This document shows positions 1 through 64,000 of a stretch of DNA of 64,000 nt, piece after piece (position 1 is the stretch's first letter; each line of letters starts with the position of its first letter). The translations under genes and the position numbers were made by a program. The stretch spans positions 1,157,664 to 1,221,663 of the forward strand of contig OZ244973.1 of NCBI GenBank assembly GCA_965222885.1. Reading direction: 5' to 3'. A model generated the notes under the pieces. The model was not told where the DNA came from, made no database searches, and saw only the letters and a list, made by a program, of their open reading frames with translations. The stretch comes from Terriglobia bacterium (GTDB lineage: Bacteria > Acidobacteriota > Terriglobia > UBA7540 > JAPUME01).

Positions 1-366
1 CACTGCCACCAGTAGCATCGGGGGGTCATCTTCAAGCGTGATCTTCAAAGAGTCTCTCCTGCTCCGCGAGGAAGATACCGAGGACCAGATGGAAGGAAAT
101 TAGAAAGGCAGGCCCAGCAGCCCCTTCAAGGCTCGATGTCTCCGACTGAGGACATCACGGGCAGGAAGGAAAACCTGACCGAGCCTCAAGGTGAAACCCA
201 CGGCTGATATGCCAAGGCCAGGGGCACACTCTTCAGAACCCAAGAAGAGCACAAAGCGAAAGGTCAAACTGTTGAAATAAGCCTGTCTGCTATCCCTCAG
301 CCTGGATTATCCTATTGTAATTTGTCAAGTGCATAAGTCCGATTATTTTTGAGAAAGCATTTGCTA

Positions 367-1212
367 CTAGTGTTGTGTCCCAGATAATTCTTTACAGGAT
401 TGCACCTTGTCAAGGATGACATCAGCCGTGGCCTTCCAAATGAAGGGGTGCGGCTGGTTGTTCCAGGTGGAGAGCCATGCATAGATGGAGCGCTCCAACT
501 CTTGAACACTGAGGAACGTACCGCGCCGGATCATGCGTTGGGTGATGAGGCCAAAGAAACGTTCGACCTGATTGAGCCAGGAACTGCTGGTGGGGGTAAA
601 GTGAAAATGGAATCGTCGGCGCTTTCGAGGTTTGAGCCAGCGTTGGACTTGAGCACCCTTGTGAGTGCCGTAGTTGTCCATCACGAGATGCACATCCAGA
701 TCCGGAGAGACTGCCTTCTCGATTTGATTGAGGAACTTCACGAACTCCTGACCACGATGGCGCGGCCAGCAACTGCCAATGACCTTACCGTTGACGATAT
801 TGAAAGCCGCGAACAGAGTCGTCGTGCCATGGCGTTTGTAATCATGGGTCTGGCGTTCGGGCAATCCGGGACGCAACGGCAGGATTGGAGCGGTCCGGTC
901 CAGGGCCTGAATCTGACTCTTCTCGTCCACGCAAAGCACCAGAGCCCGGTCCGGCGGGTCCAGATAGAGACCGACAATGTCCCGGACCTTGGCCGAACGC
1001 CAGACCGTGATGAGAAACAGCCCGCCGACTATGAGGGCGACGGCGGGCGCGGCGTAGTACCAGCGAACGATCCAGCCGTAGAAGTTGGGGGTGTGATAGA
1101 GCACCAGATCGAGCACCGGATCGTCGCCGGGCATGGGGAAAGGCCGGTAGAGGAACCCCCAAGCGGAACAGCACAGCCCGGCAAAGATCAGGATCGGATA
1201 GCGCCATTTCAT
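367..1212 (-). pseudogene. Chimeric ORF: ~73-aa membrane-protein N-terminus fused to a 5'-truncated IS630-family DDE transposase (HTH part missing)
   Basis: From IVGLYLDPPDRALVLCVDEKSQIQALDR onward the ORF parallels the DDE half of the intact IS630 transposase at 5664-6737 (DNYGTHK / SSWLNQVERFF vs DNLSAHK / SSWLNQVELWF). The first ~73 aa (MKWRYPILIFAGLCC...LFLITVWRS) are hydrophobic and unrelated. An IS630-like terminus TA|GTGTTGTGTCCC overlaps the stop codon near 366-380. Confidence 0.7.
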
Positions 1213-1842
1213 GGGGCTTGCCTCCGGCGCGTCAGCGCCAGCTTGTGGTCCGTGTTCGGAGCCTTCCCGCAGGGATCAATGGGACGGGAGCGACCCCCAA
1301 AAGGGAGGGGGCAGGCGGTGGAACACCGGCTGTAACACCCCCCCTCCCAGCGTGCCGATATAGCGGTAAAAACAGGGGGGTCGCTCCCGTCCTGCCCTTT
1401 TTCGCTGGATCGGCACGGGCTGGCCGGGTTATTACGGACAAGTAACAGCGTAACAACGAGATAGGAAAATGAGCAGTGGAACAACCAATCTCTGATTCTT
1501 GTAACACCCCCCCCTCTGACCGCGTTTCCCGCTGGATCAGCACGGGTATCGTGCACGGAGTGTAATAAAACCGTCCCGTCCGGCGCTGACTTTAGGAACT
1601 CCATTTGTGAACCTTACCGCTGCCATTACAGGTCAGCATCCGGCACCCTCAAGCGGCGCGAAACCCACGTCTCGAAGCTGTCGATCGAGCGGCCCCGGTC
1701 CCGCGTCGCTGTCGGAAGTTCTCGTAGCGCAATCAAGCGATCGCTCGCCCCGTTAACATCCCCATACTCCGCCAGCACGTCTTCATCCTCACTGCCCAAG
1801 GCCTCCCTGATCCGCTCGCTTTCCTCCTTCACCGTCAGCTCC

Positions 1843-1989
1843 TCGCTGGTGTATGCTTACGTCGAGCGAAGGCAGATTCCCCATTACCGCATGATGGGCC
1901 GCTCGATCCGCTTCCGATTGTCGGAGCTGGTCGAGTGGCGCCAGCAATTTCATGTCAATGGAGGAATCGATGAACAACAAGATAGGTAG
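1843..1989 (+). pseudogene. Excisionase-type HTH fragment (xis-like), overlapping the start of the integrase stub
   Basis: The frame reads SLVYAYVERRQIPHYRMMGRSIRFRLSELVEWRQQF, matching the second half of the excisionase/MerR-type HTH pattern (..vY.lv..g.iP..r.Gr.irF....l..W). No usable start codon or first helix is present. Confidence 0.45.
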
Positions 1990-2221
1990 ACCCAGAAATA
2001 CATCGGGTAGCCTCTACCGCCGGCGCGATTCACGCCTCTGGTGGATGAGCTACCGGGACCACGACGGGAAGTTCAGACAGGAGTCGACCGGTGAGAGGGA
2101 GAGAGGCGAAGCCGAGAAGGTGATGCGTAAACGGTTGGTGGCTCGCGACGAGGGGCGGCTGCCGAGCGCCGCGCCGGACGGTGGGATAGCAGTGCTTGAT
2201 GACGTCCGCCTGCTCCCGTAG
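1952..2221 (+). pseudogene. Tyrosine integrase, N-terminal arm-binding fragment only
   Basis: GSLYRRRDSRLWWMSYRDHDGKFRQESTGERERGEAEKVMRKRL fits the phage-integrase N-terminal motif (G.iy.r..g.W...y.d..Gk.r.eStg....eAe..l). The ORF stops after 89 aa with no catalytic domain. Confidence 0.6.
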
Positions 2222-2764
2222 CTCGCTCCCCGTTTCTCCTTCGATCCACTCCGTCTCGGTTGGAATCCCGAGTGGACGAGACGTTCCCGTTGAGCAATTG
2301 AGATGTACGGTGGCTTGAAAGCCAGCGACACCGGAATTTAATCATGACGCACCGGCAGACGCTATTGATCGGGCGCGAATATAAAACCAGGAATCTATCG
2401 GCAAGACCCTTTCTACTTCATCCAGATGATCCCGGAAGATCTGCAGACACTCGTTCGGGGCGGAGGCATAGAGCATCTGCCTTTTAAGCGTCGTCATCGC
2501 TTCTTTTCTCTCCATCGGTTACGTTCAATTCTTTGCTTTATCAACAACTTGGGGAACCTGTTCGCCGCTCACGGGCAACCTCAATCCCTTCAACAAACAG
2601 GGGTTTTGATACAGTTTTGATACACGTGCGAAGCAGGTGCTCTGTTGTCACGGGACCAGTGAGCACTTTGGCAGAGCCCTTACCCTATCTTGATCAATGC
2701 GGGATTGTCCGAAGTCAGACTGCATGGACTTGACGAGGCGCTTCAAGCACAAATACGCTGATCT

Positions 2765-2986
2765 TCATTCCTCTTCATATTCGGCCTCGACAAATTGAAC
2801 AACAGGATCACCTGTCTTCACAAAACTCTTTTCTTCACTTCGTGTGTACGACGACATGATTTCATAGTTGCACTTCGCTGTGTCGGTAACGCAGTTGCGC
2901 TCACTCTCGCCACACATAGAATGTTTCAGGGTCTGCGGCATCGAGTGTCGTTGATTGCCCGTCAACCTTGTCGCGATACTTCTCAT
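2765..2986 (-). CDS. Small hypothetical protein with an acidic C-terminus, overlapping the 3' end of the upstream gene
   Basis: 73-aa ORF (internal Met candidates) ending ...VQFVEAEYEEE. It lies on the same strand and overlaps the 2901-3938 gene. No family recognised. Confidence 0.3.
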   Translation of the reverse strand: MRSIATRLTGNQRHSMPQTLKHSMCGESERNCVTDTAKCNYEIMSSYTRSEEKSFVKTGDPVVQFVEAEYEEE

Positions 2987-3938
2987 ATCCCAATCCGAGA
3001 AGCCACAAGTCTCCCTGGATGAGGTGGGCTTCGATCAAATTGCTTAATATCAGTGACAAACGCCCTAAGAGCATGTTCTGGGCTGATTCGAGCGCCTCCC
3101 TTCGAGATGCTAGCAGCTCGTTACCCAATTCTTCGTCGTTCTTTATGTAGTCCATCATTCCTGTTTCAACTGGATCGAACGTGTGGATGCTACGAGACGC
3201 GATGCGATAGAGATTCTGGTACTTGGCTCCCAGGCCAACGGTGTCGGCCCGCTGCTGCAGGGATAGCCCCGAATACCCGTGTTTCTTCAAGGTCTTGAAT
3301 TCTCTTTCCGAGTATCGTAATTTGATTTTCGCTTCCAACTGTTCCCATTTCTTACGATGCACTAAATGGGCCATCCCAGTGCCCTCACAGAAGTTCACCT
3401 CCCTGAGATATTTCAGCTTTTCCAAGATCGATGCGTCCACCCAACGCCTCGTGAGTTCCGTGGCATCGTTTTTGAGAAAGTAGATTAGATTGATGTGCGT
3501 CTCGAGAAGAACCCTAAGAAGAATCCAGGATTCCTCGATGAGTCTCTTCGACTTTAACAGCTGAACACCTCGAAAAGTATTTACTGCCTTTTTGAAGAGT
3601 GCAACAAGAATCCTCCCCTGGGGCGTCTTCGCAATTGAATGCCTTTGTACTTGGATCGCGAGGCGATTTGACACTTCAAGCAAACGCTTGTTGAGCTCAC
3701 AAATGTCTCCGGTGACCCTCTTCTTGATTTCGTCCGGCGGGCGCATCCGGAACGCTTTCTTCGAATCTCGGTCAGAGTCAGTGACTGGCGGAACAATCAC
3801 GTGGATCGTTTCGCCTCCACAATATGTGCACGGCGGATTGTGAGCACTGTTGTGAACGAATGCCTCCCACGTATGCCCGCAGTCTCTGCAGTGATGATCA
3901 AAGATAGGCATGCCTAGACTCCGACAATATTCCGCCAC
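2901..3938 (-). CDS. Zinc-ribbon (CxxC-x16-CxxC) N-terminus plus an all-helical domain; DUF5677/AbiV-like by recollection
   Basis: Intact 345-aa ORF. CRDC...CTYC lies at the N-terminus. The likely true start is Met10 at 3911, preceded by GGAG. The helical body carries YQNLYRIASRSIHTFDP. GC is visibly lower than the neighbours. Confidence 0.75.
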   Translation of the reverse strand: MAEYCRSLGMPIFDHHCRDCGHTWEAFVHNSAHNPPCTYCGGETIHVIVPPVTDSDRDSKKAFRMRPPDEIKKRVTGDICELNKRLLEVSNRLAIQVQRHSIAKTPQGRILVALFKKAVNTFRGVQLLKSKRLIEESWILLRVLLETHINLIYFLKNDATELTRRWVDASILEKLKYLREVNFCEGTGMAHLVHRKKWEQLEAKIKLRYSEREFKTLKKHGYSGLSLQQRADTVGLGAKYQNLYRIASRSIHTFDPVETGMMDYIKNDEELGNELLASRREALESAQNMLLGRLSLILSNLIEAHLIQGDLWLLGLGYEKYRDKVDGQSTTLDAADPETFYVWRE

Positions 3939-4359
3939 CGATCACCAGTGGTCGGAATCATTTCGCCTCAAAATCGTATGAAACTAACAACGATTGTGCA
4001 GAGTCGGCAACCGACTGCTTGCGCAACACTGAACCGAGTCTATCATGTTCTCGGGACCGGAATCTGACCTCACCGAGGACTCGCCGATTGTTCTATAATT
4101 CAAGTACCGAGAACGCAGAGACTCTTTACCAATCCGCCGCGCGGGTCGTGCCCAGGCGCCTGTCTTTGTTCAGCGGAGGATCAATCACAGGAGCGGAAGG
4201 CGTTGCAAGACGACTGAGCCGGTGCCATTGTCGCCAATACCGGATACCCCCTGGTCTGCCTCGGCGCTCCGCTCGGTGGGTGACGGAAACGATCTCGAAC
4301 TGGTGGCTGGGTGAGTTTCTTTCAGGGAGCATCCGCGCTCCCCCCTACTGGGCGGGCTT

Positions 4360-4549
4360 GTTTCCGTATGGTTTTTGTTTTGGGGACGCAGGAAAATGGG
4401 GCAAGACCGACAGGGAAAACATCCACTCGTTAGCCCATCATTCCATAGATGTGGCGGAGGTGTTTGCGCGGATAATGCAGTTGCCGATCATCCTCGACCG
4501 TCTGGAGGAGGTAGCAGCGGGAATTCCACTCGGCCTCGTCACAAGCTAA
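4360..4549 (+). pseudogene. cas3: cas3 HD-domain N-terminal stub
   Basis: WGKTDRENIHSLAHHSIDVAEVFARIMQLP matches the canonical Cas3 N-terminus (WaKt.....hpL..H..DVa.va..l). The frame stops at 4549 after ~55 homologous residues, and no helicase domain follows. Confidence 0.55.
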
Positions 4550-4904
4550 GAAGGTTCTAGAAAAAGGTCAAATTGAGAAATAAGAAAAAAGGCTCGCGGA
4601 TCGAACACGACAAGGCGCTTCTGCAGGTGATGGCGGCTGGTAAATAGGCTGCCGAACGGGGGAACAGATCTCTGTGGAACCCGCTGGTAGTGTCGCCTGA
4701 TGTGGCTCATCGGTCCGCGGGTGCCGAACTACCCACTAAACACGGGTCAGCTACCATGTCCACCCACCACTGCCTATGGTAGGAATGGGCATACTGTGTG
4801 CGCCTTTGGCGCAATTAGGTTAATATGCGGCAGTCCCCGCGGTACATGTACCGACCGCTGTGGCACGGCGCTTGGCCTCCGAAGAAAAGAGGGCTGAAAC
4901 CGAC

Positions 4905-5408
4905 ATGACGAACAATGGCGTAACCACAACCGACTTGGCCTACGCCGAAATCCTCTGGAAATCAGCCGACGCCCTGCGCGGTCAGATCGACGCCGCCGAG
5001 TACAAGCACGTCGTCCTCGGCCTGCTCTTCCTGAAGTACATTTCCGATTCCTTTGAGGCGCGGCGCGGCGAGCTCAAGGGGGAACTGGAAGCCGACGGCA
5101 TCAGCGGGCCTCAGATCGAAAACCTGCTGGAGAGCCGCGATGAGTACACCGCCGAGCGGGTCTTCTGGGTGCCGCCCGAGGCACGCTGGCAGAACCTCCA
5201 GAACCAGGCCGCGCGGCCCGACATCGCCACGCTGATCGACGACGCCATCCTCGCTGTTGAGCGCGACAACCCGAACCTCAAGGGCAAGCTGCCGCGCGAC
5301 TATGCCCGTCGCGGCATCGCGCCGGAGAAGATGAAGGGGCTGATCGATCTGATCGCCGACATCGGCTTCAAGGGCGATCGCGCCAAAGCTCGCGACACGC
5401 TCGGCCGC
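4905..5408 (+). pseudogene. hsdM: Type I R-M methylase HsdM, N-terminal domain only
   Basis: LWKSADALRGQIDAAEYKHVVLGLLFLKYISDSFE is the HsdM_N signature. Homology ends at ...ARDTLGR (5406-5408), where VYEYFL should follow. Beyond that the frame reads the antisense of the helicase fragment. Confidence 0.8.
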
Positions 5409-5614
5409 GATAATGTTGGCAATAGTCTGGGACTTGCCCGTGCCTGGCGGACCCTGCACCACAAGATTCCTGCCCTCGCGAGCCAAAGAAATGACCTGGG
5501 TCTGAAAGGTATCAGCATCCAGGATGTGCCCGAGATCCCTGGGGTCGGGGAAACGCGTGTCGAGGTTTTCGTCGGGAGCAAAGATGCTAGATTCTGGCTC
5601 GAAGCCGCCGACTA

Positions 5615-6734
5615 GTGGACTGTCGCAAAGTAACTTTATCTATGGAAAGGGCGTCTATACAGTATGCCCTTTCAAAGCGAACCGTTCGTGTTGAGCCAAC
5701 AGCAACGATCCGAACTCGAGGAGGTTGCCCGTTCGCAATCGCTGCCCGCCGGCTTTGTCTTACGCGCTCGAATCATCGCGTTACTCGCCGACGGCCTCTC
5801 CTACGCCGCCGTCGCCGACAAACTGGATTGCTCCACACCGACCGTCGGGAAATGGAAGAAACGCTTCCTCGAACACGGACTCGACGGACTGGAAACCCAC
5901 CGTCCCGGGCAACCACCCTCGAAACTCACCGCCCGCTTGCGTGCCAAAATCCTCAATGCCACCCGCCGCCAGCCTGGCGACGGTTCGACCCACTGGTCCT
6001 GCCGCAAACTCGCCAAAGAACTCAGCATCAGCAAAGACTTGGTTCATCGTGTTTGGCGGGAAGCCGATCTCAAGCCGCATCGGTTGGAGCGCTACATGGC
6101 CTCCAACGACCCCGACTTCGAGCGCAAAGCTGCCGACATCATCGGTCTCTACCTCGATCCGCCGCGCCATGCCGCCGTGTTCTGCGTGGACGAAAAGACC
6201 GCTATGCAAGCGCTCGACCGTCGCGACCGCGTCTTGCCGCTGTCCCCTGGACGCGCCGAGCGGCACGGTTTCGAGTACAAGCGCAACGGCACTCTCTCCC
6301 TCTACGCCGCCTTAAACACCAAGACTGGGCAGGTGCATGGGAAGACCGCCGCGCGTCACACCAGCCAGGACTTCGTCGAGTTTCTCGGTGAGGTCGTCGC
6401 CCGCTGCGAGCCCGACCAGGAGATTCACCTCATCCTCGACAACCTCTCGGCTCACAAGACCAAGCAGGTGGCAGCGTTCCTCGAGCGGCACCCCAACGTC
6501 GCCTTACACTTCCCGCCGACTTACTCGTCGTGGCTGAACCAAGTCGAGTTGTGGTTTTCTAAGGTGCAACGCGACGTCATTGCCCGCGGCGTGTTCCCCT
6601 CCACCACCGATCTCGCCCGCAAACTCCGCCGCTACATCAACGCCTACTCGAAAGACGCCAAGCCTTTCCGCTGGAAATACTCCAGGCCCTCCCGCCGCAT
6701 CCGCCATGGTAAAACTATCTCTGCGACAGTCCAC
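5615..6734 (+). mobile_element. Intact IS630-family insertion sequence (1120 bp) with TA target-site duplication
   Basis: The terminal inverted repeats are GTGGACTGTCGCAAAGTAACTTT (5615-) and its imperfect reverse complement ...AGAGATAGTTTT-type, ending in TGCGACAGTCCAC at 6734. TA lies at 5613-5614 and 6735-6736. There is a single transposase ORF. Confidence 0.9.
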
Positions 6735-6737
6735 TAG
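5664..6737 (+). CDS. IS630-family transposase (HTH + DDE)
   Basis: 357 aa with an N-terminal HTH (LSYAAVADKLDCSTPTVGKWKKRF) and DDE_3 motifs (VFCVDEKTAMQALDR, LILDNLSAHK, YSSWLNQVELWF). Confidence 0.95.
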   Translation: MPFQSEPFVLSQQQRSELEEVARSQSLPAGFVLRARIIALLADGLSYAAVADKLDCSTPTVGKWKKRFLEHGLDGLETHRPGQPPSKLTARLRAKILNATRRQPGDGSTHWSCRKLAKELSISKDLVHRVWREADLKPHRLERYMASNDPDFERKAADIIGLYLDPPRHAAVFCVDEKTAMQALDRRDRVLPLSPGRAERHGFEYKRNGTLSLYAALNTKTGQVHGKTAARHTSQDFVEFLGEVVARCEPDQEIHLILDNLSAHKTKQVAAFLERHPNVALHFPPTYSSWLNQVELWFSKVQRDVIARGVFPSTTDLARKLRRYINAYSKDAKPFRWKYSRPSRRIRHGKTISATVH

Positions 6738-7951
6738 GATGCGCTCGAGGATCTCAGTTCCAGCGGTGCCATCCCACATGCTGTTAGGGTCCAGGTCCTT
6801 CCACATCAGGAATTTGGCGAACGAGAAGAATCCCAACTCGATGGTGTTCGGTCGGACGCGCCAGCGCGTCAGCGACGACACTGTCTCCTGGACACGCACG
6901 AAGTAATCCGAAGGCAGCCATTCGTTGCCCTCGGGAAAATCCGGCAGTGTCATACCGAAGTCATTCGACAGCAATGCACGGAGAGAGAGATTCAGCTCTA
7001 GGTCCTGGTCCCTGAAAACGAGTCTAAACCGACCTCGGGCGCTGGTGCGCTCGAGGTCGACCGGAAGCAGGATCAATGGCGCAAAACGCTCAATCTGCGA
7101 AGAGTTATTTTCGTACCAGCGGAGGAAACCCAGGGCGAGGAACAGAACGCTGATCCCCTGCTCCTCTTCGAGGGTCTGAGCGTCCCTATACAGCGTGAGT
7201 AGCTTCTTTTGGAGACGGTCGGCTGTTAGTTGCGTCTGGAGTTTGTTGTCGCTTTGGTAAGCGGCGGCCATTCCAAGCTCGACATCTTCGGTCGGTAAGA
7301 AAACAGACTCATCGTCGCTATCCTCCTCCTCCGAGAAGAGGCCACCTTGAGCGGACTGGAAGCTCATGCTCTTACCTTGGAGGTAGAGGATCTTGAAAAC
7401 CTCGTCGGCCAGCTCATCCTTGATGGTGATCTGCTTGGCCCGATCTTTCCTGATCGGCGCGTTGATGAGCTTGTTGCGTTTCCCGACGTCAAGCAGTTGC
7501 TGTCGGAGATTGTTGACGGCTTTTACCACGCTGCTATCCGGGTGAGAGTCAGGGCGCGTGTGCTTGTCGCTCGCAGATTGATTCATAGTCCCACTTCCAC
7601 CTTGACCGCCTCGATCAACTCGTGTCCTACCATGATGGACGTGCCAGCGATTACCCAATGAACCATGCTAGATTCTTTCCCGATCAGTAAGCTCGTCCAG
7701 CGCTTGAGATCACCCCAAGCGCTGCACTCCTGATTTCTTAGACGAGACAACCTAACACGTGTCGAATCAGATCCTCCACTATAGCCCGGGAGTAACGAAC
7801 ACCGCGAGGAGCACCCTCTTACTACTAACCCCCGGCAGGCAGCCTTACTCCCCGGTAGAAAGCTTCTGAGAGCCGTTTTCAAAGCTTTCCACAGATCGCT
7901 CTGATCCTAGGGGTTTTTCCACGCTGAAACAAGACGACACTCAAGCAGGAT

Positions 7952-8326
7952 TTACTGTCCGCCTTCCCCGCTGAAGTAGGCCGCCCAGTCCTCTATCAAC
8001 TGGCGCCGACGCTCGAATAGATCTGTCCAGCGATACAACGCTTCAATCCGGTTTCTCAACACGTGAGCCAAGGCCAACTCGGTGTTCTCCTGGTAGATGT
8101 TGGCCCAGCGCGCAATCTGGTTCAGGTTCGATCCGATCCGCGCCATCTCCCGGATCCGCTTCCGCTCCCGCTCGGCGTGCACCACCGTCCAGGTCCGTAC
8201 TTTCCCCAGAGATTGCCGCACCAGATCTGACAGCGCCAACCCCGCCCCGGCGGCCTTGGCGTGCCACTCGGCCCGCTCCGTCCGGCTGGCCCGGATCTTC
8301 ACCCAGACCTTGCGTCCCTCGCGCAT
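7952..8326 (-). CDS. mobC: MobC-family mobilisation (relaxosome accessory) protein
   Basis: IGSNLNQIARWANIY is the MobC signature (iG.NlNQiAr..N), with an RHH-like N-terminus (VKIRASRTERAEWHAKA). No relaxase follows downstream. Confidence 0.75.
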   Translation of the reverse strand: MREGRKVWVKIRASRTERAEWHAKAAGAGLALSDLVRQSLGKVRTWTVVHAERERKRIREMARIGSNLNQIARWANIYQENTELALAHVLRNRIEALYRWTDLFERRRQLIEDWAAYFSGEGGQ

Positions 8327-8844
8327 GCTTTTCCTTGGGGGGTCGAAGGGGGTATATGCCCCCCTCGCCAGTCCCTGCCGGGGATCACGCGCCTACGTGG
8401 CCCCAAAGGGTAGACTGACTTCGTCTCTATCTTTGCTTTATTTTCGCTTATTCAGGGCTATTCTAGCACGAATAACAGGAATCCAGGCATCCATGGCTAC
8501 ATTCTCAAATCTCGAACCTCGGTCGTTCCTCAGCAGGATGTTTCCCCCTTCCTTCCTGGGTCCGGTTGATCCCCAGATTCATCCTGCAGACTCCTGGGAG
8601 GGCGAGGGTGTTTGCCCGTGGAAAACCGTCTTCGATCACAGATGTCTGGGGAAATTTCACGGAGATTGAGATTGCAGGAAGCTGCAGGAGCGCTTGGCAC
8701 TGCGAGGCCCGGTATTACTTGGCGAAAAGGACTCGCCGGGCATACAGGGCCAGGAGGCGCGCGTTATATTCGCTCCACGGTCTCCGATCTTATGGATCAG
8801 TTTCTGGTGGAGTATCTGCGGGCGAACGAAAAGGCGTGTGATGA

Positions 8845-9990
8845 TTAGAGTCTCAACTGGGACTTTGATGGAATCGCCTTTTTCATCACCGCCTCGGCCT
8901 GCTCCAGGTTCTTGACAGTGCCTGGGAGATCCAGCTTGTTGTCCGGTTTGAAAGCCATCCAGTCGTCCTTCCACCATGCCACAGTCATCCAATTGCCGAT
9001 CACCATCCTATTCGGCTTCATCACCTTGTCCCCACCCGCGGCCTTAACCCGCTCGTGCCAATGCCATTTCAGGTCTTGCTTCTGCTCGCTGGTCTTTCCC
9101 TCTGCGTCAACCTTGAAGCACAGCCTGGCCTCCTCTCCAGGATAGGCTTCGATTTGAAGGTACAATTCGGGATCGGGATTATCTTTCAGCCACCACCAGA
9201 AACCTAGGAACCCCCCGGAGGGGTTAGGAACGTACCCCCATTGGATATGGCGGCAGGTGCCGTTGCCCAACGTGCGTTCGAGGTAAAGATAGAAACCTTC
9301 CCAGCTCCGCCAGGATTCCTGTCCGGCATCCCGGGTCCATTCCACGTAGCTATTGGTTTGGTCCTCCAACTCCCGCAGGTGCTGCCGGAAATCCCACAGG
9401 ATCGAGTTATGGCCCTTGTAGCTGTCGAGCACTTTCAGGAAGTACTTGCGATGGAATACCTTGTAGTTTTTTATGGCCTCGATGCGGCAGTCATTCGCGA
9501 GAGACTGGTTTCCTGTCTTGAGATAAAGCGGGTAGAGATTTATCTCCAGGACCTCGCCGACGAGCTTCGTGCGACCCTCTATGACTTCGTTGTAGTACCT
9601 TTCCAACTGCCTGCCGTGATCCTTGGTGCCCGTCTTGTCCTCAACGAGAAGCACATGCTTGTCATTGATCCGCGCGAGAACGTCGATGCTTCTATCCTGC
9701 TGATGAATCTCTGTCTTGATCTCGTCCTCCAGTTGGATGGGATCTGTGTCGGCCCTCTTGTGATTGAGCAAGGCGAGGACGAACCGGCGGCCGCACCGGC
9801 TCAGTTCTTCCTGCTCCGGTCCGGCGCCTTTCCCCTGGCCTGCCCATTGGATCAACCAGCAGATCATCGCATCCTGCGAGAGTTCCTTGGTGGCGAAGTG
9901 AAACAGGTTGGGATCGCTCAACGGCGTCCAGTATTTCTTGGGTGACTTTACCTTTCCCGGCTTTACATATCCATTGTCGGGTTTGTCCAT
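8845..9990 (-). CDS. PD-(D/E)XK nuclease superfamily protein (PDDEXK_4-like)
   Basis: SIDVLARINDKHVLLVEDKTGTKDHGRQLERYY fits the D...(E/D)xK core with the trailing QL.rY typical of this family. AAGGAGGA lies 7 nt upstream of the ATG. It sits 17 nt downstream of the ankyrin gene. Confidence 0.8.
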   Translation of the reverse strand: MDKPDNGYVKPGKVKSPKKYWTPLSDPNLFHFATKELSQDAMICWLIQWAGQGKGAGPEQEELSRCGRRFVLALLNHKRADTDPIQLEDEIKTEIHQQDRSIDVLARINDKHVLLVEDKTGTKDHGRQLERYYNEVIEGRTKLVGEVLEINLYPLYLKTGNQSLANDCRIEAIKNYKVFHRKYFLKVLDSYKGHNSILWDFRQHLRELEDQTNSYVEWTRDAGQESWRSWEGFYLYLERTLGNGTCRHIQWGYVPNPSGGFLGFWWWLKDNPDPELYLQIEAYPGEEARLCFKVDAEGKTSEQKQDLKWHWHERVKAAGGDKVMKPNRMVIGNWMTVAWWKDDWMAFKPDNKLDLPGTVKNLEQAEAVMKKAIPSKSQLRL

Positions 9991-10007
9991 TGTCTCCTCC
10001 TTGAATC

Positions 10008-11066
10008 TCAGCGTCGCGCGGCGGTTTTCAGCACCTTGAAAACCTCCGGGTTGTTAACCATTCGGAGTGCAATATCGAGCGTGGTTTGGCCGCCTTTATT
10101 CCGTGCGTTGGGGTCGGCACCCGCATTGAGAAGTGCCTTGAAGATTTCCGCGTTCTCGTTCATTTGAGCCGCCACATGGAGCGGTGTGGCACCGAATTTA
10201 TTCCGTGTGTTTGGATCGATACCAGCCCCGAGAAGGGCTTTGACGATCCCCAGGTTATCACTAAACTCCACGGCCTGATGGAGCAATGTATTACCGTATC
10301 CACCGTACCGGATCATCGGATCGGCGCCTGCGCTTAAAAGCGCCTCGACCATCGCCGGGTTGTGGCGAGCGTTGTACGTCTTTACCGCATCTTGGAGCGG
10401 GGTAGGGGCGTATTCGTGCCGTGCGTTGGGGTCGGCGCCGGCATCGACAAGCGCTTCGATGAGTAACGGATTGCTGCTGTTCCTGACGGCCCAATGCAAC
10501 GGGGTAGTACCATCCATCTGGTCTTGCGCCATCGGCTGGGAGCCGGCATTAAGGCAGGAAACCACATCGTCCAGAGTGGCGAATTCCCAAAAACGCGAGT
10601 CTCTCCAATGCCTGCAATCTACCCATCTCAGTTGCCATTTCTCCCGAGGAGCCGGAGGCTTTCCCCTCTCCGATTTGATCACGTCAAGCATATTCTTCAC
10701 TTGCTTTACGCCCTCCGCACGCCGGACGATTGCACCCGCTTGGAACCGCTCCTCGTTGCTGGCAACCTGCCCGGAGACGGTTACCACTCCCTTGGAGAAG
10801 GTCACGCTGATTTCCCGGTTTTTGAGTTGTGGATTCCTGAAGAGTTGCGATTGAATTTCAGATGCGAACTGCCGGTCAGGTGCTTTTACGACCCGTTGAT
10901 CATCGGACGTGTGCTGTTGTCCGGCAGTGGCAACATTCCTATTTGATGGGTCTCTGGGAAGAAAAGAGCCGCCAATCCCCATCATAACCACGGAGACGAA
11001 AATACCTAATATGGCTCGCTTGCGATTCATATATAGGCGTTTGATCGGCTTTATCAGACAGACCAT
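10008..11066 (-). CDS. Membrane-anchored BON-domain plus ankyrin-repeat protein
   Basis: N-terminal TM segment (ILGIFVSVVMMGIGG; likely start Met13 at 11030), a BON-like segment (ISVTFSKGVVTVSGQVASNEERFQAGAIVRRAEGVKQVKNML), then about 5 ankyrin repeats (TPLHWAV...AGADPNAR). Confidence 0.85.
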   Translation of the reverse strand: MVCLIKPIKRLYMNRKRAILGIFVSVVMMGIGGSFLPRDPSNRNVATAGQQHTSDDQRVVKAPDRQFASEIQSQLFRNPQLKNREISVTFSKGVVTVSGQVASNEERFQAGAIVRRAEGVKQVKNMLDVIKSERGKPPAPREKWQLRWVDCRHWRDSRFWEFATLDDVVSCLNAGSQPMAQDQMDGTTPLHWAVRNSSNPLLIEALVDAGADPNARHEYAPTPLQDAVKTYNARHNPAMVEALLSAGADPMIRYGGYGNTLLHQAVEFSDNLGIVKALLGAGIDPNTRNKFGATPLHVAAQMNENAEIFKALLNAGADPNARNKGGQTTLDIALRMVNNPEVFKVLKTAARR

Positions 11067-11104
11067 ACTGGTGATGCAGAGAATCAGGCCTGCGAAAATA
11101 ATAA

Positions 11105-11128
11105 TTCGGAATTTCCTAGATTAAGGTA
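11105..11128. repeat. Left terminal inverted repeat TTCGGAATTTCCTAGATTAAGGTA
   Basis: Exact reverse complement of 14243-14266. Confidence 0.9.
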
Positions 11129-11199
11129 TTGACAACCGCCCTAATCCGTGAGAAAATGTTTCTGCGATTGAAACAGACCCCACGGAAAGGACGGTTGCC

Positions 11200-12072
11200 A
11201 TGGACATTATACAGATTTTCCAACGGTTCCCCACTCAAAAAGACTGCATCTCCCACCTTGAGAAAGCCCGCTGGAACGGCACCCCACGTTGCCCCTACTG
11301 CACGTCAACCCGCACGACCAGGATGCAGCTTCGCCATCATTGCTATGAGTGCCACACCTCGTTCAGCGTTACCGTGCGCACCATCTTCCACCATACTCAC
11401 CTGCCGATTCAGAAATGGTTTCTGGCCGTCATCCTGATTCTGAACGCCAAGAAAAGCGTATCGGCTCTCCAACTCTCCCGCGACCTCAAGGTGAACAAGA
11501 ACACCGCCTGGCGGATTGCCATGCAGATTCGGAAGGCCATGACGCAGGCCGAACAACGCAACCTACTCACCGGCATTGTCGAAATGGATGAGACCTATAT
11601 CGGGGGAAAGCCACGGAAAGGTAGCGGGGATCATACTTCCAAGCGGGGCCGGGGAACCGACAAGGCCACAGTGATCGGAGCCGTGGAGCGTGAGGGCCGA
11701 GTGACTGCTAGAAGCGTTATGAAGGGCAAGCTCAAAGGCCGCAACCTGCGGTCCTTCGTGCGAGAGAAAATCGACGCCAAGGACGCCATGCTGATTACCG
11801 ATGAGTACACTGGCTACCGCGGCATGGAGCGGGTACTGCCCCACGCCGTCATCAATCACAGCCGGACCTACGCCGACGGCCCCATCCATACGAACACCAT
11901 CGAGGGATTTTGGGCCCTTCTCAAGCGCGGGATGTTCGGCCAGTTCCACAGTGTGAGCCGACACCACCTGCAACGCTACATCGACGAGTTTTGCTACCGC
12001 TACAACCTGCGGCACGAGAAGCCGGAATCCGCCTTTGATATGACGATCAATCTCGGACTTGGAGTTGAATAA
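11200..12072 (+). CDS. IS1595-family (ISXO2-like) DDE transposase with an N-terminal zinc ribbon
   Basis: CPYCTS...CYECH zinc ribbon, VEMDETYIGGK, LITDEYTGY, NTIEGFWALLKRG and YIDEFCYRYN are classic IS1595 motifs. Confidence 0.9.
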   Translation: MDIIQIFQRFPTQKDCISHLEKARWNGTPRCPYCTSTRTTRMQLRHHCYECHTSFSVTVRTIFHHTHLPIQKWFLAVILILNAKKSVSALQLSRDLKVNKNTAWRIAMQIRKAMTQAEQRNLLTGIVEMDETYIGGKPRKGSGDHTSKRGRGTDKATVIGAVEREGRVTARSVMKGKLKGRNLRSFVREKIDAKDAMLITDEYTGYRGMERVLPHAVINHSRTYADGPIHTNTIEGFWALLKRGMFGQFHSVSRHHLQRYIDEFCYRYNLRHEKPESAFDMTINLGLGVE

Positions 12073-12980
12073 TGAAGGAATCCAAGGAACAGCCTTTGAA
12101 GGTGATCGCCGGAGCACCGGACCGGCCACTTGTGATCGGGAACATCGAGATACCCTGCTACGTACTGGAAGATGAAACCCGTGTACTGAGTCAGCGTGGA
12201 GTAAGCGAGGGGATCGGACTCAACCCAAAGGCCGGCTTTAGAATGCCTCATTTCATGGCCTCTAAAGCAATAAACCCTTTTGTTTCCGATGATTTAGTGC
12301 CGGCTTTGAAATCACCCATCCCATTCAAGAATCCAGTTGGAGGAGGGAATGCTTACGGCTATCCAGCTACCATTCTTCCTAAAATCTGTGCAGCCGTTAT
12401 TGAAGCCAAGAATAAAGGAAAACTGCGACCGCAACATATGAAAGCAGCCGAACGTTGCTGGATTATTATGCAAGGATTTGCGCACGTCGGCATCATCGCT
12501 CTTGTTGACGAAGCAACTGGATACCAGGATCTGCGTGACCGACAGATACTCCAGAAGATACTCGATAAGTATCTTCTGGCAGAGCGTGCAAAATGGGCGA
12601 AGCGATTTCCAGATGATTTCTATAAGGAGATATTTAGGCTTCGTGGATGGCAATGGCAGGGAATGAGAGTTAACCGACCTCAAGTAGTAGCTCATTATAC
12701 GAATGATATTGTGTGGGATCGCCTTGCCCCAGGAGTGCGCGAAGAGCTTGAGAAATTAAATCCTCAAACCCCCCAAGGAACGCGGCGGGCAAGACACCAT
12801 CAATGGCTGACACATGACATTGGTCATCCTTCCCTTCAGAAGCACCTTTACGGAGTTATTGCACTTATGAAGTCAGTAGTTCAATCCAAGGGCGGATGGG
12901 GAGAATTTAAGCGAAGGATTCAACGTGTATTTCCCAAGATTCACACAACCCTCGACCTTCCGTTCAATGAGGATGGGTAG
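12072..12980 (+). CDS. P63C-domain protein (phage-derived DNA-associated domain)
   Basis: ALVDEATGYQDLRDRQILQKILDKYL...WAKRFPDDFYKEIFRLRGW...NDIVWDRLAPGVREEL matches my recollection of the P63C domain. The ATG overlaps the tnp stop (TAATG). Confidence 0.6.
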   Translation: MKESKEQPLKVIAGAPDRPLVIGNIEIPCYVLEDETRVLSQRGVSEGIGLNPKAGFRMPHFMASKAINPFVSDDLVPALKSPIPFKNPVGGGNAYGYPATILPKICAAVIEAKNKGKLRPQHMKAAERCWIIMQGFAHVGIIALVDEATGYQDLRDRQILQKILDKYLLAERAKWAKRFPDDFYKEIFRLRGWQWQGMRVNRPQVVAHYTNDIVWDRLAPGVREELEKLNPQTPQGTRRARHHQWLTHDIGHPSLQKHLYGVIALMKSVVQSKGGWGEFKRRIQRVFPKIHTTLDLPFNEDG

Positions 12981-12982
12981 AG

Positions 12983-14206
12983 ATGCCTCAAAACTGGAAC
13001 AATCGCACCATGTGGACAGGCGACAACCTGGACATAATGCGCGGCATGAACTCCGAGAGCGTTGACCTTATTTACCTGGACCCTCCCTTCAACAGCAATC
13101 GCACGTACAGCGCGCCTATTGGCTCTCAGGCAGCCGGAGCCGCCTTCAAGGATACCTGGACCTTGAGCGACGTGGACAACGCCTGGCATGGCGAGATCGC
13201 GGACCGGCAACCAGCCTTGTACTCGATCATCGACGCTGCCGGTCACTCGCATGGCAAGGGCATGAAGTCCTACCTCATTATGATGGCCGTCCGGCTCCTG
13301 GAAATGCGAAGGATTTTGAAGGAAACGGGGAGCTTGTATTTGCACTGCGATCCGACCGCCAGCCATTACCTCAAATCACTCATGGATGCGATATTTGGGG
13401 CGGGAAACTTCAGAAATGAGATCGTGTGGTGCTATCGAGGGGGGGGGGTGCCCAAGTATGACTTTGCCCGCAAGCACGATATTTTGTTCCGATATTCAAA
13501 GACTGAAAACGTTGTTTTCAATGTGGATGCCGTTCGGGTAGCGTACTCTGAAGATTCGTCTGAACGCCTAAAGTATAAAGCCCGTTCGTTTCGGGAAAGT
13601 GGAACCTATGACAACTACAATCAGAACCCCAGGGGCAAGCATCCTGAAGATTGGTGGCCTATGCAGCCGATCATGCCATCATCCAAAGAACGAGTAGGCT
13701 ATCCCACTCAAAAGCCCCTCGCCCTATTAGATCGCATCATCAAGGCCAGCTCCAACGAAGGCAACCTAGTTCTGGACCCCTTTGCTGGATGCGCCACGGC
13801 TTGCGTGGCCGCCGAACGCCTGCATCGGCAATGGGTGGGCATCGACATATCGGAGAAGGCCGCCGAACTCGTACAGGTCCGCATCCGCAGGGAAATCGAC
13901 CTTTTCCATGACTTCAAGCCGATCCGCCGTTCGGAGGTTCCCCAGCGCACCGATCTAGGAAAGCTGCCGAACTACCGGACGCACAAGCATCAATTATTTG
14001 GAAAGCAGGAAGGACACTGCCGGGGGTGCAGGGTAGCCTTTCCGTTCCGCAACTTCACGGTGGACCACGTGGTTCCGAGAACGCGCGGTGGGACCGACCA
14101 CCTAGATAACCTCCAGCTGCTCTGTGGTGCCTGCAATAGCCTGAAGGGAGACCGAGAACAGCAATACCTGGTTGCCAAACTGCGTGAACAAGGGATACTC
14201 TCATAG
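12983..14206 (+). CDS. Beta-class N4/N6 DNA methyltransferase fused to a C-terminal HNH nuclease
   Basis: Motif IV DLIYLDPPFNS lies near the N-terminus and motif I VLDPFAGCATACVAAERL later, which is the beta-class order. The C-terminal CRGC...DHVVPRTRGGTDHLDNLQLLCGACNSLKG is a canonical zinc HNH. Confidence 0.9.
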   Translation: MPQNWNNRTMWTGDNLDIMRGMNSESVDLIYLDPPFNSNRTYSAPIGSQAAGAAFKDTWTLSDVDNAWHGEIADRQPALYSIIDAAGHSHGKGMKSYLIMMAVRLLEMRRILKETGSLYLHCDPTASHYLKSLMDAIFGAGNFRNEIVWCYRGGGVPKYDFARKHDILFRYSKTENVVFNVDAVRVAYSEDSSERLKYKARSFRESGTYDNYNQNPRGKHPEDWWPMQPIMPSSKERVGYPTQKPLALLDRIIKASSNEGNLVLDPFAGCATACVAAERLHRQWVGIDISEKAAELVQVRIRREIDLFHDFKPIRRSEVPQRTDLGKLPNYRTHKHQLFGKQEGHCRGCRVAFPFRNFTVDHVVPRTRGGTDHLDNLQLLCGACNSLKGDREQQYLVAKLREQGILS

Positions 14207-14242
14207 TCCCAGATTGTCGAGCAGTTAGTAGCCTATTGTCTG

Positions 14243-14266
14243 TACCTTAATCTAGGAAATTCCGAA
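14243..14266. repeat. Right terminal inverted repeat TACCTTAATCTAGGAAATTCCGAA
   Basis: Exact reverse complement of 11105-11128. Confidence 0.9.
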
Positions 14267-14295
14267 ATTGTATGGCCCAAGCCTAACATGGCAGT

Positions 14296-14405
14296 ATCTC
14301 CCCTCACTTCGGTGAGGGGAGCGGATTGAAACGTAGTAAGAGTAGAGACCGTGCCTTTTGATCTCCACATCTCCCCTCACTTCGGTGAGGGGAGCGGATT
14401 GAAAC
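14296..14405 (+). CRISPR. Minimal CRISPR array: two 37-nt repeats and one 36-nt spacer
   Basis: The repeat ATCTCCCCTCACTTCGGTGAGGGGAGCGGATTGAAAC occurs at 14296-14332 and 14369-14405 (identical). It has an internal 8-bp stem with a TTCG loop and a 3' ATTGAAAC tag. The spacer is GTAGTAAGAGTAGAGACCGTGCCTTTTGATCTCCAC. Confidence 0.7.
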
Positions 14406-14958
14406 CTTGAGGTAAGGGTTGGTAGGTTTATGGGCGACGGGGATCGAGGCGGGTCGAGTTTGATAAAGTCCCTAAGTCCGAATTCGCTAGGAGGGCCGAC
14501 AGGACAGTAACCGACAGGTTGCAGTTGCGCGCTCTTTGTCCGCCACTCAATGCGCAGGCCGGGCTCAATGTTCTGGCAGTGGTCAGGGAAGGTAGGTCCC
14601 TGGCTCGACGAAGCGCGTCCTCACGACGAGCGGGGCGATTGCAACTCGAAAACCATTACTGCAACCAGGTGCCTGCAGCCCGTAGAGCAGGGCCGTGGCA
14701 GCCACCACCGTCAAGAAACCGTCAGAAAACTCGCCCCTCAAGCGGGCCAACCGTAGGCGTTGCGAGCGAAAGCAGACGCCCCAAAACCGTGTAAGCGAAA
14801 CGAAAGGAAGGAGTTGGGAGAAAACCGTGGAAGACGCCAGCCTGCTACCGCAAAATATAGGGAGAAAGGAATGGCCAATAGGGCGGGCTGGACCCCAGGG
14901 GAACGAACCGATTCCGGACCGCGGCTTTCTGCTTTTTCTCCCGCAGTCCCTCTATCCT

Positions 14959-16305
14959 CTATTTTAGCATTACGTTACCTAGAATGCCGAGACTTTCCCC
15001 GTCGGCATCCCGAAGTCCCACGGTGATACGAAAGGTCTCTTGGGGAAGGGAAACGGATTTCTGGAGGCGGTAGAGGTCCCGCGGGTCAATCGCGCCGAGG
15101 TCTTCCCGGGCCAAAATTTGCCCCAGCTTGTTGTAGAAAGTAGCCTCTCGGGTACCGGCGTGAAATACGCCAAAGGAACCCCGTAGGGTGACCTTGTCGC
15201 CTTCCGGTTCTGCACTGAGCGGCTCACTGACCACGCCGGCCCAGGTGACGTTTCGAACCGGGTCGTGAGAGCGCGAGAGCCACCAGTTCACCCGGAATTT
15301 GTATTCCTCTCCCGGTTCGAGCTCGGCGTATGGGCTTATGACCTCGGACTCGAAGAAGTAGGGTGTCTGCGCGGGGTCGTCCGGCAGAACCTGATCGTAG
15401 GGGCCGCGGGAAACGGTGCCGGGGCCGTGATTCCAGAACTCGATCGAAGCGTTATCCGGGTAAGGACGGTCCGGGAAGTGCTGGAACGTCTCGACGAAGC
15501 AGTACTCGGTCTGGCCATTGACGACGGCCAGCCATCCCTGGTGGGAATCGACTCCGATTTTGCCGACGCGATAGAGATATTGGGCGCGGAGCAGGCGGCC
15601 GTCCTCCAGGGTCTGGTAGCTCGGGTGGCGTGCGTCACCGTAGATTTGGTAGTACCCACCCGGATGCATGCTTTGGGGATTGAGCGGGGCATAAGCGAAA
15701 AGCGCGGGGTTCGGTTGGGAGGGATCACTCAAGTCGGCTCCGTTGTGCTGCGTAACGTGCCATATCCCCCAGCGAACTTTCCTCCGGCTGATATTTCGCA
15801 TTACCTGAACCACCTGAATGCGCGTCGAGCCTCGCCGCAGGTGGAACGTCCGCTCGAATTGAATCCCCGTGCGCGGATCGGGAGGACTGGTCATGCGAAG
15901 GGCCACCTCCTCGGGCGAGTCCTGGATCACTTCGGCAGTGTGGGAGGACCCGTCCAGAATGTAATAAGGAACGCTGGGCCACTGCTCATCGCTGCTCCAA
16001 CCCTCGGGGGCCGGCCAAACCTTGTCACCGCCGTAGTTGGCCCAACCTGCCTCCGGATTGTTCTGTTCTTTAGGCAGGACTTTTCCAGACAGACCTTTGT
16101 TTACATAGAGATAGGCGAAATTTCCCAGCTCGATCTGGATCGCCCGTCCGCCCAGTTGAGGGGCCAAATAGAGGTTTACGATTCCATTGGTGAGTCGATA
16201 TACAGACCAGCCGTTGTAAGTGGTCTTCTCCAACCTGCATCGTTCAGGCCCAGCGGCAAAGCTCATGGTGGTCACGCCAAGGATTACAAGGAACCATCTC
16301 CACAT
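14959..16305 (-). CDS. Secreted DUF4380/aldose-epimerase-like protein
   Basis: The real start is MWRWFLVILGVTTMSFA (signal peptide) at 16305. The longer 622-aa ORF is an upstream extension that overlaps xylB. The GGDKVWPAPEGW motif is present. Confidence 0.75.
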   Translation of the reverse strand: MWRWFLVILGVTTMSFAAGPERCRLEKTTYNGWSVYRLTNGIVNLYLAPQLGGRAIQIELGNFAYLYVNKGLSGKVLPKEQNNPEAGWANYGGDKVWPAPEGWSSDEQWPSVPYYILDGSSHTAEVIQDSPEEVALRMTSPPDPRTGIQFERTFHLRRGSTRIQVVQVMRNISRRKVRWGIWHVTQHNGADLSDPSQPNPALFAYAPLNPQSMHPGGYYQIYGDARHPSYQTLEDGRLLRAQYLYRVGKIGVDSHQGWLAVVNGQTEYCFVETFQHFPDRPYPDNASIEFWNHGPGTVSRGPYDQVLPDDPAQTPYFFESEVISPYAELEPGEEYKFRVNWWLSRSHDPVRNVTWAGVVSEPLSAEPEGDKVTLRGSFGVFHAGTREATFYNKLGQILAREDLGAIDPRDLYRLQKSVSLPQETFRITVGLRDADGESLGILGNVMLK

Positions 16306-16385
16306 TTTATTTTCCCTCGATAGAAAGATTTTCGTTTGCCCGCGGTCCAGGTCGGGAATTCTTCCGAGCCTGGAGCGTGGCGGGA

Positions 16386-17927
16386 TCAATTTCTCTGGAC
16401 TCCCAATTCGGCCAACTGGTGCGAATGGGCCTTCACGGTGGGATAGAAGGAGCGATACACCTGATAATAGCGGTCGTAGAGCGCCATCGCAGCCGGCCGA
16501 GGCGTCACTTTTTCGCGCACTCGAATCGACTGACCGCAGGCTTCCTCGACGCTGGAGAAGATGCCGGTTCCTCCTGCCGCCAACAACGCCGCGCCGTAAG
16601 CCGAGCCCTCGGAGGTGCCCAGCGTCACCAACTCTTGACGGTAAATATCTGCCTGGATCTGTCTCCAGAACGGATTCTGCGATCCACCTCCCGATAGCCG
16701 CACCTGAGTCACGGGAATCGCTAGTTTGTGAAATATTTCCAGTGAATCCCTGAGGCTGAATGCCACTCCTTCCAAAATCGCTCGAATCAGATGGGCTTTG
16801 GTGTGGGCCGCCGTCAGGCCGAACCATCCCCCACGCGCGTTTGCGTCGAGATGGGGAGTGCGTTCTCCCATCAGGTAAGGAAACCAGAGAAGTCCCTCAC
16901 TGCCGACGGGTACATTTTCGGCTTGTTGAATGATCAGTTCATACGCCTGGCGACCTTCGCGGGCGGCTTGTTCTACCTCCGGGGCCGCCAGTTGGTCCCG
17001 AAACCATCGCAGGGAAAGCCCGGCACCCTGGGTGACTCCCATGACATGCCACTTGTTGGGTACGGCGTGGCAGAAGGTGTGAATACGACCTTCCGGGTCA
17101 ATGCAAGGGTTGTCGGTGTAAGCGAACAGAACACCGGATGTGCCGACGGTAATGGAGGTGAGCCCGGTCGAAACAATGCCATTGCCGAGCGCACTGGATG
17201 CCTGGTCGCCTCCGCCGCCCACCACGGGGGTGCCTTGTCGGAGTCCGGTCAATTCCGCCGCCTGGGGTGAGATTGTCCCGCTGATCACCACCGACTCGTA
17301 CACTCGGGGCAGGATGGCCTCGTCGATCCCCAAGGCCGAACAGACCTGCCCGGACCACTGCCGGCTCCTCACGTCCAGCAGCAACGTTCCGGAAGCGTCG
17401 GAGACCTCGGTGGCAAATTCATTCGTAAGCCGAAAGCGGATGTAATCCTTGGGAAGGAGCAGGTGAGACGTCTTCGCGAAGATTTCCGGCTGGTGATCAC
17501 GAACCCACAGTAGCTTGGGGGCCGTGAATCCGGTCAGTGCCGGATTCGAGGTGAGTTGGATCAGACGCTGTTTGCCCAGCTTCGCGGTGATCCAGTCGCA
17601 TTGCGGCTGGCTGCGCTGGTCGCACCAAATCAGGGAGGAACGCAGCAGTCGGCATTGCCGGTCCAGCAGAACAACTCCGTGCATTTGGCCGGAAAGCCCT
17701 ACGGCGGAGATATCCGAGCTTTTTAACTTGGCGTCTTTCAGGGCCGCGGGGACGGCCCGGCATGTGGCTTGCCACCAATCTTCGGGGTCCTGCTCGGCCC
17801 AGCCGGGCTGAGGCATCGCCATGGGGGTATGATTCCCGGAAGCTGCTCCCACGACATCGCCGGCTTCATTTACGACGATCGCTCGCGTCCCTGTCGTTCC
17901 CACGTCAATTCCCATTACGTAGGCCAT
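16386..17927 (-). CDS. xylB: Xylulokinase (FGGY carbohydrate kinase)
   Basis: MGIDVGTTGTRAIVV...GWAEQDPEDWW...GGGDQASSALGNG...LSGGGSQNPFWRQIQADI are FGGY N- and C-domain signatures. The likely start is MAYVMGID. Confidence 0.9.
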   Translation of the reverse strand: MAYVMGIDVGTTGTRAIVVNEAGDVVGAASGNHTPMAMPQPGWAEQDPEDWWQATCRAVPAALKDAKLKSSDISAVGLSGQMHGVVLLDRQCRLLRSSLIWCDQRSQPQCDWITAKLGKQRLIQLTSNPALTGFTAPKLLWVRDHQPEIFAKTSHLLLPKDYIRFRLTNEFATEVSDASGTLLLDVRSRQWSGQVCSALGIDEAILPRVYESVVISGTISPQAAELTGLRQGTPVVGGGGDQASSALGNGIVSTGLTSITVGTSGVLFAYTDNPCIDPEGRIHTFCHAVPNKWHVMGVTQGAGLSLRWFRDQLAAPEVEQAAREGRQAYELIIQQAENVPVGSEGLLWFPYLMGERTPHLDANARGGWFGLTAAHTKAHLIRAILEGVAFSLRDSLEIFHKLAIPVTQVRLSGGGSQNPFWRQIQADIYRQELVTLGTSEGSAYGAALLAAGGTGIFSSVEEACGQSIRVREKVTPRPAAMALYDRYYQVYRSFYPTVKAHSHQLAELGVQRN

Positions 17928-18039
17928 GGAAAAGACCTCACAAGGCAGTCCAAGATAGCAAGGGACAGGTTCTTGGGTCAAATATACCGTTCTGTCGGCG
18001 CGCGGGCGGGCGCGAACGCCGCTCCGGACGCATCCGCCG

Positions 18040-18420
18040 TCAAACCGAGATCACCTTGACATTGCGCCGCAGCCACGGCACCAGATTGTCAAAGCGGAAC
18101 GTTCCTGCTTCGTACAGCCCGGGAATGAAGCTGTAGGCCTCTCCGGCGTCCGCGGTGAGTTGTGCGCCGTTGATCGCCAGAAACGTGTACGTCGCGGCAA
18201 AGGCCGTGCGCTTGTTGCCGTCGATGAACGGATGGTTCTGGGCGAGACTCTCCCACAACGCGGCGGCTTCCGCGACGAGATCGGCGTAGTAGCCGGTTTG
18301 CGGCCGATAGAGCGCCGCCTCCAGAAGACCGGCGTCCCGGACGCCTTGCGCTCCACCGTACCGCTCGATCTGGTCCGCGTAAATGGCGAGAACTTCCGCC
18401 AGCGTGAGGTAGTCCGTCAT
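18040..18420 (-). CDS. doc: Doc (death-on-curing) Fic-family toxin
   Basis: HPFIDGNKRTA Fic/Doc motif, 126 aa. The start overlaps the upstream antitoxin stop (ATGA). Confidence 0.9.
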   Translation of the reverse strand: MTDYLTLAEVLAIYADQIERYGGAQGVRDAGLLEAALYRPQTGYYADLVAEAAALWESLAQNHPFIDGNKRTAFAATYTFLAINGAQLTADAGEAYSFIPGLYEAGTFRFDNLVPWLRRNVKVISV

Positions 18421-18644
18421 TGCGCGAGCTTCTTGTAGAGCTCGTCATACTTGTCATGACTGCCCAGATAGGCGGCCATGACGTGTGGCCGGGGCCGGGC
18501 CTGTTTTCGCTTCTCGATCAGATCGGCCAGCGCCTCCTCCACGAGTGCCTGAAGCTGGCGGCCTTCCTTCTCTGCGATCGCGCGGATAGAGGCCAGAGTC
18601 TCGGCGTTGACCTGGGTAGCGAATTTTTTGCGGGTCTGGGACAT
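18417..18644 (-). CDS. Antitoxin partner of Doc (RHH/Phd-like)
   Basis: 75-aa ORF translationally coupled to doc, with an N-terminal beta-strand/helix pattern (KKFATQVNAETLASIRAIAEKEG). Confidence 0.75.
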   Translation of the reverse strand: MSQTRKKFATQVNAETLASIRAIAEKEGRQLQALVEEALADLIEKRKQARPRPHVMAAYLGSHDKYDELYKKLAQ

Positions 18645-19038
18645 GGCGAAGTTCTCCTCAACGACTTACTCCAGCTTATCATGACAAATCATGATACGTC
18701 AAGAAATCTGTGCCGCCCCTTCCTGGACCCCGGCAGGAACAAACTCTTACGGTTCTGTTTTAGAGTACGATCAAGTATGTTGTCGGGCTATATAGGAACA
18801 AACTGGTTGCGTCCGCCGCTCCCTTGCTTCCGGCGGCCCGAACCAACGCCCCGGCCAAAACCTTTCCCGCCATTCTTCGGCGGGCAGGCACGAACGCTGC
18901 TCCGACTTCGATCCTGCCGGCGTATCTCCAGCGTTAACAGCAGCAAAACAAAAGTTTCAGTTGACGGAGGGAATTCTACGTATTAGAACCCAATACGGAT
19001 TACCTTACTATTCACACCCCAACGACCGGGAGTTTGCC

Positions 19039-20304
19039 ATGCCTTCCAGGAGAAGATTCTTGCAAGCGGTGACCGGAGGGATTCCTGTTCTCAGCCCGAT
19101 CGCTCGGCGGCTTCTCGCGGTGGACCCGGAGAGCAAAACCGCGCTGGACGAATTGCCGACCCAGGCCAGGATTCGCGACGTGACCACCGCAGTCGTTTCT
19201 GCCGGCGCTCACACTCCCTACGTTTACGTCCGAATTCACACCGATTTGGGAGTTACAGGATTAGGCGAGGCTACGCTGGAATACAAGCCGGAAGCGGTGG
19301 TGGGGGCGATCCAAGACGTGCGGCCCTTTCTGAAGGGTAAAGACGCGACGCAGATCGAGCACCTCTGGCAAGCCATTTATCGTCTTTCGTTCTACCGCGG
19401 CGGGCCCGTGCTGAACTCGGCCTTGGGCGGGATCGACATGGCCCTCTGGGACCTGCGGGGGAAGCTGCTCACCGAGCCCATCTATAAGCTGCTGGGCGGG
19501 CCCACCCGGACGAAGATCAGAGTCTATACCCATTTTGGCGGTGATACCCCGGAGGAATTTGCGGAAAATGCCCGCAAGAAGGTGGACGAGGGATTCCGCG
19601 CGCTCAAGTCCGGCCCGGGAGGCGTGTTCGAGATGGTGGAAGGTCCGCGAGCCATCTACCAGATCGTCAAGAAATTTCAGGCGGCTCGTGAGGCGGTCGG
19701 CGACGAGGTCGATTTGATGTTCGATGCTCATGGCGACCTCTATCCGGCAGTTGCCGCCCAGGTGGCCAAAGAGCTTGAGCCTTTGCATCTTCTGTTCCTC
19801 GAAGAACCGACGCTTCCCGAAAATGCGGATGCGATGGAGCGAATTGCGCGGGAAACTACCCTTCCCGTCGCAACCGGGGAGAGGCTTTATACGGTCTGGG
19901 GATTTCGGGAAGTCCTGGAAAAAGGCATTGCCGATGTGATCCAACCGGACATGGTTCATGCGGGAGGTATTTCGCAACTGAAAAAGATCGCGGGAATGGC
20001 GGAAGCGTATTACGTGGCCGTGGCACCCCATAATCCCTTAAGTCCGGTGGCGACCGCCGCCTGCTTGCACCTGGACGCGGCCATTCCCAATTTTCTGATC
20101 CAGGAGGTGGTCACCGGCAATCGCGAGCAGCGCCGGGAATTGGTCACGCGGGATATTGAGAAGCCCCGTGACGGCTACGTGGAATTGCCTCCCGGACCGG
20201 GGCTGGGTCTGGAGTTGGACCGGGATGGATTGGAGAAATATCCCTATGAGCCGCAGGGGTTTCCCTTGCAATACCGGAGAGATGGATCGGTGGGGGAGAA
20301 TTAG
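19039..20304 (+). CDS. Enolase-superfamily enzyme (mandelate racemase/galactonate dehydratase-like) with a Tat-type signal
   Basis: MPSRRRFLQAV twin-arginine leader. GLGEATLE...DMALWDLRGK...MFDAHG...LEEP...HNPLSPV are MR/MLE family motifs. Confidence 0.85.
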   Translation: MPSRRRFLQAVTGGIPVLSPIARRLLAVDPESKTALDELPTQARIRDVTTAVVSAGAHTPYVYVRIHTDLGVTGLGEATLEYKPEAVVGAIQDVRPFLKGKDATQIEHLWQAIYRLSFYRGGPVLNSALGGIDMALWDLRGKLLTEPIYKLLGGPTRTKIRVYTHFGGDTPEEFAENARKKVDEGFRALKSGPGGVFEMVEGPRAIYQIVKKFQAAREAVGDEVDLMFDAHGDLYPAVAAQVAKELEPLHLLFLEEPTLPENADAMERIARETTLPVATGERLYTVWGFREVLEKGIADVIQPDMVHAGGISQLKKIAGMAEAYYVAVAPHNPLSPVATAACLHLDAAIPNFLIQEVVTGNREQRRELVTRDIEKPRDGYVELPPGPGLGLELDRDGLEKYPYEPQGFPLQYRRDGSVGEN

Positions 20305-20328
20305 ATTCCGTCGGATTCCCCCCGAGAC

Positions 20329-20790
20329 CTACTTTCCCTTGGCCTTCATCAGGTCATGGAGTTCTTCCATGAACTCGCCGACGTCTTTGAAATCCAGATA
20401 GACGGAGGCGAAGCGAACATAGGCAACTTTGTCGAGTTGGCGCAGGCGGGCCATAATCATCCCGCCGATTTCAGAACTGGGTTTCTCCCTGTCGGGTGAG
20501 CCGGCCACATGCGACTCGGCGTCATTTACCATATTTTCCAGATCGCCCATGCTCACCGGACGCTTTTCGCAGGCTTTCAGTAATCCCGCCAGGACTTTCT
20601 GGCGGTCGAATTTCTCCCGCCGTCCATCCTTTTTGATCACCATGTAGGGAACTTCGTCGATGCGCTCGTAGGTAGTATAGCGTCGCTCGCACTTCAGGCA
20701 TTCCCGCCGCCGGCGGATGGTGTTGCCCTCGCGGGCCCCGCGGGAGTCCACTACCTTATCTTCGCCGTGGCCGCAATAAGGACAATTCAT
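20329..20790 (-). CDS. nrdR: NrdR transcriptional repressor of ribonucleotide reductase genes
   Basis: MNCPYCGHGEDKVVDSR...RRRRECLKCERRYTTYE zinc ribbon plus an ATP-cone. Confidence 0.95.
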   Translation of the reverse strand: MNCPYCGHGEDKVVDSRGAREGNTIRRRRECLKCERRYTTYERIDEVPYMVIKKDGRREKFDRQKVLAGLLKACEKRPVSMGDLENMVNDAESHVAGSPDREKPSSEIGGMIMARLRQLDKVAYVRFASVYLDFKDVGEFMEELHDLMKAKGK

Positions 20791-20844
20791 AACAGTACCT
20801 TCTTCGAGGCCCTTCCCAGAGTCCTCTACCCGTCTGGGTCCTTC

Positions 20845-21921
20845 TTATCCCCCTGCCCCGGAAGACTTTTCCTCTACGGCCCAACGCCGCAAACTTTGGA
20901 GCGACAATCCTTCCCGCGCCATCCAGACGAGTCCCAGCAGGCTTGCGGGAGCCATGATTACGACCCAGCTCAGAAGAGCGACACCGGTGGCGGAGACTAC
21001 CTCCATCTGCATCCCCTTGGTCAATGCCAACAACACGGCCACCTGAAAGCCTCCTCCTACGGCCGGCACTTGCACGGTCAGTCCCACTACTGCGGAAATG
21101 GCGGCCAAGCAGGCCCCGAGCCAACTCAGCCCGCCCGCCTTGCCGCCGATGCTCTGAGCCACGAGCCAGAAGACGGAGATGTTGGCCGCCCAGACGAGGA
21201 TCGAAAATCCCACGCTTCCCATGAATCGCCGCCATTGACCCAGCACTCCCAGCCCATCGGCAAATGACCGGACCGAGTGTTCCAGGCCCTTTCTCCAGCT
21301 TGGCCGAGCTTGGGGAGACTTCTCGGGATGAGAAAGGTACCGCAGGACTTTTTCTGCGTAAAGTCGGAATCCCAGCGAGGCCGCGATGAGTCCGGCCAGC
21401 ACCCATACGATCCACTGACTGGACTCCACCAGGCTCTGGAGAAACCGGTTTCCCGGGAACTCTCCCGAGTGGAACGGAGAAAGGCGCAACGCGAGGGCGA
21501 GCATCAAGAGGAGCGACACCCCATCGTAGATCCTCTCGATAAGCCAGACCGCCGCCAGCGTGGCGAGCGGGACCCCGCTGCGGTGCGCCACATAGGCGGG
21601 TCGAACCGGCTCGCCGACCCGGCCGATCAGATAAACGCAAGTAAAACCGATGAGTTGGCCGGCCAAAAGCACGCGCAGGGGCACGGTCCGGTCCAGGAAA
21701 TACCGCCAGCGGAGGGCTCGCCATAGGTAGGTACTCAAGGTTGCGGCCACCGCGGCGAACAGGTATCCGGGCCGGACGTGCCTCAGCATGCTTACGAACC
21801 GGTCCCACTGGAAGGAACGCCATTCCTCGCTGGTAATGAGGTGGCGGACCACCAGCGTCAGAACGCCTATGACGATGAGCAGCCACAGCCATCGCCGCAA
21901 GAACCTTACGCGCGAATTCAA
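20845..21921 (-). CDS. UPF0104/lysylphosphatidylglycerol-synthase-TM-like flippase-family membrane protein
   Basis: 358-aa polytopic membrane protein with an N-terminal pattern (WRALRWRYFL) typical of this family. Confidence 0.7.
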   Translation of the reverse strand: MNSRVRFLRRWLWLLIVIGVLTLVVRHLITSEEWRSFQWDRFVSMLRHVRPGYLFAAVAATLSTYLWRALRWRYFLDRTVPLRVLLAGQLIGFTCVYLIGRVGEPVRPAYVAHRSGVPLATLAAVWLIERIYDGVSLLLMLALALRLSPFHSGEFPGNRFLQSLVESSQWIVWVLAGLIAASLGFRLYAEKVLRYLSHPEKSPQARPSWRKGLEHSVRSFADGLGVLGQWRRFMGSVGFSILVWAANISVFWLVAQSIGGKAGGLSWLGACLAAISAVVGLTVQVPAVGGGFQVAVLLALTKGMQMEVVSATGVALLSWVVIMAPASLLGLVWMAREGLSLQSLRRWAVEEKSSGAGG

Positions 21922-21987
21922 GAAATTCCCTGAGAATCAACCCGGAAGGATCAAGTCTGGGCCCAGGATCCGGGCGGGTTGAGCCGG

Positions 21988-23289
21988 TTAGTGTGACAGT
22001 TTCTTCAACATTTTGAAGAATCCCGGAAAAGAGATCCCCACACAACCCGAGTCACGAATCGTAGTCGGGGCGGGTCCCTCGGCAATCAGTCCGGCTACGG
22101 CGAAGGCCATGGCGATACGGTGATCTTTCTGGGGATCGATCGGGGCTCCGTGGAGCCTTTGCCGCCCTGGGACGTCTAACCCGTCGGGAAGCTCCTCGAC
22201 TTGGGCGCCCATCCGGCGCAGATTCTCGGCCACGCCGCGAATGCGATCGCTCTCCTTGACGCGCAGCTCGCCCGCGCCCCGTACCCGAAAGCCAGCTTCG
22301 GTCTGAGTTCCGAGTACGGCAAGGATCGGCAGTTCATCGATCAGAGAGGGAACCATTGCGGGTTGAATCTCTATCTCTTTGAGTCGGCTTGTCCGTGCAT
22401 GCAGATCACCTACCAGCTCTCCGTGCATCATCTTGATATTGAGGATTTTGATATAAGCTCCGGCGCCCACCAGCAGGTCCAAAAGTGCCGTCCGGGTGGG
22501 ATTCAGCCCGACGTTCGGGAGGACAATGTCTGAGTCGGGAACCAGAAGCGCAGCCCCGGTCAGGAAAGCCGCCGAGGAGACGTCACCGGGAACGCGCAAT
22601 GGCCGGGGCTTGAGCCGGGGCCGCCCCTGGAGGGAGATGGTGTTGCGGTGGCGGCCGATGTCCGCTCCAAACTGCTCGAGAGCAATCTCGGTGTGATCGC
22701 GCGTGGGCACCGGCTCGATCACCTGGGTCTCGCCCGTTGCGAGCAATCCGGCCAGCAATACCGCCGACTTTACCTGCGCGCTGGGCACGGGCAATTCGTA
22801 GCGAAGCGGGCGAAGGGGTCCGTCGCGAAATTCGAGGGGTGGACGTCCGCCTTCGCTGGAAGTGATCCGAGCCCCCATCTGCTCGAGGGGTTGGGTGACG
22901 CGGGACATGGGCCGGCGCGAGAGAGACGCATCTCCCCTGATGACCGATGGGAAATTTTGGCCGGCGAGGATGCCGGCCATCATGCGCATGGTGGAACCGG
23001 AGTTTCCGGCGTCCAGCGGTTTACGGGGTGCGCGGAGGCCTTGCAATCCTCGGCCTTCGACTTTCACGGTGTCGCCGACCTTCGCGACTCGTACCCCTAA
23101 TTTCCGCAGACATGCGAGAGTGCTTTGGCAATCCCGGCTGGGAGAGTAGCCGCGGATTTCGCTGACGCCTTCCGCCAACCCCGCCAGCAGTGCGTAACGG
23201 TGGGAGATGGATTTGTCGCCGGGAACAACCCGTGTGCCCCGCAGTGATTTCGCCGGCCGGATTTTTTCCTTGTCGCGATTGAAAAGCAT
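21988..23289 (-). CDS. aroA: 3-phosphoshikimate 1-carboxyvinyltransferase (EPSP synthase)
   Basis: VPGDKSISHRYALLAGLAEG...LDAGNSGSTMRMMAGIL...DHRIAMAFAVAG. The likely start is MLFNRDKE at 23289. Confidence 0.9.
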   Translation of the reverse strand: MLFNRDKEKIRPAKSLRGTRVVPGDKSISHRYALLAGLAEGVSEIRGYSPSRDCQSTLACLRKLGVRVAKVGDTVKVEGRGLQGLRAPRKPLDAGNSGSTMRMMAGILAGQNFPSVIRGDASLSRRPMSRVTQPLEQMGARITSSEGGRPPLEFRDGPLRPLRYELPVPSAQVKSAVLLAGLLATGETQVIEPVPTRDHTEIALEQFGADIGRHRNTISLQGRPRLKPRPLRVPGDVSSAAFLTGAALLVPDSDIVLPNVGLNPTRTALLDLLVGAGAYIKILNIKMMHGELVGDLHARTSRLKEIEIQPAMVPSLIDELPILAVLGTQTEAGFRVRGAGELRVKESDRIRGVAENLRRMGAQVEELPDGLDVPGRQRLHGAPIDPQKDHRIAMAFAVAGLIAEGPAPTTIRDSGCVGISFPGFFKMLKKLSH

Positions 23290-23418
23290 TCCTGTTCGGC
23301 CTGTTGACGATGGCTCGGGCCCTTGTGGATCGGTTCGACCGTGAGATGTCACGTACGGGGCGGGTAACCGCAAGGGATGGCCGGACGTTTCCCGGTCCAC
23401 ATGGCGAGAGCAGAGCTT

Positions 23419-23909
23419 AAGGAGCCTGGCAGGAGCGAGCCTGTAAGCCGAATCCTGTCTCCCTGTCGATTTGCACCGGCGGGGGAGGTGATCATTCCTC
23501 TAGGCCCGACATTGCTGCGGGGCTCAAGCGACCTACCCGGGAGTTCGCCCCCGGCCTCACGCCAAGTGAGGCCGAGTTACGGAACGGGCCGTTCCTCCTC
23601 CCCTATTTGGTCTTGCTCCAGGCGGGGTTTGCCCTGCCCTCCGCCTCACGGCGAAGGCGGTGCGCTCTTACATTAAGCCCCCAGGGGCCGCACCCTTTCA
23701 CCCTTACCTGAGCCCGACTCTCGACCGAGCCGGGCCATCGGCGGTATCTTTTCTGTGGCACTCTCCGTAGCCGTCCCGTCACCAGGACGACTCCTCGCCG
23801 TTAGCGAGCACCCTGCCCTGTGGAGTTCGGACTTTCCTCCCCCCGCGCCGAAATCCTTGCGGACTTCGGCCGGGCGGCGATCACCCGGCTGGTTCCTGCC
23901 AAGCTCTTC
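23419..23909 (-). ncRNA. rnpB: RNase P RNA, bacterial type A
   Basis: The reverse strand reads GAAGAGCTTGGCAGGA...GGAGGAAAGTCCGAACTCCACAGGGCAGGGTGC...GACAGGATTCGGCTTACAGGCTCGCTCCTGCCAGGCTCC. The P4 halves and the P1 pairing are both present. The ends are approximate. Confidence 0.85.
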
Positions 23910-24059
23910 TGCCTATTACATCATAGTCGCAGCCACTTTTGGCGTAAAAAACCAAAACCTTGTCTTATCCCGTAGGGAGACGGATGGTCGCTGGCCGACT
24001 GTTTCCTTTCCGGTCGATGCTACGCGTTCCAGCATCGGGCGGAGGTGGATGGGAAAAGG

Positions 24060-26351
<2,292 letters not shown>

Positions 26352-26606
26352 TTATACAAGGTTTCCGTGCTAACCTACCTGCGAGAAAACCCTCTCCGCC
26401 AGGCATGACCCCTATAGATATATGGGGAGCAACGCAGCTTCGCGGGTCAATGAGAAATCAGAGAGCCGCGTACCTGGGCCGCAAGTGGACTTGAGCTTGG
26501 GGGAAAAAGTTTTCGCGCAGCGATTTCTGCGCTAACCTGACCCCTCGCAGCGGTTTTTCGGACGTAGCTGAGCATCCTGCCTGGAATCAACCTGGATCGA
26601 ACCCCC

Positions 26607-27701
26607 GTGGCCACCATCGGAATTGATGCCACCTACAGTGCCGAAGAGAAGCCCTACGGGATCGCCCGCTACTCCCTGCGGCTGATGGAAAATCTATTCG
26701 CCCTTCCCTGTTCCCACCGGTTTGTCCTTTGCTACCGGTTATCCCGCCTCTTTCGCCGTAAGCCCTTTACACCGCCTTCCGGCAAGCCCGTTGAACGCTG
26801 TTTTATTCATCCTCCCCTGGGCTGGCGTCTCAAATCGAAGCTGGACCTTTTTCACAGCCTGGCCCAGCGTCCCCCGGCTTTCCGGTTCCGACGTGAAGTG
26901 GTAACGATTCATGACGTTTTCCCGCTTACCGGCAAGGACTATTCCACGCCGGGATTCCAGCGGGCGTTTTCCGCTCTTCTCACCGCGGCGGTGGAAAGGG
27001 CAGCGCGAATCATCACCCCGTCGGAATTCACGGCCCGGGAACTCGAAAAGTGCTGCCCGGTATCCCGCGAAAGAATCCGCGTAATCCCCGAGGGGGTGGA
27101 CCCGCCCCGCCGTACCATGACGGAACGGGAAAAACAGACCCGGCGAAGGAAAATTCTGGGAGGTGAGGGAAGGATTCTTCTCCACGTCGGCGCCATCCAG
27201 ACGCGGAAGAATATCGTGAATTGTCTGCGCGCCTTGTCCGGTCTGCCGAAGGACTGCTGCCTGGTTCTGGCCGGCGGAGACGGGCACGGCAGCGAGGACG
27301 TGTACCGGCACATCCGACGGAACGGACTATCGAGTCGAGTGCGCGTCCTGGGTTACGTACCCCAAGATCAGGTCGAGGAACTCTACCAGATCGCCAGCCT
27401 GCTGCTATTCCCTTCCCGGGAGGAGGGATTCGGACTCCCGGTGCTGGAGGCGATGAGCTATTCTCTTCCGGCGGTCATTTCGAGTTCCTCCGCGTTGCCC
27501 GAGGTAGGAGGCGATGCAGCCCTCTACGTGAACCCCGAAGACGTCGAAGACATCACCCGAAAGGTCTCCGCCGTGCTCGAGGACCCTTCCCTGCGCGAAA
27601 AACTGGTGAGCCGAGGACTGCAACGCATACAAGGGTTTTCCTGGAAACGAACCGCGGAGTCCACCCTACAGGTTTACGAGGAGTTGCTGCCGGCCGGATG
27701 A
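26607..27701 (+). CDS. Glycosyltransferase family 4 (GT-B, group 1)
   Basis: GTG start. LFPSREEGFGLPVLEAMSYSLPVI-type E-x7-E region (FPSREEGFGLPVLEAMS). Confidence 0.85.
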   Translation: MATIGIDATYSAEEKPYGIARYSLRLMENLFALPCSHRFVLCYRLSRLFRRKPFTPPSGKPVERCFIHPPLGWRLKSKLDLFHSLAQRPPAFRFRREVVTIHDVFPLTGKDYSTPGFQRAFSALLTAAVERAARIITPSEFTARELEKCCPVSRERIRVIPEGVDPPRRTMTEREKQTRRRKILGGEGRILLHVGAIQTRKNIVNCLRALSGLPKDCCLVLAGGDGHGSEDVYRHIRRNGLSSRVRVLGYVPQDQVEELYQIASLLLFPSREEGFGLPVLEAMSYSLPAVISSSSALPEVGGDAALYVNPEDVEDITRKVSAVLEDPSLREKLVSRGLQRIQGFSWKRTAESTLQVYEELLPAG

Positions 27702-28174
27702 ACCCAGGGCCCACCCCCTCTGAAGCCGAGCGATCCCGCTCCGGGTTTTCCGTATCGCAACTCGGTGACCGGCGGGAGAAGGAACCCATCCAGCGAGGGA
27801 AGGCTCGAACCCGAACCGCTTTTCTCTGCGCAAGCTAGAAGAGTGCTCGGTTCCGGAGCCGTGGTGGACCGCAACGTCCGCCTGCTGCGGTCTGGATTGA
27901 CTGAACCATCCTGCCATGTTAGGGTTGCGACGCTGTTGAAAGGATCGAGTCATTGCCAAAGAAGAGTCCCTGAACCTTCCCTCGACCCGTTCGCTGTTTT
28001 CCCGACCCGACCGGGAATCTTGGAAGTATCTCCTGCTCATTCTCTACATTCTCCTCTGTTTTGAACTGGGAGTGCTCCTCTTGTTCCTACCTTGGTCGCA
28101 ACTTTGGAGCCGGAACTATTTTGTCGAGACATTTCCCCTGCTGAACGCAATCGCCATGAGCTACTTCGCCCGGG

Positions 28175-28882
28175 GTGCTATTTCAGGGTTGGGTCTGCTG
28201 GATTTCGGATTGGGAACGTGGGAACTCTGGCAACTCAGGAAGCGTAAGACGTCCTTTGAGTCTGGCTGACGGTTTTCTTATCGGCTACATTACCGACCGG
28301 AAGGGTCTCACGCCGGGAGAACTCCCCGTTCGCCTGCGGGAGGCCATCGAAGCGAATCTTTCCTGGGTCCAGATTCGGGAAAAGGATGCGTGCGCGCGCG
28401 AAATGTGCCCGTGGGTGGCGGAAGCGGTGCAGGCCGCTTCCGGCCGGGCCACGCAAATCCTGGTCAACGACCGGCTGGACGTTGTGCTGGCCTGTGGAGC
28501 CGACGGCGTTCACCTGGGAGGCCATTCGGTCCCCGCCGCGGTAGCCCGGAAATGGATTCCCAAGCCACGACTGGTCGGGGTCTCCTGCCATTCCCTGGAG
28601 GAAGCGCAATCCGCTCAGGAGGCGGCCGCCGACTACATCCTGCTGGGCCCCATCTTCCAACCCTTCTCGAAGACCAGTTCCCTGCCGCCGTTGGGACTGG
28701 AGGGGTTAAGAGAGGTCTGCCGCGAAATCCAGATTCCCGTTCTTGCCCTGGGCGGCATCAGTCCCCGGCGCATCCTGCCCTGCCGCGAGGCCGGTGCCCG
28801 CGGAGTCGCTGCCATTGCGATGTTTCAGGATTGCCGGTCCTTGACCGAGCGGGTGGAGGAAATTCAAAAGCACCTGCGCTGA
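28175..28882 (+). CDS. thiE: Thiamine-phosphate synthase
   Basis: YITDR...VQIREKD...LVNDRLDVVLACGADGVHLG...GPIFQPFSK...ALGGI. The true start is probably downstream (TTG about 28256), because the upstream part overlaps a small membrane ORF. Confidence 0.85.
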   Translation: MLFQGWVCWISDWERGNSGNSGSVRRPLSLADGFLIGYITDRKGLTPGELPVRLREAIEANLSWVQIREKDACAREMCPWVAEAVQAASGRATQILVNDRLDVVLACGADGVHLGGHSVPAAVARKWIPKPRLVGVSCHSLEEAQSAQEAAADYILLGPIFQPFSKTSSLPPLGLEGLREVCREIQIPVLALGGISPRRILPCREAGARGVAAIAMFQDCRSLTERVEEIQKHLR

Positions 28883-28899
28883 AGTCAATCCCGGCAAAG

Positions 28900-29190
28900 A
28901 ACGCGCTGGGGACTCTCGCCAAACATGAACCTTCTCCCAGCAGATTCTCAAATGCCTTCCATCCCTCGACGTTATCACCGACGGCCTTGATCGCCGCGGT
29001 CAGGGGAACCGCGATCATCAGCCCCATGGCACCCCACAACCACCCCCAAAACAACATGGCGACCGTGACCGCCAGCGCATGGAGCTTCACTCGATGGCCC
29101 ACCCGCTTCGGCGTCGGCAGGTTGACGGCAACAAAATGGATGGCAACAGCGCCCACGCCACTCCGATGTAAGGGATGAGGTTGAGGCGGG
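28900..29190 (-). pseudogene. AI-2E (PerM/UPF0118) family transporter, C-terminal fragment
   Basis: ...VGHRVKLHALAVTVAMLFWGWLWGAMGLMIAVPLTAAIKAV matches the conserved C-terminal helices of AI-2E transporters. LNLIPYIG is visible in an adjacent frame right at 29190. Everything upstream is replaced by the BCCT gene. The boundaries are approximate. Confidence 0.45.
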
Positions 29191-30744
29191 TCAACGGGCC
29201 CTGCCCGCCGTGCTCGCGCGCAGGCCCTTCCAGATGCTGTAGCACATGGCGACCAGCACCAGCGCGAAGGGGAGGCCGGCGGCGAGGGTGGCCGCCTGCG
29301 CGGCCATGAGGCCGCCGCCGAGCAGCAGCGCGATGGCGACGAGCCCCTCGAAGACACACCAGAACACGCGCTGGGCGACCGGCGCGTCCAGCTTGCCGCC
29401 GGCGGTGATGGTGTCGATGACCAGCGATCCGGAGTCGGAGGAGGTGACGAAGAACACCACCAGCAGCACGAGGCCGATGAACGACGTGACGTTCGCAAGC
29501 GGCAGCGTCTCCAGCAACGCGAACAGGGCGATCTCCGGCTGCTGCGTCTGCACCGCCGCGATCACGTCGGGATGACCGCGGTCAACGTACTGCGACACCG
29601 CAGTCCCGCCGAAGGCGTTCATCCAGATCGCGACAATCAGCGTTGGGATGATCAGCATGCAGGCGATCAACTCGCGCACCGTCCGGCCGCGCGAGACCCG
29701 GGCGATGAACAGGCCGACGAAGGGGGACCATGAGATCCACCAGGCCCAGAAGAAGATCGTCCAGCCGTGCATGAAGTGGAGGTCCTCGCGGCCCACCCAG
29801 TTGCTGAGCGGTCCGATCGCCGCGAGATACTGGCCGAGGCTGGTCACGACGCCGGTGGCGATGTCGCGCGTCGGCCCGACCGTCAGCACGAACGCCAGCA
29901 GCAGCAGGGCGAGCAGCAGGTTGGCCTCGCTCAGCCGCTTGATCCCCTTCTCCATCCCGCTGACAACCGACGCCAGCGCCATGCCGGTGATGCCGACGAT
30001 CAGCAGCACCTGGGTGGCGGCGGTCGCCGGCGTGCCCCACAGGTGGGCCACACCCGCCGCCACCTGTTGGGCGCCCAGGCCGAGCGATGTGGCCAGCCCG
30101 AAGAGCGTGGCGAAGACGGCGAGGATGTCGATGCCGTGGCCGAACCGACCCCACACCGCGTCTCCCATGAGCGGATAGAACGCCGACCGCAGCGTCATCG
30201 GCAGGCCGAGGTTGTACGACGCGAAGGCGATCGACAGCGCCACTACCGCGTATATGGCCCACCCATGGATTCCCCAATGGTAGATGGCGCCAGCCATGCC
30301 GAGGCGCGCCGCCGCCGTGTCGGACGCCTCGAGACCGAGCGGCGGTTGCAGGAAATGCTCCACCGGCTCCGACACCCCGAAGAACATCAGGCCGATGCCC
30401 ATCCCGGCGGCGAACAGCATGGCGAACCAGGTCGATCGGGAGTAGTCCGGCCGGGCATCCGCGCCGCCCAGGCGCACGCGGCCGAGCGGCGTCGCCACCA
30501 GCAGCAAGCAGAAGAGCACGAAGAGGTTGCCTGCGCCCATGAACATCCAGTCGAAGGTGGACATGAGCCACGCGCGCAGCGCCCCGAAGGCGGCCGCCGC
30601 CCCGGCCTGGAACGCCAGCACCCCGGCGATGAACGCGATGATGGTGAGGCTGGAGACGACGAAGACCGGATTGTGGATGTCGAGGCCGAGGAACTGGACG
30701 TTGTCCTGCCCCAGCTTGTAGTCGATCTTCGAGATCTCAGCCAT
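29191..30744 (-). CDS. BCCT-family (betaine/carnitine/choline) transporter
   Basis: 517 aa. WTIFFWAWWISWSPFVGLFIARVSRGRTVRE is the BCCT signature. GC is strikingly higher than the flanks. Confidence 0.9.
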   Translation of the reverse strand: MAEISKIDYKLGQDNVQFLGLDIHNPVFVVSSLTIIAFIAGVLAFQAGAAAAFGALRAWLMSTFDWMFMGAGNLFVLFCLLLVATPLGRVRLGGADARPDYSRSTWFAMLFAAGMGIGLMFFGVSEPVEHFLQPPLGLEASDTAAARLGMAGAIYHWGIHGWAIYAVVALSIAFASYNLGLPMTLRSAFYPLMGDAVWGRFGHGIDILAVFATLFGLATSLGLGAQQVAAGVAHLWGTPATAATQVLLIVGITGMALASVVSGMEKGIKRLSEANLLLALLLLAFVLTVGPTRDIATGVVTSLGQYLAAIGPLSNWVGREDLHFMHGWTIFFWAWWISWSPFVGLFIARVSRGRTVRELIACMLIIPTLIVAIWMNAFGGTAVSQYVDRGHPDVIAAVQTQQPEIALFALLETLPLANVTSFIGLVLLVVFFVTSSDSGSLVIDTITAGGKLDAPVAQRVFWCVFEGLVAIALLLGGGLMAAQAATLAAGLPFALVLVAMCYSIWKGLRASTAGRAR

Positions 30745-30753
30745 AGGGTTTCG

Positions 30754-31056
30754 TCAGCGGTCCTGCAGTACAGCCGCTCCGCCGCCACGGCGGTAAGCGG
30801 CGGGGCCCGGATTCGTTCCGTTCCCGGCGCCGAAGCGGTAGGTCGGGCCGATCTGGATGCGGCGGCCCTTGGGCAATTTCATGCGCTTGGCCAGGGCCAC
30901 CCCGGGTGCCAGAACGAAAGCCATGAAGATCGAGCCGATCAACGTAATGATTACGGAACTCGCCAAGCAGCACCCGGCAAAGACAATCGCCGCCGCCATC
31001 ATACGCCGGCTGGCCGAAGGGTTTACCGGTGTATCGAGGGGAGATTCACGCATCAA
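30754..31056 (-). CDS. Small single-TM protein immediately upstream of the BCCT gene
   Basis: ORF with a hydrophobic core (AAAIVFAGCCLASSVIITLIGSIFMAFVLAPGVAL) ending 9 nt before the BCCT start. No family recognised. Confidence 0.35.
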   Translation of the reverse strand: MMRESPLDTPVNPSASRRMMAAAIVFAGCCLASSVIITLIGSIFMAFVLAPGVALAKRMKLPKGRRIQIGPTYRFGAGNGTNPGPAAYRRGGGAAVLQDR

Positions 31057-31334
31057 CGTTTGGCCTTGCCCGAAGGGCCTCCGGTCATTCTATCCCGATT
31101 CCCAGGGGAACGGGAGGTCTAAAATCCCCTCTTGCCGAATGCCAGCTTTCGGTGGGCGATGGTCGGGCAGAAATATATGTCGGTTTTTGCTGTAACGCAT
31201 TTCAAAACGGACTACAATAGACGGGCGGAGGGGGCAGGCCCGGAAAACCTGAACCGTTTTCCGGGAGTTTTGCTTGCATCGAACCCGTTCCCGGTCGCCG
31301 GTCATCACCCAGGCCCCACTCCCTCTGGGAAGGA

Positions 31335-33200
31335 ATGCTTATGGGTCGCATCCTACCGGTATCCGCACTGTTCTTGGTGCTCTTTCTGTTTCTCCCTCCC
31401 CTATGCGGGCGAGATGCCCATCTCGATTCCCTCCAAATCAAGGGGCACGTACGGTCGATAACGGGCGAACCTCTGGCCGGGGTTCCCATACGAGTCCGTC
31501 CTCTCGATGCCTCGACCGTTCAGGAGGAAATCAGCGATGCAGACGGCGCCTTCCAAGCTGAACTGGCCGTGGGGAAAACCCTGGATGGGTGGGTCCTGGT
31601 CGAGGCAACCTTCGAGGGTTACGCGGAAGCGAGCGAACCCATCCGAGTCAACGGCGAGGCGCATTCCTTTCAGGTGGACCTCTTCCTGCGCAACCTGCGA
31701 GAGGAACCCAACCAACCGAAACTGGATTTTCTCCAGAGGGCGGTCGTAAAGCCGCTGGTGCGGTCCGCCTTGCAGCGAAATGTCCCCCTCGAGGGCCGGG
31801 ACAATTTCAAGGAAGGCCTGCGAATCTGGAAGAAAGACAAGTTGCCGGGACAAGCCGCCCGCAAATTTCTGCACGCCGCCGCGCAAGCGCCTGAGTTTGC
31901 CGAGGCTCGTGGACTGGCGGCCTTGGCCCTGATGCGCGCCGGGGGATGGTCCGCCGCCGGAAGCGCCCTGGAAGCAGCCCTTCAGCCGGAGGCTCAACTT
32001 GCCGAAATCCTGATCGTGAAGGGAGTTTGGGAAAATTTTCGGCATCGCAAAGAATCGGCCCTGAAAACACTTACGGAATTCGTCGCCAGGGAACCGAAAA
32101 ATTGGCTGGGTAGCCTGGAACTGGCTCGGGCCCTCCTGCTACACCAAGGCTGGGAGGAAGCGGACCGGTATCTGGAGGAGAGTCTGAAGCTGGGAGCGCC
32201 CAAGGCGGAGGTCTTTTACCTCCGTGCCCGCGCCCTGGAAGGAAAAGGGGACTACCATGCCGCCCTCACGAATATCTACCGGCTGCGGAAGAAAGTGAAA
32301 AAATCCCGCATGCCCCCGGGCGTCGTGCAATTGGCCGCACGACTCGAGGAGGCCGTTTCCGGCCTGACTACCCATAAGATTATTCCTTTTCTGGAAGTTC
32401 CCCTCCCGCAAATCCAGCAAGTGGTACCGTACCTGAAAGGGCTCCGGCAGCCTCGGACTCAGACCGCGCTAGGCAAAATCCTGAGGTGTTCCGGGAACCG
32501 AGTGAAGGCCTTTTTCCGGGATTATCCCAACACCACCGCAACGGAGACGTTCCGACAGAGCCTGTTCAATAAAACCGGAAAGGTGAAGAGTTCCCGTGTC
32601 GAAGTCTTTACCTACATGATGATCGTTAACCCCAATCAAGGAAATCCCTACGTCGAAGAGCTCCGGGGGGACCCGGAAGGCAACCTGCGCCACCAGGGAG
32701 GGCTCCGGGAAGGCTTCATGGTCACGAAGGGATTTCCCGCCAGCATGATCGTCCTGCACCCCAAGCAGCAGTCCACTCTGGATTACCAGCACTTGGGTAC
32801 CCTGGTGGAGAATGGGCGGCAGGTCGAGGTGATGGCTTTTGCCGAGAAACCCAATAAAAAGAGCAACTTGGCAAGCTTTCGGCTTCAACTGACCCGATTA
32901 GTTCCCTTGCGGTTACAAGGTATAGCCTGGATTGACTCGGAGACGTGCCGGATCAAGAGGATTCGCACTGAACTCTTTAAGCCTTACCCGGAAGTCCATC
33001 TGACTCGCCGCACGAATGAGGTGGAATACGGCGAAGTGATGTTCCAGGGTGCCAAATACCCCTTGTGGCTCCCCCAAAAGGCGGTTGTGGCCGTGGACTG
33101 GGCCGGGAAGACCCTGAGGAATGAGCACACTTTTTCCGATTACCAACTGTTCCAGGTCCAAACCGAAGAAACGCCGATCCGGGTTGGTTCTAACCGCTAG
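31335..33200 (+). CDS. Secreted hypothetical protein (CarboxypepD_reg-like N-domain plus TPR-like helical region)
   Basis: Signal peptide MLMGRILPVSALFLVLFLFLPPLCG, IKGHVRSITGEPLAGVPIRV...DADGAF, then helical repeats. Confidence 0.65.
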   Translation: MLMGRILPVSALFLVLFLFLPPLCGRDAHLDSLQIKGHVRSITGEPLAGVPIRVRPLDASTVQEEISDADGAFQAELAVGKTLDGWVLVEATFEGYAEASEPIRVNGEAHSFQVDLFLRNLREEPNQPKLDFLQRAVVKPLVRSALQRNVPLEGRDNFKEGLRIWKKDKLPGQAARKFLHAAAQAPEFAEARGLAALALMRAGGWSAAGSALEAALQPEAQLAEILIVKGVWENFRHRKESALKTLTEFVAREPKNWLGSLELARALLLHQGWEEADRYLEESLKLGAPKAEVFYLRARALEGKGDYHAALTNIYRLRKKVKKSRMPPGVVQLAARLEEAVSGLTTHKIIPFLEVPLPQIQQVVPYLKGLRQPRTQTALGKILRCSGNRVKAFFRDYPNTTATETFRQSLFNKTGKVKSSRVEVFTYMMIVNPNQGNPYVEELRGDPEGNLRHQGGLREGFMVTKGFPASMIVLHPKQQSTLDYQHLGTLVENGRQVEVMAFAEKPNKKSNLASFRLQLTRLVPLRLQGIAWIDSETCRIKRIRTELFKPYPEVHLTRRTNEVEYGEVMFQGAKYPLWLPQKAVVAVDWAGKTLRNEHTFSDYQLFQVQTEETPIRVGSNR

Positions 33201-33404
33201 ATCATTCGCCGCCAAGCAGGCGCGCGACTCCCTCCACGGGCGCTCACCGGGACTCATCGCAGGATCCATCCGTTCCCTTCTCCGGGTTGCTTACCCTCCG
33301 CCTTCCGATTCCGTCGCGAAAAGCGCGCGGCCCTTCCCATAATCGGGCCGCACCCCATCTTGAGGTTGCATTCCCGGCCCTATTTGCATATATTGCTTCC
33401 CTTC

Positions 33405-34430
33405 ATGGCCCAAGAACACGAACCGAGGCTGGTACTGTGGACGGAGGGGGACTTTGACCCGTTTCGCGGCGTGGATGAAGCCATGATTCGACGGGCCGGA
33501 GGAACCCTGCGCTTCGTGAAAGCCACCCATGAGGAGGAGCGCCTCCGATGGGTGAAGAGGGCCACGGTCTTGGTGGCCGGCTGGCTTCCTCTGCCGAGGG
33601 CTGTTCTGGAAAAATTGGACCGTTGCGTAGGGGTTATTCGGACGGGCATCGGGGTCGATTCGGTTGATCTGCCGGCGGCGACCGAGTTCGGACTCTGCGT
33701 AGCCAACGTGCCCGATTTTTGCCTGGAAGAGGTCGCCGAGCACACCCTCGCGCTTATTTTTGCCGTGACGCGGAAAATCGTCACGGCCGACCGCTGGGTT
33801 CGCCAGGGAAAGTGGCACCGATGGTCGGCGCAGGACCTGCTGCCGATTCATCGACTGAACGGCCAGACGCTGGGATTAATCGGAATGGGACATATCGGAC
33901 AGAAGGTCGCCGTCAAGGCCCAGGCGCTGGGATTGCGGGTGATCGCTCATGACCCCTACCTCAGCCCCCAAGTAGCCGCCGCCCTCAAGGTCCCCTTAAC
34001 CGGCTTATCGGAACTGCTCAGTAGGGCGGATATCGTCTCTCTCCACGTTCCGCTGGGAGACAAGACCCGCTATTTGATGAATTCGGAAACCTTCGGACAA
34101 ATGAAGCGAGGCGCCATCCTGATCAACACTTCGCGGGGCCCGGTCGTCAACGAGTCGGCGCTGCTGGAGGCTTTCGAGAAGGGACACCTGGCCGCCGCCG
34201 GATTGGATGTACTGGAAAAGGAGCCCCAGAGGGGGCCTCACCCCTTGTTCGACCTCGAAAAGGTTGTCCTGACCTGCCATTACGCTTCTTGCAGCGTGGA
34301 AGCTTATGCCAATATGGGCCTCCAGATTTCCCAGCAAGCCAGCCAACTCCTGAGAGGGGAATTTCCCACCCATCTGGTGAATCCCGAGGTCAAGAGCAAG
34401 CCTCAACTCCGGCTTCGGCGGAGAATTTAG
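33405..34430 (+). CDS. D-isomer-specific 2-hydroxyacid dehydrogenase family protein
   Basis: GLIGMGHIGQKVA NAD-binding loop, ...INTSRGPVV..., ...LDVLEKEP... Likely ATG at 33405. Confidence 0.85.
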   Translation: MAQEHEPRLVLWTEGDFDPFRGVDEAMIRRAGGTLRFVKATHEEERLRWVKRATVLVAGWLPLPRAVLEKLDRCVGVIRTGIGVDSVDLPAATEFGLCVANVPDFCLEEVAEHTLALIFAVTRKIVTADRWVRQGKWHRWSAQDLLPIHRLNGQTLGLIGMGHIGQKVAVKAQALGLRVIAHDPYLSPQVAAALKVPLTGLSELLSRADIVSLHVPLGDKTRYLMNSETFGQMKRGAILINTSRGPVVNESALLEAFEKGHLAAAGLDVLEKEPQRGPHPLFDLEKVVLTCHYASCSVEAYANMGLQISQQASQLLRGEFPTHLVNPEVKSKPQLRLRRRI

Positions 34431-34463
34431 TCGGAAGCCTTCTCGTGAGGGAAGAGAGCAGAC

Positions 34464-35414
34464 TCACTTGGCCGGCACAAACTTCTGCACGCGCATTCCC
34501 ACGTTGACGTCCACCACGTAAACGGCTCCGTCTTGACCGACTCCCACGTCATGGGCCCAGTAGAATTGACCGTCGTAGGACCCGAACGAGCCCCATTGCT
34601 CCAGGATGTTCCCTTCCAGGTCCAGCTTCAGCACTCGCGCGCGCTCGGGCGGTTTGGGGTTCATATCGCCGCCGTCCGCCACGTAGAGGGAACCGTCGCG
34701 TCCCACGGTGAGGCCCCAGGGCCGCCCCAGCTCCTCGCTCTGCCATTGATGGAGGAACGTTCCGTCGGGCTTGAAGACCTGAATCCGGTTGTTGGACCGG
34801 TCGGCTACATAGACGCGCCCCTTCGCGTCGAGAGCGATGCCGTGGGGCAGATCGAATTCGCCGGCTTTCGTCCCTTTGGATCCCCAATCGAAAAGGAACT
34901 GCCCGTCGGCGGAAAACTTGGCGACCCGGCTGTTTCCGTAACCGTCGGACACATAGAATTCTCCCGTCGGAGCCACGACCACGTCCGTGGGCTTATTCAG
35001 GTGCGTTCCATCCAATCCGGGAACCCCCTTGGCGCCCACCGTCATTAAAAGCTCCCCGTTGTGGCTGAACTTGAACACCTGATGGAGTCCGGTGTCGGTG
35101 ACCCACACGTTGTCCTGGCTGTCCACCGTCAGGCCATGAGACACGCCGAACATCCCATCACCCCACGAGGCCACGATCTTTCCCGAGTCCCCATCGAAAC
35201 AGAGGATGGGACGGTCTCCCCGGTGAAAGACGAAAACGTGATTGTGCGAATCCACCTCCACGCCGGAAACCTCTCCCAAAGCAAAACCCTGGGGTAGCTG
35301 AGGCCACCCATGTACGACCCGGTAAGAGCCGGACCCGTGTTCGGAACCGGCTGGGGCACCCGGAACTGCTATCCATGCCAAAAACAAGACGATGATCGCG
35401 CCTAAGGCTCGCAT
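34464..35414 (-). CDS. Secreted NHL-repeat beta-propeller (peptidyl-alpha-hydroxyglycine amidating-lyase-like)
   Basis: Signal peptide MRALGAIIVLFLAWIA preceded by AAGGAGG. Repeated ...VYVADRSNNRIQVF... NHL units. Confidence 0.8.
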   Translation of the reverse strand: MRALGAIIVLFLAWIAVPGAPAGSEHGSGSYRVVHGWPQLPQGFALGEVSGVEVDSHNHVFVFHRGDRPILCFDGDSGKIVASWGDGMFGVSHGLTVDSQDNVWVTDTGLHQVFKFSHNGELLMTVGAKGVPGLDGTHLNKPTDVVVAPTGEFYVSDGYGNSRVAKFSADGQFLFDWGSKGTKAGEFDLPHGIALDAKGRVYVADRSNNRIQVFKPDGTFLHQWQSEELGRPWGLTVGRDGSLYVADGGDMNPKPPERARVLKLDLEGNILEQWGSFGSYDGQFYWAHDVGVGQDGAVYVVDVNVGMRVQKFVPAK

Positions 35415-35640
35415 TCTGTTCCTCCTTGCAGCTTCGAGCGTATCGTCCCCTCCGCCGCTCGAAACCTGAATCGGTTGCATTCGCCCGGTTGGTTCAGTCT
35501 CTTTCCTGCACTCCGCTGCTCGCGTTGCCCCATAGTACACGAGGCGAGCGGGGATTGCCACCATGGGTGCTCGTTCAGTACATCCGGTACACTTGGACTT
35601 CCTTTCGTGATGGGAATTCTATACTTGACGATCCTAAAAG

Positions 35641-35874
35641 TTAAAGACGCCCTTGGCTGTGAAACCGGCTGATTTGGCCAAGGTTCAGGAGGTGTAGCAG
35701 CTTATTCTTGCCCGCTTGTCCCTTGAGCCACATCTCCAGGGCGATCAGGAGGAGAATCAGGAACGCAAAGCCGGCCCGCAGCATCCGGTTCAGGGTTTTG
35801 ACGGACTCGCTCAGCGCCACCACCTGGACGTTCAGCTCCCGCAACAATTCCGACATTTCAGGCGTCAATCCCAC
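35641..35874 (-). CDS. Small single-TM protein, holin-like by position
   Basis: One TM (AGFAFLILLLIALEMWL). It overlaps the stop of the tail-X gene. P2 has its holin directly after gene X. Confidence 0.4.
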   Translation of the reverse strand: MGLTPEMSELLRELNVQVVALSESVKTLNRMLRAGFAFLILLLIALEMWLKGQAGKNKLLHLLNLGQISRFHSQGRL

Positions 35875-36071
35875 AAGCGCACCTTTTCGGTGGTGCGGGG
35901 CAGGCTGAGCATGGGCAGCTCGAGCTTGATTCCGGCGGGCAGAACGGGGTCGGAGAGGGCCAGGCCGGGGTTGGCTTCCAGGACGGCTTCCACGGCGCCG
36001 GACGCCTGACCGTAGTATTGCGAGCAGATCTGGTCCAGGCGGTCGCCGTCGCGGGTTAGATAGGAGGCCAT
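35865..36071 (-). CDS. Phage tail protein X (P2 gpX-like, LysM-type fold)
   Basis: MASYLTRDGDRLDQICSQYYGQASGAVEAVLEANPGLALSDPVLPAGIKLELP...VRLWD aligns end-to-end with my recollection of P2 gpX (..GDTLDAICVRYYG...VLAANPGLA...LP.G..VELP...V.LWE). Confidence 0.8.
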   Translation of the reverse strand: MASYLTRDGDRLDQICSQYYGQASGAVEAVLEANPGLALSDPVLPAGIKLELPMLSLPRTTEKVRLWD

Positions 36072-36078
36072 CGGACGC

Positions 36079-36351
36079 TCATATCTGCCGCCAGACGCCA
36101 TTCGTCAGGTAGCCGTGCCAGTACCCCCTCTTACCTTTACTGGATTCAATCGATGGATTTAAGGTGGGAGACTCACGATTTCCATCCCATACCCAGCCGT
36201 TCGGAACGTTCAGAGGAAGATCGGCTATACCGACGCTAGGTACAAAGCACACAATTTTTTTGTCCCCTTGGGTAAAGTAGAACTCCCCCTCGGCGAGCTT
36301 CTGAAACTCATCCTTACCATCGAGATCGCTTCTATGCACTGCTTTCTTCAT
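36079..36351 (-). CDS. DUF6527-like small protein (cysteines of the usual zinc site replaced)
   Basis: ...LPLNVPNGWVWDGNRESPTLNPSIES...WHGYLTNGVW resembles the W.w.G....PTl.PSI....HgfirnG core as I recall it. Low-certainty family call. Confidence 0.45.
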   Translation of the reverse strand: MKKAVHRSDLDGKDEFQKLAEGEFYFTQGDKKIVCFVPSVGIADLPLNVPNGWVWDGNRESPTLNPSIESSKGKRGYWHGYLTNGVWRQI

Positions 36352-37400
36352 GCGATAGCCTCGACGGACACCGAATAGTTCAGGCTCCCGTCATCCCCCG
36401 GATTAACCCGGATGGCCGCCTTGTCGTCGTAGGTTTGATAAATGGTTTTCTCCCAAGTATCCGAAGCCCCCAGGCTGAAAGAGTACAGAGGGTACTGGAC
36501 TCCATCGTAGCTGAGGATAACTTGTACTCGATTGGGATTCAGTCGGTTGTGTTCAGTGGAATTATTGAACAGGATGATGTTCCAGTTCTTATATCGCTTG
36601 CCATCTGGAACACTCAGAAGAGTCTCCAGAGAGGTTGCCGTTCCCACCACCGCCACCGGTCCTGGTTCTGGTTCCTCGGCAGGAACCTCTGGAGGAGTCG
36701 GCGTTTCCGGCTCCGGAGTTTCAGGAGCAGGCGGATCAGGCTCAGGTTCTACGGTTGGATGGCTCCATGCTCGGGCAGCATCTGCCGTGTTATCAATAAA
36801 CCAGACCGTTGTTCCTAAATTGGTTCCCCCTCTCCAATTTCCTGTTCCCAAGGCGAGGTCTTTTTCTGAGTCTCGCTCTTGTGTTGCCGCGTTAAAGGCT
36901 TTGGCAATATCGTTATAATGACCCACGAACCACAGCGTGGTGCCATCACAGGCCCCACCCTTCCAGGTTTCTGAACCAAGATAGATATCTTTGTCTGCGT
37001 CTCTGTCTCGCGTTGCGGCGTTGTAGGCCCTCGCGTAGTCAGTTTCATTATCAACGAACCACAACGTGGTTCCGTCGCTGATTCCCCCTTCCCACTTCCC
37101 CTCACCGAAAGTAATATCCCTTAACGGTGTTCTCACCCGCGCGTTAGCATTGTAGGCGTAGGCTTTGTTGTCTGCATTACTAATGAGCCACAACGTCATT
37201 CCGTTACTGACGCCCCCATCGTAGTACCCCGTCATATCATGCGCAAAGTGTCGTACCAGCGTCGCAGCGTTGAAGGCAATCAGCTTCTCGTTGGTCGAGT
37301 CAAGAATCCATAGCGTGGTTCCATCGCAGACAGCCCCGTCCCAGTATATGAAATCCTCAAGGATGAGGTCTTTCGAGGTATCCCGTTCGATCATTTTCAA
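36348..37400 (-). CDS. Five-repeat (about 44 aa, DGTTLW...AYNAATR.RD) protein with a Pro/Glu/Thr linker and a C-terminal beta domain; candidate receptor-binding/tail-fibre-like protein
   Basis: Repeats at aa 17-212, linker PTVEPEPDPPAPETPEPETPTPPEVPAEEPEPGP, about 100-aa C-terminal domain. Overlapping start/stop with both neighbours. Confidence 0.8.
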   Translation of the reverse strand: MKMIERDTSKDLILEDFIYWDGAVCDGTTLWILDSTNEKLIAFNAATLVRHFAHDMTGYYDGGVSNGMTLWLISNADNKAYAYNANARVRTPLRDITFGEGKWEGGISDGTTLWFVDNETDYARAYNAATRDRDADKDIYLGSETWKGGACDGTTLWFVGHYNDIAKAFNAATQERDSEKDLALGTGNWRGGTNLGTTVWFIDNTADAARAWSHPTVEPEPDPPAPETPEPETPTPPEVPAEEPEPGPVAVVGTATSLETLLSVPDGKRYKNWNIILFNNSTEHNRLNPNRVQVILSYDGVQYPLYSFSLGASDTWEKTIYQTYDDKAAIRVNPGDDGSLNYSVSVEAIA

Positions 37401-37415
37401 CTCCTGGAAGGCTTA

Positions 37416-38101
37416 CTATCCGTCATCCGCAACCTCATCCTGCTGGGCTTGAACCACGGTAATTGTGTAGTCCTGGGTAATGCTCGCATCGGAGGCAAAT
37501 ACCCGCAGAACGAACCTACCCGTGCCAACTCCCAAGATGGCATCGTTGACGGCAGATTGAATCCCCGGCCCCACGTAGGAAAACGTGATGCCTTCCTGCC
37601 CTTCCACCACCAGGTCTCCCAGCCCCCCTGTGCGGCCCCTACCGGCAAGGTAGCGGTGTACTCGAAAACGTGGCGGTTGAAGGCCGGCGTCAAGGGAAGC
37701 AACTGGTTGCCCAGATAGACCTCCAACCTGGTCAGCCGGGGGTCGCGCTCCGGCGCGGGCGGGCGATAGACGATCAGGTGGTAGGTCTGCTGGGTCTCAC
37801 CATCTAAGGCCGTAACGTCCAAAAAGAAACTATTGTCGCCTTCCTCCAGTCGATTGCCGGTGGGAGCTCGGAGAGCAATCGAAGCTCCGTCCACGATCAC
37901 CGGCTCGCCGTAGCAGAGGGCGCGAGTGTCCGGCTCCTCAACGTCTACCCGATACTCCAAGACTTCGGAATCGAAGTCAGGCATGAGTGGGAATTTCCGC
38001 GTAGGTCGGGATTCATCGCCAAGCGTCCACACATCGCAGAATAGAGTACGCAGGCGGGCGCGCCGAGTGGAAACGGGTTGTGGGGTGGTGCGATTTCTCA
38101 T
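37416..38101 (-). pseudogene. Tandem cadherin-like beta-sandwich domain protein, frame broken at a G6 run
   Basis: The upstream frame reads ...RLTRLEVYLGNQLLPLTPAFNRHVFEYTATLPVGAAQGG. After CAGGGGGGC (complement of 37623-37628) the homologous continuation LGDLVVEGQEGITFSY...DASITQDYTITVVQ lies in the +1 frame and ends at 37416. Confidence 0.65.
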
Positions 38102-38604
38102 GGGCAGCAGCGGGTGTCCCCGCCCATCCGCCGCCCTCAATCACGCTACGGAGCGGGGAGGTCCGCAGCGTCCGATAAGTTTTCTTTCTCGCCGCCGCTC
38201 CCTCCTCGCGAAGCCTTTGCGGCGCCTTGCTTACTACTACGATGCCAGTATGAGCAAGGCGGTCGTATGGCTGTCAAGTAAAAACGACACGAAACGAAGA
38301 CATGCACAACATCTAGTACTTTTTCTGCATCCGAGGCGCGTTCAGCGTGCGCAACGACACCTCCCGAACGGCCACCGGCCACCTCCACGGGTTCGCAGAC
38401 CCGGAGGATCGGTGCCACCCGACATCCGAGCCGGAAGGGAGATTCCCGCGCATTCTTGCGGTGGATACGCTATACTGATCGCATCGGACTGGGAAATGGA
38501 GTCCTTCAGAGTTACGCGGCCCCGGTGCGCAGTCGAATGGGTCAGCTTTACCGCGAACCAACCTTCAGCCGCGTAGAGCAACAGAATCTACCAGAGGAGC
38601 GTCG

Positions 38605-39402
38605 ATGAAGGCGAACCGAGTCAAACAGGCCTTGAAGGCCGGCGATAGTGTTCTCGGCACCATGATTCATGAGGTCCGGAACCCCGAGCTTGCCTACTTG
38701 CTGGCGGCGGCGGGAATGGACTTCCTGCTGGTGGACACCGAACACGCCTCGCCGGACACCGAAACGATACAAAACCTGACCCGAGCCGCTAAATCAGCCG
38801 GTATGGTTCCCCTGGCCAGAGTGACCGACAACGAATACTTCCTGATCGCGCGGACCCTCGATATGGGCGTCATGGGAGTCATGGTGCCCCGGGTGGACAC
38901 TCGGCAGGAGGCGGAGCGCGCGGTCGCCGCGGTAAAGTACCCGCCGGAAGGACGCCGAGGGTTCGGAATGCGCCCGGTCATCACCGATTACGAATCGACC
39001 AGCGTACCCGAGGCCATGGCTTGGTCCAATGAAAATACGCTGGTGATTCTCCAGGTAGAGAGCGAGGCGGCCGTGGCCAACCTGGAGCAAATCACCCGCG
39101 TCCCCGGGGTGGACGTGTCGCTGGTCGGGCTGAACGACCTGTCGATTTCTCTGGGGGTGCCGGGGGATTTCAAGCATCCGCGAATCGAGGAGGCTCTGCG
39201 GCGGGTGTTCGAAGTGTGCCCGCAAAACGGGGTCTCGCCGGCGGTTCATGTATCGGACATCGAATCCGCCAAGCGATACCGCGCAAGGGGGATGCGGTTC
39301 ATTATGCTGGCTTCGGAAAGCCGCCTTCTCATGAAGGTCGCCTCGCACGCGGTTCGTGAAATCATGGGGGACCCCCGCCGTGAGGGGAAGGGGCTGTACT
39401 GA
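38605..39402 (+). CDS. HpcH/HpaI family aldolase
   Basis: GMDFLLVDTEHA...VPRVDTRQEAERAVAAVKYPPEGRRGFG... are typical class II aldolase (HpaI/GarL) motifs. Confidence 0.85.
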   Translation: MKANRVKQALKAGDSVLGTMIHEVRNPELAYLLAAAGMDFLLVDTEHASPDTETIQNLTRAAKSAGMVPLARVTDNEYFLIARTLDMGVMGVMVPRVDTRQEAERAVAAVKYPPEGRRGFGMRPVITDYESTSVPEAMAWSNENTLVILQVESEAAVANLEQITRVPGVDVSLVGLNDLSISLGVPGDFKHPRIEEALRRVFEVCPQNGVSPAVHVSDIESAKRYRARGMRFIMLASESRLLMKVASHAVREIMGDPRREGKGLY

Positions 39403-39574
39403 ATTCATACCGAAGCGCGAGACCTTTGCGTAGAAAGAAACCCATGACGGGGTTGAGTCAAAAAGAGGGGCCTGGGGCGATAGGGACACCTTTGCTTGAA
39501 ACCCCTTGACTTGAGTCAAGTTGTTGACATAGACTACGTAATTCTGTTCGATCCCACTTTCCAGGAGACTGCCC

Positions 39575-40084
39575 ATGGAGTTCCAACTAGGAGAAAAGGT
39601 TGTGTATCCAAATCAAGGAGTTGGAACGATCGAGCAAATTTCCAGCAAGGGATTTAACGGACGCCCCGAGGGTTATTACCTGCTGCGGATTCGGTCCAAT
39701 AGCCTTCGCGTCATCGTGCCCTTTACCAGTACCCAGACCGTAGGGCTGCGACGAGTGGCCAAAGGTAAGGAGCTGAGTGGGATTCTCAATTTCGTACAGA
39801 ATGGCCAATGCGCTATGGCCCGCAATTGGAAATGGCGTTATAAGGAAAATTGCGACAAGATGCGGAGCGGCGAGTTGCAGCACGTGGCCGAGGTCCTTAA
39901 ATCCCTCCTGACCCTCAACCAGGATAAGGCCCTCTCCTTCCGGGAAAAGAAGATGCTCGAACGGGCATGGCAGTTGCTGGTGGAGGAAATCGCCACCGTC
40001 CGCAATTGCTCCCGCCAAGCGGGTGAATTACTTCTCTCCAAGGTGGTTACCAAAGCCAACCTGAAACCGGTCCTGCCTAACTGA
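39575..40084 (+). CDS. carD: CarD/CdnL family RNA-polymerase-binding regulator
   Basis: FQLGEKVVYPNQGVGTIEQI...YYLLRI...VPF is the CarD_CdnL_TRCF N-domain. Confidence 0.9.
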   Translation: MEFQLGEKVVYPNQGVGTIEQISSKGFNGRPEGYYLLRIRSNSLRVIVPFTSTQTVGLRRVAKGKELSGILNFVQNGQCAMARNWKWRYKENCDKMRSGELQHVAEVLKSLLTLNQDKALSFREKKMLERAWQLLVEEIATVRNCSRQAGELLLSKVVTKANLKPVLPN

Positions 40085-40274
40085 GCAGGAAGACATTCCC
40101 CCCTAACCTCACTGAATGGGGCCTCATTCATCTCTTTATGCTTCGCGGACCCCGGAACCTCCCGGGCTGACCCGTCGTAATTGCAATGGCTCCTGAATAT
40201 ACGGAAGTGTAGGTAACGGGAGAATATTTTTCCACCGAATTGAGGCCTTTTTACAGCCCCTTTCCACAGGTTTT

Positions 40275-40320
40275 GCACAATATTTTGCGGTTTGGCCGGA
40301 ACTGGCCCAATATTTAGTGG
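40275..40320 (+). promoter_or_regulatory. Two tandem NrdR boxes upstream of nrdJ
   Basis: GCACAATATTTTGCGG (40275-40290) and GCCCAATATTTAGTGG (40305-40320) each match the acaCwAtATaTwGtgt consensus at 12/16 positions and start 30 bp apart. They are followed by TTGACA (40330-40335) and TATAAA (40351-40356). Confidence 0.6.
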
Positions 40321-40520
40321 CTTTTTTCCTTGACAAGCACTCCTTCCTTTTATAAATTCACCTTGGCACAGGTCTTCAAGTCGGGTACCTGAAACGGGAG
40401 CAATAGACGGCAAAAGTAATTTGCCATTTGTCCATGGGTTTCCCACGGGGGTGCGCGGCAGGTTGCCTGTCCTAATTCCTCATTGATTTCGTTAATTACA
40501 TAGAGCACGGAGGTACAACG

Positions 40521-43415
<2,895 letters not shown>

Positions 43416-43719
43416 GCGGGTCGAGAACGGCGATTTGCGGCGCTACATCACGTCCCAACGGTTATCGAAGTAGGGTTCACGGATGATTTTTCCCCTGCCT
43501 ACGACAAAAAATCCCACCCCCAGGGAGGTACCTGCCTCCTTCTTACCACTGGCTCCTGGGGACTTGGTGAGCAGCTCCCACAGCGAGTCGAGAGCCTGTC
43601 TCCGCTTTACCGCAGCGAAACCTGAATACGGACTACCCATCCGGTTACCAACGGGTGAGTAGTCCTCCCTCCCTCCGCCTTCCTACCTCGTGCGGAAACC
43701 AAAAACAAAGTTCGGGTTT

Positions 43720-43863
43720 TTTGTGGATTGGAAAGCGGTATCAATGGCTTCTATCACCGTGTTCGGAAAGCAGCATTCCCACCGCTACTTGAGTGAGTTT
43801 GATTTCAGGTATAATGTGCAAGGAGTCTCGGATAGAGCCCGCACAGCGATAGCTATTCAGTGA
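43720..43863 (+). pseudogene. IS1595-family transposase, C-terminal stub
   Basis: ...FGKQHSHRYLSEFDFRYNVQGVSDRARTAIAIQ* parallels HHLQRYIDEFCYRYNLRHE... of the intact copy at 11200-12072. Confidence 0.6.
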
Positions 43864-43925
43864 GTAGAAGGAACTGGTGCCTCATGTATCGGGACTCACC
43901 GCATCAGATCAAAGGGAGAGTTTAT

Positions 43926-44432
43926 ATGAGTCAGCGTCAAAGCTACCGATTCATAATCGACGCCTTCGCACCTGAAACAATCCCAATGTCCCGATTGGCA
44001 GAATATATGTCTGAATTGGCAAAGCTACTCGGAAGCCAAGAGCGTGTCCATTTCGTTCGTGTAGAACCGGGAAGCACTGTGCTGGTGCAAGAAATAGAGC
44101 ATGAGGCCATCCCAAAGGTTAGAGAACGACTAGGAGAAATCAAAACTCGGATCGCTCCAGAAGACGCCATAAAGGCATACTCCAATATAGACAGTAGGCG
44201 AAGAGGAGCTGGCACAACGTGAGCCAAGATTAAATTCGATCACCAGATTGTCGCCATAGCTAAAGTTGAGAATGTACAGGCGATCTACTCGGATGACAAA
44301 GATGTAGAAAAATACGGGAAGGCTATCGGAATAGAAGTTAAAAAGATTGTTAACCTTCCACTTCCTCCACCAAAACAGGACGAGCTTTGGGAAGAAAATG
44401 CCGAAAAAGATGAAGACCCAACGCGCGGTTAA
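43926..44432 (+). pseudogene. Hypothetical ORF interrupted by an in-frame TGA (44220-44222); the C-terminal part is PIN-like by recollection
   Basis: MSQRQSYRF...RRRGAGTT-TGA-AKIKFDHQIVAIAKVENVQAIYSDDKDVEKYGKAIGIEV.. are in one frame. Low-GC junk region. Confidence 0.35.
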
Positions 44433-44587
44433 GGAGAGGATATAACTAAGGCCCTTTCGTTTTGCGGAAGATGTCTCTGATCTCCTGAAAGTGAAGCCGA
44501 AGAGGCAATAACCAAACACGCAACGGCCAAGAAAATAAAAGAGGGTGCCTAAACGATAGAGCCGGTATCATCAGAAGAAGGAACCGA

Positions 44588-45766
44588 ATGGCCAACACCT
44601 TTCAAAACGATCTGCTCAAGGTCTATAGGTCCGTAACCCGGCCGAATAAGCTCGCGACGGTGATCTTTTTTGTCACCTCGGTCTGCAACGCCAAGTGCCG
44701 GACGTGCTTTTACTGGAAGGAACTCAACCAGCGGGGAGACCTGACCTGGGACGAGATTCACCGCCTCAGCGAGACCATGCCCCGGTTTACGGACCTTTGG
44801 CTATCCGGCGGCGAGCCGATGCTGCGGCGCGAACTGACCGCGATTCTCCACCTCTTCTACGTCAACAACGGCATCCGCTGGGTGAACCTGCCCACCAACG
44901 GCCTGCTGCCGGAGCGGACGGCGGAATGGGTCGCGCGCATACTGACGGAAAATCCCGACCTGAACCTGGACCTGAATATCGCCATGGACGGGCTCGGCCA
45001 GATGCAGGACTCGATCCGCGCCGTTCCGGGCAACTTCCGCAAGACGTTGGAAACCATCGAAGCCGTGCAGCTTTGCCGTCAAAAGTTTGACAACCTGCGG
45101 GTGAACATCAATACGGTAATCTGCGCCGAAAATTTCGATTCCGTGCTCGATATCGCCGACTTCGTCAAGAAAAACTGCGCCGTGGACGGCCATTACTTCA
45201 ACATCATCCGCGGCAATGCGAAAGACCTGGCCCTCAAGAAGGTTCCCACCGAGAGGCTCCCGGCGCTCTATCAAGAGCTCCAGAAGAATTACGAGCACTA
45301 TGCTCCGACCATGCTGCGCCGGCTGAAAGGCTTCAAGAAACGGATCGGGCACGTTTACTATCAGGGGACCCTGGCCTTCCACAATAAAGTCCAGCTCGAA
45401 AACCTGGAATCTCCTCACCCCTGGCCCATGCCCTGTACGGCCGGAGAGACGGCCATCGTCATCGACTACAACGGAGATGTACGAGCTTGCGAGCTACGGG
45501 ATAACCTGGGGAACTTGCGCGATTTCGGGTGCGACTTCTCCAAGTTCTGGGCGACTCAGACGCGCACCGAAGAGCTTGACGCCATCGTGCGCGACCAGTG
45601 TTGGTGCACCCACGTCTGCTTCATCCACGACAGCCTTCGCCATTCCCCGAAGGTCCTGCTGCACGACATCCCGGCCACCTACCTCGAATACAAATTCGGC
45701 TCCGGTAAAGCAGACGCCCGCAACTCCGCGGCTGCTCCGCGGGTTGCTCCCGCGTCCTCGGTTTGA
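44588..45766 (+). CDS. Radical SAM protein with a Cys-rich (SPASM-like) C-terminal region
   Basis: CNAKCRTCFYW (CxxxCxxC), GGEPML, and later C...C..C....C (CELRD...CDF...CWCTHVC). Confidence 0.85.
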   Translation: MANTFQNDLLKVYRSVTRPNKLATVIFFVTSVCNAKCRTCFYWKELNQRGDLTWDEIHRLSETMPRFTDLWLSGGEPMLRRELTAILHLFYVNNGIRWVNLPTNGLLPERTAEWVARILTENPDLNLDLNIAMDGLGQMQDSIRAVPGNFRKTLETIEAVQLCRQKFDNLRVNINTVICAENFDSVLDIADFVKKNCAVDGHYFNIIRGNAKDLALKKVPTERLPALYQELQKNYEHYAPTMLRRLKGFKKRIGHVYYQGTLAFHNKVQLENLESPHPWPMPCTAGETAIVIDYNGDVRACELRDNLGNLRDFGCDFSKFWATQTRTEELDAIVRDQCWCTHVCFIHDSLRHSPKVLLHDIPATYLEYKFGSGKADARNSAAAPRVAPASSV

Positions 45767-45776
45767 AGTTCCGCGT

Positions 45777-46226
45777 TTACTTGGCGATTTTCAGACGCAG
45801 AAGACGCGCCACCGAACGCGCTGTCGAAGGACTCTTCAGGGGTATGCGGAGATAGGCAATCTTCTCGGGGAAGCGAACCTTGCGAATGGCTGTCCGGAGG
45901 GAAACAGGAAGTTTCTCAACCGACAGGAAGTTCTTCTGAGCCGCCCGGTCCATGGGAACGCTCACTTCCGCTCTTCCCGGAAGCATATGAACCCTGCACA
46001 GGGTTGTCCGACCGAATTGGTAGCGCGGCATCCAACCCAATTCGCTTCCGTAATAGCGGATTTCCTCACGGACGTCCCCCAGTTTTCCCAAATGCCCGCG
46101 TAGCTCATTACACAAAATCGCGGCCCGGTCCCCGGCCATCCGTACCAACTGGCTCCATTCCGGCTTTCGATTCCGGCCGCGATAGAGATTGACCGACGGT
46201 CTTCGATTGTTTATCTTCGTGGCCAT
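45777..46226 (-). CDS. Hypothetical protein
   Basis: 150 aa from MATKINNRRP. No family recognised. Confidence 0.5.
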   Translation of the reverse strand: MATKINNRRPSVNLYRGRNRKPEWSQLVRMAGDRAAILCNELRGHLGKLGDVREEIRYYGSELGWMPRYQFGRTTLCRVHMLPGRAEVSVPMDRAAQKNFLSVEKLPVSLRTAIRKVRFPEKIAYLRIPLKSPSTARSVARLLRLKIAK

Positions 46227-46392
46227 AAGGTTAACTGATCTCGAGCAACGGCAGGCGCGGCTTTTATTATCCCACAACCGAGTCCCGAGACCACTCCCTT
46301 TCCCACCTCCCATCCCCAAGGATCGGAATGAAGACTGCGACTTCGGAGGCTGATCCACGGGCAAGGCGTGGTAATCTATTCAGCCCGGAAAA

Positions 46393-47016
46393 ATGAAAGG
46401 TCAATTTCCGGAGGCTGTCATGATCGAAAGCGCTGCTCAGAAGCTGGGAAAATTTCTTTCTGCCTACGGCGCCCCGGGTCTTTTCGGGATCGCCTTTTTG
46501 GATTCCTCCTTCGTCTCTCTTCCGGGAATAAATGACGTTCTGTTGGTGTACCTCTCCAGCCGTCAGCCGGCTTCGGCCCCGTTGTATGCGCTTCTTTCCC
46601 TCGCCGGATCCATCTTGGGTGGGATGACTCTGTACTGGCTGGGCCGAACCGGCAGCGGTTGGGTAGTTCGGAAGAAGTTCTCGCGAGCCAAGCTGGAGCG
46701 GGCACGCCCGTGGCTGGACCGTAACGGATTCGTCTCGGTAATCGTCATGTCCTTACTGCCCCCGCCGGCGCCCTTCAAGCTGTTCCTTCTGGCCGCGGGG
46801 GTTTTTCGACTCCACGTACTGCAATTCGTGGCGGGCTTGTGTGTGGGCCGCTCGGTCCGATTCGGGGTGGTAGCCTATCTGGGAGCCCGTTACGGCCGGG
46901 CGGCAGAGGCCTATCTGCGGGAAAACACCGGCTGGGCCTCAGCGGTCCTGATCGGGGTGGCCTTGCTAAGCTACCTGATCTACCGCCGCTTCCGTCCAGC
47001 GAGTTCTTCCGAATAA
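46393..47016 (+). CDS. YqaA/DedA-type (VTT domain) membrane protein
   Basis: GLFGIAFLDSSFVSLPGINDVLLV...LAGSILGGMTLYWLGR pattern. Confidence 0.65.
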   Translation: MKGQFPEAVMIESAAQKLGKFLSAYGAPGLFGIAFLDSSFVSLPGINDVLLVYLSSRQPASAPLYALLSLAGSILGGMTLYWLGRTGSGWVVRKKFSRAKLERARPWLDRNGFVSVIVMSLLPPPAPFKLFLLAAGVFRLHVLQFVAGLCVGRSVRFGVVAYLGARYGRAAEAYLRENTGWASAVLIGVALLSYLIYRRFRPASSSE

Positions 47017-48041
47017 CGGTTAGGGAAGCCGCCCGGCGGACCGGAAAAGCTGAATTCTTCACTCAAGACCTCAAGCCGAGAGTCCATTTCGACCCTTACC
47101 ACAAAACCCTGGCGGCGCCGGGTCGCGGAAAGGAACCGCAAATCCCGGATCTCAACCACAAAACCGTTGGGAGCGTCGTGGCTTGTCAACCAAGCATGAC
47201 GGGCGAAATCGGAGAAGACCTGCGCTGTTTCCGTCTTTAGGGCCGCTTCAAATACCAGATTCCGTTGGGGCTTGCGAAAAAGGCGGACCCTGTCAGGGAC
47301 CACCGCCGCACCGAGAGTATCAACCGGCACCACATGGAAAGCCGATGCCGTTTCCACAATCCCAGTCCAGAAGAAGGGATTGACGGGGGATGGATACGCC
47401 CCTACGCTGACGGGCAATTCCGCCGCATAGGGGCCCGAATCCAGCCTATCCAAAGCCCGGCGATGAGTCACATCCCTCAGACCCCACCATAAGCCCATGA
47501 ATACGAGCCCCAGAACCGCCCCCCACCGATGATCCGGATTTCCGGTTCCCACCTCCTCGGCCACCAGCCGGAACAGCGCCGGCAACAGAAGGGCAGCCAA
47601 TAGAACCAGCAACAAGACCGGATCGATAATGAACATGATGTCCCAACCATACCAAGCCTCGTTGAAGGGCAGAAAAGGACGCACGCCGTAGGAATTCGTA
47701 AAGTCGAGCAAAAGATGGCTCGCTGTGCCGATCCAGCAGACCGCGAGCAGCTTCCAAGGCCTTATCTGGGGGGGAGTCCGGCCCCGCGCGCGCGCAACGG
47801 CCCACGAAAGACCCAAAACGGTGGCGGCCAAACCCACCGCCAGAACCGTCACTCCCACCAACGAGTGCGTAATGCCTCGATGGTATTTCAAGTAGGCGGT
47901 GGAGCCTTCCAACCACGTAACGATGTCCAGGTCGGGGAGATTAGACCCGACAACCAAACTCAGGGTCGCGTAGGGTGTGAGCCGGTTCAAGCCGGCGCGC
48001 GAAAGGGCGACGGCAGTCAGAGCGTGCGTCAGGTTGTCCAT
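46980..48041 (-). CDS. Membrane-bound metal-dependent hydrolase (YdjM/DUF457)
   Basis: MDNLTHALTAVALSRAG...NLPDLD...HRGITHS are typical of the family. Confidence 0.8.
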   Translation of the reverse strand: MDNLTHALTAVALSRAGLNRLTPYATLSLVVGSNLPDLDIVTWLEGSTAYLKYHRGITHSLVGVTVLAVGLAATVLGLSWAVARARGRTPPQIRPWKLLAVCWIGTASHLLLDFTNSYGVRPFLPFNEAWYGWDIMFIIDPVLLLVLLAALLLPALFRLVAEEVGTGNPDHRWGAVLGLVFMGLWWGLRDVTHRRALDRLDSGPYAAELPVSVGAYPSPVNPFFWTGIVETASAFHVVPVDTLGAAVVPDRVRLFRKPQRNLVFEAALKTETAQVFSDFARHAWLTSHDAPNGFVVEIRDLRFLSATRRRQGFVVRVEMDSRLEVLSEEFSFSGPPGGFPNRYSEELAGRKRR

Positions 48042-48051
48042 GGCGTCGAAA

Positions 48052-49005
48052 TCAAGGCACAACGCCGGAAACACGCGGCCGGGGTGGCACCAAAAGAGTC
48101 AGCATGTCGGAAACCAACTCGAATTCCGCCGGCAGGCTGCCTGCCAACTCACCGTCCACCTCCAGGTAAACCTGGTTCCCGACATCGTTCGAGGGCGTAC
48201 AGCCGAGCCGCTGAACGCGATATACCTCCACGTCGGCAAAGGTGGCATGGAGACCCGTAATCATCCCCGCCAAATATTTAAGGTAACTCCCCCGCCCGGC
48301 GCCCCGGAAAAGGCATGCTACCAAGTGATCGGCAAAAAGATCGGCCCCCGGAGTGACCCGAAAGGACCCGGCATAGTGTTTCGTGCGCCCCAGGACAAGG
48401 AAGGTAGCTCGGCGTACCGTGCTCGCGGCGGAACACTCAAAAGGAACCCGAGGGTGGCGCCACCATTGGCGGAGTGCTTCCACTGCGTAGGCGGCCTTGC
48501 CCCAACGAAATTTGCAGGACTCCGAAAGGGCACGTATGATGGCGGCATCGAAACCCACCCCGGCCAGGCTTAAAAAGTAGCGTTCCCCCTCCGCCCAGCG
48601 GACCCGTCCGAGCCCGATACGCCGTGCTTCCCAGCTTGGCAGCACTCGGGCAGCCTGAACGGGTGAGGCGGGTAATCGCAGCTCGCGCGCCAGGATATTC
48701 GCGGTGCCCCCGGGCAGCACGCCGAGGGGAATTGTGGAGCCGGCTATGCCGTTGATCACTTCGTTGATGGTCCCATCACCGCCGCAGACAACAATCAGGG
48801 GGACGTTTCGGCTTACAGCCTCCGCGGCAAGCCGCCGGGCACTGTCAGGACCCGTCGTCACCGCAATCTCAAGCCGGGTACCGTGATCCTGCAGGACTTC
48901 CACGGCCTGAAAAATCTGCTTTTGTCTTCGGCTCGGAGCCCCACCGGCGACGGGATTGTAAATCAGGATGCCCTGTTGAACAGGTCGCGTCACGACTTCG
49001 GCCAT
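48052..49005 (-). CDS. Diacylglycerol/lipid kinase family protein (YegS/BmrU-like)
   Basis: ILIYNPVAGG...VVCGGDGTINEV...LGVLPGGTANILAREL. Confidence 0.9.
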   Translation of the reverse strand: MAEVVTRPVQQGILIYNPVAGGAPSRRQKQIFQAVEVLQDHGTRLEIAVTTGPDSARRLAAEAVSRNVPLIVVCGGDGTINEVINGIAGSTIPLGVLPGGTANILARELRLPASPVQAARVLPSWEARRIGLGRVRWAEGERYFLSLAGVGFDAAIIRALSESCKFRWGKAAYAVEALRQWWRHPRVPFECSAASTVRRATFLVLGRTKHYAGSFRVTPGADLFADHLVACLFRGAGRGSYLKYLAGMITGLHATFADVEVYRVQRLGCTPSNDVGNQVYLEVDGELAGSLPAEFELVSDMLTLLVPPRPRVSGVVP

Positions 49006-49229
49006 GGATTTCGGCAACGGGCGCGAACACCCGCTCGGTCATAGAGTTTACACGGAAAGTCCGAAGAAGGCCCGAAGAGGGAAGGAAGCGTCCGAACGCC
49101 CTGTTGGACAGGTCGCGTCACGAATCGATACGTTCACCAAAATATCGTGGTTTCCGTAAGCCCCCTCGGACAACGGCCGGCCTTAGAAAATTTAAGCAAG
49201 ATTCGTATGCGCGGCAGAACAGGACCGGG

Positions 49230-49604
49230 CTATCGGGTCTGAGTGGCGAACACTCCGCTTATAATCCGCTTCGCGATCAGGTTGCCCTTCTTATCTTCCT
49301 TGACATCGATGTAAACCGGATCGCCCACCTTTACGGTGTCGGCTGAGGCCCGCTTTCCATCGCGGACGTATTTGGTCTTTTTGACAATCTGGAAGGCCGG
49401 GTCGGTCCCGAAGTGGGTCTTCGTCAGGACAATTTCCTTGTCGCTGATCTTCTTCACAATCCCATACGTCAAGTTTTGAAAGTGACGGCCGATACCCGTG
49501 GGATCGCCGAATCGCACGGTGGCTTGGGGTGGGTCCTGCGAATGAAGGTCGGCGACCGGAGGAACCAACACGCATAAGATAAGTGAAAAAATTAGGTGCT
49601 TCAT
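49230..49604 (-). CDS. Small secreted protein
   Basis: Signal peptide MKHLIFSLILCVLVPPVA. Beta-rich, DUF5666-like pattern (VKVGDPVYIDV). Confidence 0.6.
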   Translation of the reverse strand: MKHLIFSLILCVLVPPVADLHSQDPPQATVRFGDPTGIGRHFQNLTYGIVKKISDKEIVLTKTHFGTDPAFQIVKKTKYVRDGKRASADTVKVGDPVYIDVKEDKKGNLIAKRIISGVFATQTR

Positions 49605-49961
49605 AGCTGATCTTTATTCCCGTGTTCCAAGGCTAACAACTCCATCTTGGGGTGTCAAGCCGGTGTACATGCGGATCTGAGGTTGAGCCGACAGGGTGCT
49701 TGGCGTATTCTTGGGAGCGAAGGGGAAACTCGAATCGGAAAGTCCGGACCAGCCCCTTTGTTTCTCGGTAGCCAATTTTAGGCGGGCGCAACGAGAAGCT
49801 CGAGGGTCCGTATGCGGTGGCGTCCGCCACCGCCAATATTTATTAAAGACCTGAACTGGCAAAGCGACCGAGAGGCCGGCGGGTCGGAAGTCTTGGTCAG
49901 CTCTGAGGTCGAAAACCCCGTCCCAGTGTAGAATGCAGGTCGTCACGGTCAAGGAGCTTAA

Positions 49962-52313
49962 TTGCGGGAACTTTTTCCAGGAAACTCCCTGCTGCGGGCC
50001 GCAGTGTTGGTGGCGGCGCTGGGAATGGCACTGGCCGATCCGTTGTCAGCCTCTGAGTTGACCGGCTCGCGCCCGGTGTTGAATATCCCTCGCGTGCGGC
50101 GGCCACCGGTGATGGAAGACTTTCTGGAGATGAAGCCGAACGTCGAGATGAGGGGACAATTGGCAAAAGTGGAGAATTTCATCCAGCAGCAGCCCGCGGA
50201 TGGCAAGCCTTCTTCTCAGCGCACCGAAGTCTATCTTGGCTATGACAGCCAAAATCTCTATGCCATCTTCGTATGCTTCGACTCGGAACCCCAAAAGATT
50301 CGGGCGCGGATGACCCAGCGCGAGAACATCTTCGGCGACGACTTGGTATTGATAGCGCTCGACACCTTCCACGACCACCGCCGCGCCTATGAGTTTTGGG
50401 CCAATCCCCTCGCAATTCAGATGGATGACCAATGGATCGAAGGCCAGCCCTTCGACACCTCCTTTGATATGCTGTGGCATTCCCGCGGCCGGCTTACCGA
50501 GCAGGGCTACATCGTGTGGATGTCCATCCCCTTTGAGAGCCTTCGCTTTCCTCCTACCCCGAAGCAGACCTGGGGCATCATCTGCTGGCGGATGATCCCC
50601 CGTGCCAATGAGTTTTCGGCATGGCCCCATATTTCCAGCCGCATCGAGGGCGAACTGAATCAGTCTGCCACCCTGCGTGGCATCCAGAACATCTCGCGCG
50701 GGCGGAACGTTCAGTTGATCCCCTATGGCTTCCTGCGGTCCTTTCGCGCCCTGGATACTCTCGACCCTGACCGGCCGCAGTTCGTGAGCAAGCCCGTCGA
50801 TCCCTATGCCGGGCTGGATGCCAAGTTTGTCTTCAAGGACAGCCTCGTCCTGGACGTGGCTCTGAATCCCGACTTCAGCCAGGTGGAGTCCGACCAACCG
50901 CAGGTGACGGCCAATCAGCGCTTTGAGGTTTTCTTTCCGGAGAAGCGCCCGTTCTTCTTGGAGAACGCCAGGTTTTTTGCGACCCCGATCAATCTATTTT
51001 TTACCCGACGCATTGCCGACCCGCAGTTCGGGATTCGGCTAACCGGGAAAACGGGACCCTATACAGTCGGAGCCTTGCTGGCTGATGATGAGTCGCCCGG
51101 CAAGAGTGTTCCTTTGGACGACCCCCTATCCGGTCAGCGGGCACGGTTCGGAATCGTCCGCATCAACCGCGACCTGTTTCAGCATTCCACCGTGGGCCTG
51201 ATCTACGCGGATCGCCAGTTCGCGGGCAACTTCAATCGGGTGGGAGGCTTGGACGGCCGCCTCAAGTGGGGCAAGAACTGGGTGGCGAGCTTCCAGGGCG
51301 TCGCCAGCTCGACCCGGCTCCTCGATGGCAGCCGATTGGCCGGACCGGCGTATGACGCCCAACTGCGCCGCACCGGACGCCAGTTCATCAACGTCCTGGA
51401 GTTCAACGACCGGAGTCCGGGCTTCCGCACCCAAACGGGATTTCTGCCGGGTCGGAGTCGAGGGTTCGTCGCACGACGCCTGCGGACCGACCGAGTGTCG
51501 CTGCGGCCTGACATTCGGAGCCTGAGGCAGTTTACGAGTTACCGCTTCCGCCCGGAAGGCAAATATCTGATCTCCTGGGGACCCGACGTTACGATCAACC
51601 CCACTTGGGACCACCAGGGTACCCGCCTGGATTTACTTTATGCCGGTGCCATGAGTTGGGAGTTCACGGGCCAGACCTATCTGGGGTTGTTTCAGGATGG
51701 TGCCCGCGAGCGCCTGCGACCCCAGGACTTCGAGGGCCTCCCGGAAAACCGTGACTTCTCCCACCAGCGCAAAGGGTTCTTTTTTCGGACCAACTTTCTT
51801 CCGCAGGTCAATTTCGAGGGCGAATACTCGCTGGGAACGCGCGTCAATTTCGTCCCTCCAGACGGCCAGGAACCGCTCATCGCCAACCTGAACCGCGGCA
51901 AATTCGGCCTCATCCTGCGGCCCCGTACTCGCTTGCGGATCGACAATGCCTATATTTGGGAGCGGCTCACGCACCGTGCCGGGCTGGCCAGCATTTTTAA
52001 CAATCACATCGTCCGCTCCAAGTGGAACTGGCAGTTCAACCGCGAACTTTCCTTGCGTACGATTCTCCAGTACAACACCGTGTTGGCGAACCCGGGGTTG
52101 ACCTCGCTGGAGACGTCCAAAAATTTCAACGCGGACTTCTTGGTTACCTACTTGCTCAATCCCTGGACGGCGCTTTACGTCGGCTATAACGGCAATGTAC
52201 AGAATATCGAACTTCTGGAGTCTCCTGCGGGCAGCCGAATCGTCCGTTCCCCTTACTTCATCAACGACGCCAAACAGTTCTTCATCAAGTTTTCTTACCT
52301 GCTCCGCTTCTAA
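49962..52313 (+). CDS. Carbohydrate-binding family 9 / DUF5916 outer-membrane-type protein
   Basis: QQQPADGKPSSQRTEVYLGYDSQNLYAIFVCFDSEP...GDDLVLIALDTFHDHRRAYEF. The C-terminus ends in ...YLLRF (beta-barrel-type terminal Phe). Confidence 0.8.
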   Translation: MRELFPGNSLLRAAVLVAALGMALADPLSASELTGSRPVLNIPRVRRPPVMEDFLEMKPNVEMRGQLAKVENFIQQQPADGKPSSQRTEVYLGYDSQNLYAIFVCFDSEPQKIRARMTQRENIFGDDLVLIALDTFHDHRRAYEFWANPLAIQMDDQWIEGQPFDTSFDMLWHSRGRLTEQGYIVWMSIPFESLRFPPTPKQTWGIICWRMIPRANEFSAWPHISSRIEGELNQSATLRGIQNISRGRNVQLIPYGFLRSFRALDTLDPDRPQFVSKPVDPYAGLDAKFVFKDSLVLDVALNPDFSQVESDQPQVTANQRFEVFFPEKRPFFLENARFFATPINLFFTRRIADPQFGIRLTGKTGPYTVGALLADDESPGKSVPLDDPLSGQRARFGIVRINRDLFQHSTVGLIYADRQFAGNFNRVGGLDGRLKWGKNWVASFQGVASSTRLLDGSRLAGPAYDAQLRRTGRQFINVLEFNDRSPGFRTQTGFLPGRSRGFVARRLRTDRVSLRPDIRSLRQFTSYRFRPEGKYLISWGPDVTINPTWDHQGTRLDLLYAGAMSWEFTGQTYLGLFQDGARERLRPQDFEGLPENRDFSHQRKGFFFRTNFLPQVNFEGEYSLGTRVNFVPPDGQEPLIANLNRGKFGLILRPRTRLRIDNAYIWERLTHRAGLASIFNNHIVRSKWNWQFNRELSLRTILQYNTVLANPGLTSLETSKNFNADFLVTYLLNPWTALYVGYNGNVQNIELLESPAGSRIVRSPYFINDAKQFFIKFSYLLRF

Positions 52314-52587
52314 GGGGTGAACTCCGGGTTAGCAGCCTGCGGCTGGGAAGCGACCTGGGGTCGCGCCCGCATTGGCCAGGCCGGTTGGGGGGTTGCGAGT
52401 GAAGGCGGGGCTGGCCGGCTGACCTGCATGGGCCTTGCGGCTGACTTGTCGGAATGGGGCGGAAATTGGGGTTCGGTGCGGTGGAGGGGAATCGTATTTC
52501 TTGAATTCCTGGGAAGTGGGTGCTAATTTTAGAAATTGGGGTTCTGGCCGTTTCCCCTTTGCGGCCGGCCGGGTCCCAGGGGAGTCA

Positions 52588-55305
52588 ATGATGATAGCGA
52601 AAAAGGGCGCCTTCGGTGCCTTGGCATCTTTGCGGTGGAGGGGCGGCACTGCGTCCCTGTATCGACTTGACCGACTCGAAAAAGTGGGTCTGGGCAACGT
52701 CTCCAGCCTTCCGTTTTCACTGAAAGTCCTGCTGGAATCCCTACTGCGGAATTGTGATGGGTTGCACGTCACCGAGGAGGACGTGGCCGCGCTGGCGGGT
52801 TGGAAGTCTGACTCGCCTGCGGCCCGCGAGGTGCCCTTCAAGCCGGCCCGGGTTATCCTGCAGGATTTTACGGGTGTGCCGGCGGTGGTGGATTTGGCCG
52901 CCATGCGTGCAACGATGCAGCGTCTGGGAGGCGACCCTGCGCGGGTCAACCCCCAGGTTCCCGTGGATCTGGTGATTGACCATTCCGTACAGGTCGATGT
53001 ATTCGGCACGCCGATGGCGCTGCAGCGCAACGCGGAGGTCGAGTTCCAACGCAATCGGGAACGCTACGAATTCCTCCGTTGGGGACAGCAGGCTTTTCGC
53101 AATCTCCGTGTCATCCCTCCCGCTACGGGGATCGTGCACCAGGTAAACCTGGAATTCATTGCCAAAGTCGTGCTGGCTCGCCAGCAAGGTAAGGATGCCG
53201 TGCTGTTCCCGGATACCCTGGTGGGCACCGATTCCCACACCACCATGATTAACGGGCTGGGCGTACTCGGCTGGGGCGTAGGAGGCATCGAGGCGGAGGC
53301 GGCCATGCTGGGCCAACCCTACTACTTCCTGACTCCGCGGGTCGTGGGATTCAAACTGAAGGGCCGATTGCCGGATGGCGTTACCGCCACCGATCTGGTG
53401 CTGACCATCACCGAGAGGCTGAGGAAACATGGGGTGGTGGACAAATTCGTCGAGTTCTACGGCGAAGGGCTTTCCCAAATGACTCTGGCGGATCGGGCCA
53501 CCGTGGCCAATATGTCACCCGAATATGGTGCGACGGTGGGATTGTTTCCCGTGGATGAGGAAACCCTTCGCTACCTTCGGCAAACCGGCCGCACCGACGA
53601 GGAAGTGGAGCGGGTCGAACGCTATACCAAGGAACAGGGCCTGTTCGCTACGGACCGGACCGCGGAGCCCCGGTTCGCCGATAGGTTGGCATTGGACTTG
53701 GAGACCGTGGAGCCGAGTCTGGCCGGCCCCAAACGTCCGCAGGACCGCGTCCCTCTCTCGCGGATGAAAAGCTCCTTCCGGCAGGCGCTCACGGCCCCGG
53801 TCAAGGATCGCGGCTTCGGTCTGTCACGCGAGGAGCAGGGCCGCCGGGCGACGATTGCCGTCAACGGCGCGCAATCAGAGATCACCCATGGCTTGGTCGT
53901 CATTGCCGCCATTACCTCGTGCACGAACACCTCGAATCCGTCGGTCATGTTGGGAGCCGGATTGGTAGCCAGGAAGGCGGTGGAACGCGGCCTGCGCGTG
54001 GCCCCGTATGTAAAGACCAGCCTGGCGCCCGGGTCGAAGGTAGTCACCGAGTATCTGACCGAAGCGGGGCTGCTCGAGCCGCTGGCCGAGCTCGGTTTTC
54101 ATCTGGTGGGATACGGCTGTACCACCTGCATTGGCAACAGCGGTCCGTTGCCCCGCGAGGTGCGGGAAGCGGTCGCCGGGAATCAATTGGTCGCGGCAGC
54201 CGTTTTATCAGGCAACCGGAACTTCGAGGGACGCGTTCATCCCCATGTGCGTGCCAACTACCTGGCGTCCCCGCCGCTGGTGGTAGCCTATGCTTTGGCG
54301 GGCCGGGTGGACCTCGACCTGACCCGGGATCCTCTGGGCCGAGATAGCGCCGGCGCGCCCGTTTATCTGCGGGACATTTGGCCTTCTCCTCAAGAGGTCG
54401 CCGCGGTGATGAACCGGGCCATCCGCCCCGAGATGTTCCGCAAGGCCTACGCAAACGTCTGGGACAGCAACCCGACTTGGAACGCCGTGCCGGTCTCCGG
54501 GGGGGCTCTCTACGGGTGGCGGCCTGGGTCCACCTACATTCAGGAACCGCCGTTCCTGGCTCGGGTGGGTGCCGGACCCACGCCCATCGACGACATTCGC
54601 GGAGCCCGGATATTGGCGTTGTTGGGCGACTCGATTACCACCGACCATATCTCGCCCGCGGGGAGCATTCCGGAAGCAAGCCCGGCGGGCCGCTTCTTGC
54701 TGGAGCAGGGCGTCCCGCATACGGATTTTAACTCCTACGGCTCCCGGCGAGGCAATGACCGCGTGATGATGCGCGGCACCTTTGCCAACACCCGCCTCAA
54801 AAACTTTCTGGTGCCCGGAACCGAAGGCGGCCTGACGGTTCACTTTCCTGACGGTGAGCGCATGGCGATTTACGACGCGGCGGTGCGTTACCGCGAGGAA
54901 GGCGTGCCGCTGATGGTGATCGCCGGGAAGGAATATGGGTCGGGCTCCTCACGGGACTGGGCGGCCAAGGGAACGCTGCTGCTGGGGATCAAGGCCATCC
55001 TGGCGGAAACCTATGAAAGGATTCACCGCAGCAACCTGGTGGGAATGGGGGTTTTGCCTCTTCAGTTTCTGGAGAGGGAAGACGCGGCCTCGCTCGGTTT
55101 GACGGGCCGCGAGGTCTTCCATGTCGAGGGACTCAGCGACCCGGTGTCACCGCGGTCGCGTGTAACCGTCACGGCCGAGGGGCCGGACCGCAGACGTCGC
55201 CGGTTCCAAGCGATGGTAAGGCTGGATTCCGACGTCGAGCTTGACTACTACCGCAACGGCGGTATCCTTCCTACCGTCCTGCGGAGCCTGCTCAGGGAAG
55301 CCTAA
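52588..55305 (+). CDS. acnA: Aconitate hydratase A
   Basis: [19 protein letters not shown]...[13 protein letters not shown]...[10 protein letters not shown]...[10 protein letters not shown]...SRDWAAKG. Confidence 0.95.
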
Positions 55306-55402
55306 GAAGGAGCTCGGTGTCGGGGTCGCAGCGAGCCACCACCGAAAGAATTGCGAGGGCCACCTCTACGACAGGCGATCCAATCAATCAGGGGGTTTGT
55401 AC

Positions 55403-56842
55403 ATGAAGTCTTATAACGGCGCGCCGGTTCCAGCCGACGGAGAAAAGATCCAATTCCAAAGGGGACGATTTGCGGTTTCTTCGCGTCCCATCATTCCCTT
55501 TATCGAAGGTGACGGAACCGGACGCGACATCTGGAAGGCATCCCGGCGCGTCTTTGACGCCGCGGTCGCCAAGGCCTTCGGCGGCAAGAGAAAAGTTGCC
55601 TGGTACGAGATTTTCGCCGGCGAGAAGGCCTTCCAGAAGTTCAATCAGTGGTTGCCGGCCGATACGGTCGAAGCCATCCGGGAGTTCCGCGTCGCGATCA
55701 AGGGGCCGTTGACGACTCCGGTGGGCGGGGGCATTCGCAGTCTGAACGTAACCCTTCGGCAGTTGCTCAATCTTTATGCCTGCGTGCGGCCGGTGAAATA
55801 TTTTGCGGGAGTGCCTTCGCCGGTCAAGCATCCGCAGCGCATGAACACGGTGGTTTTCCGCGAGAACACCGAAGACGTCTATGCGGGGATCGAATGGCTC
55901 CAGGGAAGCGCGCAAGCGGCGCAGGTGATCGCGTTCATCAACGCCCAGCTCGCCTCCGAGGGCTCTTCGAAGCGGGTCCGGGAGGATTCCGGGGTGGGGA
56001 TCAAGCCCATCTCCGTTACCGGGACCCATCGACTGGTGCGGCGGGGTATCCGCTACGCCCTCGAGCGCGGGCGAAAAAGCGTGACCCTGGTTCACAAAGG
56101 CAACATCATGAAGTTCACCGAGGGAGCTTTCCGGGACTGGGGCTATCAGCTTGCCCGGGACGAATTTCGTAGCCAGACCGTCAGCGAACGGGAGAGTTGG
56201 ATCCTGGCCAACCGGGAAAAGAACCCCCGGTTGACCGTGGAAGAGAACGCCGCCACGATCGAGCCGGGCCTGGCGCACGCCCCCCGGGATTTCCGGGAGC
56301 AGATTCATGCCGAGGTGAAAGAGTGTCTCGACCAGCTTTGGGCCTCGCACGGCAACGGCCAGTGGAAAGAGAAGGTGCTGATCAAAGACCGCATCGCCGA
56401 TTCCATGCTCCAGCAGATCCTGACCCGCGCGGACGAATATGACGTGGTCTGCACCCCGAATCTCAACGGTGACTATCTCTCCGACGCCTGCGCCGCTCAG
56501 GTGGGCGGCTTGGGACTTGCGCCGGGGGCCAACGTCGGCGATGAGCACGGCCTTTTCGAGGCCACCCACGGGACCGCTCCCAAGTATGCCGACCAGGACG
56601 TGATCAATCCCAGCGCCGTCATCCTGGCGGGCAGTCTGATGTTCGAGTTCATCGGCTGGATCGAGGCGCACGACCTGATCGAGCAGGCCCTGGGAGAGAC
56701 CATCCGGCAGCGCCGCGTCACCTACGACCTGGAGCGGTTGATGAAGATGGAAGGCGTCCCCAACGTCCACAAGCTTGGCACGCAGGCCTTTGCCAGCGCC
56801 ATCATCGAGAATATGGACCGCGTGCCAGCCAACCCGGCTTAA
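55403..56842 (+). CDS. icd: NADP-dependent isocitrate dehydrogenase
   Basis: [14 protein letters not shown]...[21 protein letters not shown]...[10 protein letters not shown]... Confidence 0.95.
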
Positions 56843-56876
56843 CGGGCCAGTCATCCCGGCGGAGGATGAGGTAAGC

Positions 56877-58736
56877 ATGGCTACTAGAAGAGAGCAAGTT
56901 CAGGAATGGATTGAATGGTCGCGGCAAAATCTGCCGGAAACAGGGCACTACCCGGAGCTTGATGTTACGGAGATTAAAGGGACAGAGTGTCCATGGCAGG
57001 GGGAAATCCGCTCTGAGTTTGATGAGGTTGGCGTTGGTACTACTGAGGGGTACGGGCGGCGACAGGAAATCGTCGATGAGCTACTCGCCGTGTTCGAAGA
57101 TCAGCTTTCTCGCGACCCGGGCGACGTGAGTATCAGGTTCACGGCACTGAATCTTTATTACGCAGTATCTCGTTACGAACGAACTCCTTACGACTGTTCT
57201 GAATACTCCGAAGAGTGGGAGCGCGAGCAATTTGCCGAAAAACTTCCTTATCTTGTGCGCTTGCTGCCAGTGGAGGATGTTTGTAAAGATTGGCGAACGA
57301 TCCGCTGGGAAATTGGCAACGCGTACTATATTCGGGATTGGGAACGTGCCGGGCGACTTTACGACCGCCTGGTGGCGCTCGATCTCGACAACCCGGACCA
57401 GGCCGAGAGACACTTCCTCCGGGGCCAATTTCATTTTCTCAGGGTTTTGGGACCCAAGATAAATCCGAAATTCGATCTTCGGTTCTGGGAGCCTGAGCAC
57501 AGGACTTATTCATGGAGTCTCGTCCCCGCGAAGGAGATCACTCTCGATGCCGCTGAGCGCGACAGAATATGCGATGCCGCGCATGACCTTCGTAAAGGCT
57601 TAATCAACCGTGCCGATATTTCACCCGCATATCGTTCCATGTTGGCGTTCTGCTATTTTGCAACGGACGATTTTCATAAAGCAGCAGAGAAATACGAGCA
57701 AGCTCTATATGAGTTTAAGGAGAGGAAAAAAAAGACAGCGAAGAAACTATTAGATAACAAGGGAGCCGTTCAAGAATTGATTAAGCAGGGGCTGACGTTT
57801 GAAGAAGCACTCGCTGAGTTGGGGATGAGCTATGGAGATACAGGAAGCAGAGAGGTCCCCCTATACACATCTATTGCCACCAGCTACCAGCGAGCAGGTG
57901 ATACAGAAAAAGCAAAGGACGCGCTGAAGCGGTGTGCCGGCGAGTTTCCCAACGCGAAGGGAATTTATAAGGAGTTGGCTAGAATCCAAGCTCAAGCAGC
58001 AGATTACCGTTCGGCTTATGAGAGCTTGACCAAGGAGCTTGAGCGGGATCCAACCTTCGGTGAGGATTGGTTGGTTTCGACTGCATTAGCCTTGGGAGGC
58101 GTGGATAGTAGTGAGCAGATCGCCACTCGCGTAGAGAACTACCTCAGATCAAATCCCCAACGCGCTGAGGCCTTAGAGTCTCTTCTGAGAACACATTGGC
58201 CTTCGGTGGGCCATCTGACCGATAAGGCCCGGAAAAAATGGATTGGCGGCAGCTACATGATCTTGAATCTCCCGGTTGATGTGCAACTGCGCCAGGTCCT
58301 GGCAGGACAGGCGGCGACTTTGTTCGCCACGGCGGTAGAACTGGAACTCAAGGCAAAGGTGTTCGGGGAATTTCGCAATGATGTCTTACAGTCCTCTGAG
58401 TTTCGATCACTGGCTGAGCAGGAGAGTTCTTTGCCTGAATGCAGGCCATTCTGTCTATTCCTTGTCGGAGGGAGGCCAATGACCCTCGGCCAGATGCACT
58501 ACGTCCTCAGGGACTGCCGAGACTCTAAGCGGGACATATTGAGACGATTCAATCATTGGGTTCAAAAGAATCGACCTCTACTCCTCAAAAAACTTCGGGT
58601 GTTAGAAAAGATTTACGGCATCCGTGGGCCTGCGGTGCATGGGAGTATTTCAAAAGAAGATGCTGAAAGAATGCCTCACTTATGTCGGGATTTTCTCTCG
58701 GAGTTATTGCCAAGTCCACAACATGAAACAAGTTAG
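56877..58736 (+). CDS. TPR-like repeat protein with a C-terminal HEPN-like domain (R-x4-H)
   Basis: 619 aa, GGAGGA 7 nt upstream of the ATG. Helical repeat body. The C-terminus reads ...LFATAVELELKAKVF...LEKIYGIRGPAVHGSISKEDAERM... GC is visibly lower than the flanking icd/mdh. Confidence 0.8.
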   Translation: MATRREQVQEWIEWSRQNLPETGHYPELDVTEIKGTECPWQGEIRSEFDEVGVGTTEGYGRRQEIVDELLAVFEDQLSRDPGDVSIRFTALNLYYAVSRYERTPYDCSEYSEEWEREQFAEKLPYLVRLLPVEDVCKDWRTIRWEIGNAYYIRDWERAGRLYDRLVALDLDNPDQAERHFLRGQFHFLRVLGPKINPKFDLRFWEPEHRTYSWSLVPAKEITLDAAERDRICDAAHDLRKGLINRADISPAYRSMLAFCYFATDDFHKAAEKYEQALYEFKERKKKTAKKLLDNKGAVQELIKQGLTFEEALAELGMSYGDTGSREVPLYTSIATSYQRAGDTEKAKDALKRCAGEFPNAKGIYKELARIQAQAADYRSAYESLTKELERDPTFGEDWLVSTALALGGVDSSEQIATRVENYLRSNPQRAEALESLLRTHWPSVGHLTDKARKKWIGGSYMILNLPVDVQLRQVLAGQAATLFATAVELELKAKVFGEFRNDVLQSSEFRSLAEQESSLPECRPFCLFLVGGRPMTLGQMHYVLRDCRDSKRDILRRFNHWVQKNRPLLLKKLRVLEKIYGIRGPAVHGSISKEDAERMPHLCRDFLSELLPSPQHETS

Positions 58737-58771
58737 CGGAAAGAGAAAATTGACTCAAAAGGAAACCGCAA

Positions 58772-59698
58772 ATGCGTAAAAAGGTAACCGTTGTCGGGGC
58801 GGGCAACGTGGGGGCCACCGTGGCTCACCGGCTGGCCGACAAGCAACTGGCGGACGTGGTGCTGATCGACATTATCGAAGGGGTGCCCCAGGGCAAAGGG
58901 CTGGACCTGCTCGAATCCGGGCCGGTCGAGGGGTATGACCTTCAGGTTCGCGGCACCAACGACTATCGAGATACGGCCGGGTCGGACCTCGTCGTGGTCA
59001 CCGCGGGATTTCCCCGCAAGCCGGGCATGAGCCGGGACGACCTGCTGAAGAAGAACTACCAGATCGTCAAAGGCACGGTGGAGCAGGTGGCTCGAAACTC
59101 GCCCGAGTGCATTCTCATCATTGTTACCAACCCGCTGGACGCCATGGTGCAGACCGCTTACCGGGTGAGCGGCTTCCCGAAGCACCGGGTCATCGGCATG
59201 GCGGGCATCCTCGATACCGCCCGTTACCGCACTTTTCTGGCCGAAGCTCTGGAGGTCAGCGTGCAGAACATCTCCGGCTTCGTGCTGGGCGGGCACGGAG
59301 ACACCATGGTTCCGGTGCCTCGCTATACCACGGTGGCCGGCATCCCCGTCACCGAGCTCCTGCCCGCCGATCAGCTCGAGCAGATCATTCAGCGGACCCG
59401 CGACGGCGGCGCGGAAATTGTCGGATTGCTCAAGGCCGGCAGCGCCTACTACGCTCCCTCGGCGGCCGTCGTGGAGATGGTGGACGCCATCTTCCATGAC
59501 CGCAAGAAAATCCTGCCGTGCGCCGCCTTTCTGGAAGGGGAATATGGCATTCACGGACTCTTTGTCGGGGTTCCGGTGAAACTGGGCGCGCGGGGCATCG
59601 AGCAGATCATCGAGCTGAAGCTGACCGCCCAGGAGCAGGCCGGCCTTGAGAAATCCGCCCATGCCGTCCGGGAACTGGTGGAGATCATCCAGGTTTGA
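58772..59698 (+). CDS. mdh: Malate dehydrogenase (LDH-like MDH)
   Basis: [15 protein letters not shown]...[16 protein letters not shown]...GGHGDTMVP. Confidence 0.95.
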
Positions 59699-59709
59699 GG
59701 GAGGGGTCT

Positions 59710-59726
59710 CGCCCCAACGCGGGGCG
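59710..59726. terminator. GC hairpin between the convergent mdh and sulfatase genes (possible bidirectional terminator)
   Basis: CGCCCC-AACGC-GGGGCG, a 6-bp stem with no clear U-tract. Confidence 0.25.
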
Positions 59727-59729
59727 CGG

Positions 59730-61133
59730 TCAGTCGATATAGCCGAGGGTTCTTAAAACCTCGATGTCCCGCTTTTTCAAGGTGGGGCGATTCTTCGCGT
59801 GACGGTTGGTGGATCGATACCAACTTTTCAGGTGGTCCACTCGGGCGCGGATGGGAGAAGGCGATTCCCCCGCGAAGATGGGGTTCTCTTCATTCCGGTC
59901 CTGCGCCAGATTGAACACTTCCACTTCGTTGGAGGTCGGAGTCCAGATGAGCTTTCGATCCCCCCTAAGCTGGCCCATCTTCAGAGGAAGTTTTTTCCCG
60001 GAGGGAAGATGCCAGAGCCACGAGATCCACTTTGGCGCCTGCCCCGGCTTTCCGGGGAAAGTCATGAAATAGGTGGAGCGATCCTCTGGTAGCGGCAGGT
60101 CGTCCATATACGGCAGGAGGGACTTTCCCTGGAAAGGCAAGGGAGGCTCGACGCCGACCAAGTCAAGAATCGTGGGTGTCACGTCCAGAAGCGTGACGTT
60201 CTGTCGCACCACCCGTCCGGTCGGCAGCGCTCCGGGGTGGTGGAAGATCATAGGGATGCGCACGATGTTGTCGTAGAGTTGACGCCCATGGCCCACGTAG
60301 TCCCGCTCGCCGAGGCTCTCGCCGTGGTCGGCCAGAACCACGGTAAGAGTGGAATCTCGAATACCCAGCTTCTGCATCTCATCCAACAGCTTGCCGATGT
60401 GGTGATCCGTATAGGCGATTTCGCTGTCGTAATTGCGGATTCGTTCCTCCATTTCCTCATCCTCGGGCCGGGTACGGGAATGGCCCGCGGGATTCGGTTT
60501 GAGGTCGGCAAATTCCTCCCACAGAACGTAGGGGCCGTGCGGATCAAAATAGTGGACCCAGAGAAAAAACGGCTGCTCATAATGACTCCGTAGCCACTCC
60601 ATCGCTTTGGGAGTCACGTCCTCGGCGGATCGATAAGAGTTGAGCCATTGGTAATTGCGGCCAAATTCCTGGTCGTAAACCTGGAATCCGCGATGGAGCC
60701 GCGTCAATCTCTTCTTCAGCGGCCAGGCACTCACATAGGCGGCTGTCCGGTAGCCGTTCCTTTCCAGGATGCGAGCGAGGGTCAGCAGGCGGGGATCACG
60801 GGCAACAGGTTGGCCGTTGACTCGGGCGCCGGTTTCCTGCGGATAGCGGCTCGTGAACAGGCTGGTGTGAGCGGGTCCGGTTAAGGGAATGGTGGTGCGT
60901 GCCCGCTCGAAACGGACCCCTTGTTCGGCCAGGCGGTCGAGCCGCGGCGAAGTAATCAGATGGTATCCATAACAGGACAGATGGTCCGCGCGCAGCGTGT
61001 CAACGGTGATCAAAACGACGCTGGTGCGAGGCTGCGGACGCTCCGCTAGGGTCGGCAGGCTCCCGATGAAAAGCGCCAGCCCCCCAGCCAGAAGGCAACT
61101 CATCCGTACCTTTGTACTCTTTAGGAGGTGCAT
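59730..61133 (-). CDS. Sulfatase-family (alkaline-phosphatase superfamily) protein, secreted
   Basis: VVLITVDTLRADHLSCYGY...TSLFT...ADHGESLGE. Confidence 0.85.
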   Translation of the reverse strand: MHLLKSTKVRMSCLLAGGLALFIGSLPTLAERPQPRTSVVLITVDTLRADHLSCYGYHLITSPRLDRLAEQGVRFERARTTIPLTGPAHTSLFTSRYPQETGARVNGQPVARDPRLLTLARILERNGYRTAAYVSAWPLKKRLTRLHRGFQVYDQEFGRNYQWLNSYRSAEDVTPKAMEWLRSHYEQPFFLWVHYFDPHGPYVLWEEFADLKPNPAGHSRTRPEDEEMEERIRNYDSEIAYTDHHIGKLLDEMQKLGIRDSTLTVVLADHGESLGERDYVGHGRQLYDNIVRIPMIFHHPGALPTGRVVRQNVTLLDVTPTILDLVGVEPPLPFQGKSLLPYMDDLPLPEDRSTYFMTFPGKPGQAPKWISWLWHLPSGKKLPLKMGQLRGDRKLIWTPTSNEVEVFNLAQDRNEENPIFAGESPSPIRARVDHLKSWYRSTNRHAKNRPTLKKRDIEVLRTLGYID

Positions 61134-61383
61134 CGTAATCCCTTAAATAACATTTCCCCACCATCGAGTCAAACCTTCCCACCGCGTTGATGGCCGGAAG
61201 CATGCGCCACGCCGGCATTTGACACCTGGAGTAAAAGTTAGGCATCTTAGATTCCGACGGCAGCTTATGGGGGGTACGAGTGAGGACTGGTTGCGGGGCT
61301 GCCCCAGGATGCTCCCGTATGCCCGTTTCGAGAAAGTAGGATCCGTGCAACGAATGGCTTGCTTCGACCGTTCCCGATTGAGG

Positions 61384-63186
61384 ATGAGGTTCGTCAGTGT
61401 TCTGGCTCTGGCCGGGGCCTTCCTGACTGCTCTTGGCGGGGTTGATTCCGTCCCCGATCGCGGGCCGGCCACGCCCGGGCCCGGTCAGCGTCGAGTTCCC
61501 TTTGCCAGCCTGGGCACGAAGGTGGGGGAGGTCCGGCCCACCTCGGCTCTGATCCATGGTTATCTTTTGCAACGACCTGCCGACGAGCTGCTCCTCGAAC
61601 CTTATGCCGAAAGAAAATACCGCGGTCAACCCGGCTCGGTACTGCTGGAGTACGGTTCATCACCGCAAATGGAGGAATTTCCGAAACTCGTTTCCTGGAA
61701 AGAGTTTGAGCGTTACCGCTTGAACCGGGCCGCCAATGATTTTACGGCTTGGCAGCGGGTCCCGCAGAATCACTCCTTGCTCGTCAATCCGAACCATCCA
61801 TCGGAGGCCGAGCGGATGCGCGAGGCGCAGGCTTCGGATTACTCGGTTCGGGTGCGTTTGGAGTCTTTGCATCCCGAAACTCGGTACTACTTCCGAATGT
61901 GGATTCGCGGCGAAGACACCGAGCAGGTTCGAGCGGGGCGGATCCATCAGTTCACTACGGCGCCCAATCGTGAGGGTTTTAAGGACGTAAGTTTTCTGGC
62001 CGCGACCTGTTTCCACCACGGGAAGATGAAGGATTTGCGGGAGGGCGTCTGGCCCGTGGAGGGATTTCGCATGTATCGGGCCATTCTGGACCGGGTTCAA
62101 GCCGGACAGCTCTCTTTTGACTTTGCCGTGATCAACGGCGACGCGGTCTATCTGGACAAGCAGGGCAACCACTACCGAACCCGCCCGGCCCACGCGGCTG
62201 CGGGGATGCGTGCCCGGTTTTTCGACACCTACCTGACTCCCCTGGCCCGAGACTTTTTTGCACGCTTTCCCGCTTACTTTCTGAAGGATGACCACGACTG
62301 GAGGTTCAACGACGCCGACCCCGTCTTCAATGCGGCGGCTTCGCCGGGCCGGTCCTATTTGGACGTGAGAAAATACTATCGTGGTCCGCCGGGGCCCTAC
62401 CTGGGCAAACAAATTTTCGAAGAATTGCACCCCCTGGATCGAGGCGCGAGGAGCACTCCCTATCGAACCTTCCGTTGGGGGAAAGGCTTGCAGATCTGGT
62501 TGCTGGAGTCCCGGGAGTGCCGATACCCGAACGCCCGCCAACTGGGTCGATACCGGATCCGGGGGCTGGTTCCACCGCGCGAAAACCCAAGCGGCCCCTT
62601 TCTTTATTACCCGGATTATTGCGGCGTGCCTTCCCAGGAGGATTTTTGGGGAGAAAAGCAGTTCTCCTGGCTTCTGGAAGGCTTGAAAAAGAGTGATGCC
62701 CATTTTAAGATCATCATTTCACCGACGCCGGTTTTGGGGCCGGACCAGAAAATCTATGCCCAGGTCGGGCTGAATCCCTTCCGGCGGAAGCAGGACAATC
62801 ATGTGGTTCGTTTTCGCCTGGAATTCTCCCGTTTTCTGCGCGCTCTGGAAGCCGAGAAGCTCAGGAACATCTACTTCGTTTCGGGAGACCGGCACTTCCT
62901 GTGGCACAGCCGTTACCAAACGCGGGAGGGAGAATTTTCCCTCCATGAATTCGGCCCGGGGCCTTTTACGGATGATGTGGTGGCCTTCGGCAAGATGCTT
63001 TACGAGGATGAACGGGGAGGCGCGCAAGTGGTTGCAACTCTAGGGAGTTCGGGCTTCTTGCACGTTCAGGTGAAGAACGTGGCCGTTCAACCCCGCCTGC
63101 ACGTTGACTGGTACAGCATGAACGACTGGAAAACGGCTTCTGTGCGGCGCTGGTCCCACCGCTTTGAAGCTCCCTTCCTGCCCTGA
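61384..63186 (+). CDS. PhoD-like alkaline phosphatase/metallophosphoesterase
   Basis: Signal peptide MRFVSVLALAGAFLTALGG. ...INGDAVYLD..., ...LKDDHDW..., ...FVSGDRHF... Confidence 0.75.
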   Translation: MRFVSVLALAGAFLTALGGVDSVPDRGPATPGPGQRRVPFASLGTKVGEVRPTSALIHGYLLQRPADELLLEPYAERKYRGQPGSVLLEYGSSPQMEEFPKLVSWKEFERYRLNRAANDFTAWQRVPQNHSLLVNPNHPSEAERMREAQASDYSVRVRLESLHPETRYYFRMWIRGEDTEQVRAGRIHQFTTAPNREGFKDVSFLAATCFHHGKMKDLREGVWPVEGFRMYRAILDRVQAGQLSFDFAVINGDAVYLDKQGNHYRTRPAHAAAGMRARFFDTYLTPLARDFFARFPAYFLKDDHDWRFNDADPVFNAAASPGRSYLDVRKYYRGPPGPYLGKQIFEELHPLDRGARSTPYRTFRWGKGLQIWLLESRECRYPNARQLGRYRIRGLVPPRENPSGPFLYYPDYCGVPSQEDFWGEKQFSWLLEGLKKSDAHFKIIISPTPVLGPDQKIYAQVGLNPFRRKQDNHVVRFRLEFSRFLRALEAEKLRNIYFVSGDRHFLWHSRYQTREGEFSLHEFGPGPFTDDVVAFGKMLYEDERGGAQVVATLGSSGFLHVQVKNVAVQPRLHVDWYSMNDWKTASVRRWSHRFEAPFLP

Positions 63187-63431
63187 GGGTGAAGAAAAAA
63201 TCCTGACGCATCCGCTCGGTCCATAAGGCGCGGAGGTAGGATTTCCGCAAAGGCCAGGGTCTTCCCGAGAGAAATTCCAGGCCCTGATGGACAAAAATTC
63301 GTTGACACCTTTTGATAAGGTTTGTTAGTTTACGAAGCTTGCGCTTTGAGCAACGTGCCGACTCTTTTTTTATCCTTTGAAGAAGCCCTCCGGACGAGTT
63401 GTTCGAGCATCCATTGAGGTAAAAAGGCCGA

Positions 63432-63986
63432 ATGTTTGTGGCCAAAAAAATCTTTCTGACCAAGGGTGTCGGAAAGAGCCGCGAAAGGCTGAGTTCCTTT
63501 GAACTGGCTCTTCGTTCGGCTGGTATTGCGGCCTTCAACCTTGTCCGCGTCTCCAGCATCTTTCCCCCGGGTTGCCGGCTGATCTCCCGGGCCCAGGGCA
63601 TGAGAGCGCTCCGGCCGGGTCAGGTCGTATATGCCGTCATGAGTGAAAACTCGACGCGTGAACCGCACCGACTGGTAGCGGCGTCCATCGGTCTGGCTCT
63701 GCCGGCCGACAAGAAGATGTACGGCTACCTCTCCGAACACCACTCCTTCGGCGAGACCGAGGAGGTGGCGGGCGAATATGCCGAGGAGTTGGCGGCCGAG
63801 ATGCTGGCCACCACGCTGAATGTGGAGTTCGACCCCGACCGAAGCTGGGACGAAAAGAAGGAAATCTATCGCATCTCGAACCGTATAGTACGCACGACGG
63901 AAACCACCCAATCCGCCATCGGGGACAAGCAAGGCCGATGGACTACGGTGTTGGCAGCGGCCATTATGCTGGGGAGCGAAGATTGA
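63432..63986 (+). CDS. pdaD: Pyruvoyl-dependent arginine decarboxylase
   Basis: ...[18 protein letters not shown]... carries the self-cleavage Ser-Ser site context. The size (184 aa) is typical. Confidence 0.85.
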
Positions 63987-64000
63987 AATCGAAGAAAAGA

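Follow-up and report, generated by a model that had tools for sequence, protein, structure and literature searches.

Transfer of restriction-modification genes between distantly related bacteria is well established, yet the vehicles that carry them have rarely been identified. IS1595-family insertion sequences with passenger genes, methylases included, have been recognised since 2009 (Siguier, Gagnevin & Chandler, as related in passages of PMC11891212, PMC8101967 and PMC2853133), and the same passages name the ISNha5, ISNwi1+ and ISPna2+ groups of transporter insertion sequences (tIS). The passengers of ISNha5 are reported as "transcription regulators" in a passage of PMC11891212, and a passage of PMC2853133 attributes the finding of solitary methylase genes with IS elements on either side to Siguier 2009 and three other papers. 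Furuta, Abe & Kobayashi (2010) described restriction-modification units bounded by imperfect terminal inverted repeats with an 8-bp target duplication (PMC2853133). Finally, methyltransferase and nuclease are joined in one polypeptide, with no partner gene, in the MmeI-family Type IIG/IIC enzymes (PMC2731913) and in LlaGI with its Mrr-type nuclease (PMC2790908).

Positions 11107-14264 of the 64-kb stretch of DNA analysed here (the window) form, with a probability that we put at about 0.85, an intact and autonomous IS1595-family transporter insertion sequence, in which a coupled transposase (tnp)-P63C core is followed by a methylase-HNH gene as cargo. Together with its relatives it shares with other IS1595 tIS a zinc-ribbon DDE_Tnp_IS1595 transposase, terminal inverted repeats, 8-bp target duplications and passengers inside the repeats, but differs from them in the two points that make it of interest, a fixed P63C gene in second position and a swappable slot for restriction-modification cargo. 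This combination was not found described in the IS1595 literature searched. The units of Furuta et al. likewise hold restriction-modification genes within terminal inverted repeats and have an 8-bp duplication, but they contain no transposase and their mover is unknown (PMC2853133); here the transposase lies inside the unit, making the vehicle autonomous. A preliminary description of the locus had not recognised this combination of cargo genes; the arrangement has precedents in passages of PMC11891212 and PMC2853133, in which IS1595 elements have passengers, solitary methylases among them.

Ends of the element and family assignment

The 24-mer TTCGGAATTTCCTAGATTAAGGTA occurs at 11105-11128 on the plus strand and at 14243-14266 on the minus strand with 0 mismatches. 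Allowing up to 3 mismatches, the 64-kb window has no third copy, and the number of matches expected from 100 shuffles was 0. Comparison with 30 related elements placed the true ends at CGG...CCG, where they are fixed because 8-bp duplications in the relatives delimit them, giving a window copy of 3158 bp. Thus, the positions and identity of the perfect 24-bp inverted repeat in the preliminary description are exact, but its outer 2 nt lie outside the element; the outermost TT/AA is best read as flanking DNA that is complementary by chance. The left terminal inverted repeat (IRL, 11107-11135, plus strand) starts CGGAATTTCC and the right one (IRR, 14236-14264, minus strand) finishes ...GGAAATTCCG. 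They pair perfectly over 22 nt (11107-11128 on the left) and, allowing 2 mismatches, over 29 nt, reaching inward to 11135 and 14236. The family end consensus, CGGAATTTCCTAG(T/A)TTAAGGTCTT, is present at both ends of 24 aligned elements, and CGGAATT forms both termini of the window element and of most relatives.

The window copy has no 8-bp target duplication (TAATAATT versus AAATTGTA, 4 of 8 positions matching), and none hidden at shifted ends was seen on inspection of the sequence. Since 14 of the 30 relatives have perfect 8-bp duplications, this absence reflects the history of the window copy and says nothing against its family membership. At a distance of 30 nt from the element's right end there is a truncated CRISPR-type array; its repeat is missing from all related loci, which rules it out as part of the element.

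The transposase gene (11200-12072, plus strand; 290 aa) matches Pfam DDE_Tnp_IS1595 (6e-36) and Zn_ribbon_IS1595 (5e-08, over the Pfam cut-off), as well as NCBIfam transpos_IS1595 (2e-62, over the model cut-off). The zinc ribbon C31/C34/C48/C51 is at least 97% conserved in 35 sequences, and the catalytic residues D130, D201 and E235, with K242/R243, are kept in 33-35 of 35 relatives. Of the features of the IS1595 family, the window copy thus has the DDE domain, a K/R about seven residues after the E, the zinc ribbon and the terminal inverted repeats. Within this family the N-terminal zinc ribbon is absent only in the IS1016 group (PMC8101967). Plasmid records yielded no close relative of the transposase, identity reaching 39% at best, and no Nitrobacter record was among the plasmid matches listed.

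Three genes in one mobile unit

Between the repeat arms there are three long ORFs and no more: 11200-12072, 12072-12980 and 12983-14206. The tnp stop TAA (12070-12072) overlaps the P63C ATG (12072-12074) within TAATG at 12070-12074, and the P63C stop TAG (12978-12980) is 2 nt from the methylase ATG at 12983. Direct reading of ORFs and junctions thus agrees with the earlier claim that exactly three genes, coupled by stop/start overlaps, lie inside the repeats. For annotation, the three are to be treated as one mobile unit and not as a chromosomal methylase with its neighbours.

A genome scan returned at least 549 stretches encoding a related transposase, and 80 loci from many phyla were retained. 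The P63C gene directly follows tnp in 30 of the 33 relatives with at least 52% transposase identity. In all 30 elements with both ends defined (1871-4153 bp), conserved repeats enclose tnp and P63C, and 14 of these 30 have perfect 8-bp target duplications, with an average of 84% A+T. The duplicated elements include three with a methylase-HNH gene (L008, L009 and L087), whose duplications lie outside the outer repeats. The proposal that the whole 3.16 kb is a single IS1595-family mobile unit, with no end directly after tnp, is thus upheld by relatives of the same content. Three pairs of copies, each pair occupying different sites of one genome, differ by 1 nt (L005/L006, L013/L014 and L092/L093, the last being two three-gene copies), indicating that whole elements, cargo included, moved recently. 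From these duplications and copy pairs in its relatives, the window element is predicted to be mobile. The genomes bearing such elements are labelled Poribacteria, Binatia, Latescibacterota, Acidobacteriota, Dehalococcoidia, Alpha- and Gammaproteobacteria. The element is thus one of a large group, not described before, by which restriction-modification genes pass from one bacterium to another, unrelated one, its members being small (2-4 kb) autonomous vehicles caught soon after moving.

The window ends, CGGAATT, fit CGGnnTT, the end motif of the ISNha5 group; at 3158 bp, the element is slightly under the size range of that group (3450-7900 bp), with relatives of 1871-4153 bp. From the end motif, the window element is a candidate member of the ISNha5 group.

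A variable cargo slot holds the methylase-HNH gene

The third gene (12983-14206, plus strand; 407 aa) encodes a methyltransferase-HNH fusion (Pfam N6_N4_Mtase 5e-47, HNH 7e-12) that the PADLOC models for type II and type III methyltransferases also match. Its methylase belongs to the beta class (DPPF at 33-36, DPFAGC at 265-270) and the C-terminal HNH residues are C346/C349, D361-H362, N376, C381/C384 and N385, so the motifs of both activities are intact in a single protein. Across 38 homologues, DPPF, an FxGxG-like motif, D361-H362, C346/C349/C381/C384 and N385 do not vary, and conservation of N376 is 90% or more. With its catalytic and zinc-binding residues invariant or nearly so, the nuclease is under selection, and we predict an m6A-type methyltransferase with a catalytically complete HNH. 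Like the Type IIG/IIC enzymes and LlaGI, the fusion unites methyltransferase and nuclease in one polypeptide without a partner gene; unlike in these enzymes, the nuclease is a C-terminal HNH and the methylase is of the small beta-class N6_N4 type. No measured activity for this methylase-HNH family was found in the literature.

In other elements the third position is taken by a methylase-HNH, a methylase-Mrr fusion, a methylase with an Eco47II endonuclease, a methylase with a His-Me endonuclease, DUF6731, RAMA or a ClpP-like protein, or is empty. Methylase plus nuclease is thus a recurring theme among the cargoes of sister elements, and methylase-nuclease modules are exchanged in one slot. In the window element, tnp, P63C and methylase are 71, 50 and 77% identical to those of L087 and 72, 76 and 52% identical to those of L092; the nearest relative differs for each gene, and the closest methylase-HNH (84% identity) stands alone. 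On these comparisons we read the third position as a variable cargo slot, of which the methylase-HNH is an optional and swappable occupant. The minimal two-gene relatives L003, L021 and L024 have perfect duplications and no methylase-HNH. This gene, inside the repeats and dispensable for transposition, is therefore a passenger of the kind that defines a transporter IS. The idea that the HNH might assist mobility falls away, because HNH-free elements with perfect duplications have transposed; a requirement for it in transposition is ruled out by the same duplications.

A P63C protein as a conserved partner of the transposase

The second gene (12072-12980, plus strand; 302 aa) encodes a P63C-domain protein (Pfam P63C, PF10546, 8e-34; 116.6 bits against a gathering cut-off of 26.1). 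The Pfam name derives from p63 of Myxococcus phage Mx8. To our knowledge, no member of the P63C family has a demonstrated function, and a literature search on the domain returned incidental mentions only. In the AlphaFold model (pLDDT 85), a beta-rich domain at the N-terminus (residues ~8-100) precedes a helical region, within which the Pfam P63C domain (163-255) lies. The protein matches phrog_2384 over its full length (5e-96), its P63C part matches the "anti-repressor Ant" family, and in structure comparisons the predicted protein comes closest to Mx8 p63, with weak matches to Bro-N/Ant-N. It thus resembles Mx8 p63 and regulators of the BRO/Ant type, but the P63C family has not been described as linked to a transposase. 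Searching solved structures by sequence yielded no match, Foldseek against the PDB gave nothing significant (best DdrC, E 0.02, TM 0.22), PADLOC did not match the protein, and the N-terminal 158 residues had no Pfam match even at E 10. A search of contigs for the exact P63C sequence returned two short contigs only. The protein probably binds DNA, judging from these resemblances.

The preliminary description had paired P63C and methylase-HNH as cargo. This applies to the methylase-HNH, which is optional and exchangeable, but not to P63C, which by its presence in 30 of 33 relatives is to be counted as conserved core and not as cargo of an equivalent kind. The pairing with a transposase is the first strong genomic association for an uncharacterised family and provides a simple system for probing P63C function.

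Alternative explanations

Had the IS ended after tnp, the repeats would be unrelated to the cargo and the downstream genes ordinary neighbours. We give this next to no weight: among the 30 relatives whose two ends are defined, not one stops there, the smallest (1871-2169 bp) keep both tnp and P63C, and the overlapping coding sequences of tnp and P63C have no other right-end repeat between them. The relatives' ends and the duplications of 14 elements outside the outer repeats rule out such a boundary, as the preliminary description had anticipated. A greater, if still doubtful, prospect is that the window copy is an immobilised relic, structurally intact, fixed after a rearrangement, with genes that now behave as chromosomal genes. 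Its missing target duplication suits this idea, as does the presence of one copy only in the 64-kb window, where no second one was seen; records of identical transposase and methylase proteins come from just one contig, of 4.04 Mb, although an exact-sequence contig search for the two found nothing, and the array beside the right end would be compatible with an adjacent deletion. However, all three ORFs are full length with catalytic residues intact, the repeats pair without a mismatch over 22 nt, a perfect duplication is missing from 16 of the 30 compared elements as well, and L092/L093 show that recombination between copies can swap flanks without inactivating an element.

The functions of the second and third genes each allow more than one reading. 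For P63C we give even odds to a conserved passenger that serves in defence, exclusion or regulation, and favour it over an essential transposition factor. As a second transposition protein, P63C would bind DNA as a cofactor or regulator, either recognising the ends or the target or controlling the promoter at the left repeat; its place directly after tnp across many phyla, the minimal L003, L021 and L024 included, the 4-nt ATGA-type overlap with tnp kept in most elements, and the weak likeness of its N-terminal domain to Bro-N/Ant-N DNA-binding folds all point that way. We nevertheless hold this to be unlikely, since L005 and L006, 1 nt apart and each with its own perfect duplication, have the same two stops in frame around codon 55 of their P63C gene; they transposed despite this disruption, although a C-terminal ORF of 239 aa is left and the protein may have been supplied in trans. 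Furthermore, the more distant IS1595 relatives (45-51% identity) have no P63C, about half having a methylase in that position, and full-length P63C homologues without any transposase occur in phage and plasmid accessory regions, where they adjoin methylase, restriction endonuclease, Abi and DndB genes or sit between repressor and integrase. More speculative still is a two-protein unit of transposase and P63C, in which P63C would be an accessory factor for end or target binding or for retention, and the dedicated cargo site would make the family a cross-phylum shuttle of defence genes, restriction-modification genes among them, in symbiont communities. As to the methylase-HNH, we lean towards a self-contained, single-chain restriction-modification or addiction module that would protect the host, stabilise the element, or both. 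The earlier suggestion of an addiction- or restriction-type cargo fits the two-gene restriction-modification systems and the methylase-Mrr fusion in the same slot of sister elements, and it is from these cargo types that we infer a restriction role for the HNH. The fusion could instead be a selfish homing-type nuclease shielded by its own methylase, or a protective orphan methylase that lets the element survive on entering new hosts, which seems to us improbable given those sister cargoes and the near-invariance of the HNH catalytic and zinc-binding residues. Such a view draws on the same fusion standing alone between housekeeping genes (L090/L091, L094) or within a prophage-like block of small genes (L089), occurrences that suit a homing or phage role as well as they suit restriction. 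It draws also on the size of the methylase-HNH family (at least 8000 candidates at E 1e-5, the architecture being common to all 120 matches listed) and on the IS relatives at 45-51% identity, whose methylases mostly have no nuclease domain.

Expression and a model for the element

A candidate inward promoter lies just inside the left repeat (11129-11157, plus strand): its -35 box, TTGACA (11129-11134), abuts the repeat and is followed by a 17-nt spacer and the -10 TGaGAAAAT. As already proposed in the preliminary description, this TTGACA-N17-GAAAAT is the top-scoring promoter-like match of the region (10 of 12 positions, with TG ahead of the -10), and the left ends of relatives keep TTGACA at the same position together with a -10-like box. 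Promoter-like matches in the region are no commoner than in shuffled sequence. We infer that 11129-11157 serves as the operon promoter. In the model that we propose, this promoter would drive a single tnp-P63C-methylase mRNA, translation of which would be coupled through the overlapping or abutting stop and start codons; the transposase would bind both repeats and move the whole 3.16 kb as one unit, and the methylase-HNH cargo would protect the host, stabilise the element, or both.

Transposase translation from transcripts that enter from outside is inhibited by fold-back pairing in the IS10/IS50 type of control. Here too, an upstream segment (11127-11152, plus strand) is complementary to a downstream one (11176-11202, plus strand) that covers the ribosome-binding site (AAGGA) and ATG of tnp; the known cases differ in belonging to unrelated IS families, the present one being predicted from sequence. 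Because the upstream arm lies upstream of the predicted transcription start, it would be present only in read-through transcripts from outside, in which the pairing would block tnp translation. RNAalifold on the left ends found no useful structure, since indels throw the alignment out of register, and duplex energies of own-partner and mismatched arms were used in its place. The window duplex has -23.8 kcal/mol, ranking first among 23 partners. The mean over 23 elements is -19.7 kcal/mol for own-partner pairs versus -11.4 kcal/mol for mismatched pairs, suggesting that the predicted pairing covaries between elements.

Structure and ends of the IS1595-family element

Each strand carries a single copy of the 24-nt sequence previously described as a perfect inverted repeat (11105-11128 and 14243-14266), with 0 mismatches. 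No further copy at up to 3 mismatches is present within the window, none was found in 100 shuffled sequences, and inwards the repeat extends to 31 nt with 2 mismatches. In related loci of other genomes (L-numbers hereafter), the part of the terminal repeat that is kept is CGGAATTTCCTAG(T/A)TTAAGGTCTT, located ~95 nt upstream of the transposase gene tnp, with an inverted second copy 1.9-4.2 kb downstream. The ends fit CGGnnTT, the end motif of the ISNha5 group in ISfinder. Because flanking DNA varies among copies right up to CGG, the window element spans 11107-14264 (3158 bp), which leaves the outermost TT/AA of the 24-mer in the flanks. Extra solitary terminal repeats were observed at L073:8073-8116 (a tandem second right end) and L018:11480 (an additional left end downstream); these may be remnants or neighbouring elements.

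Exactly three ORFs occupy the interval between the repeats, as the preliminary description had stated: tnp (11200-12072; Pfam DDE_Tnp_IS1595 and Zn_ribbon_IS1595), the P63C gene (12072-12980; Pfam P63C) and a methylase-HNH fusion gene (12983-14206; Pfam N6_N4_Mtase and HNH), the products of which all match these families well over curated cut-offs. The transposase is full length, keeps its zinc-ribbon cysteines and retains D130, D201, E235 and K242/R243; P63C and methylase-HNH are both intact. Also read directly from the sequence, as had been claimed, are the TAATG overlap of the tnp stop and P63C start at 12070-12074 and the 2-nt gap ahead of the third ATG. This first overlap is 1 nt in the window and 4 nt in most elements, and the cargo gene (the third position, behind tnp and P63C) starts within a few nucleotides of the P63C end.

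The promoter candidate placed just inside the left repeat, TTGACA-N17-GAAAAT at 11129-11157, proved to be the top promoter-like match of the region; in nearly all elements a -35 TTGACA abuts the left repeat, followed by a -10-like box at the right spacing. Element nucleotides 21-46, which precede the point where transcription is predicted to begin, are complementary to the tnp ATG and the 24 nt before it. Among 23 elements, duplexes with the element's own partner had a mean energy of -19.7 kcal/mol versus -11.4 kcal/mol for mismatched pairs, and the own partner ranked first to third in most; the window duplex (11127-11152 with 11176-11202) reaches -23.8 kcal/mol. In IS10 and IS50 too, an arm upstream of the transcription start pairs with the tnp start region, and transcripts entering from outside cannot translate the transposase. 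We infer that the window element shares this arrangement: in outside read-through transcripts the upstream arm would pair with the region before tnp and its ATG, preventing transposase translation.

The three genes probably move as one unit

Relatives were collected by a transposase scan of one genome per species, which yielded at least 80 loci. Those listed come from many phyla and are labelled Binatia, Poribacteria, Latescibacterota, Acidobacteriota, Dehalococcoidia, Alphaproteobacteria and Gammaproteobacteria, with a best identity to the window transposase of 75%. P63C lies directly behind tnp in 30 of the 33 listed relatives of at least 52% identity (the exceptions are L028, L031 and L032), and the closest transposases (88-92%) likewise precede P63C, with varying cargo. 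It had been argued that no transposon end can lie directly after tnp, and none of the relatives compared ends there: the smallest elements, L021 (1871 bp), L003 (2009 bp) and L024 (2169 bp), still hold tnp and P63C, with nothing in the cargo slot. The condition named beforehand as refuting the single-unit reading, copies that stop right behind tnp, thus did not turn up among them.

Target duplications were compared in 30 elements with both ends defined. Perfect 8-bp direct repeats stand just outside CGG...CCG in 14 of them, and one further element shows a 7/8 match; the duplications average 84% A+T within loci of 40-62% G+C. Three of the 14 have the tnp-P63C-methylase-HNH order of the window: L008 (TTTAAAAA), L009 (ATTTTAAA) and L087 (TTCTTTAA), the last of which has thiG on one side and a thiE-like gene of the TMP-TENI family on the other. 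Three same-genome copy pairs (L005/L006, L013/L014 and L092/L093) each differ at 1 nt over 2.4-3.3 kb, with unrelated flanks. L092:4024-7316 and L093:4024-7316 are inverted copies of a three-gene methylase-HNH element on one 3.14-Mb contig; one copy has on its left the same 8 bp (TTTTCTTT) that the other has on its right, the mark of a large inversion in which the two copies recombined, and the remaining flank pair does not match. Together, the duplications and near-identical pairs support the proposal that the whole 3.16 kb is one mobile unit; the finding of the preliminary description is real and its interpretation largely right.

The window element belongs to a known kind of element. IS1595 members are classified in seven groups including ISNha5; as a rule they make 8-bp duplications and have one transposase gene, whose product combines a zinc-finger N-terminus with DDE_Tnp_IS1595 (PMC8101967). 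Insertion sequences with passenger genes are termed transporter IS (PMC11891212). The latter paper, citing Siguier 2009, credits ISNha5 with transcription regulators as passengers. Siguier 2009 is listed by Furuta et al. for IS-flanked restriction-modification systems and solitary methylase genes; Furuta et al. also report restriction-modification units that lack a transposase but have inverted repeats and 8-bp duplications (PMC2853133). No description of the transposase-P63C core or its cargo slot was found in the limited literature searched. Of value here are the conserved P63C partner, the slot exchanging restriction-modification modules and the clear signs that the elements moved recently across phyla.

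A distant IS1595 clade (L039-L082, e.g. L050-L052, L045, L062 and L071; 45-51% transposase identity) is without P63C and has the ends CGCAATAAGTAG... or CGGAATAAGTAG... In roughly half of the clade a DNA methylase gene comes next behind tnp, with an HNH in three (L060, L062 and L071), and several members are multicopy in Poribacteria genomes.

An exchangeable cargo slot

The slot holds methylase-HNH in the window, L008, L009, L087 and L092/L093, and degraded forms of it in L011, L037 and L100. Elsewhere it contains a fusion of methylase and Mrr-type nuclease (L010), an N6_N4 methylase with an Eco47II endonuclease (L016), a methylase with a His-Me/endonuclease VII-type nuclease (L023), DUF6731 and a membrane protein (L007), a RAMA-domain protein (L025), a ClpP-like protein (L026), an M8-peptidase-like protein (L019) or a nested IS3 (L018). 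IS3-family insertions (HTH_Tnp_1 and rve) lie within the IS1595 element or immediately behind it at L018:7400-9620 and L101:6315-7262, the latter replacing most of P63C.

The nearest relatives differ for each of the window element's three genes: tnp/P63C/methylase identities are 71/50/77% for L087, 72/76/52% for L092 and 73/48/69% for L009, and the nearest methylase-HNH (84%) is solitary, with neither tnp nor P63C beside it. The uneven G+C (~0.57-0.60 in tnp, 0.47-0.50 in P63C, with a dip at 11800-13000, and 0.51-0.58 in the methylase) fits a mosaic origin.

Methylase-HNH belongs to the beta-class N6_N4 enzymes and contains DPPF, a motif that usually denotes N6-adenine methylation. In its HNH part the two CxxC pairs, the catalytic D-H and the asparagines are all present; across 38 homologues these residues, like the methylase motifs, show little or no variation. 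The family is large (at least 8000 candidates, all of those scored, pass E 1e-5); all 120 matches listed share the architecture, and besides these insertion sequences the genes are found in a prophage-like region and alone. Given three other methylase-plus-nuclease kinds in the slot, the simplest reading is that the protein would be a single-chain restriction-modification or addiction module. An addiction module was among the roles first suggested; a homing or protective role is the less likely alternative.

What P63C might do

The confident AlphaFold model of P63C (Pfam family named after Mx8 phage p63; pLDDT 85) has a beta-rich N-terminal domain and a helical C-terminal part. No significant match was found in the PDB and no PADLOC model matched; among viral models Mx8 p63 is the top match, phrog_2384 is matched over the full length, and the N-terminal domain gives short, weak matches to BRO, Bro-N and Ant-N proteins. 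Plasmids and temperate phages have full-length homologues (30-47% identity) among their accessory genes: ahead of a large DNA methyltransferase gene in Methylorubrum pMPPM01, beside an LlaMI-type endonuclease gene in Acinetobacter larvae pRW2, near an Abi gene in Paraburkholderia, ahead of dndB in Euhalothece, and between repressor and integrase in Streptococcus Javan515 and Gordonia Petra. Such positions suggest that P63C may be an accessory gene linked to defence or exclusion. That it always keeps its place behind tnp in the core, coupled to it, points instead to a function in the life cycle of the element itself. Both L005:6882-7811 and L006 (same coordinates) have the same two P63C stops near codon 55, and these copies, each with its own perfect duplication, transposed despite them, which speaks against an essential cis role; a 239-aa C-terminal ORF persists in them, so the stops are not decisive.

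History and surroundings of the window copy

The window copy lacks a target duplication (TAATAATT versus AAATTGTA), as do 16 of the 30 elements compared for a perfect one. L092/L093 show how flanks are exchanged; in the window, recombination with a copy since lost or an adjacent deletion may be the cause.

Two identical 37-nt repeats (ATCTCCCCTCACTTCGGTGAGGGGAGCGGATTGAAAC) with a 36-nt spacer (14296-14405) begin 30 nt outside the right end. Each is predicted to form a 10-bp hairpin with a ATTGAAAC tail (-20 kcal/mol, z -4.1) and matches Rfam CRISPR-DR9 at 30.9 bits (E 3.5e-4), under the gathering score; no other copies exist in the window or related loci. The pair resembles a host CRISPR array, either orphaned or cut short, and is possibly tied to the missing duplication. 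On the left, a BON-domain and ankyrin-repeat gene (10008-11066, minus strand) starts 40 nt from the element, placing the insertion in that gene's promoter region. Beyond it, a 381-aa PD-(D/E)XK_4 nuclease-family protein (8845-9990, minus strand) weakly matches PDC-S26, a candidate defence family in PADLOC (E 1.5e-7), and may mark a small defence neighbourhood beside the element.

Follow-up and report, generated by a model that had tools for sequence, protein, structure and literature searches.

A probable prophage tail-module remnant with variable fibre-like genes in an acidobacterial chromosome

The gene transfer agent of Rhodobacter is known to have scattered accessory loci. In the Pectobacterium carotovoricin tail-fibre loci, diversity is reported to be kept by recombination (PMC13195805). 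Cryptic prophage remnants are defective and recombine with phages (De Paepe et al. 2014, PLoS Genet, PMC3945230). DUF6527 (BubE) proteins were described as serine-histidine peptidases that act on ubiquitin-like proteins, belong to Bub operons and carry a C4 zinc finger (bioRxiv 10.1101/2024.11.21.623953); that paper does not mention DUF6527 in phage tail modules.

The locus analyzed here is a block of five genes (g1 to g5), one of which encodes a homologue of tail protein X (gpX). It lies in a 64-kb stretch of DNA (the window) from an acidobacterium. In our judgment, the block is probably what deletions have left of the tail module of a P2/Mu-like myovirus prophage, a cryptic remnant without organised function.

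Position and layout of the block

The five ORFs, which span 35641-38140, are co-directional on the minus strand and overlap or nearly abut; the strand and the tight packing agree with the preliminary description. Genes g2 and g3 overlap by 4 bp (ATGA), the gap between g3 and g4 is 7 nt, and the GTG start of g5 lies 10 nt inside g4. Longer ORF forms of g2 (350 aa) and g4 (78 aa) have start codons unlike those of the called genes; the g4 ORF covers 35865-36101, with the probable true start at 36071. The flanking genes were confirmed as an HpcH/HpaI aldolase gene and an NHL protein gene, the start of the latter being placed at MRALGAII by gene calls on contigs L164-L172. Within 10 kb of the block, the genes found were those for the aldolase, CarD, RNR, the NHL protein and a dehydrogenase. 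The coordinates of all features are given in Table 1.

Comparison with two related Acidobacteriota genomes showed that the block adds about 2.9 kb to the spacer between the aldolase and NHL genes. This distance is 3,040 bp in the window versus approximately 100-130 bp in the syntenic relatives L004 and L009, which carry the empty site; the block is missing from these related genera. Beyond position 38604, no homology was detectable between the window and L004 or L009.

Pfam scans of about 30 further ORFs, together with gene calls on near-identical contigs, revealed no capsid, sheath, tube, endolysin or integrase gene in the 64 kb, and genes for gpU, gpD, baseplate proteins and terminase were also not found in the window. 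The earlier remark that no other phage genes surround the block thus holds for structural genes over the whole window. No lysozyme or peptidase family was detected in the window either, and the gene following g5 is the host NHL gene. Neither att sites nor target-site duplications or repeats were found around the block, no Rfam elements were found within it, and the PADLOC defence models gave zero matches for g1-g5 at E<=1.

The region upstream of g1, which had been proposed for a promoter inspection, contained no sigma-70-like promoter on the minus strand (38141..38604); its divergence between strains is low, at the same rate as in the flanks. A promoter-like sequence, TTAACT-17-TAGAAT, was located at 35644-35616, and 10 SNPs are clustered in the tract of the g5-NHL spacer.

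Table 1. Features of the block and its spacers in the window
Feature	Position	Strand	Description
Spacer g5-NHL	35415..35640	.	promoter-like site and short divergent tract 35548-35599
g5, 3' part	35641..35739	-	relic: last 31 codons of a PD-(D/E)XK nuclease gene (PDDEXK_11), in-frame fusion
g5, 5' part	35740..35874	-	small phage membrane gene; amphipathic N-terminus and one hydrophobic helix; natively after gpX
g4	35865..36071	-	tail protein X, full-length, LysM-type baseplate 'glue' protein, 68 aa
g3	36079..36351	-	DUF6527 (BubE-family) protein
g2	36348..37394 (longer ORF form 36348-37400)	-	propeller 36759-37394; Pro/Glu/Thr linker 36654-36758; C-terminal domain 36351-36653
g1	37416..37984	-	two cadherin-like beta-sandwich domains; 188 aa in intact alleles; frameshifted in the window
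Deleted segment	36660..38367	.	1,708 bp: the whole of g1, residues 1-247 of g2 and the 227 bp upstream; missing from L164, L166 and L169
Spacer g1-aldolase start	38141..38604	.	non-coding; mostly part of the extra DNA; left 8-bp microhomology copy 38371-38378

Identity of the five genes

The P2 gpX homologue proposed from the sequence was supported both by profiles and by sequence searches against solved structures. The g4 product matched Phage_tail_X (PF05489) with E=3.6e-21 and 75 bits versus a cutoff of 22, over profile positions 5-58 of 60, and phrog_46 with 4e-25. The matches with P2 gpX (PDB 2LTF) and the R2-pyocin protein PA0627 (6U5B) had values of 4.9e-14 and 4.8e-12, respectively. 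The nearest outside relative of g4 (P0049, 78% identity) stands at the end of a prophage in the order tape measure, U, X, small TM gene, D. Since no partners are encoded within the 64 kb, g4 is unable to fill its structural role locally. None of 80 viral contigs with a gpX homologue contained another gene of the block. A related precedent is L175, another prophage, in which an internal deletion has joined a 79-aa baseplate-J stub to gpX.

The DUF6527-like identity of g3 was also borne out. Its match with PF20137 (E=8.6e-8) reached 32.4 bits versus a cutoff of 23.6 but covers only profile positions 22-61 of 63; phrog_15183 was matched with 3.7e-10. Residues S67 and H79, a putative catalytic pair, do not vary across an alignment of g3 with three phage homologues, nor among any of the g3 alleles. 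The protein has one cysteine, and all four cysteines of the zinc finger are missing; the DUF6527 homologues of the phages Mae-JY30 and RHEph12 retain Cys clusters. No E1, E2 or ubiquitin-like partners of a Bub operon were found within 10 kb of g3. In phage tail modules, BubE-type DUF6527 genes adjoin gpU, gpX or PAAR, an association that is recorded here. In the cultured Microcystis phage Mae-JY30 (PP438422.1), the order is GpU, DUF6527, X, D. Adjacency with gpX is nevertheless rare, with gpX located within 6 kb in two of 80 other viral DUF6527 loci. The BubE-type peptidases of myovirus tail modules could strip ubiquitin-like tags that bacterial defence puts on tail proteins.

Judged by its sequence, g5 is a chimeric ORF, in which the 5' two-thirds of a membrane gene are followed by the tail of a nuclease gene. 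The 5' part showed 53% identity and 80% positives (E=5e-9) with positions 2786-3019 of L174, an ORF that overlaps the end of its gpX gene by 10 nt, just as g5 overlaps g4, and is followed by gpD. The hydrophobic stretch, LRAGFAFLILLLIALEMWL, ends at the fusion point. For residues 40-71, and for these only, an exhaustive HMMER search revealed three matching proteins outside the own cluster of g5 (72-81% identity by HMMER, 74-84% by tblastn). Their aligned parts are the C-termini of PF20472 proteins, one of which adjoins a Dam-type methylase. The assumption that g5 is a relic of gpD was rejected, as no similarity was found in any frame.

The suggestion of a P2-like X/holin pair was therefore retained in part: a small gene with one TM helix does follow gpX, with the same 10-nt overlap in the nearest phage relative, but its 3' end is replaced by the nuclease relic, it belongs to no holin family, and an endolysin gene is absent. 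A working lysis or secretion cassette, in which the g5 holin would release g1 and g2 while the LysM protein and the peptidase act on the wall, is consequently extremely improbable. As in holins, g5 is small with one predicted TM helix (Kyte-Doolittle maximum of 2.06 over 19 residues), and it occupies the slot after gpX where the holin is located in P2-type phages. However, the Pfam, PHROG, NCBIfam and PADLOC databases contained no family for g5, holin families included. The phmmer comparison with 73-104-aa neighbours of gpX gave E>4, so g5 is unlike the holins of 73 aa encoded after gpX on P2-like viral contigs. The gene next to the small ORF is gpD in the closest relatives, not a lysis gene, and DUF6527 is known as a peptidase of ubiquitin-like proteins, not as a wall hydrolase (bioRxiv 10.1101/2024.11.21.623953).

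The tandem cadherin-like protein of the preliminary description corresponds to g1, which matched PF12733 above the cutoff both in the window, with 4.7e-8 (33.8 bits), and in the intact L165 allele, with 7e-14 (52.5 bits). Two domains are present, though not as an open gene in the window and not with a complete first domain. The match of domain 1 begins at profile position 9-10, with positions 1-8 (the first strand) missing, and therefore g1 looks 5'-truncated. A frameshift at a run of six G (approximately 37622-37627) leaves the second domain to continue in another frame (ORF 37416-37610); in intact alleles this domain is readable. The same run has four G in L168, which reads through; L165 and L172 have a different sequence there and also read through. 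L170 shows 100% identity with the window, including the frameshift. As the site is a homopolymer, the frameshift could be an error of long-read sequencing.

The five-repeat protein with a Pro/Glu/Thr linker was confirmed in g2, whose repeats are five units of 129 bp (43 aa). In an AlphaFold2 model, the protein folds into a beta-propeller of five blades, and pLDDT is >95 over most of residues 1-215; the model is poor for the C-terminal domain of approximately 100 aa, to which no fold could be assigned. A fold search with the model returned only generic propellers (Pizza, WD40), so a tachylectin-like lectin identity is unsupported. The 29 homologues of g2 that were found are all metagenomic and have the propeller alone in common. 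Three of them sit in phage contigs, P0001 within a baseplate module; a rare beta-propeller family is recorded here in tail proteins of soil phages. A fusion of cadherin-like and propeller domains (P0024, L173) was located in a bacterial carbohydrate-related locus.

Variation of the block among strains

The block was found at the same site in eight near-identical contigs (about 98.5% identity in the flanks), and five of its haplotypes coexist in one soil sample. An 8-bp repeat, CCGGTGGC, is located at both window breakpoints of the 1,708-bp deletion (36652-36659 and 38371-38378). In L172, a 10-bp deletion between ATCCGG repeats truncates g2. Lesions of g1 or g2 occur in four to five of the eight contigs, and the ORFs g3-g5 are intact throughout. 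In L165, all five ORFs are open, with in-frame indels in the linker; the DNA divergence of this allele is about 7% over the 3.6-kb block region and 10-20% within g1-g3.

Between strains, pS was 0.12-0.40 in g1-g3 versus 0.01-0.07 in the flanking genes, and the divergence of the fibre-like genes exceeds that of the chromosome around them ten- to twentyfold. The deep alleles of g1-g3 showed a pN/pS of about 0.15 (0.13-0.20) and a mosaic pattern. For shallow allele pairs, the ratio was 0.36-3.5 in g2 and g3 and 0.17-0.69 in g4 and g5 taken together; the latter two genes have three nonsynonymous and about two synonymous variants across the haplotypes, without a synonymous excess. Recent changes thus bear no mark of constraint. 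A comparison of the truncated g2 stump between the deletion haplotypes L164 and L166 gave a pN/pS of 0.06, and a low ratio is therefore no proof of selection at this locus. GC3 of g2 and g3 is 0.52-0.59 in every allele versus 0.65-0.93 in host genes, and the shift lies near the boundary of variable and conserved sequence. Mapped onto the repeat, the positions at which g2 alleles vary were not obviously clustered. We rejected the involvement of a diversity-generating retroelement because most of the differences are synonymous, none of the scanned ORFs was noticed to encode a reverse transcriptase, and a template repeat was not found.

The divergence of g1-g3 implies either imported alleles or balancing selection; with the excess of pS, the low pN/pS and the mosaic pattern, a neutral relic needs outside donors. 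No close copies of g1, g2 or g3, phage-borne or other, were found: scans for close relatives in IMG/VR with g1, g2, g3, g5 and P0012 and in JGI metagenome contigs with g2 and g3 gave no hits. Every member of the g1 and g3 clusters in a collection of 5.8 billion proteins maps to the same chromosomal locus. Although g2 was called as a gene on related contigs, its proteins do not occur in the protein collection, and a lack of matches there is therefore weak evidence.

Under the alternative of balancing or diversifying selection, the block would be a module maintained by the host, in which the binding proteins g1 and g2 and the peptidase g3 are kept for the cell. Lectin-like bacteriocins, receptor-blocking decoys or phage sensors are possible uses, with gpX and the small membrane protein as conserved helpers. 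We consider this unlikely. The pS of up to 0.40 at a pN/pS of 0.13-0.20 over a background of 0.01-0.07 fits such a module, but ratios near or >1 in shallow comparisons and the equally low value of the truncated g2 stump do not. The intact g3-g5 ORFs and the in-frame indels of L165 have to be set against the 5' truncation of g1, the fusion of g5 to a nuclease relic and the frequent g1/g2 lesions. The recombining mosaic with its five haplotypes in one sample, the chromosomal location of all known close copies and the P0024 fusion in its carbohydrate-related locus speak for a host function; against it, an N-terminal signal sequence was not evident by eye in any of the five predicted proteins, no PADLOC family was matched, and related genera lack the block. 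For a domesticated adhesin or receptor-binding protein combined with a LysM module, as the preliminary description had alternatively proposed, no positive support was obtained, given the lack of evident signal sequences, the frequent loss of function of g1 and g2 and the lack of a synonymous excess in g4 and g5; the deep g1-g3 alleles with their low pN/pS nevertheless leave it some probability.

There is only a small chance that the bacterium keeps the g1-g3 cassette and that frequency-dependent selection diversifies it; the cassette would then be a lectin-like weapon derived from phage fibres, a receptor decoy, or the locus that sets the specificity of some unseen tail-like particle. If this were true, the scrap of a 'dead' prophage would act in strain-level recognition in a soil acidobacterium. 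It is very unlikely that the block serves a tailocin, a gene-transfer-agent-like element or a prophage tail machine encoded elsewhere in the genome as an accessory locus for specificity, contributing in trans variable fibres with a helper, the gpX glue protein and a protein for release. The gene transfer agent of Rhodobacter is a precedent for scattered loci, but no gene of a tail machine was found elsewhere in the 64 kb covered of the 4.04-Mb contig. Similarly, gpX is a true baseplate component and variable fibre genes beside conserved structural genes are a pattern reported for tailocins (PMC13195805), yet an N-terminus for baseplate attachment, as in P0006 and P0007, could not be recognised in g1 and g2, loss-of-function variants of these two genes are frequent, and g5 is chimeric.

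Origin of the block and comparison with described systems

The reading of the block as a minimal phage remnant, one of two offered in the preliminary description, is supported by the sequence data: the block is extra DNA in comparison with two relatives, each of its genes has a phage precedent, and deletions segregate in the population. One end of the block lies inside a truncated domain (g1) and the other inside a gene fusion (g5), and mobility genes are absent. The integrase, capsid, terminase, sheath, tube and att sites of an intact P2-like prophage were not found in the 64 kb. Among the relatives, none carried the block within a complete prophage.

Since no complete prophage ancestor was found, we infer the history of deletions. 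A prophage would formerly have been located between the aldolase and NHL genes of the acidobacterial species, and a series of deletions, several with short direct repeats at their ends, would have left only five pieces. The survivors would be the 5'-truncated Ig-like g1, the propeller-type receptor-binding g2, the DUF6527 gene g3, the gpX gene g4 and the first two-thirds of a membrane gene, which presumably became joined to the last part of a nuclease gene to give g5. As a unit, the block would build nothing and lyse nothing; its tight gene spacing may be inherited phage architecture and not evidence of a host operon. The divergence of g1-g3 would stem from a few imports by homologous recombination from related phages or foreign copies, the imported alleles having acquired their low pN/pS outside the locus. 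The block is still eroding in the population.

Cryptic prophage scraps are common, so that this one by itself alters little. It is of value as a clean natural example, with two independent repeat-mediated deletions caught in progress, five coexisting haplotypes and fibre-like genes far more diverged than the chromosome around them. This last contrast makes a standing question directly testable in an uncultured lineage, namely passive trade of tail-fibre alleles with phages versus retention for the benefit of the host.

Among the described systems, cryptic prophages (PMC3945230) resemble the block in their isolated phage genes without integrase or capsid between host genes, truncated ends and ongoing deletions, as well as in mosaic, divergent alleles in the tail-fibre region. 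The block differs in that it comprises only five ORFs, its host is an uncultured acidobacterium, and no donor phage was found. The carotovoricin loci, as reported in PMC13195805, have in common with it variable fibre-like genes beside conserved tail genes and mosaic alleles in close strains; the difference is that the window contains no tail machine and the fibre-like genes of the block are often broken. P2 gpX and PA0627 of the R2-pyocin align with g4 over its full length, and the closest relatives of g4 belong to a tape measure, U, X, D module, whereas g4 lacks partners from baseplate, hub (gpD) and tube in the 64 kb. With BubE (bioRxiv 10.1101/2024.11.21.623953), g3 has in common a PF20137 score above the cutoff and the proposed catalytic Ser and His. 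It lacks the Bub partners and the zinc-finger Cys, and g3-type genes stand in phage tail modules, Mae-JY30 and RHEph12 being examples. In Mae-JY30 itself, the DUF6527-X pair lies between GpU and gpD in a complete myovirus, and the identity to g3 is about 34-43%; as in the block, the DUF6527 gene is located directly upstream of the gene for tail protein X, and in the phage the stop of the one overlaps the start of the other.

Position and layout of the block

The proposed cluster of five minus-strand ORFs was borne out: these ORFs fill the block, namely g1 (cadherin-like), g2 (five-repeat propeller), g3 (DUF6527), g4 (tail protein X, gpX) and g5 (a small ORF with one transmembrane segment). The g2/g3 overlap is ATGA, g3 and g4 are separated by 7 nt, and the GTG start of g5 overlaps g4 by 10 nt; this compact spacing would be inherited phage architecture. 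The genes on either side do encode an aldolase (HpcH-type) and an NHL protein. The absence of other phage genes also agrees with the preliminary description: about 30 other ORFs scanned against Pfam and the gene calls of near-identical contigs revealed no gene for a capsid, a terminase, a sheath, a tube, an endolysin or an integrase in the 64 kb. It seems very unlikely to us that the block is accessory to a tail-like particle whose genes lie elsewhere in the genome. No tRNA gene was found in the window and no direct repeats were found flanking the block. The GC content is 52–54% inside the block against about 60% outside.

The nearest matches of the NHL gene were Terriglobia and Bryobacterales MAGs, and the window was therefore placed in Acidobacteriota. 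Two syntenic relatives without the block (L004 and L009) share with the window the gene order RNR, CarD, aldolase, NHL and dehydrogenase, and the proteins of the neighbouring genes are about 65–78% identical. In both relatives, aldolase and NHL are divergent neighbours with about 100–130 bp between them, versus 3,040 bp in the window; thus, the block is lineage-specific extra DNA, together with the 464-bp spacer upstream of it. The longest NHL ORF (366 aa) is extended N-terminally by 50 residues relative to the 316-aa gene called on related contigs, yet its tblastn alignment to L004 begins at residue 13. The true NHL start is uncertain, and therefore so is the size of the g5–NHL spacer.

The mobile and defence-type gene cluster at the start of the window includes genes for a DUF5677 protein with a zinc ribbon, an HsdM N-terminal fragment followed by a DDE_3 transposase, DUF4011, PDDEXK_4, an ankyrin and BON protein, an IS1595 transposase, a P63C-domain protein and an N6/N4 methylase fused to HNH; no phage structural genes were found in it. 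The sole Rfam match in the window was bacterial RNase P class A RNA (228 bits).

Features of the window and divergence between the window and contig L165 (a near-identical contig with the block)
Feature	Window position	pS	pN/pS
Mobile and defence-type gene cluster	1–14206		
RNase P RNA, minus strand	23428–23896		
Longest NHL ORF	34464–35564		
SNP-rich non-coding tract	35548–35599		
Block g1–g5, minus strand	35641–38140		
Divergent zone	~36100–37900		
g1 domain 1		0.40	0.13
G run in g1	~37622–37627		
g2 gene	36348–37394		
g2 propeller		0.36	0.17
g2 linker		0.30	0.15
g2 C-terminal domain		0.23	0.13
g3		0.12	0.19
g4 and g5		no synonymous change	not defined
Flanking genes		0.013–0.067	
Deletion in L164, L166 and L169	36660–38367		
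SNP-rich non-coding tract	39400–39500		
Strain-variable 876-bp stretch	43703–44578		
Low-GC part of this stretch (GC 0.46)	44000–44499		

Relatives of the individual genes

Profile searches supported g4 as a homologue of P2 gpX (PF05489, E = 3.6e-21; phrog_46, 4e-25; P2 gpX, PDB 2LTF, 5e-14; R2-pyocin PA0627, 6U5B, 5e-12). Its closest outside relatives, P0049 (78% identity) and P0052 (64%), belong to U-X-D modules at prophage ends.

The holin assignment of g5 did not hold: no family match was found in any library, and g5 does not resemble the holins encoded after gpX in viral contigs of the P2 type. The single hydrophobic helix of g5 would suit a working X/holin cassette, but every other holin test failed and this reading is hardly credible. 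An exhaustive HMMER search of 1.84 billion representatives revealed only three matches outside the g5 cluster; they cover residues 40–71 only and are C-termini of PDDEXK_11 nucleases, one of which adjoins a Dam-type methylase. Residues 1–40 share 53% identity (E = 5e-9) with a one-TM ORF of contig L174; this ORF sits between gpX and gpD and overlaps the gpX end by the same 10 nt. These two-part matches indicate that g5 is a small phage membrane gene, the 3' end of which was swapped for the last 31 codons of a nuclease gene.

The cadherin-like domain type of g1 was confirmed (PF12733, E = 4.7e-8), but the gene is not a single intact ORF in the window. Six G residues stand where L168 has four, so that the second cadherin-like domain is read in a different frame; this frameshift is also present in L170 and could be either a genuine mutation or a sequencing error in the homopolymer. 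The first domain begins at profile position 9–10. In the bacterial protein P0024 (L173, 3194–4261), a cadherin-like domain is fused to the same 'SDGTTLW' propeller repeats, and the neighbouring genes encode sulfatases, a 1,724-aa cadherin-like/LRR protein and GH16. The domain types of g1 and g2 are thus also joined in a carbohydrate-related setting.

As described, g2 contains five repeats (129 bp each). In the AlphaFold2 model they form a five-bladed propeller (pLDDT >95 over most of residues 1–215), and the C-terminal domain is modelled poorly; the structural neighbours of the model were generic propellers only. A collection of 5.8 billion proteins returned 29 homologues, all metagenomic, which have the propeller in common and not the C-terminus. 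All three contexts examined were phage contigs. P0001 is flanked by a baseplate hub, a PAAR protein and a baseplate wedge. In P0006 and P0007, the propeller is at the end opposite to an N-terminus that looks tail-fibre-like to us. The exact g2 proteins (from the window and L165, 4454–5509) were reported as not in the collection, though g2-length genes are called on contigs in the same resource, and the search did not return the g2 cluster itself; therefore, negative results for g2 are weaker than they appear.

The g3 protein matched DUF6527 as claimed (PF20137, 8.6e-8, above the curated cutoff; phrog_15183, 3.7e-10). Homologues are present in cultured phages: the Microcystis phage Mae-JY30 encodes, in this order, tape measure, GpU (PF06995), DUF6527 (1e-15), tail X and D (L177, 3393–5377), and in the Rhizobium phage RHEph12 the homologue adjoins a PAAR protein (L178, 3905–4494). 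DUF6527 adjoining gpX is otherwise rare (2 of 80 viral DUF6527 loci).

Strain haplotypes and divergence of g1–g3

The block was found at the same site in eight contigs, five of them from a single sample, with flanks about 98.5% identical; exact matches to the g3 and g5 proteins are recorded for a contig of 4.04 Mb and for several more. Because the contigs were assembled from long metagenomic reads, single homopolymer indels in them are unreliable. Repeat-mediated deletions have removed g1 and g2 in part of the population. L164, L166 and L169 lack all of g1, the g2 propeller and linker, and 227 bp upstream; the 8-mer CCGGTGGC is located at both window breakpoints, a signature by which this is judged to be a microhomology deletion. 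In L172, a 10-bp deletion between ATCCGG repeats truncates g2. The g1 and g3–g5 genes are open in L165 and in the noisy L168 (3x coverage), where the g2 call is split in two (190 and 100 aa), read errors being the probable cause.

The edges of the divergent zone lie inside g3 and inside g1, while g4–g5 and the upstream spacer diverge at the flank rate. Neutral evolution in place cannot produce the excess divergence of g1–g3, which needs either a few recombination imports from diverged copies or long-maintained alleles. The alleles are mosaic: L168 equals the window in g2 and differs in g1 (pS 0.23) and g3 (pS 0.17), and the deletion haplotypes L164 and L166 have one junction in common, yet are pS 0.34 apart in g3. 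A maintained, diversifying host module would explain the deep alleles but leaves the lesions, the chimeric g5 and the truncated g1 unexplained, and we consider it unlikely.

Imports are favoured, with phage relatives as likely donors, because loss-of-function variants are frequent and recent changes look unconstrained: shallow allele pairs have pN/pS of 0.36–3.5 (g2, g3) and 0.17–0.69 (g4 with g5), values that are descriptive given the five to eight haplotypes available. Taken over the haplotypes, g4 and g5 together carry three nonsynonymous and about two synonymous variants. Moreover, the truncated g2 stump of the deletion haplotypes has the same low pN/pS (0.06), and g2/g3 composition stays foreign in all alleles (GC3 0.52–0.59, against 0.84 in g4 and 0.65–0.93 in host genes), with the GC3 shift near the variable/conserved boundary. 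Defective prophages have been documented to recombine with phages (PMC3945230). A weakness of the import reading is that IMG/VR, JGI contigs and the protein collection yielded no donor, although the last is incomplete for this locus.

Two non-coding tracts contain 8–10 SNPs per 100 bp in strains otherwise about 1% diverged, and the first correlates with the g2 allele group; they may be small imports or promoter regions that evolve rapidly. A second strain-variable insertion is the 876-bp stretch located between the RNR and radical-SAM genes and missing in L164. An ORF within it ends in ...YLSEFDFRYN..., which on our reading looks like an IS1595-type transposase C-terminus.

Origin and comparison with known systems

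The block is phage-derived extra DNA, a phage origin being highly probable, and it ends in a truncated domain on one side and a gene fusion on the other. It is probably a relic with no organised host function: a prophage tail module would have been whittled down by deletions. The ancestral prophage itself was not found. In another prophage, on a bacterial contig of 2.36 Mb (L175, 8756–11195), Phage_base_V, GPW_gp25 and an N-terminal Baseplate_J stub of 79 aa come first, and tail X and gpD follow the stub directly; this order suggests an internal deletion from J to U, parallel to the erosion of the block's tail module.

DUF6527 is the BubE family, described as serine-histidine peptidases (bioRxiv 10.1101/2024.11.21.623953); the BubE paper mentions neither phage copies nor BubE-type genes in myovirus tail modules. 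Such genes are widespread in phage contigs (80 IMG/VR loci, L179–L258); in cultured phages they are part of tail modules, either flanked by GpU and tail X or adjacent to a PAAR protein, and the Ser/His pair is invariant. Phage DUF6527 may be a counter-measure against defence systems tagging tail proteins. These genes inside myovirus tail modules are worth keeping, as are the co-existing haplotypes, the deletions caught in the act and a cassette synonymous divergence ten- to twenty-fold that of the flanks.

Compared with the BubE family, g3, a predicted peptidase, keeps the pair (S67 and H79) but lacks the four zinc-finger cysteines and an E1, E2 or ubiquitin-like partner. Compared with the tail-protein-X family of baseplate proteins, g4 is a member by sequence but stands outside the structural context, no baseplate being present here. 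As a whole, the block is a cryptic prophage remnant, an already known kind of object.
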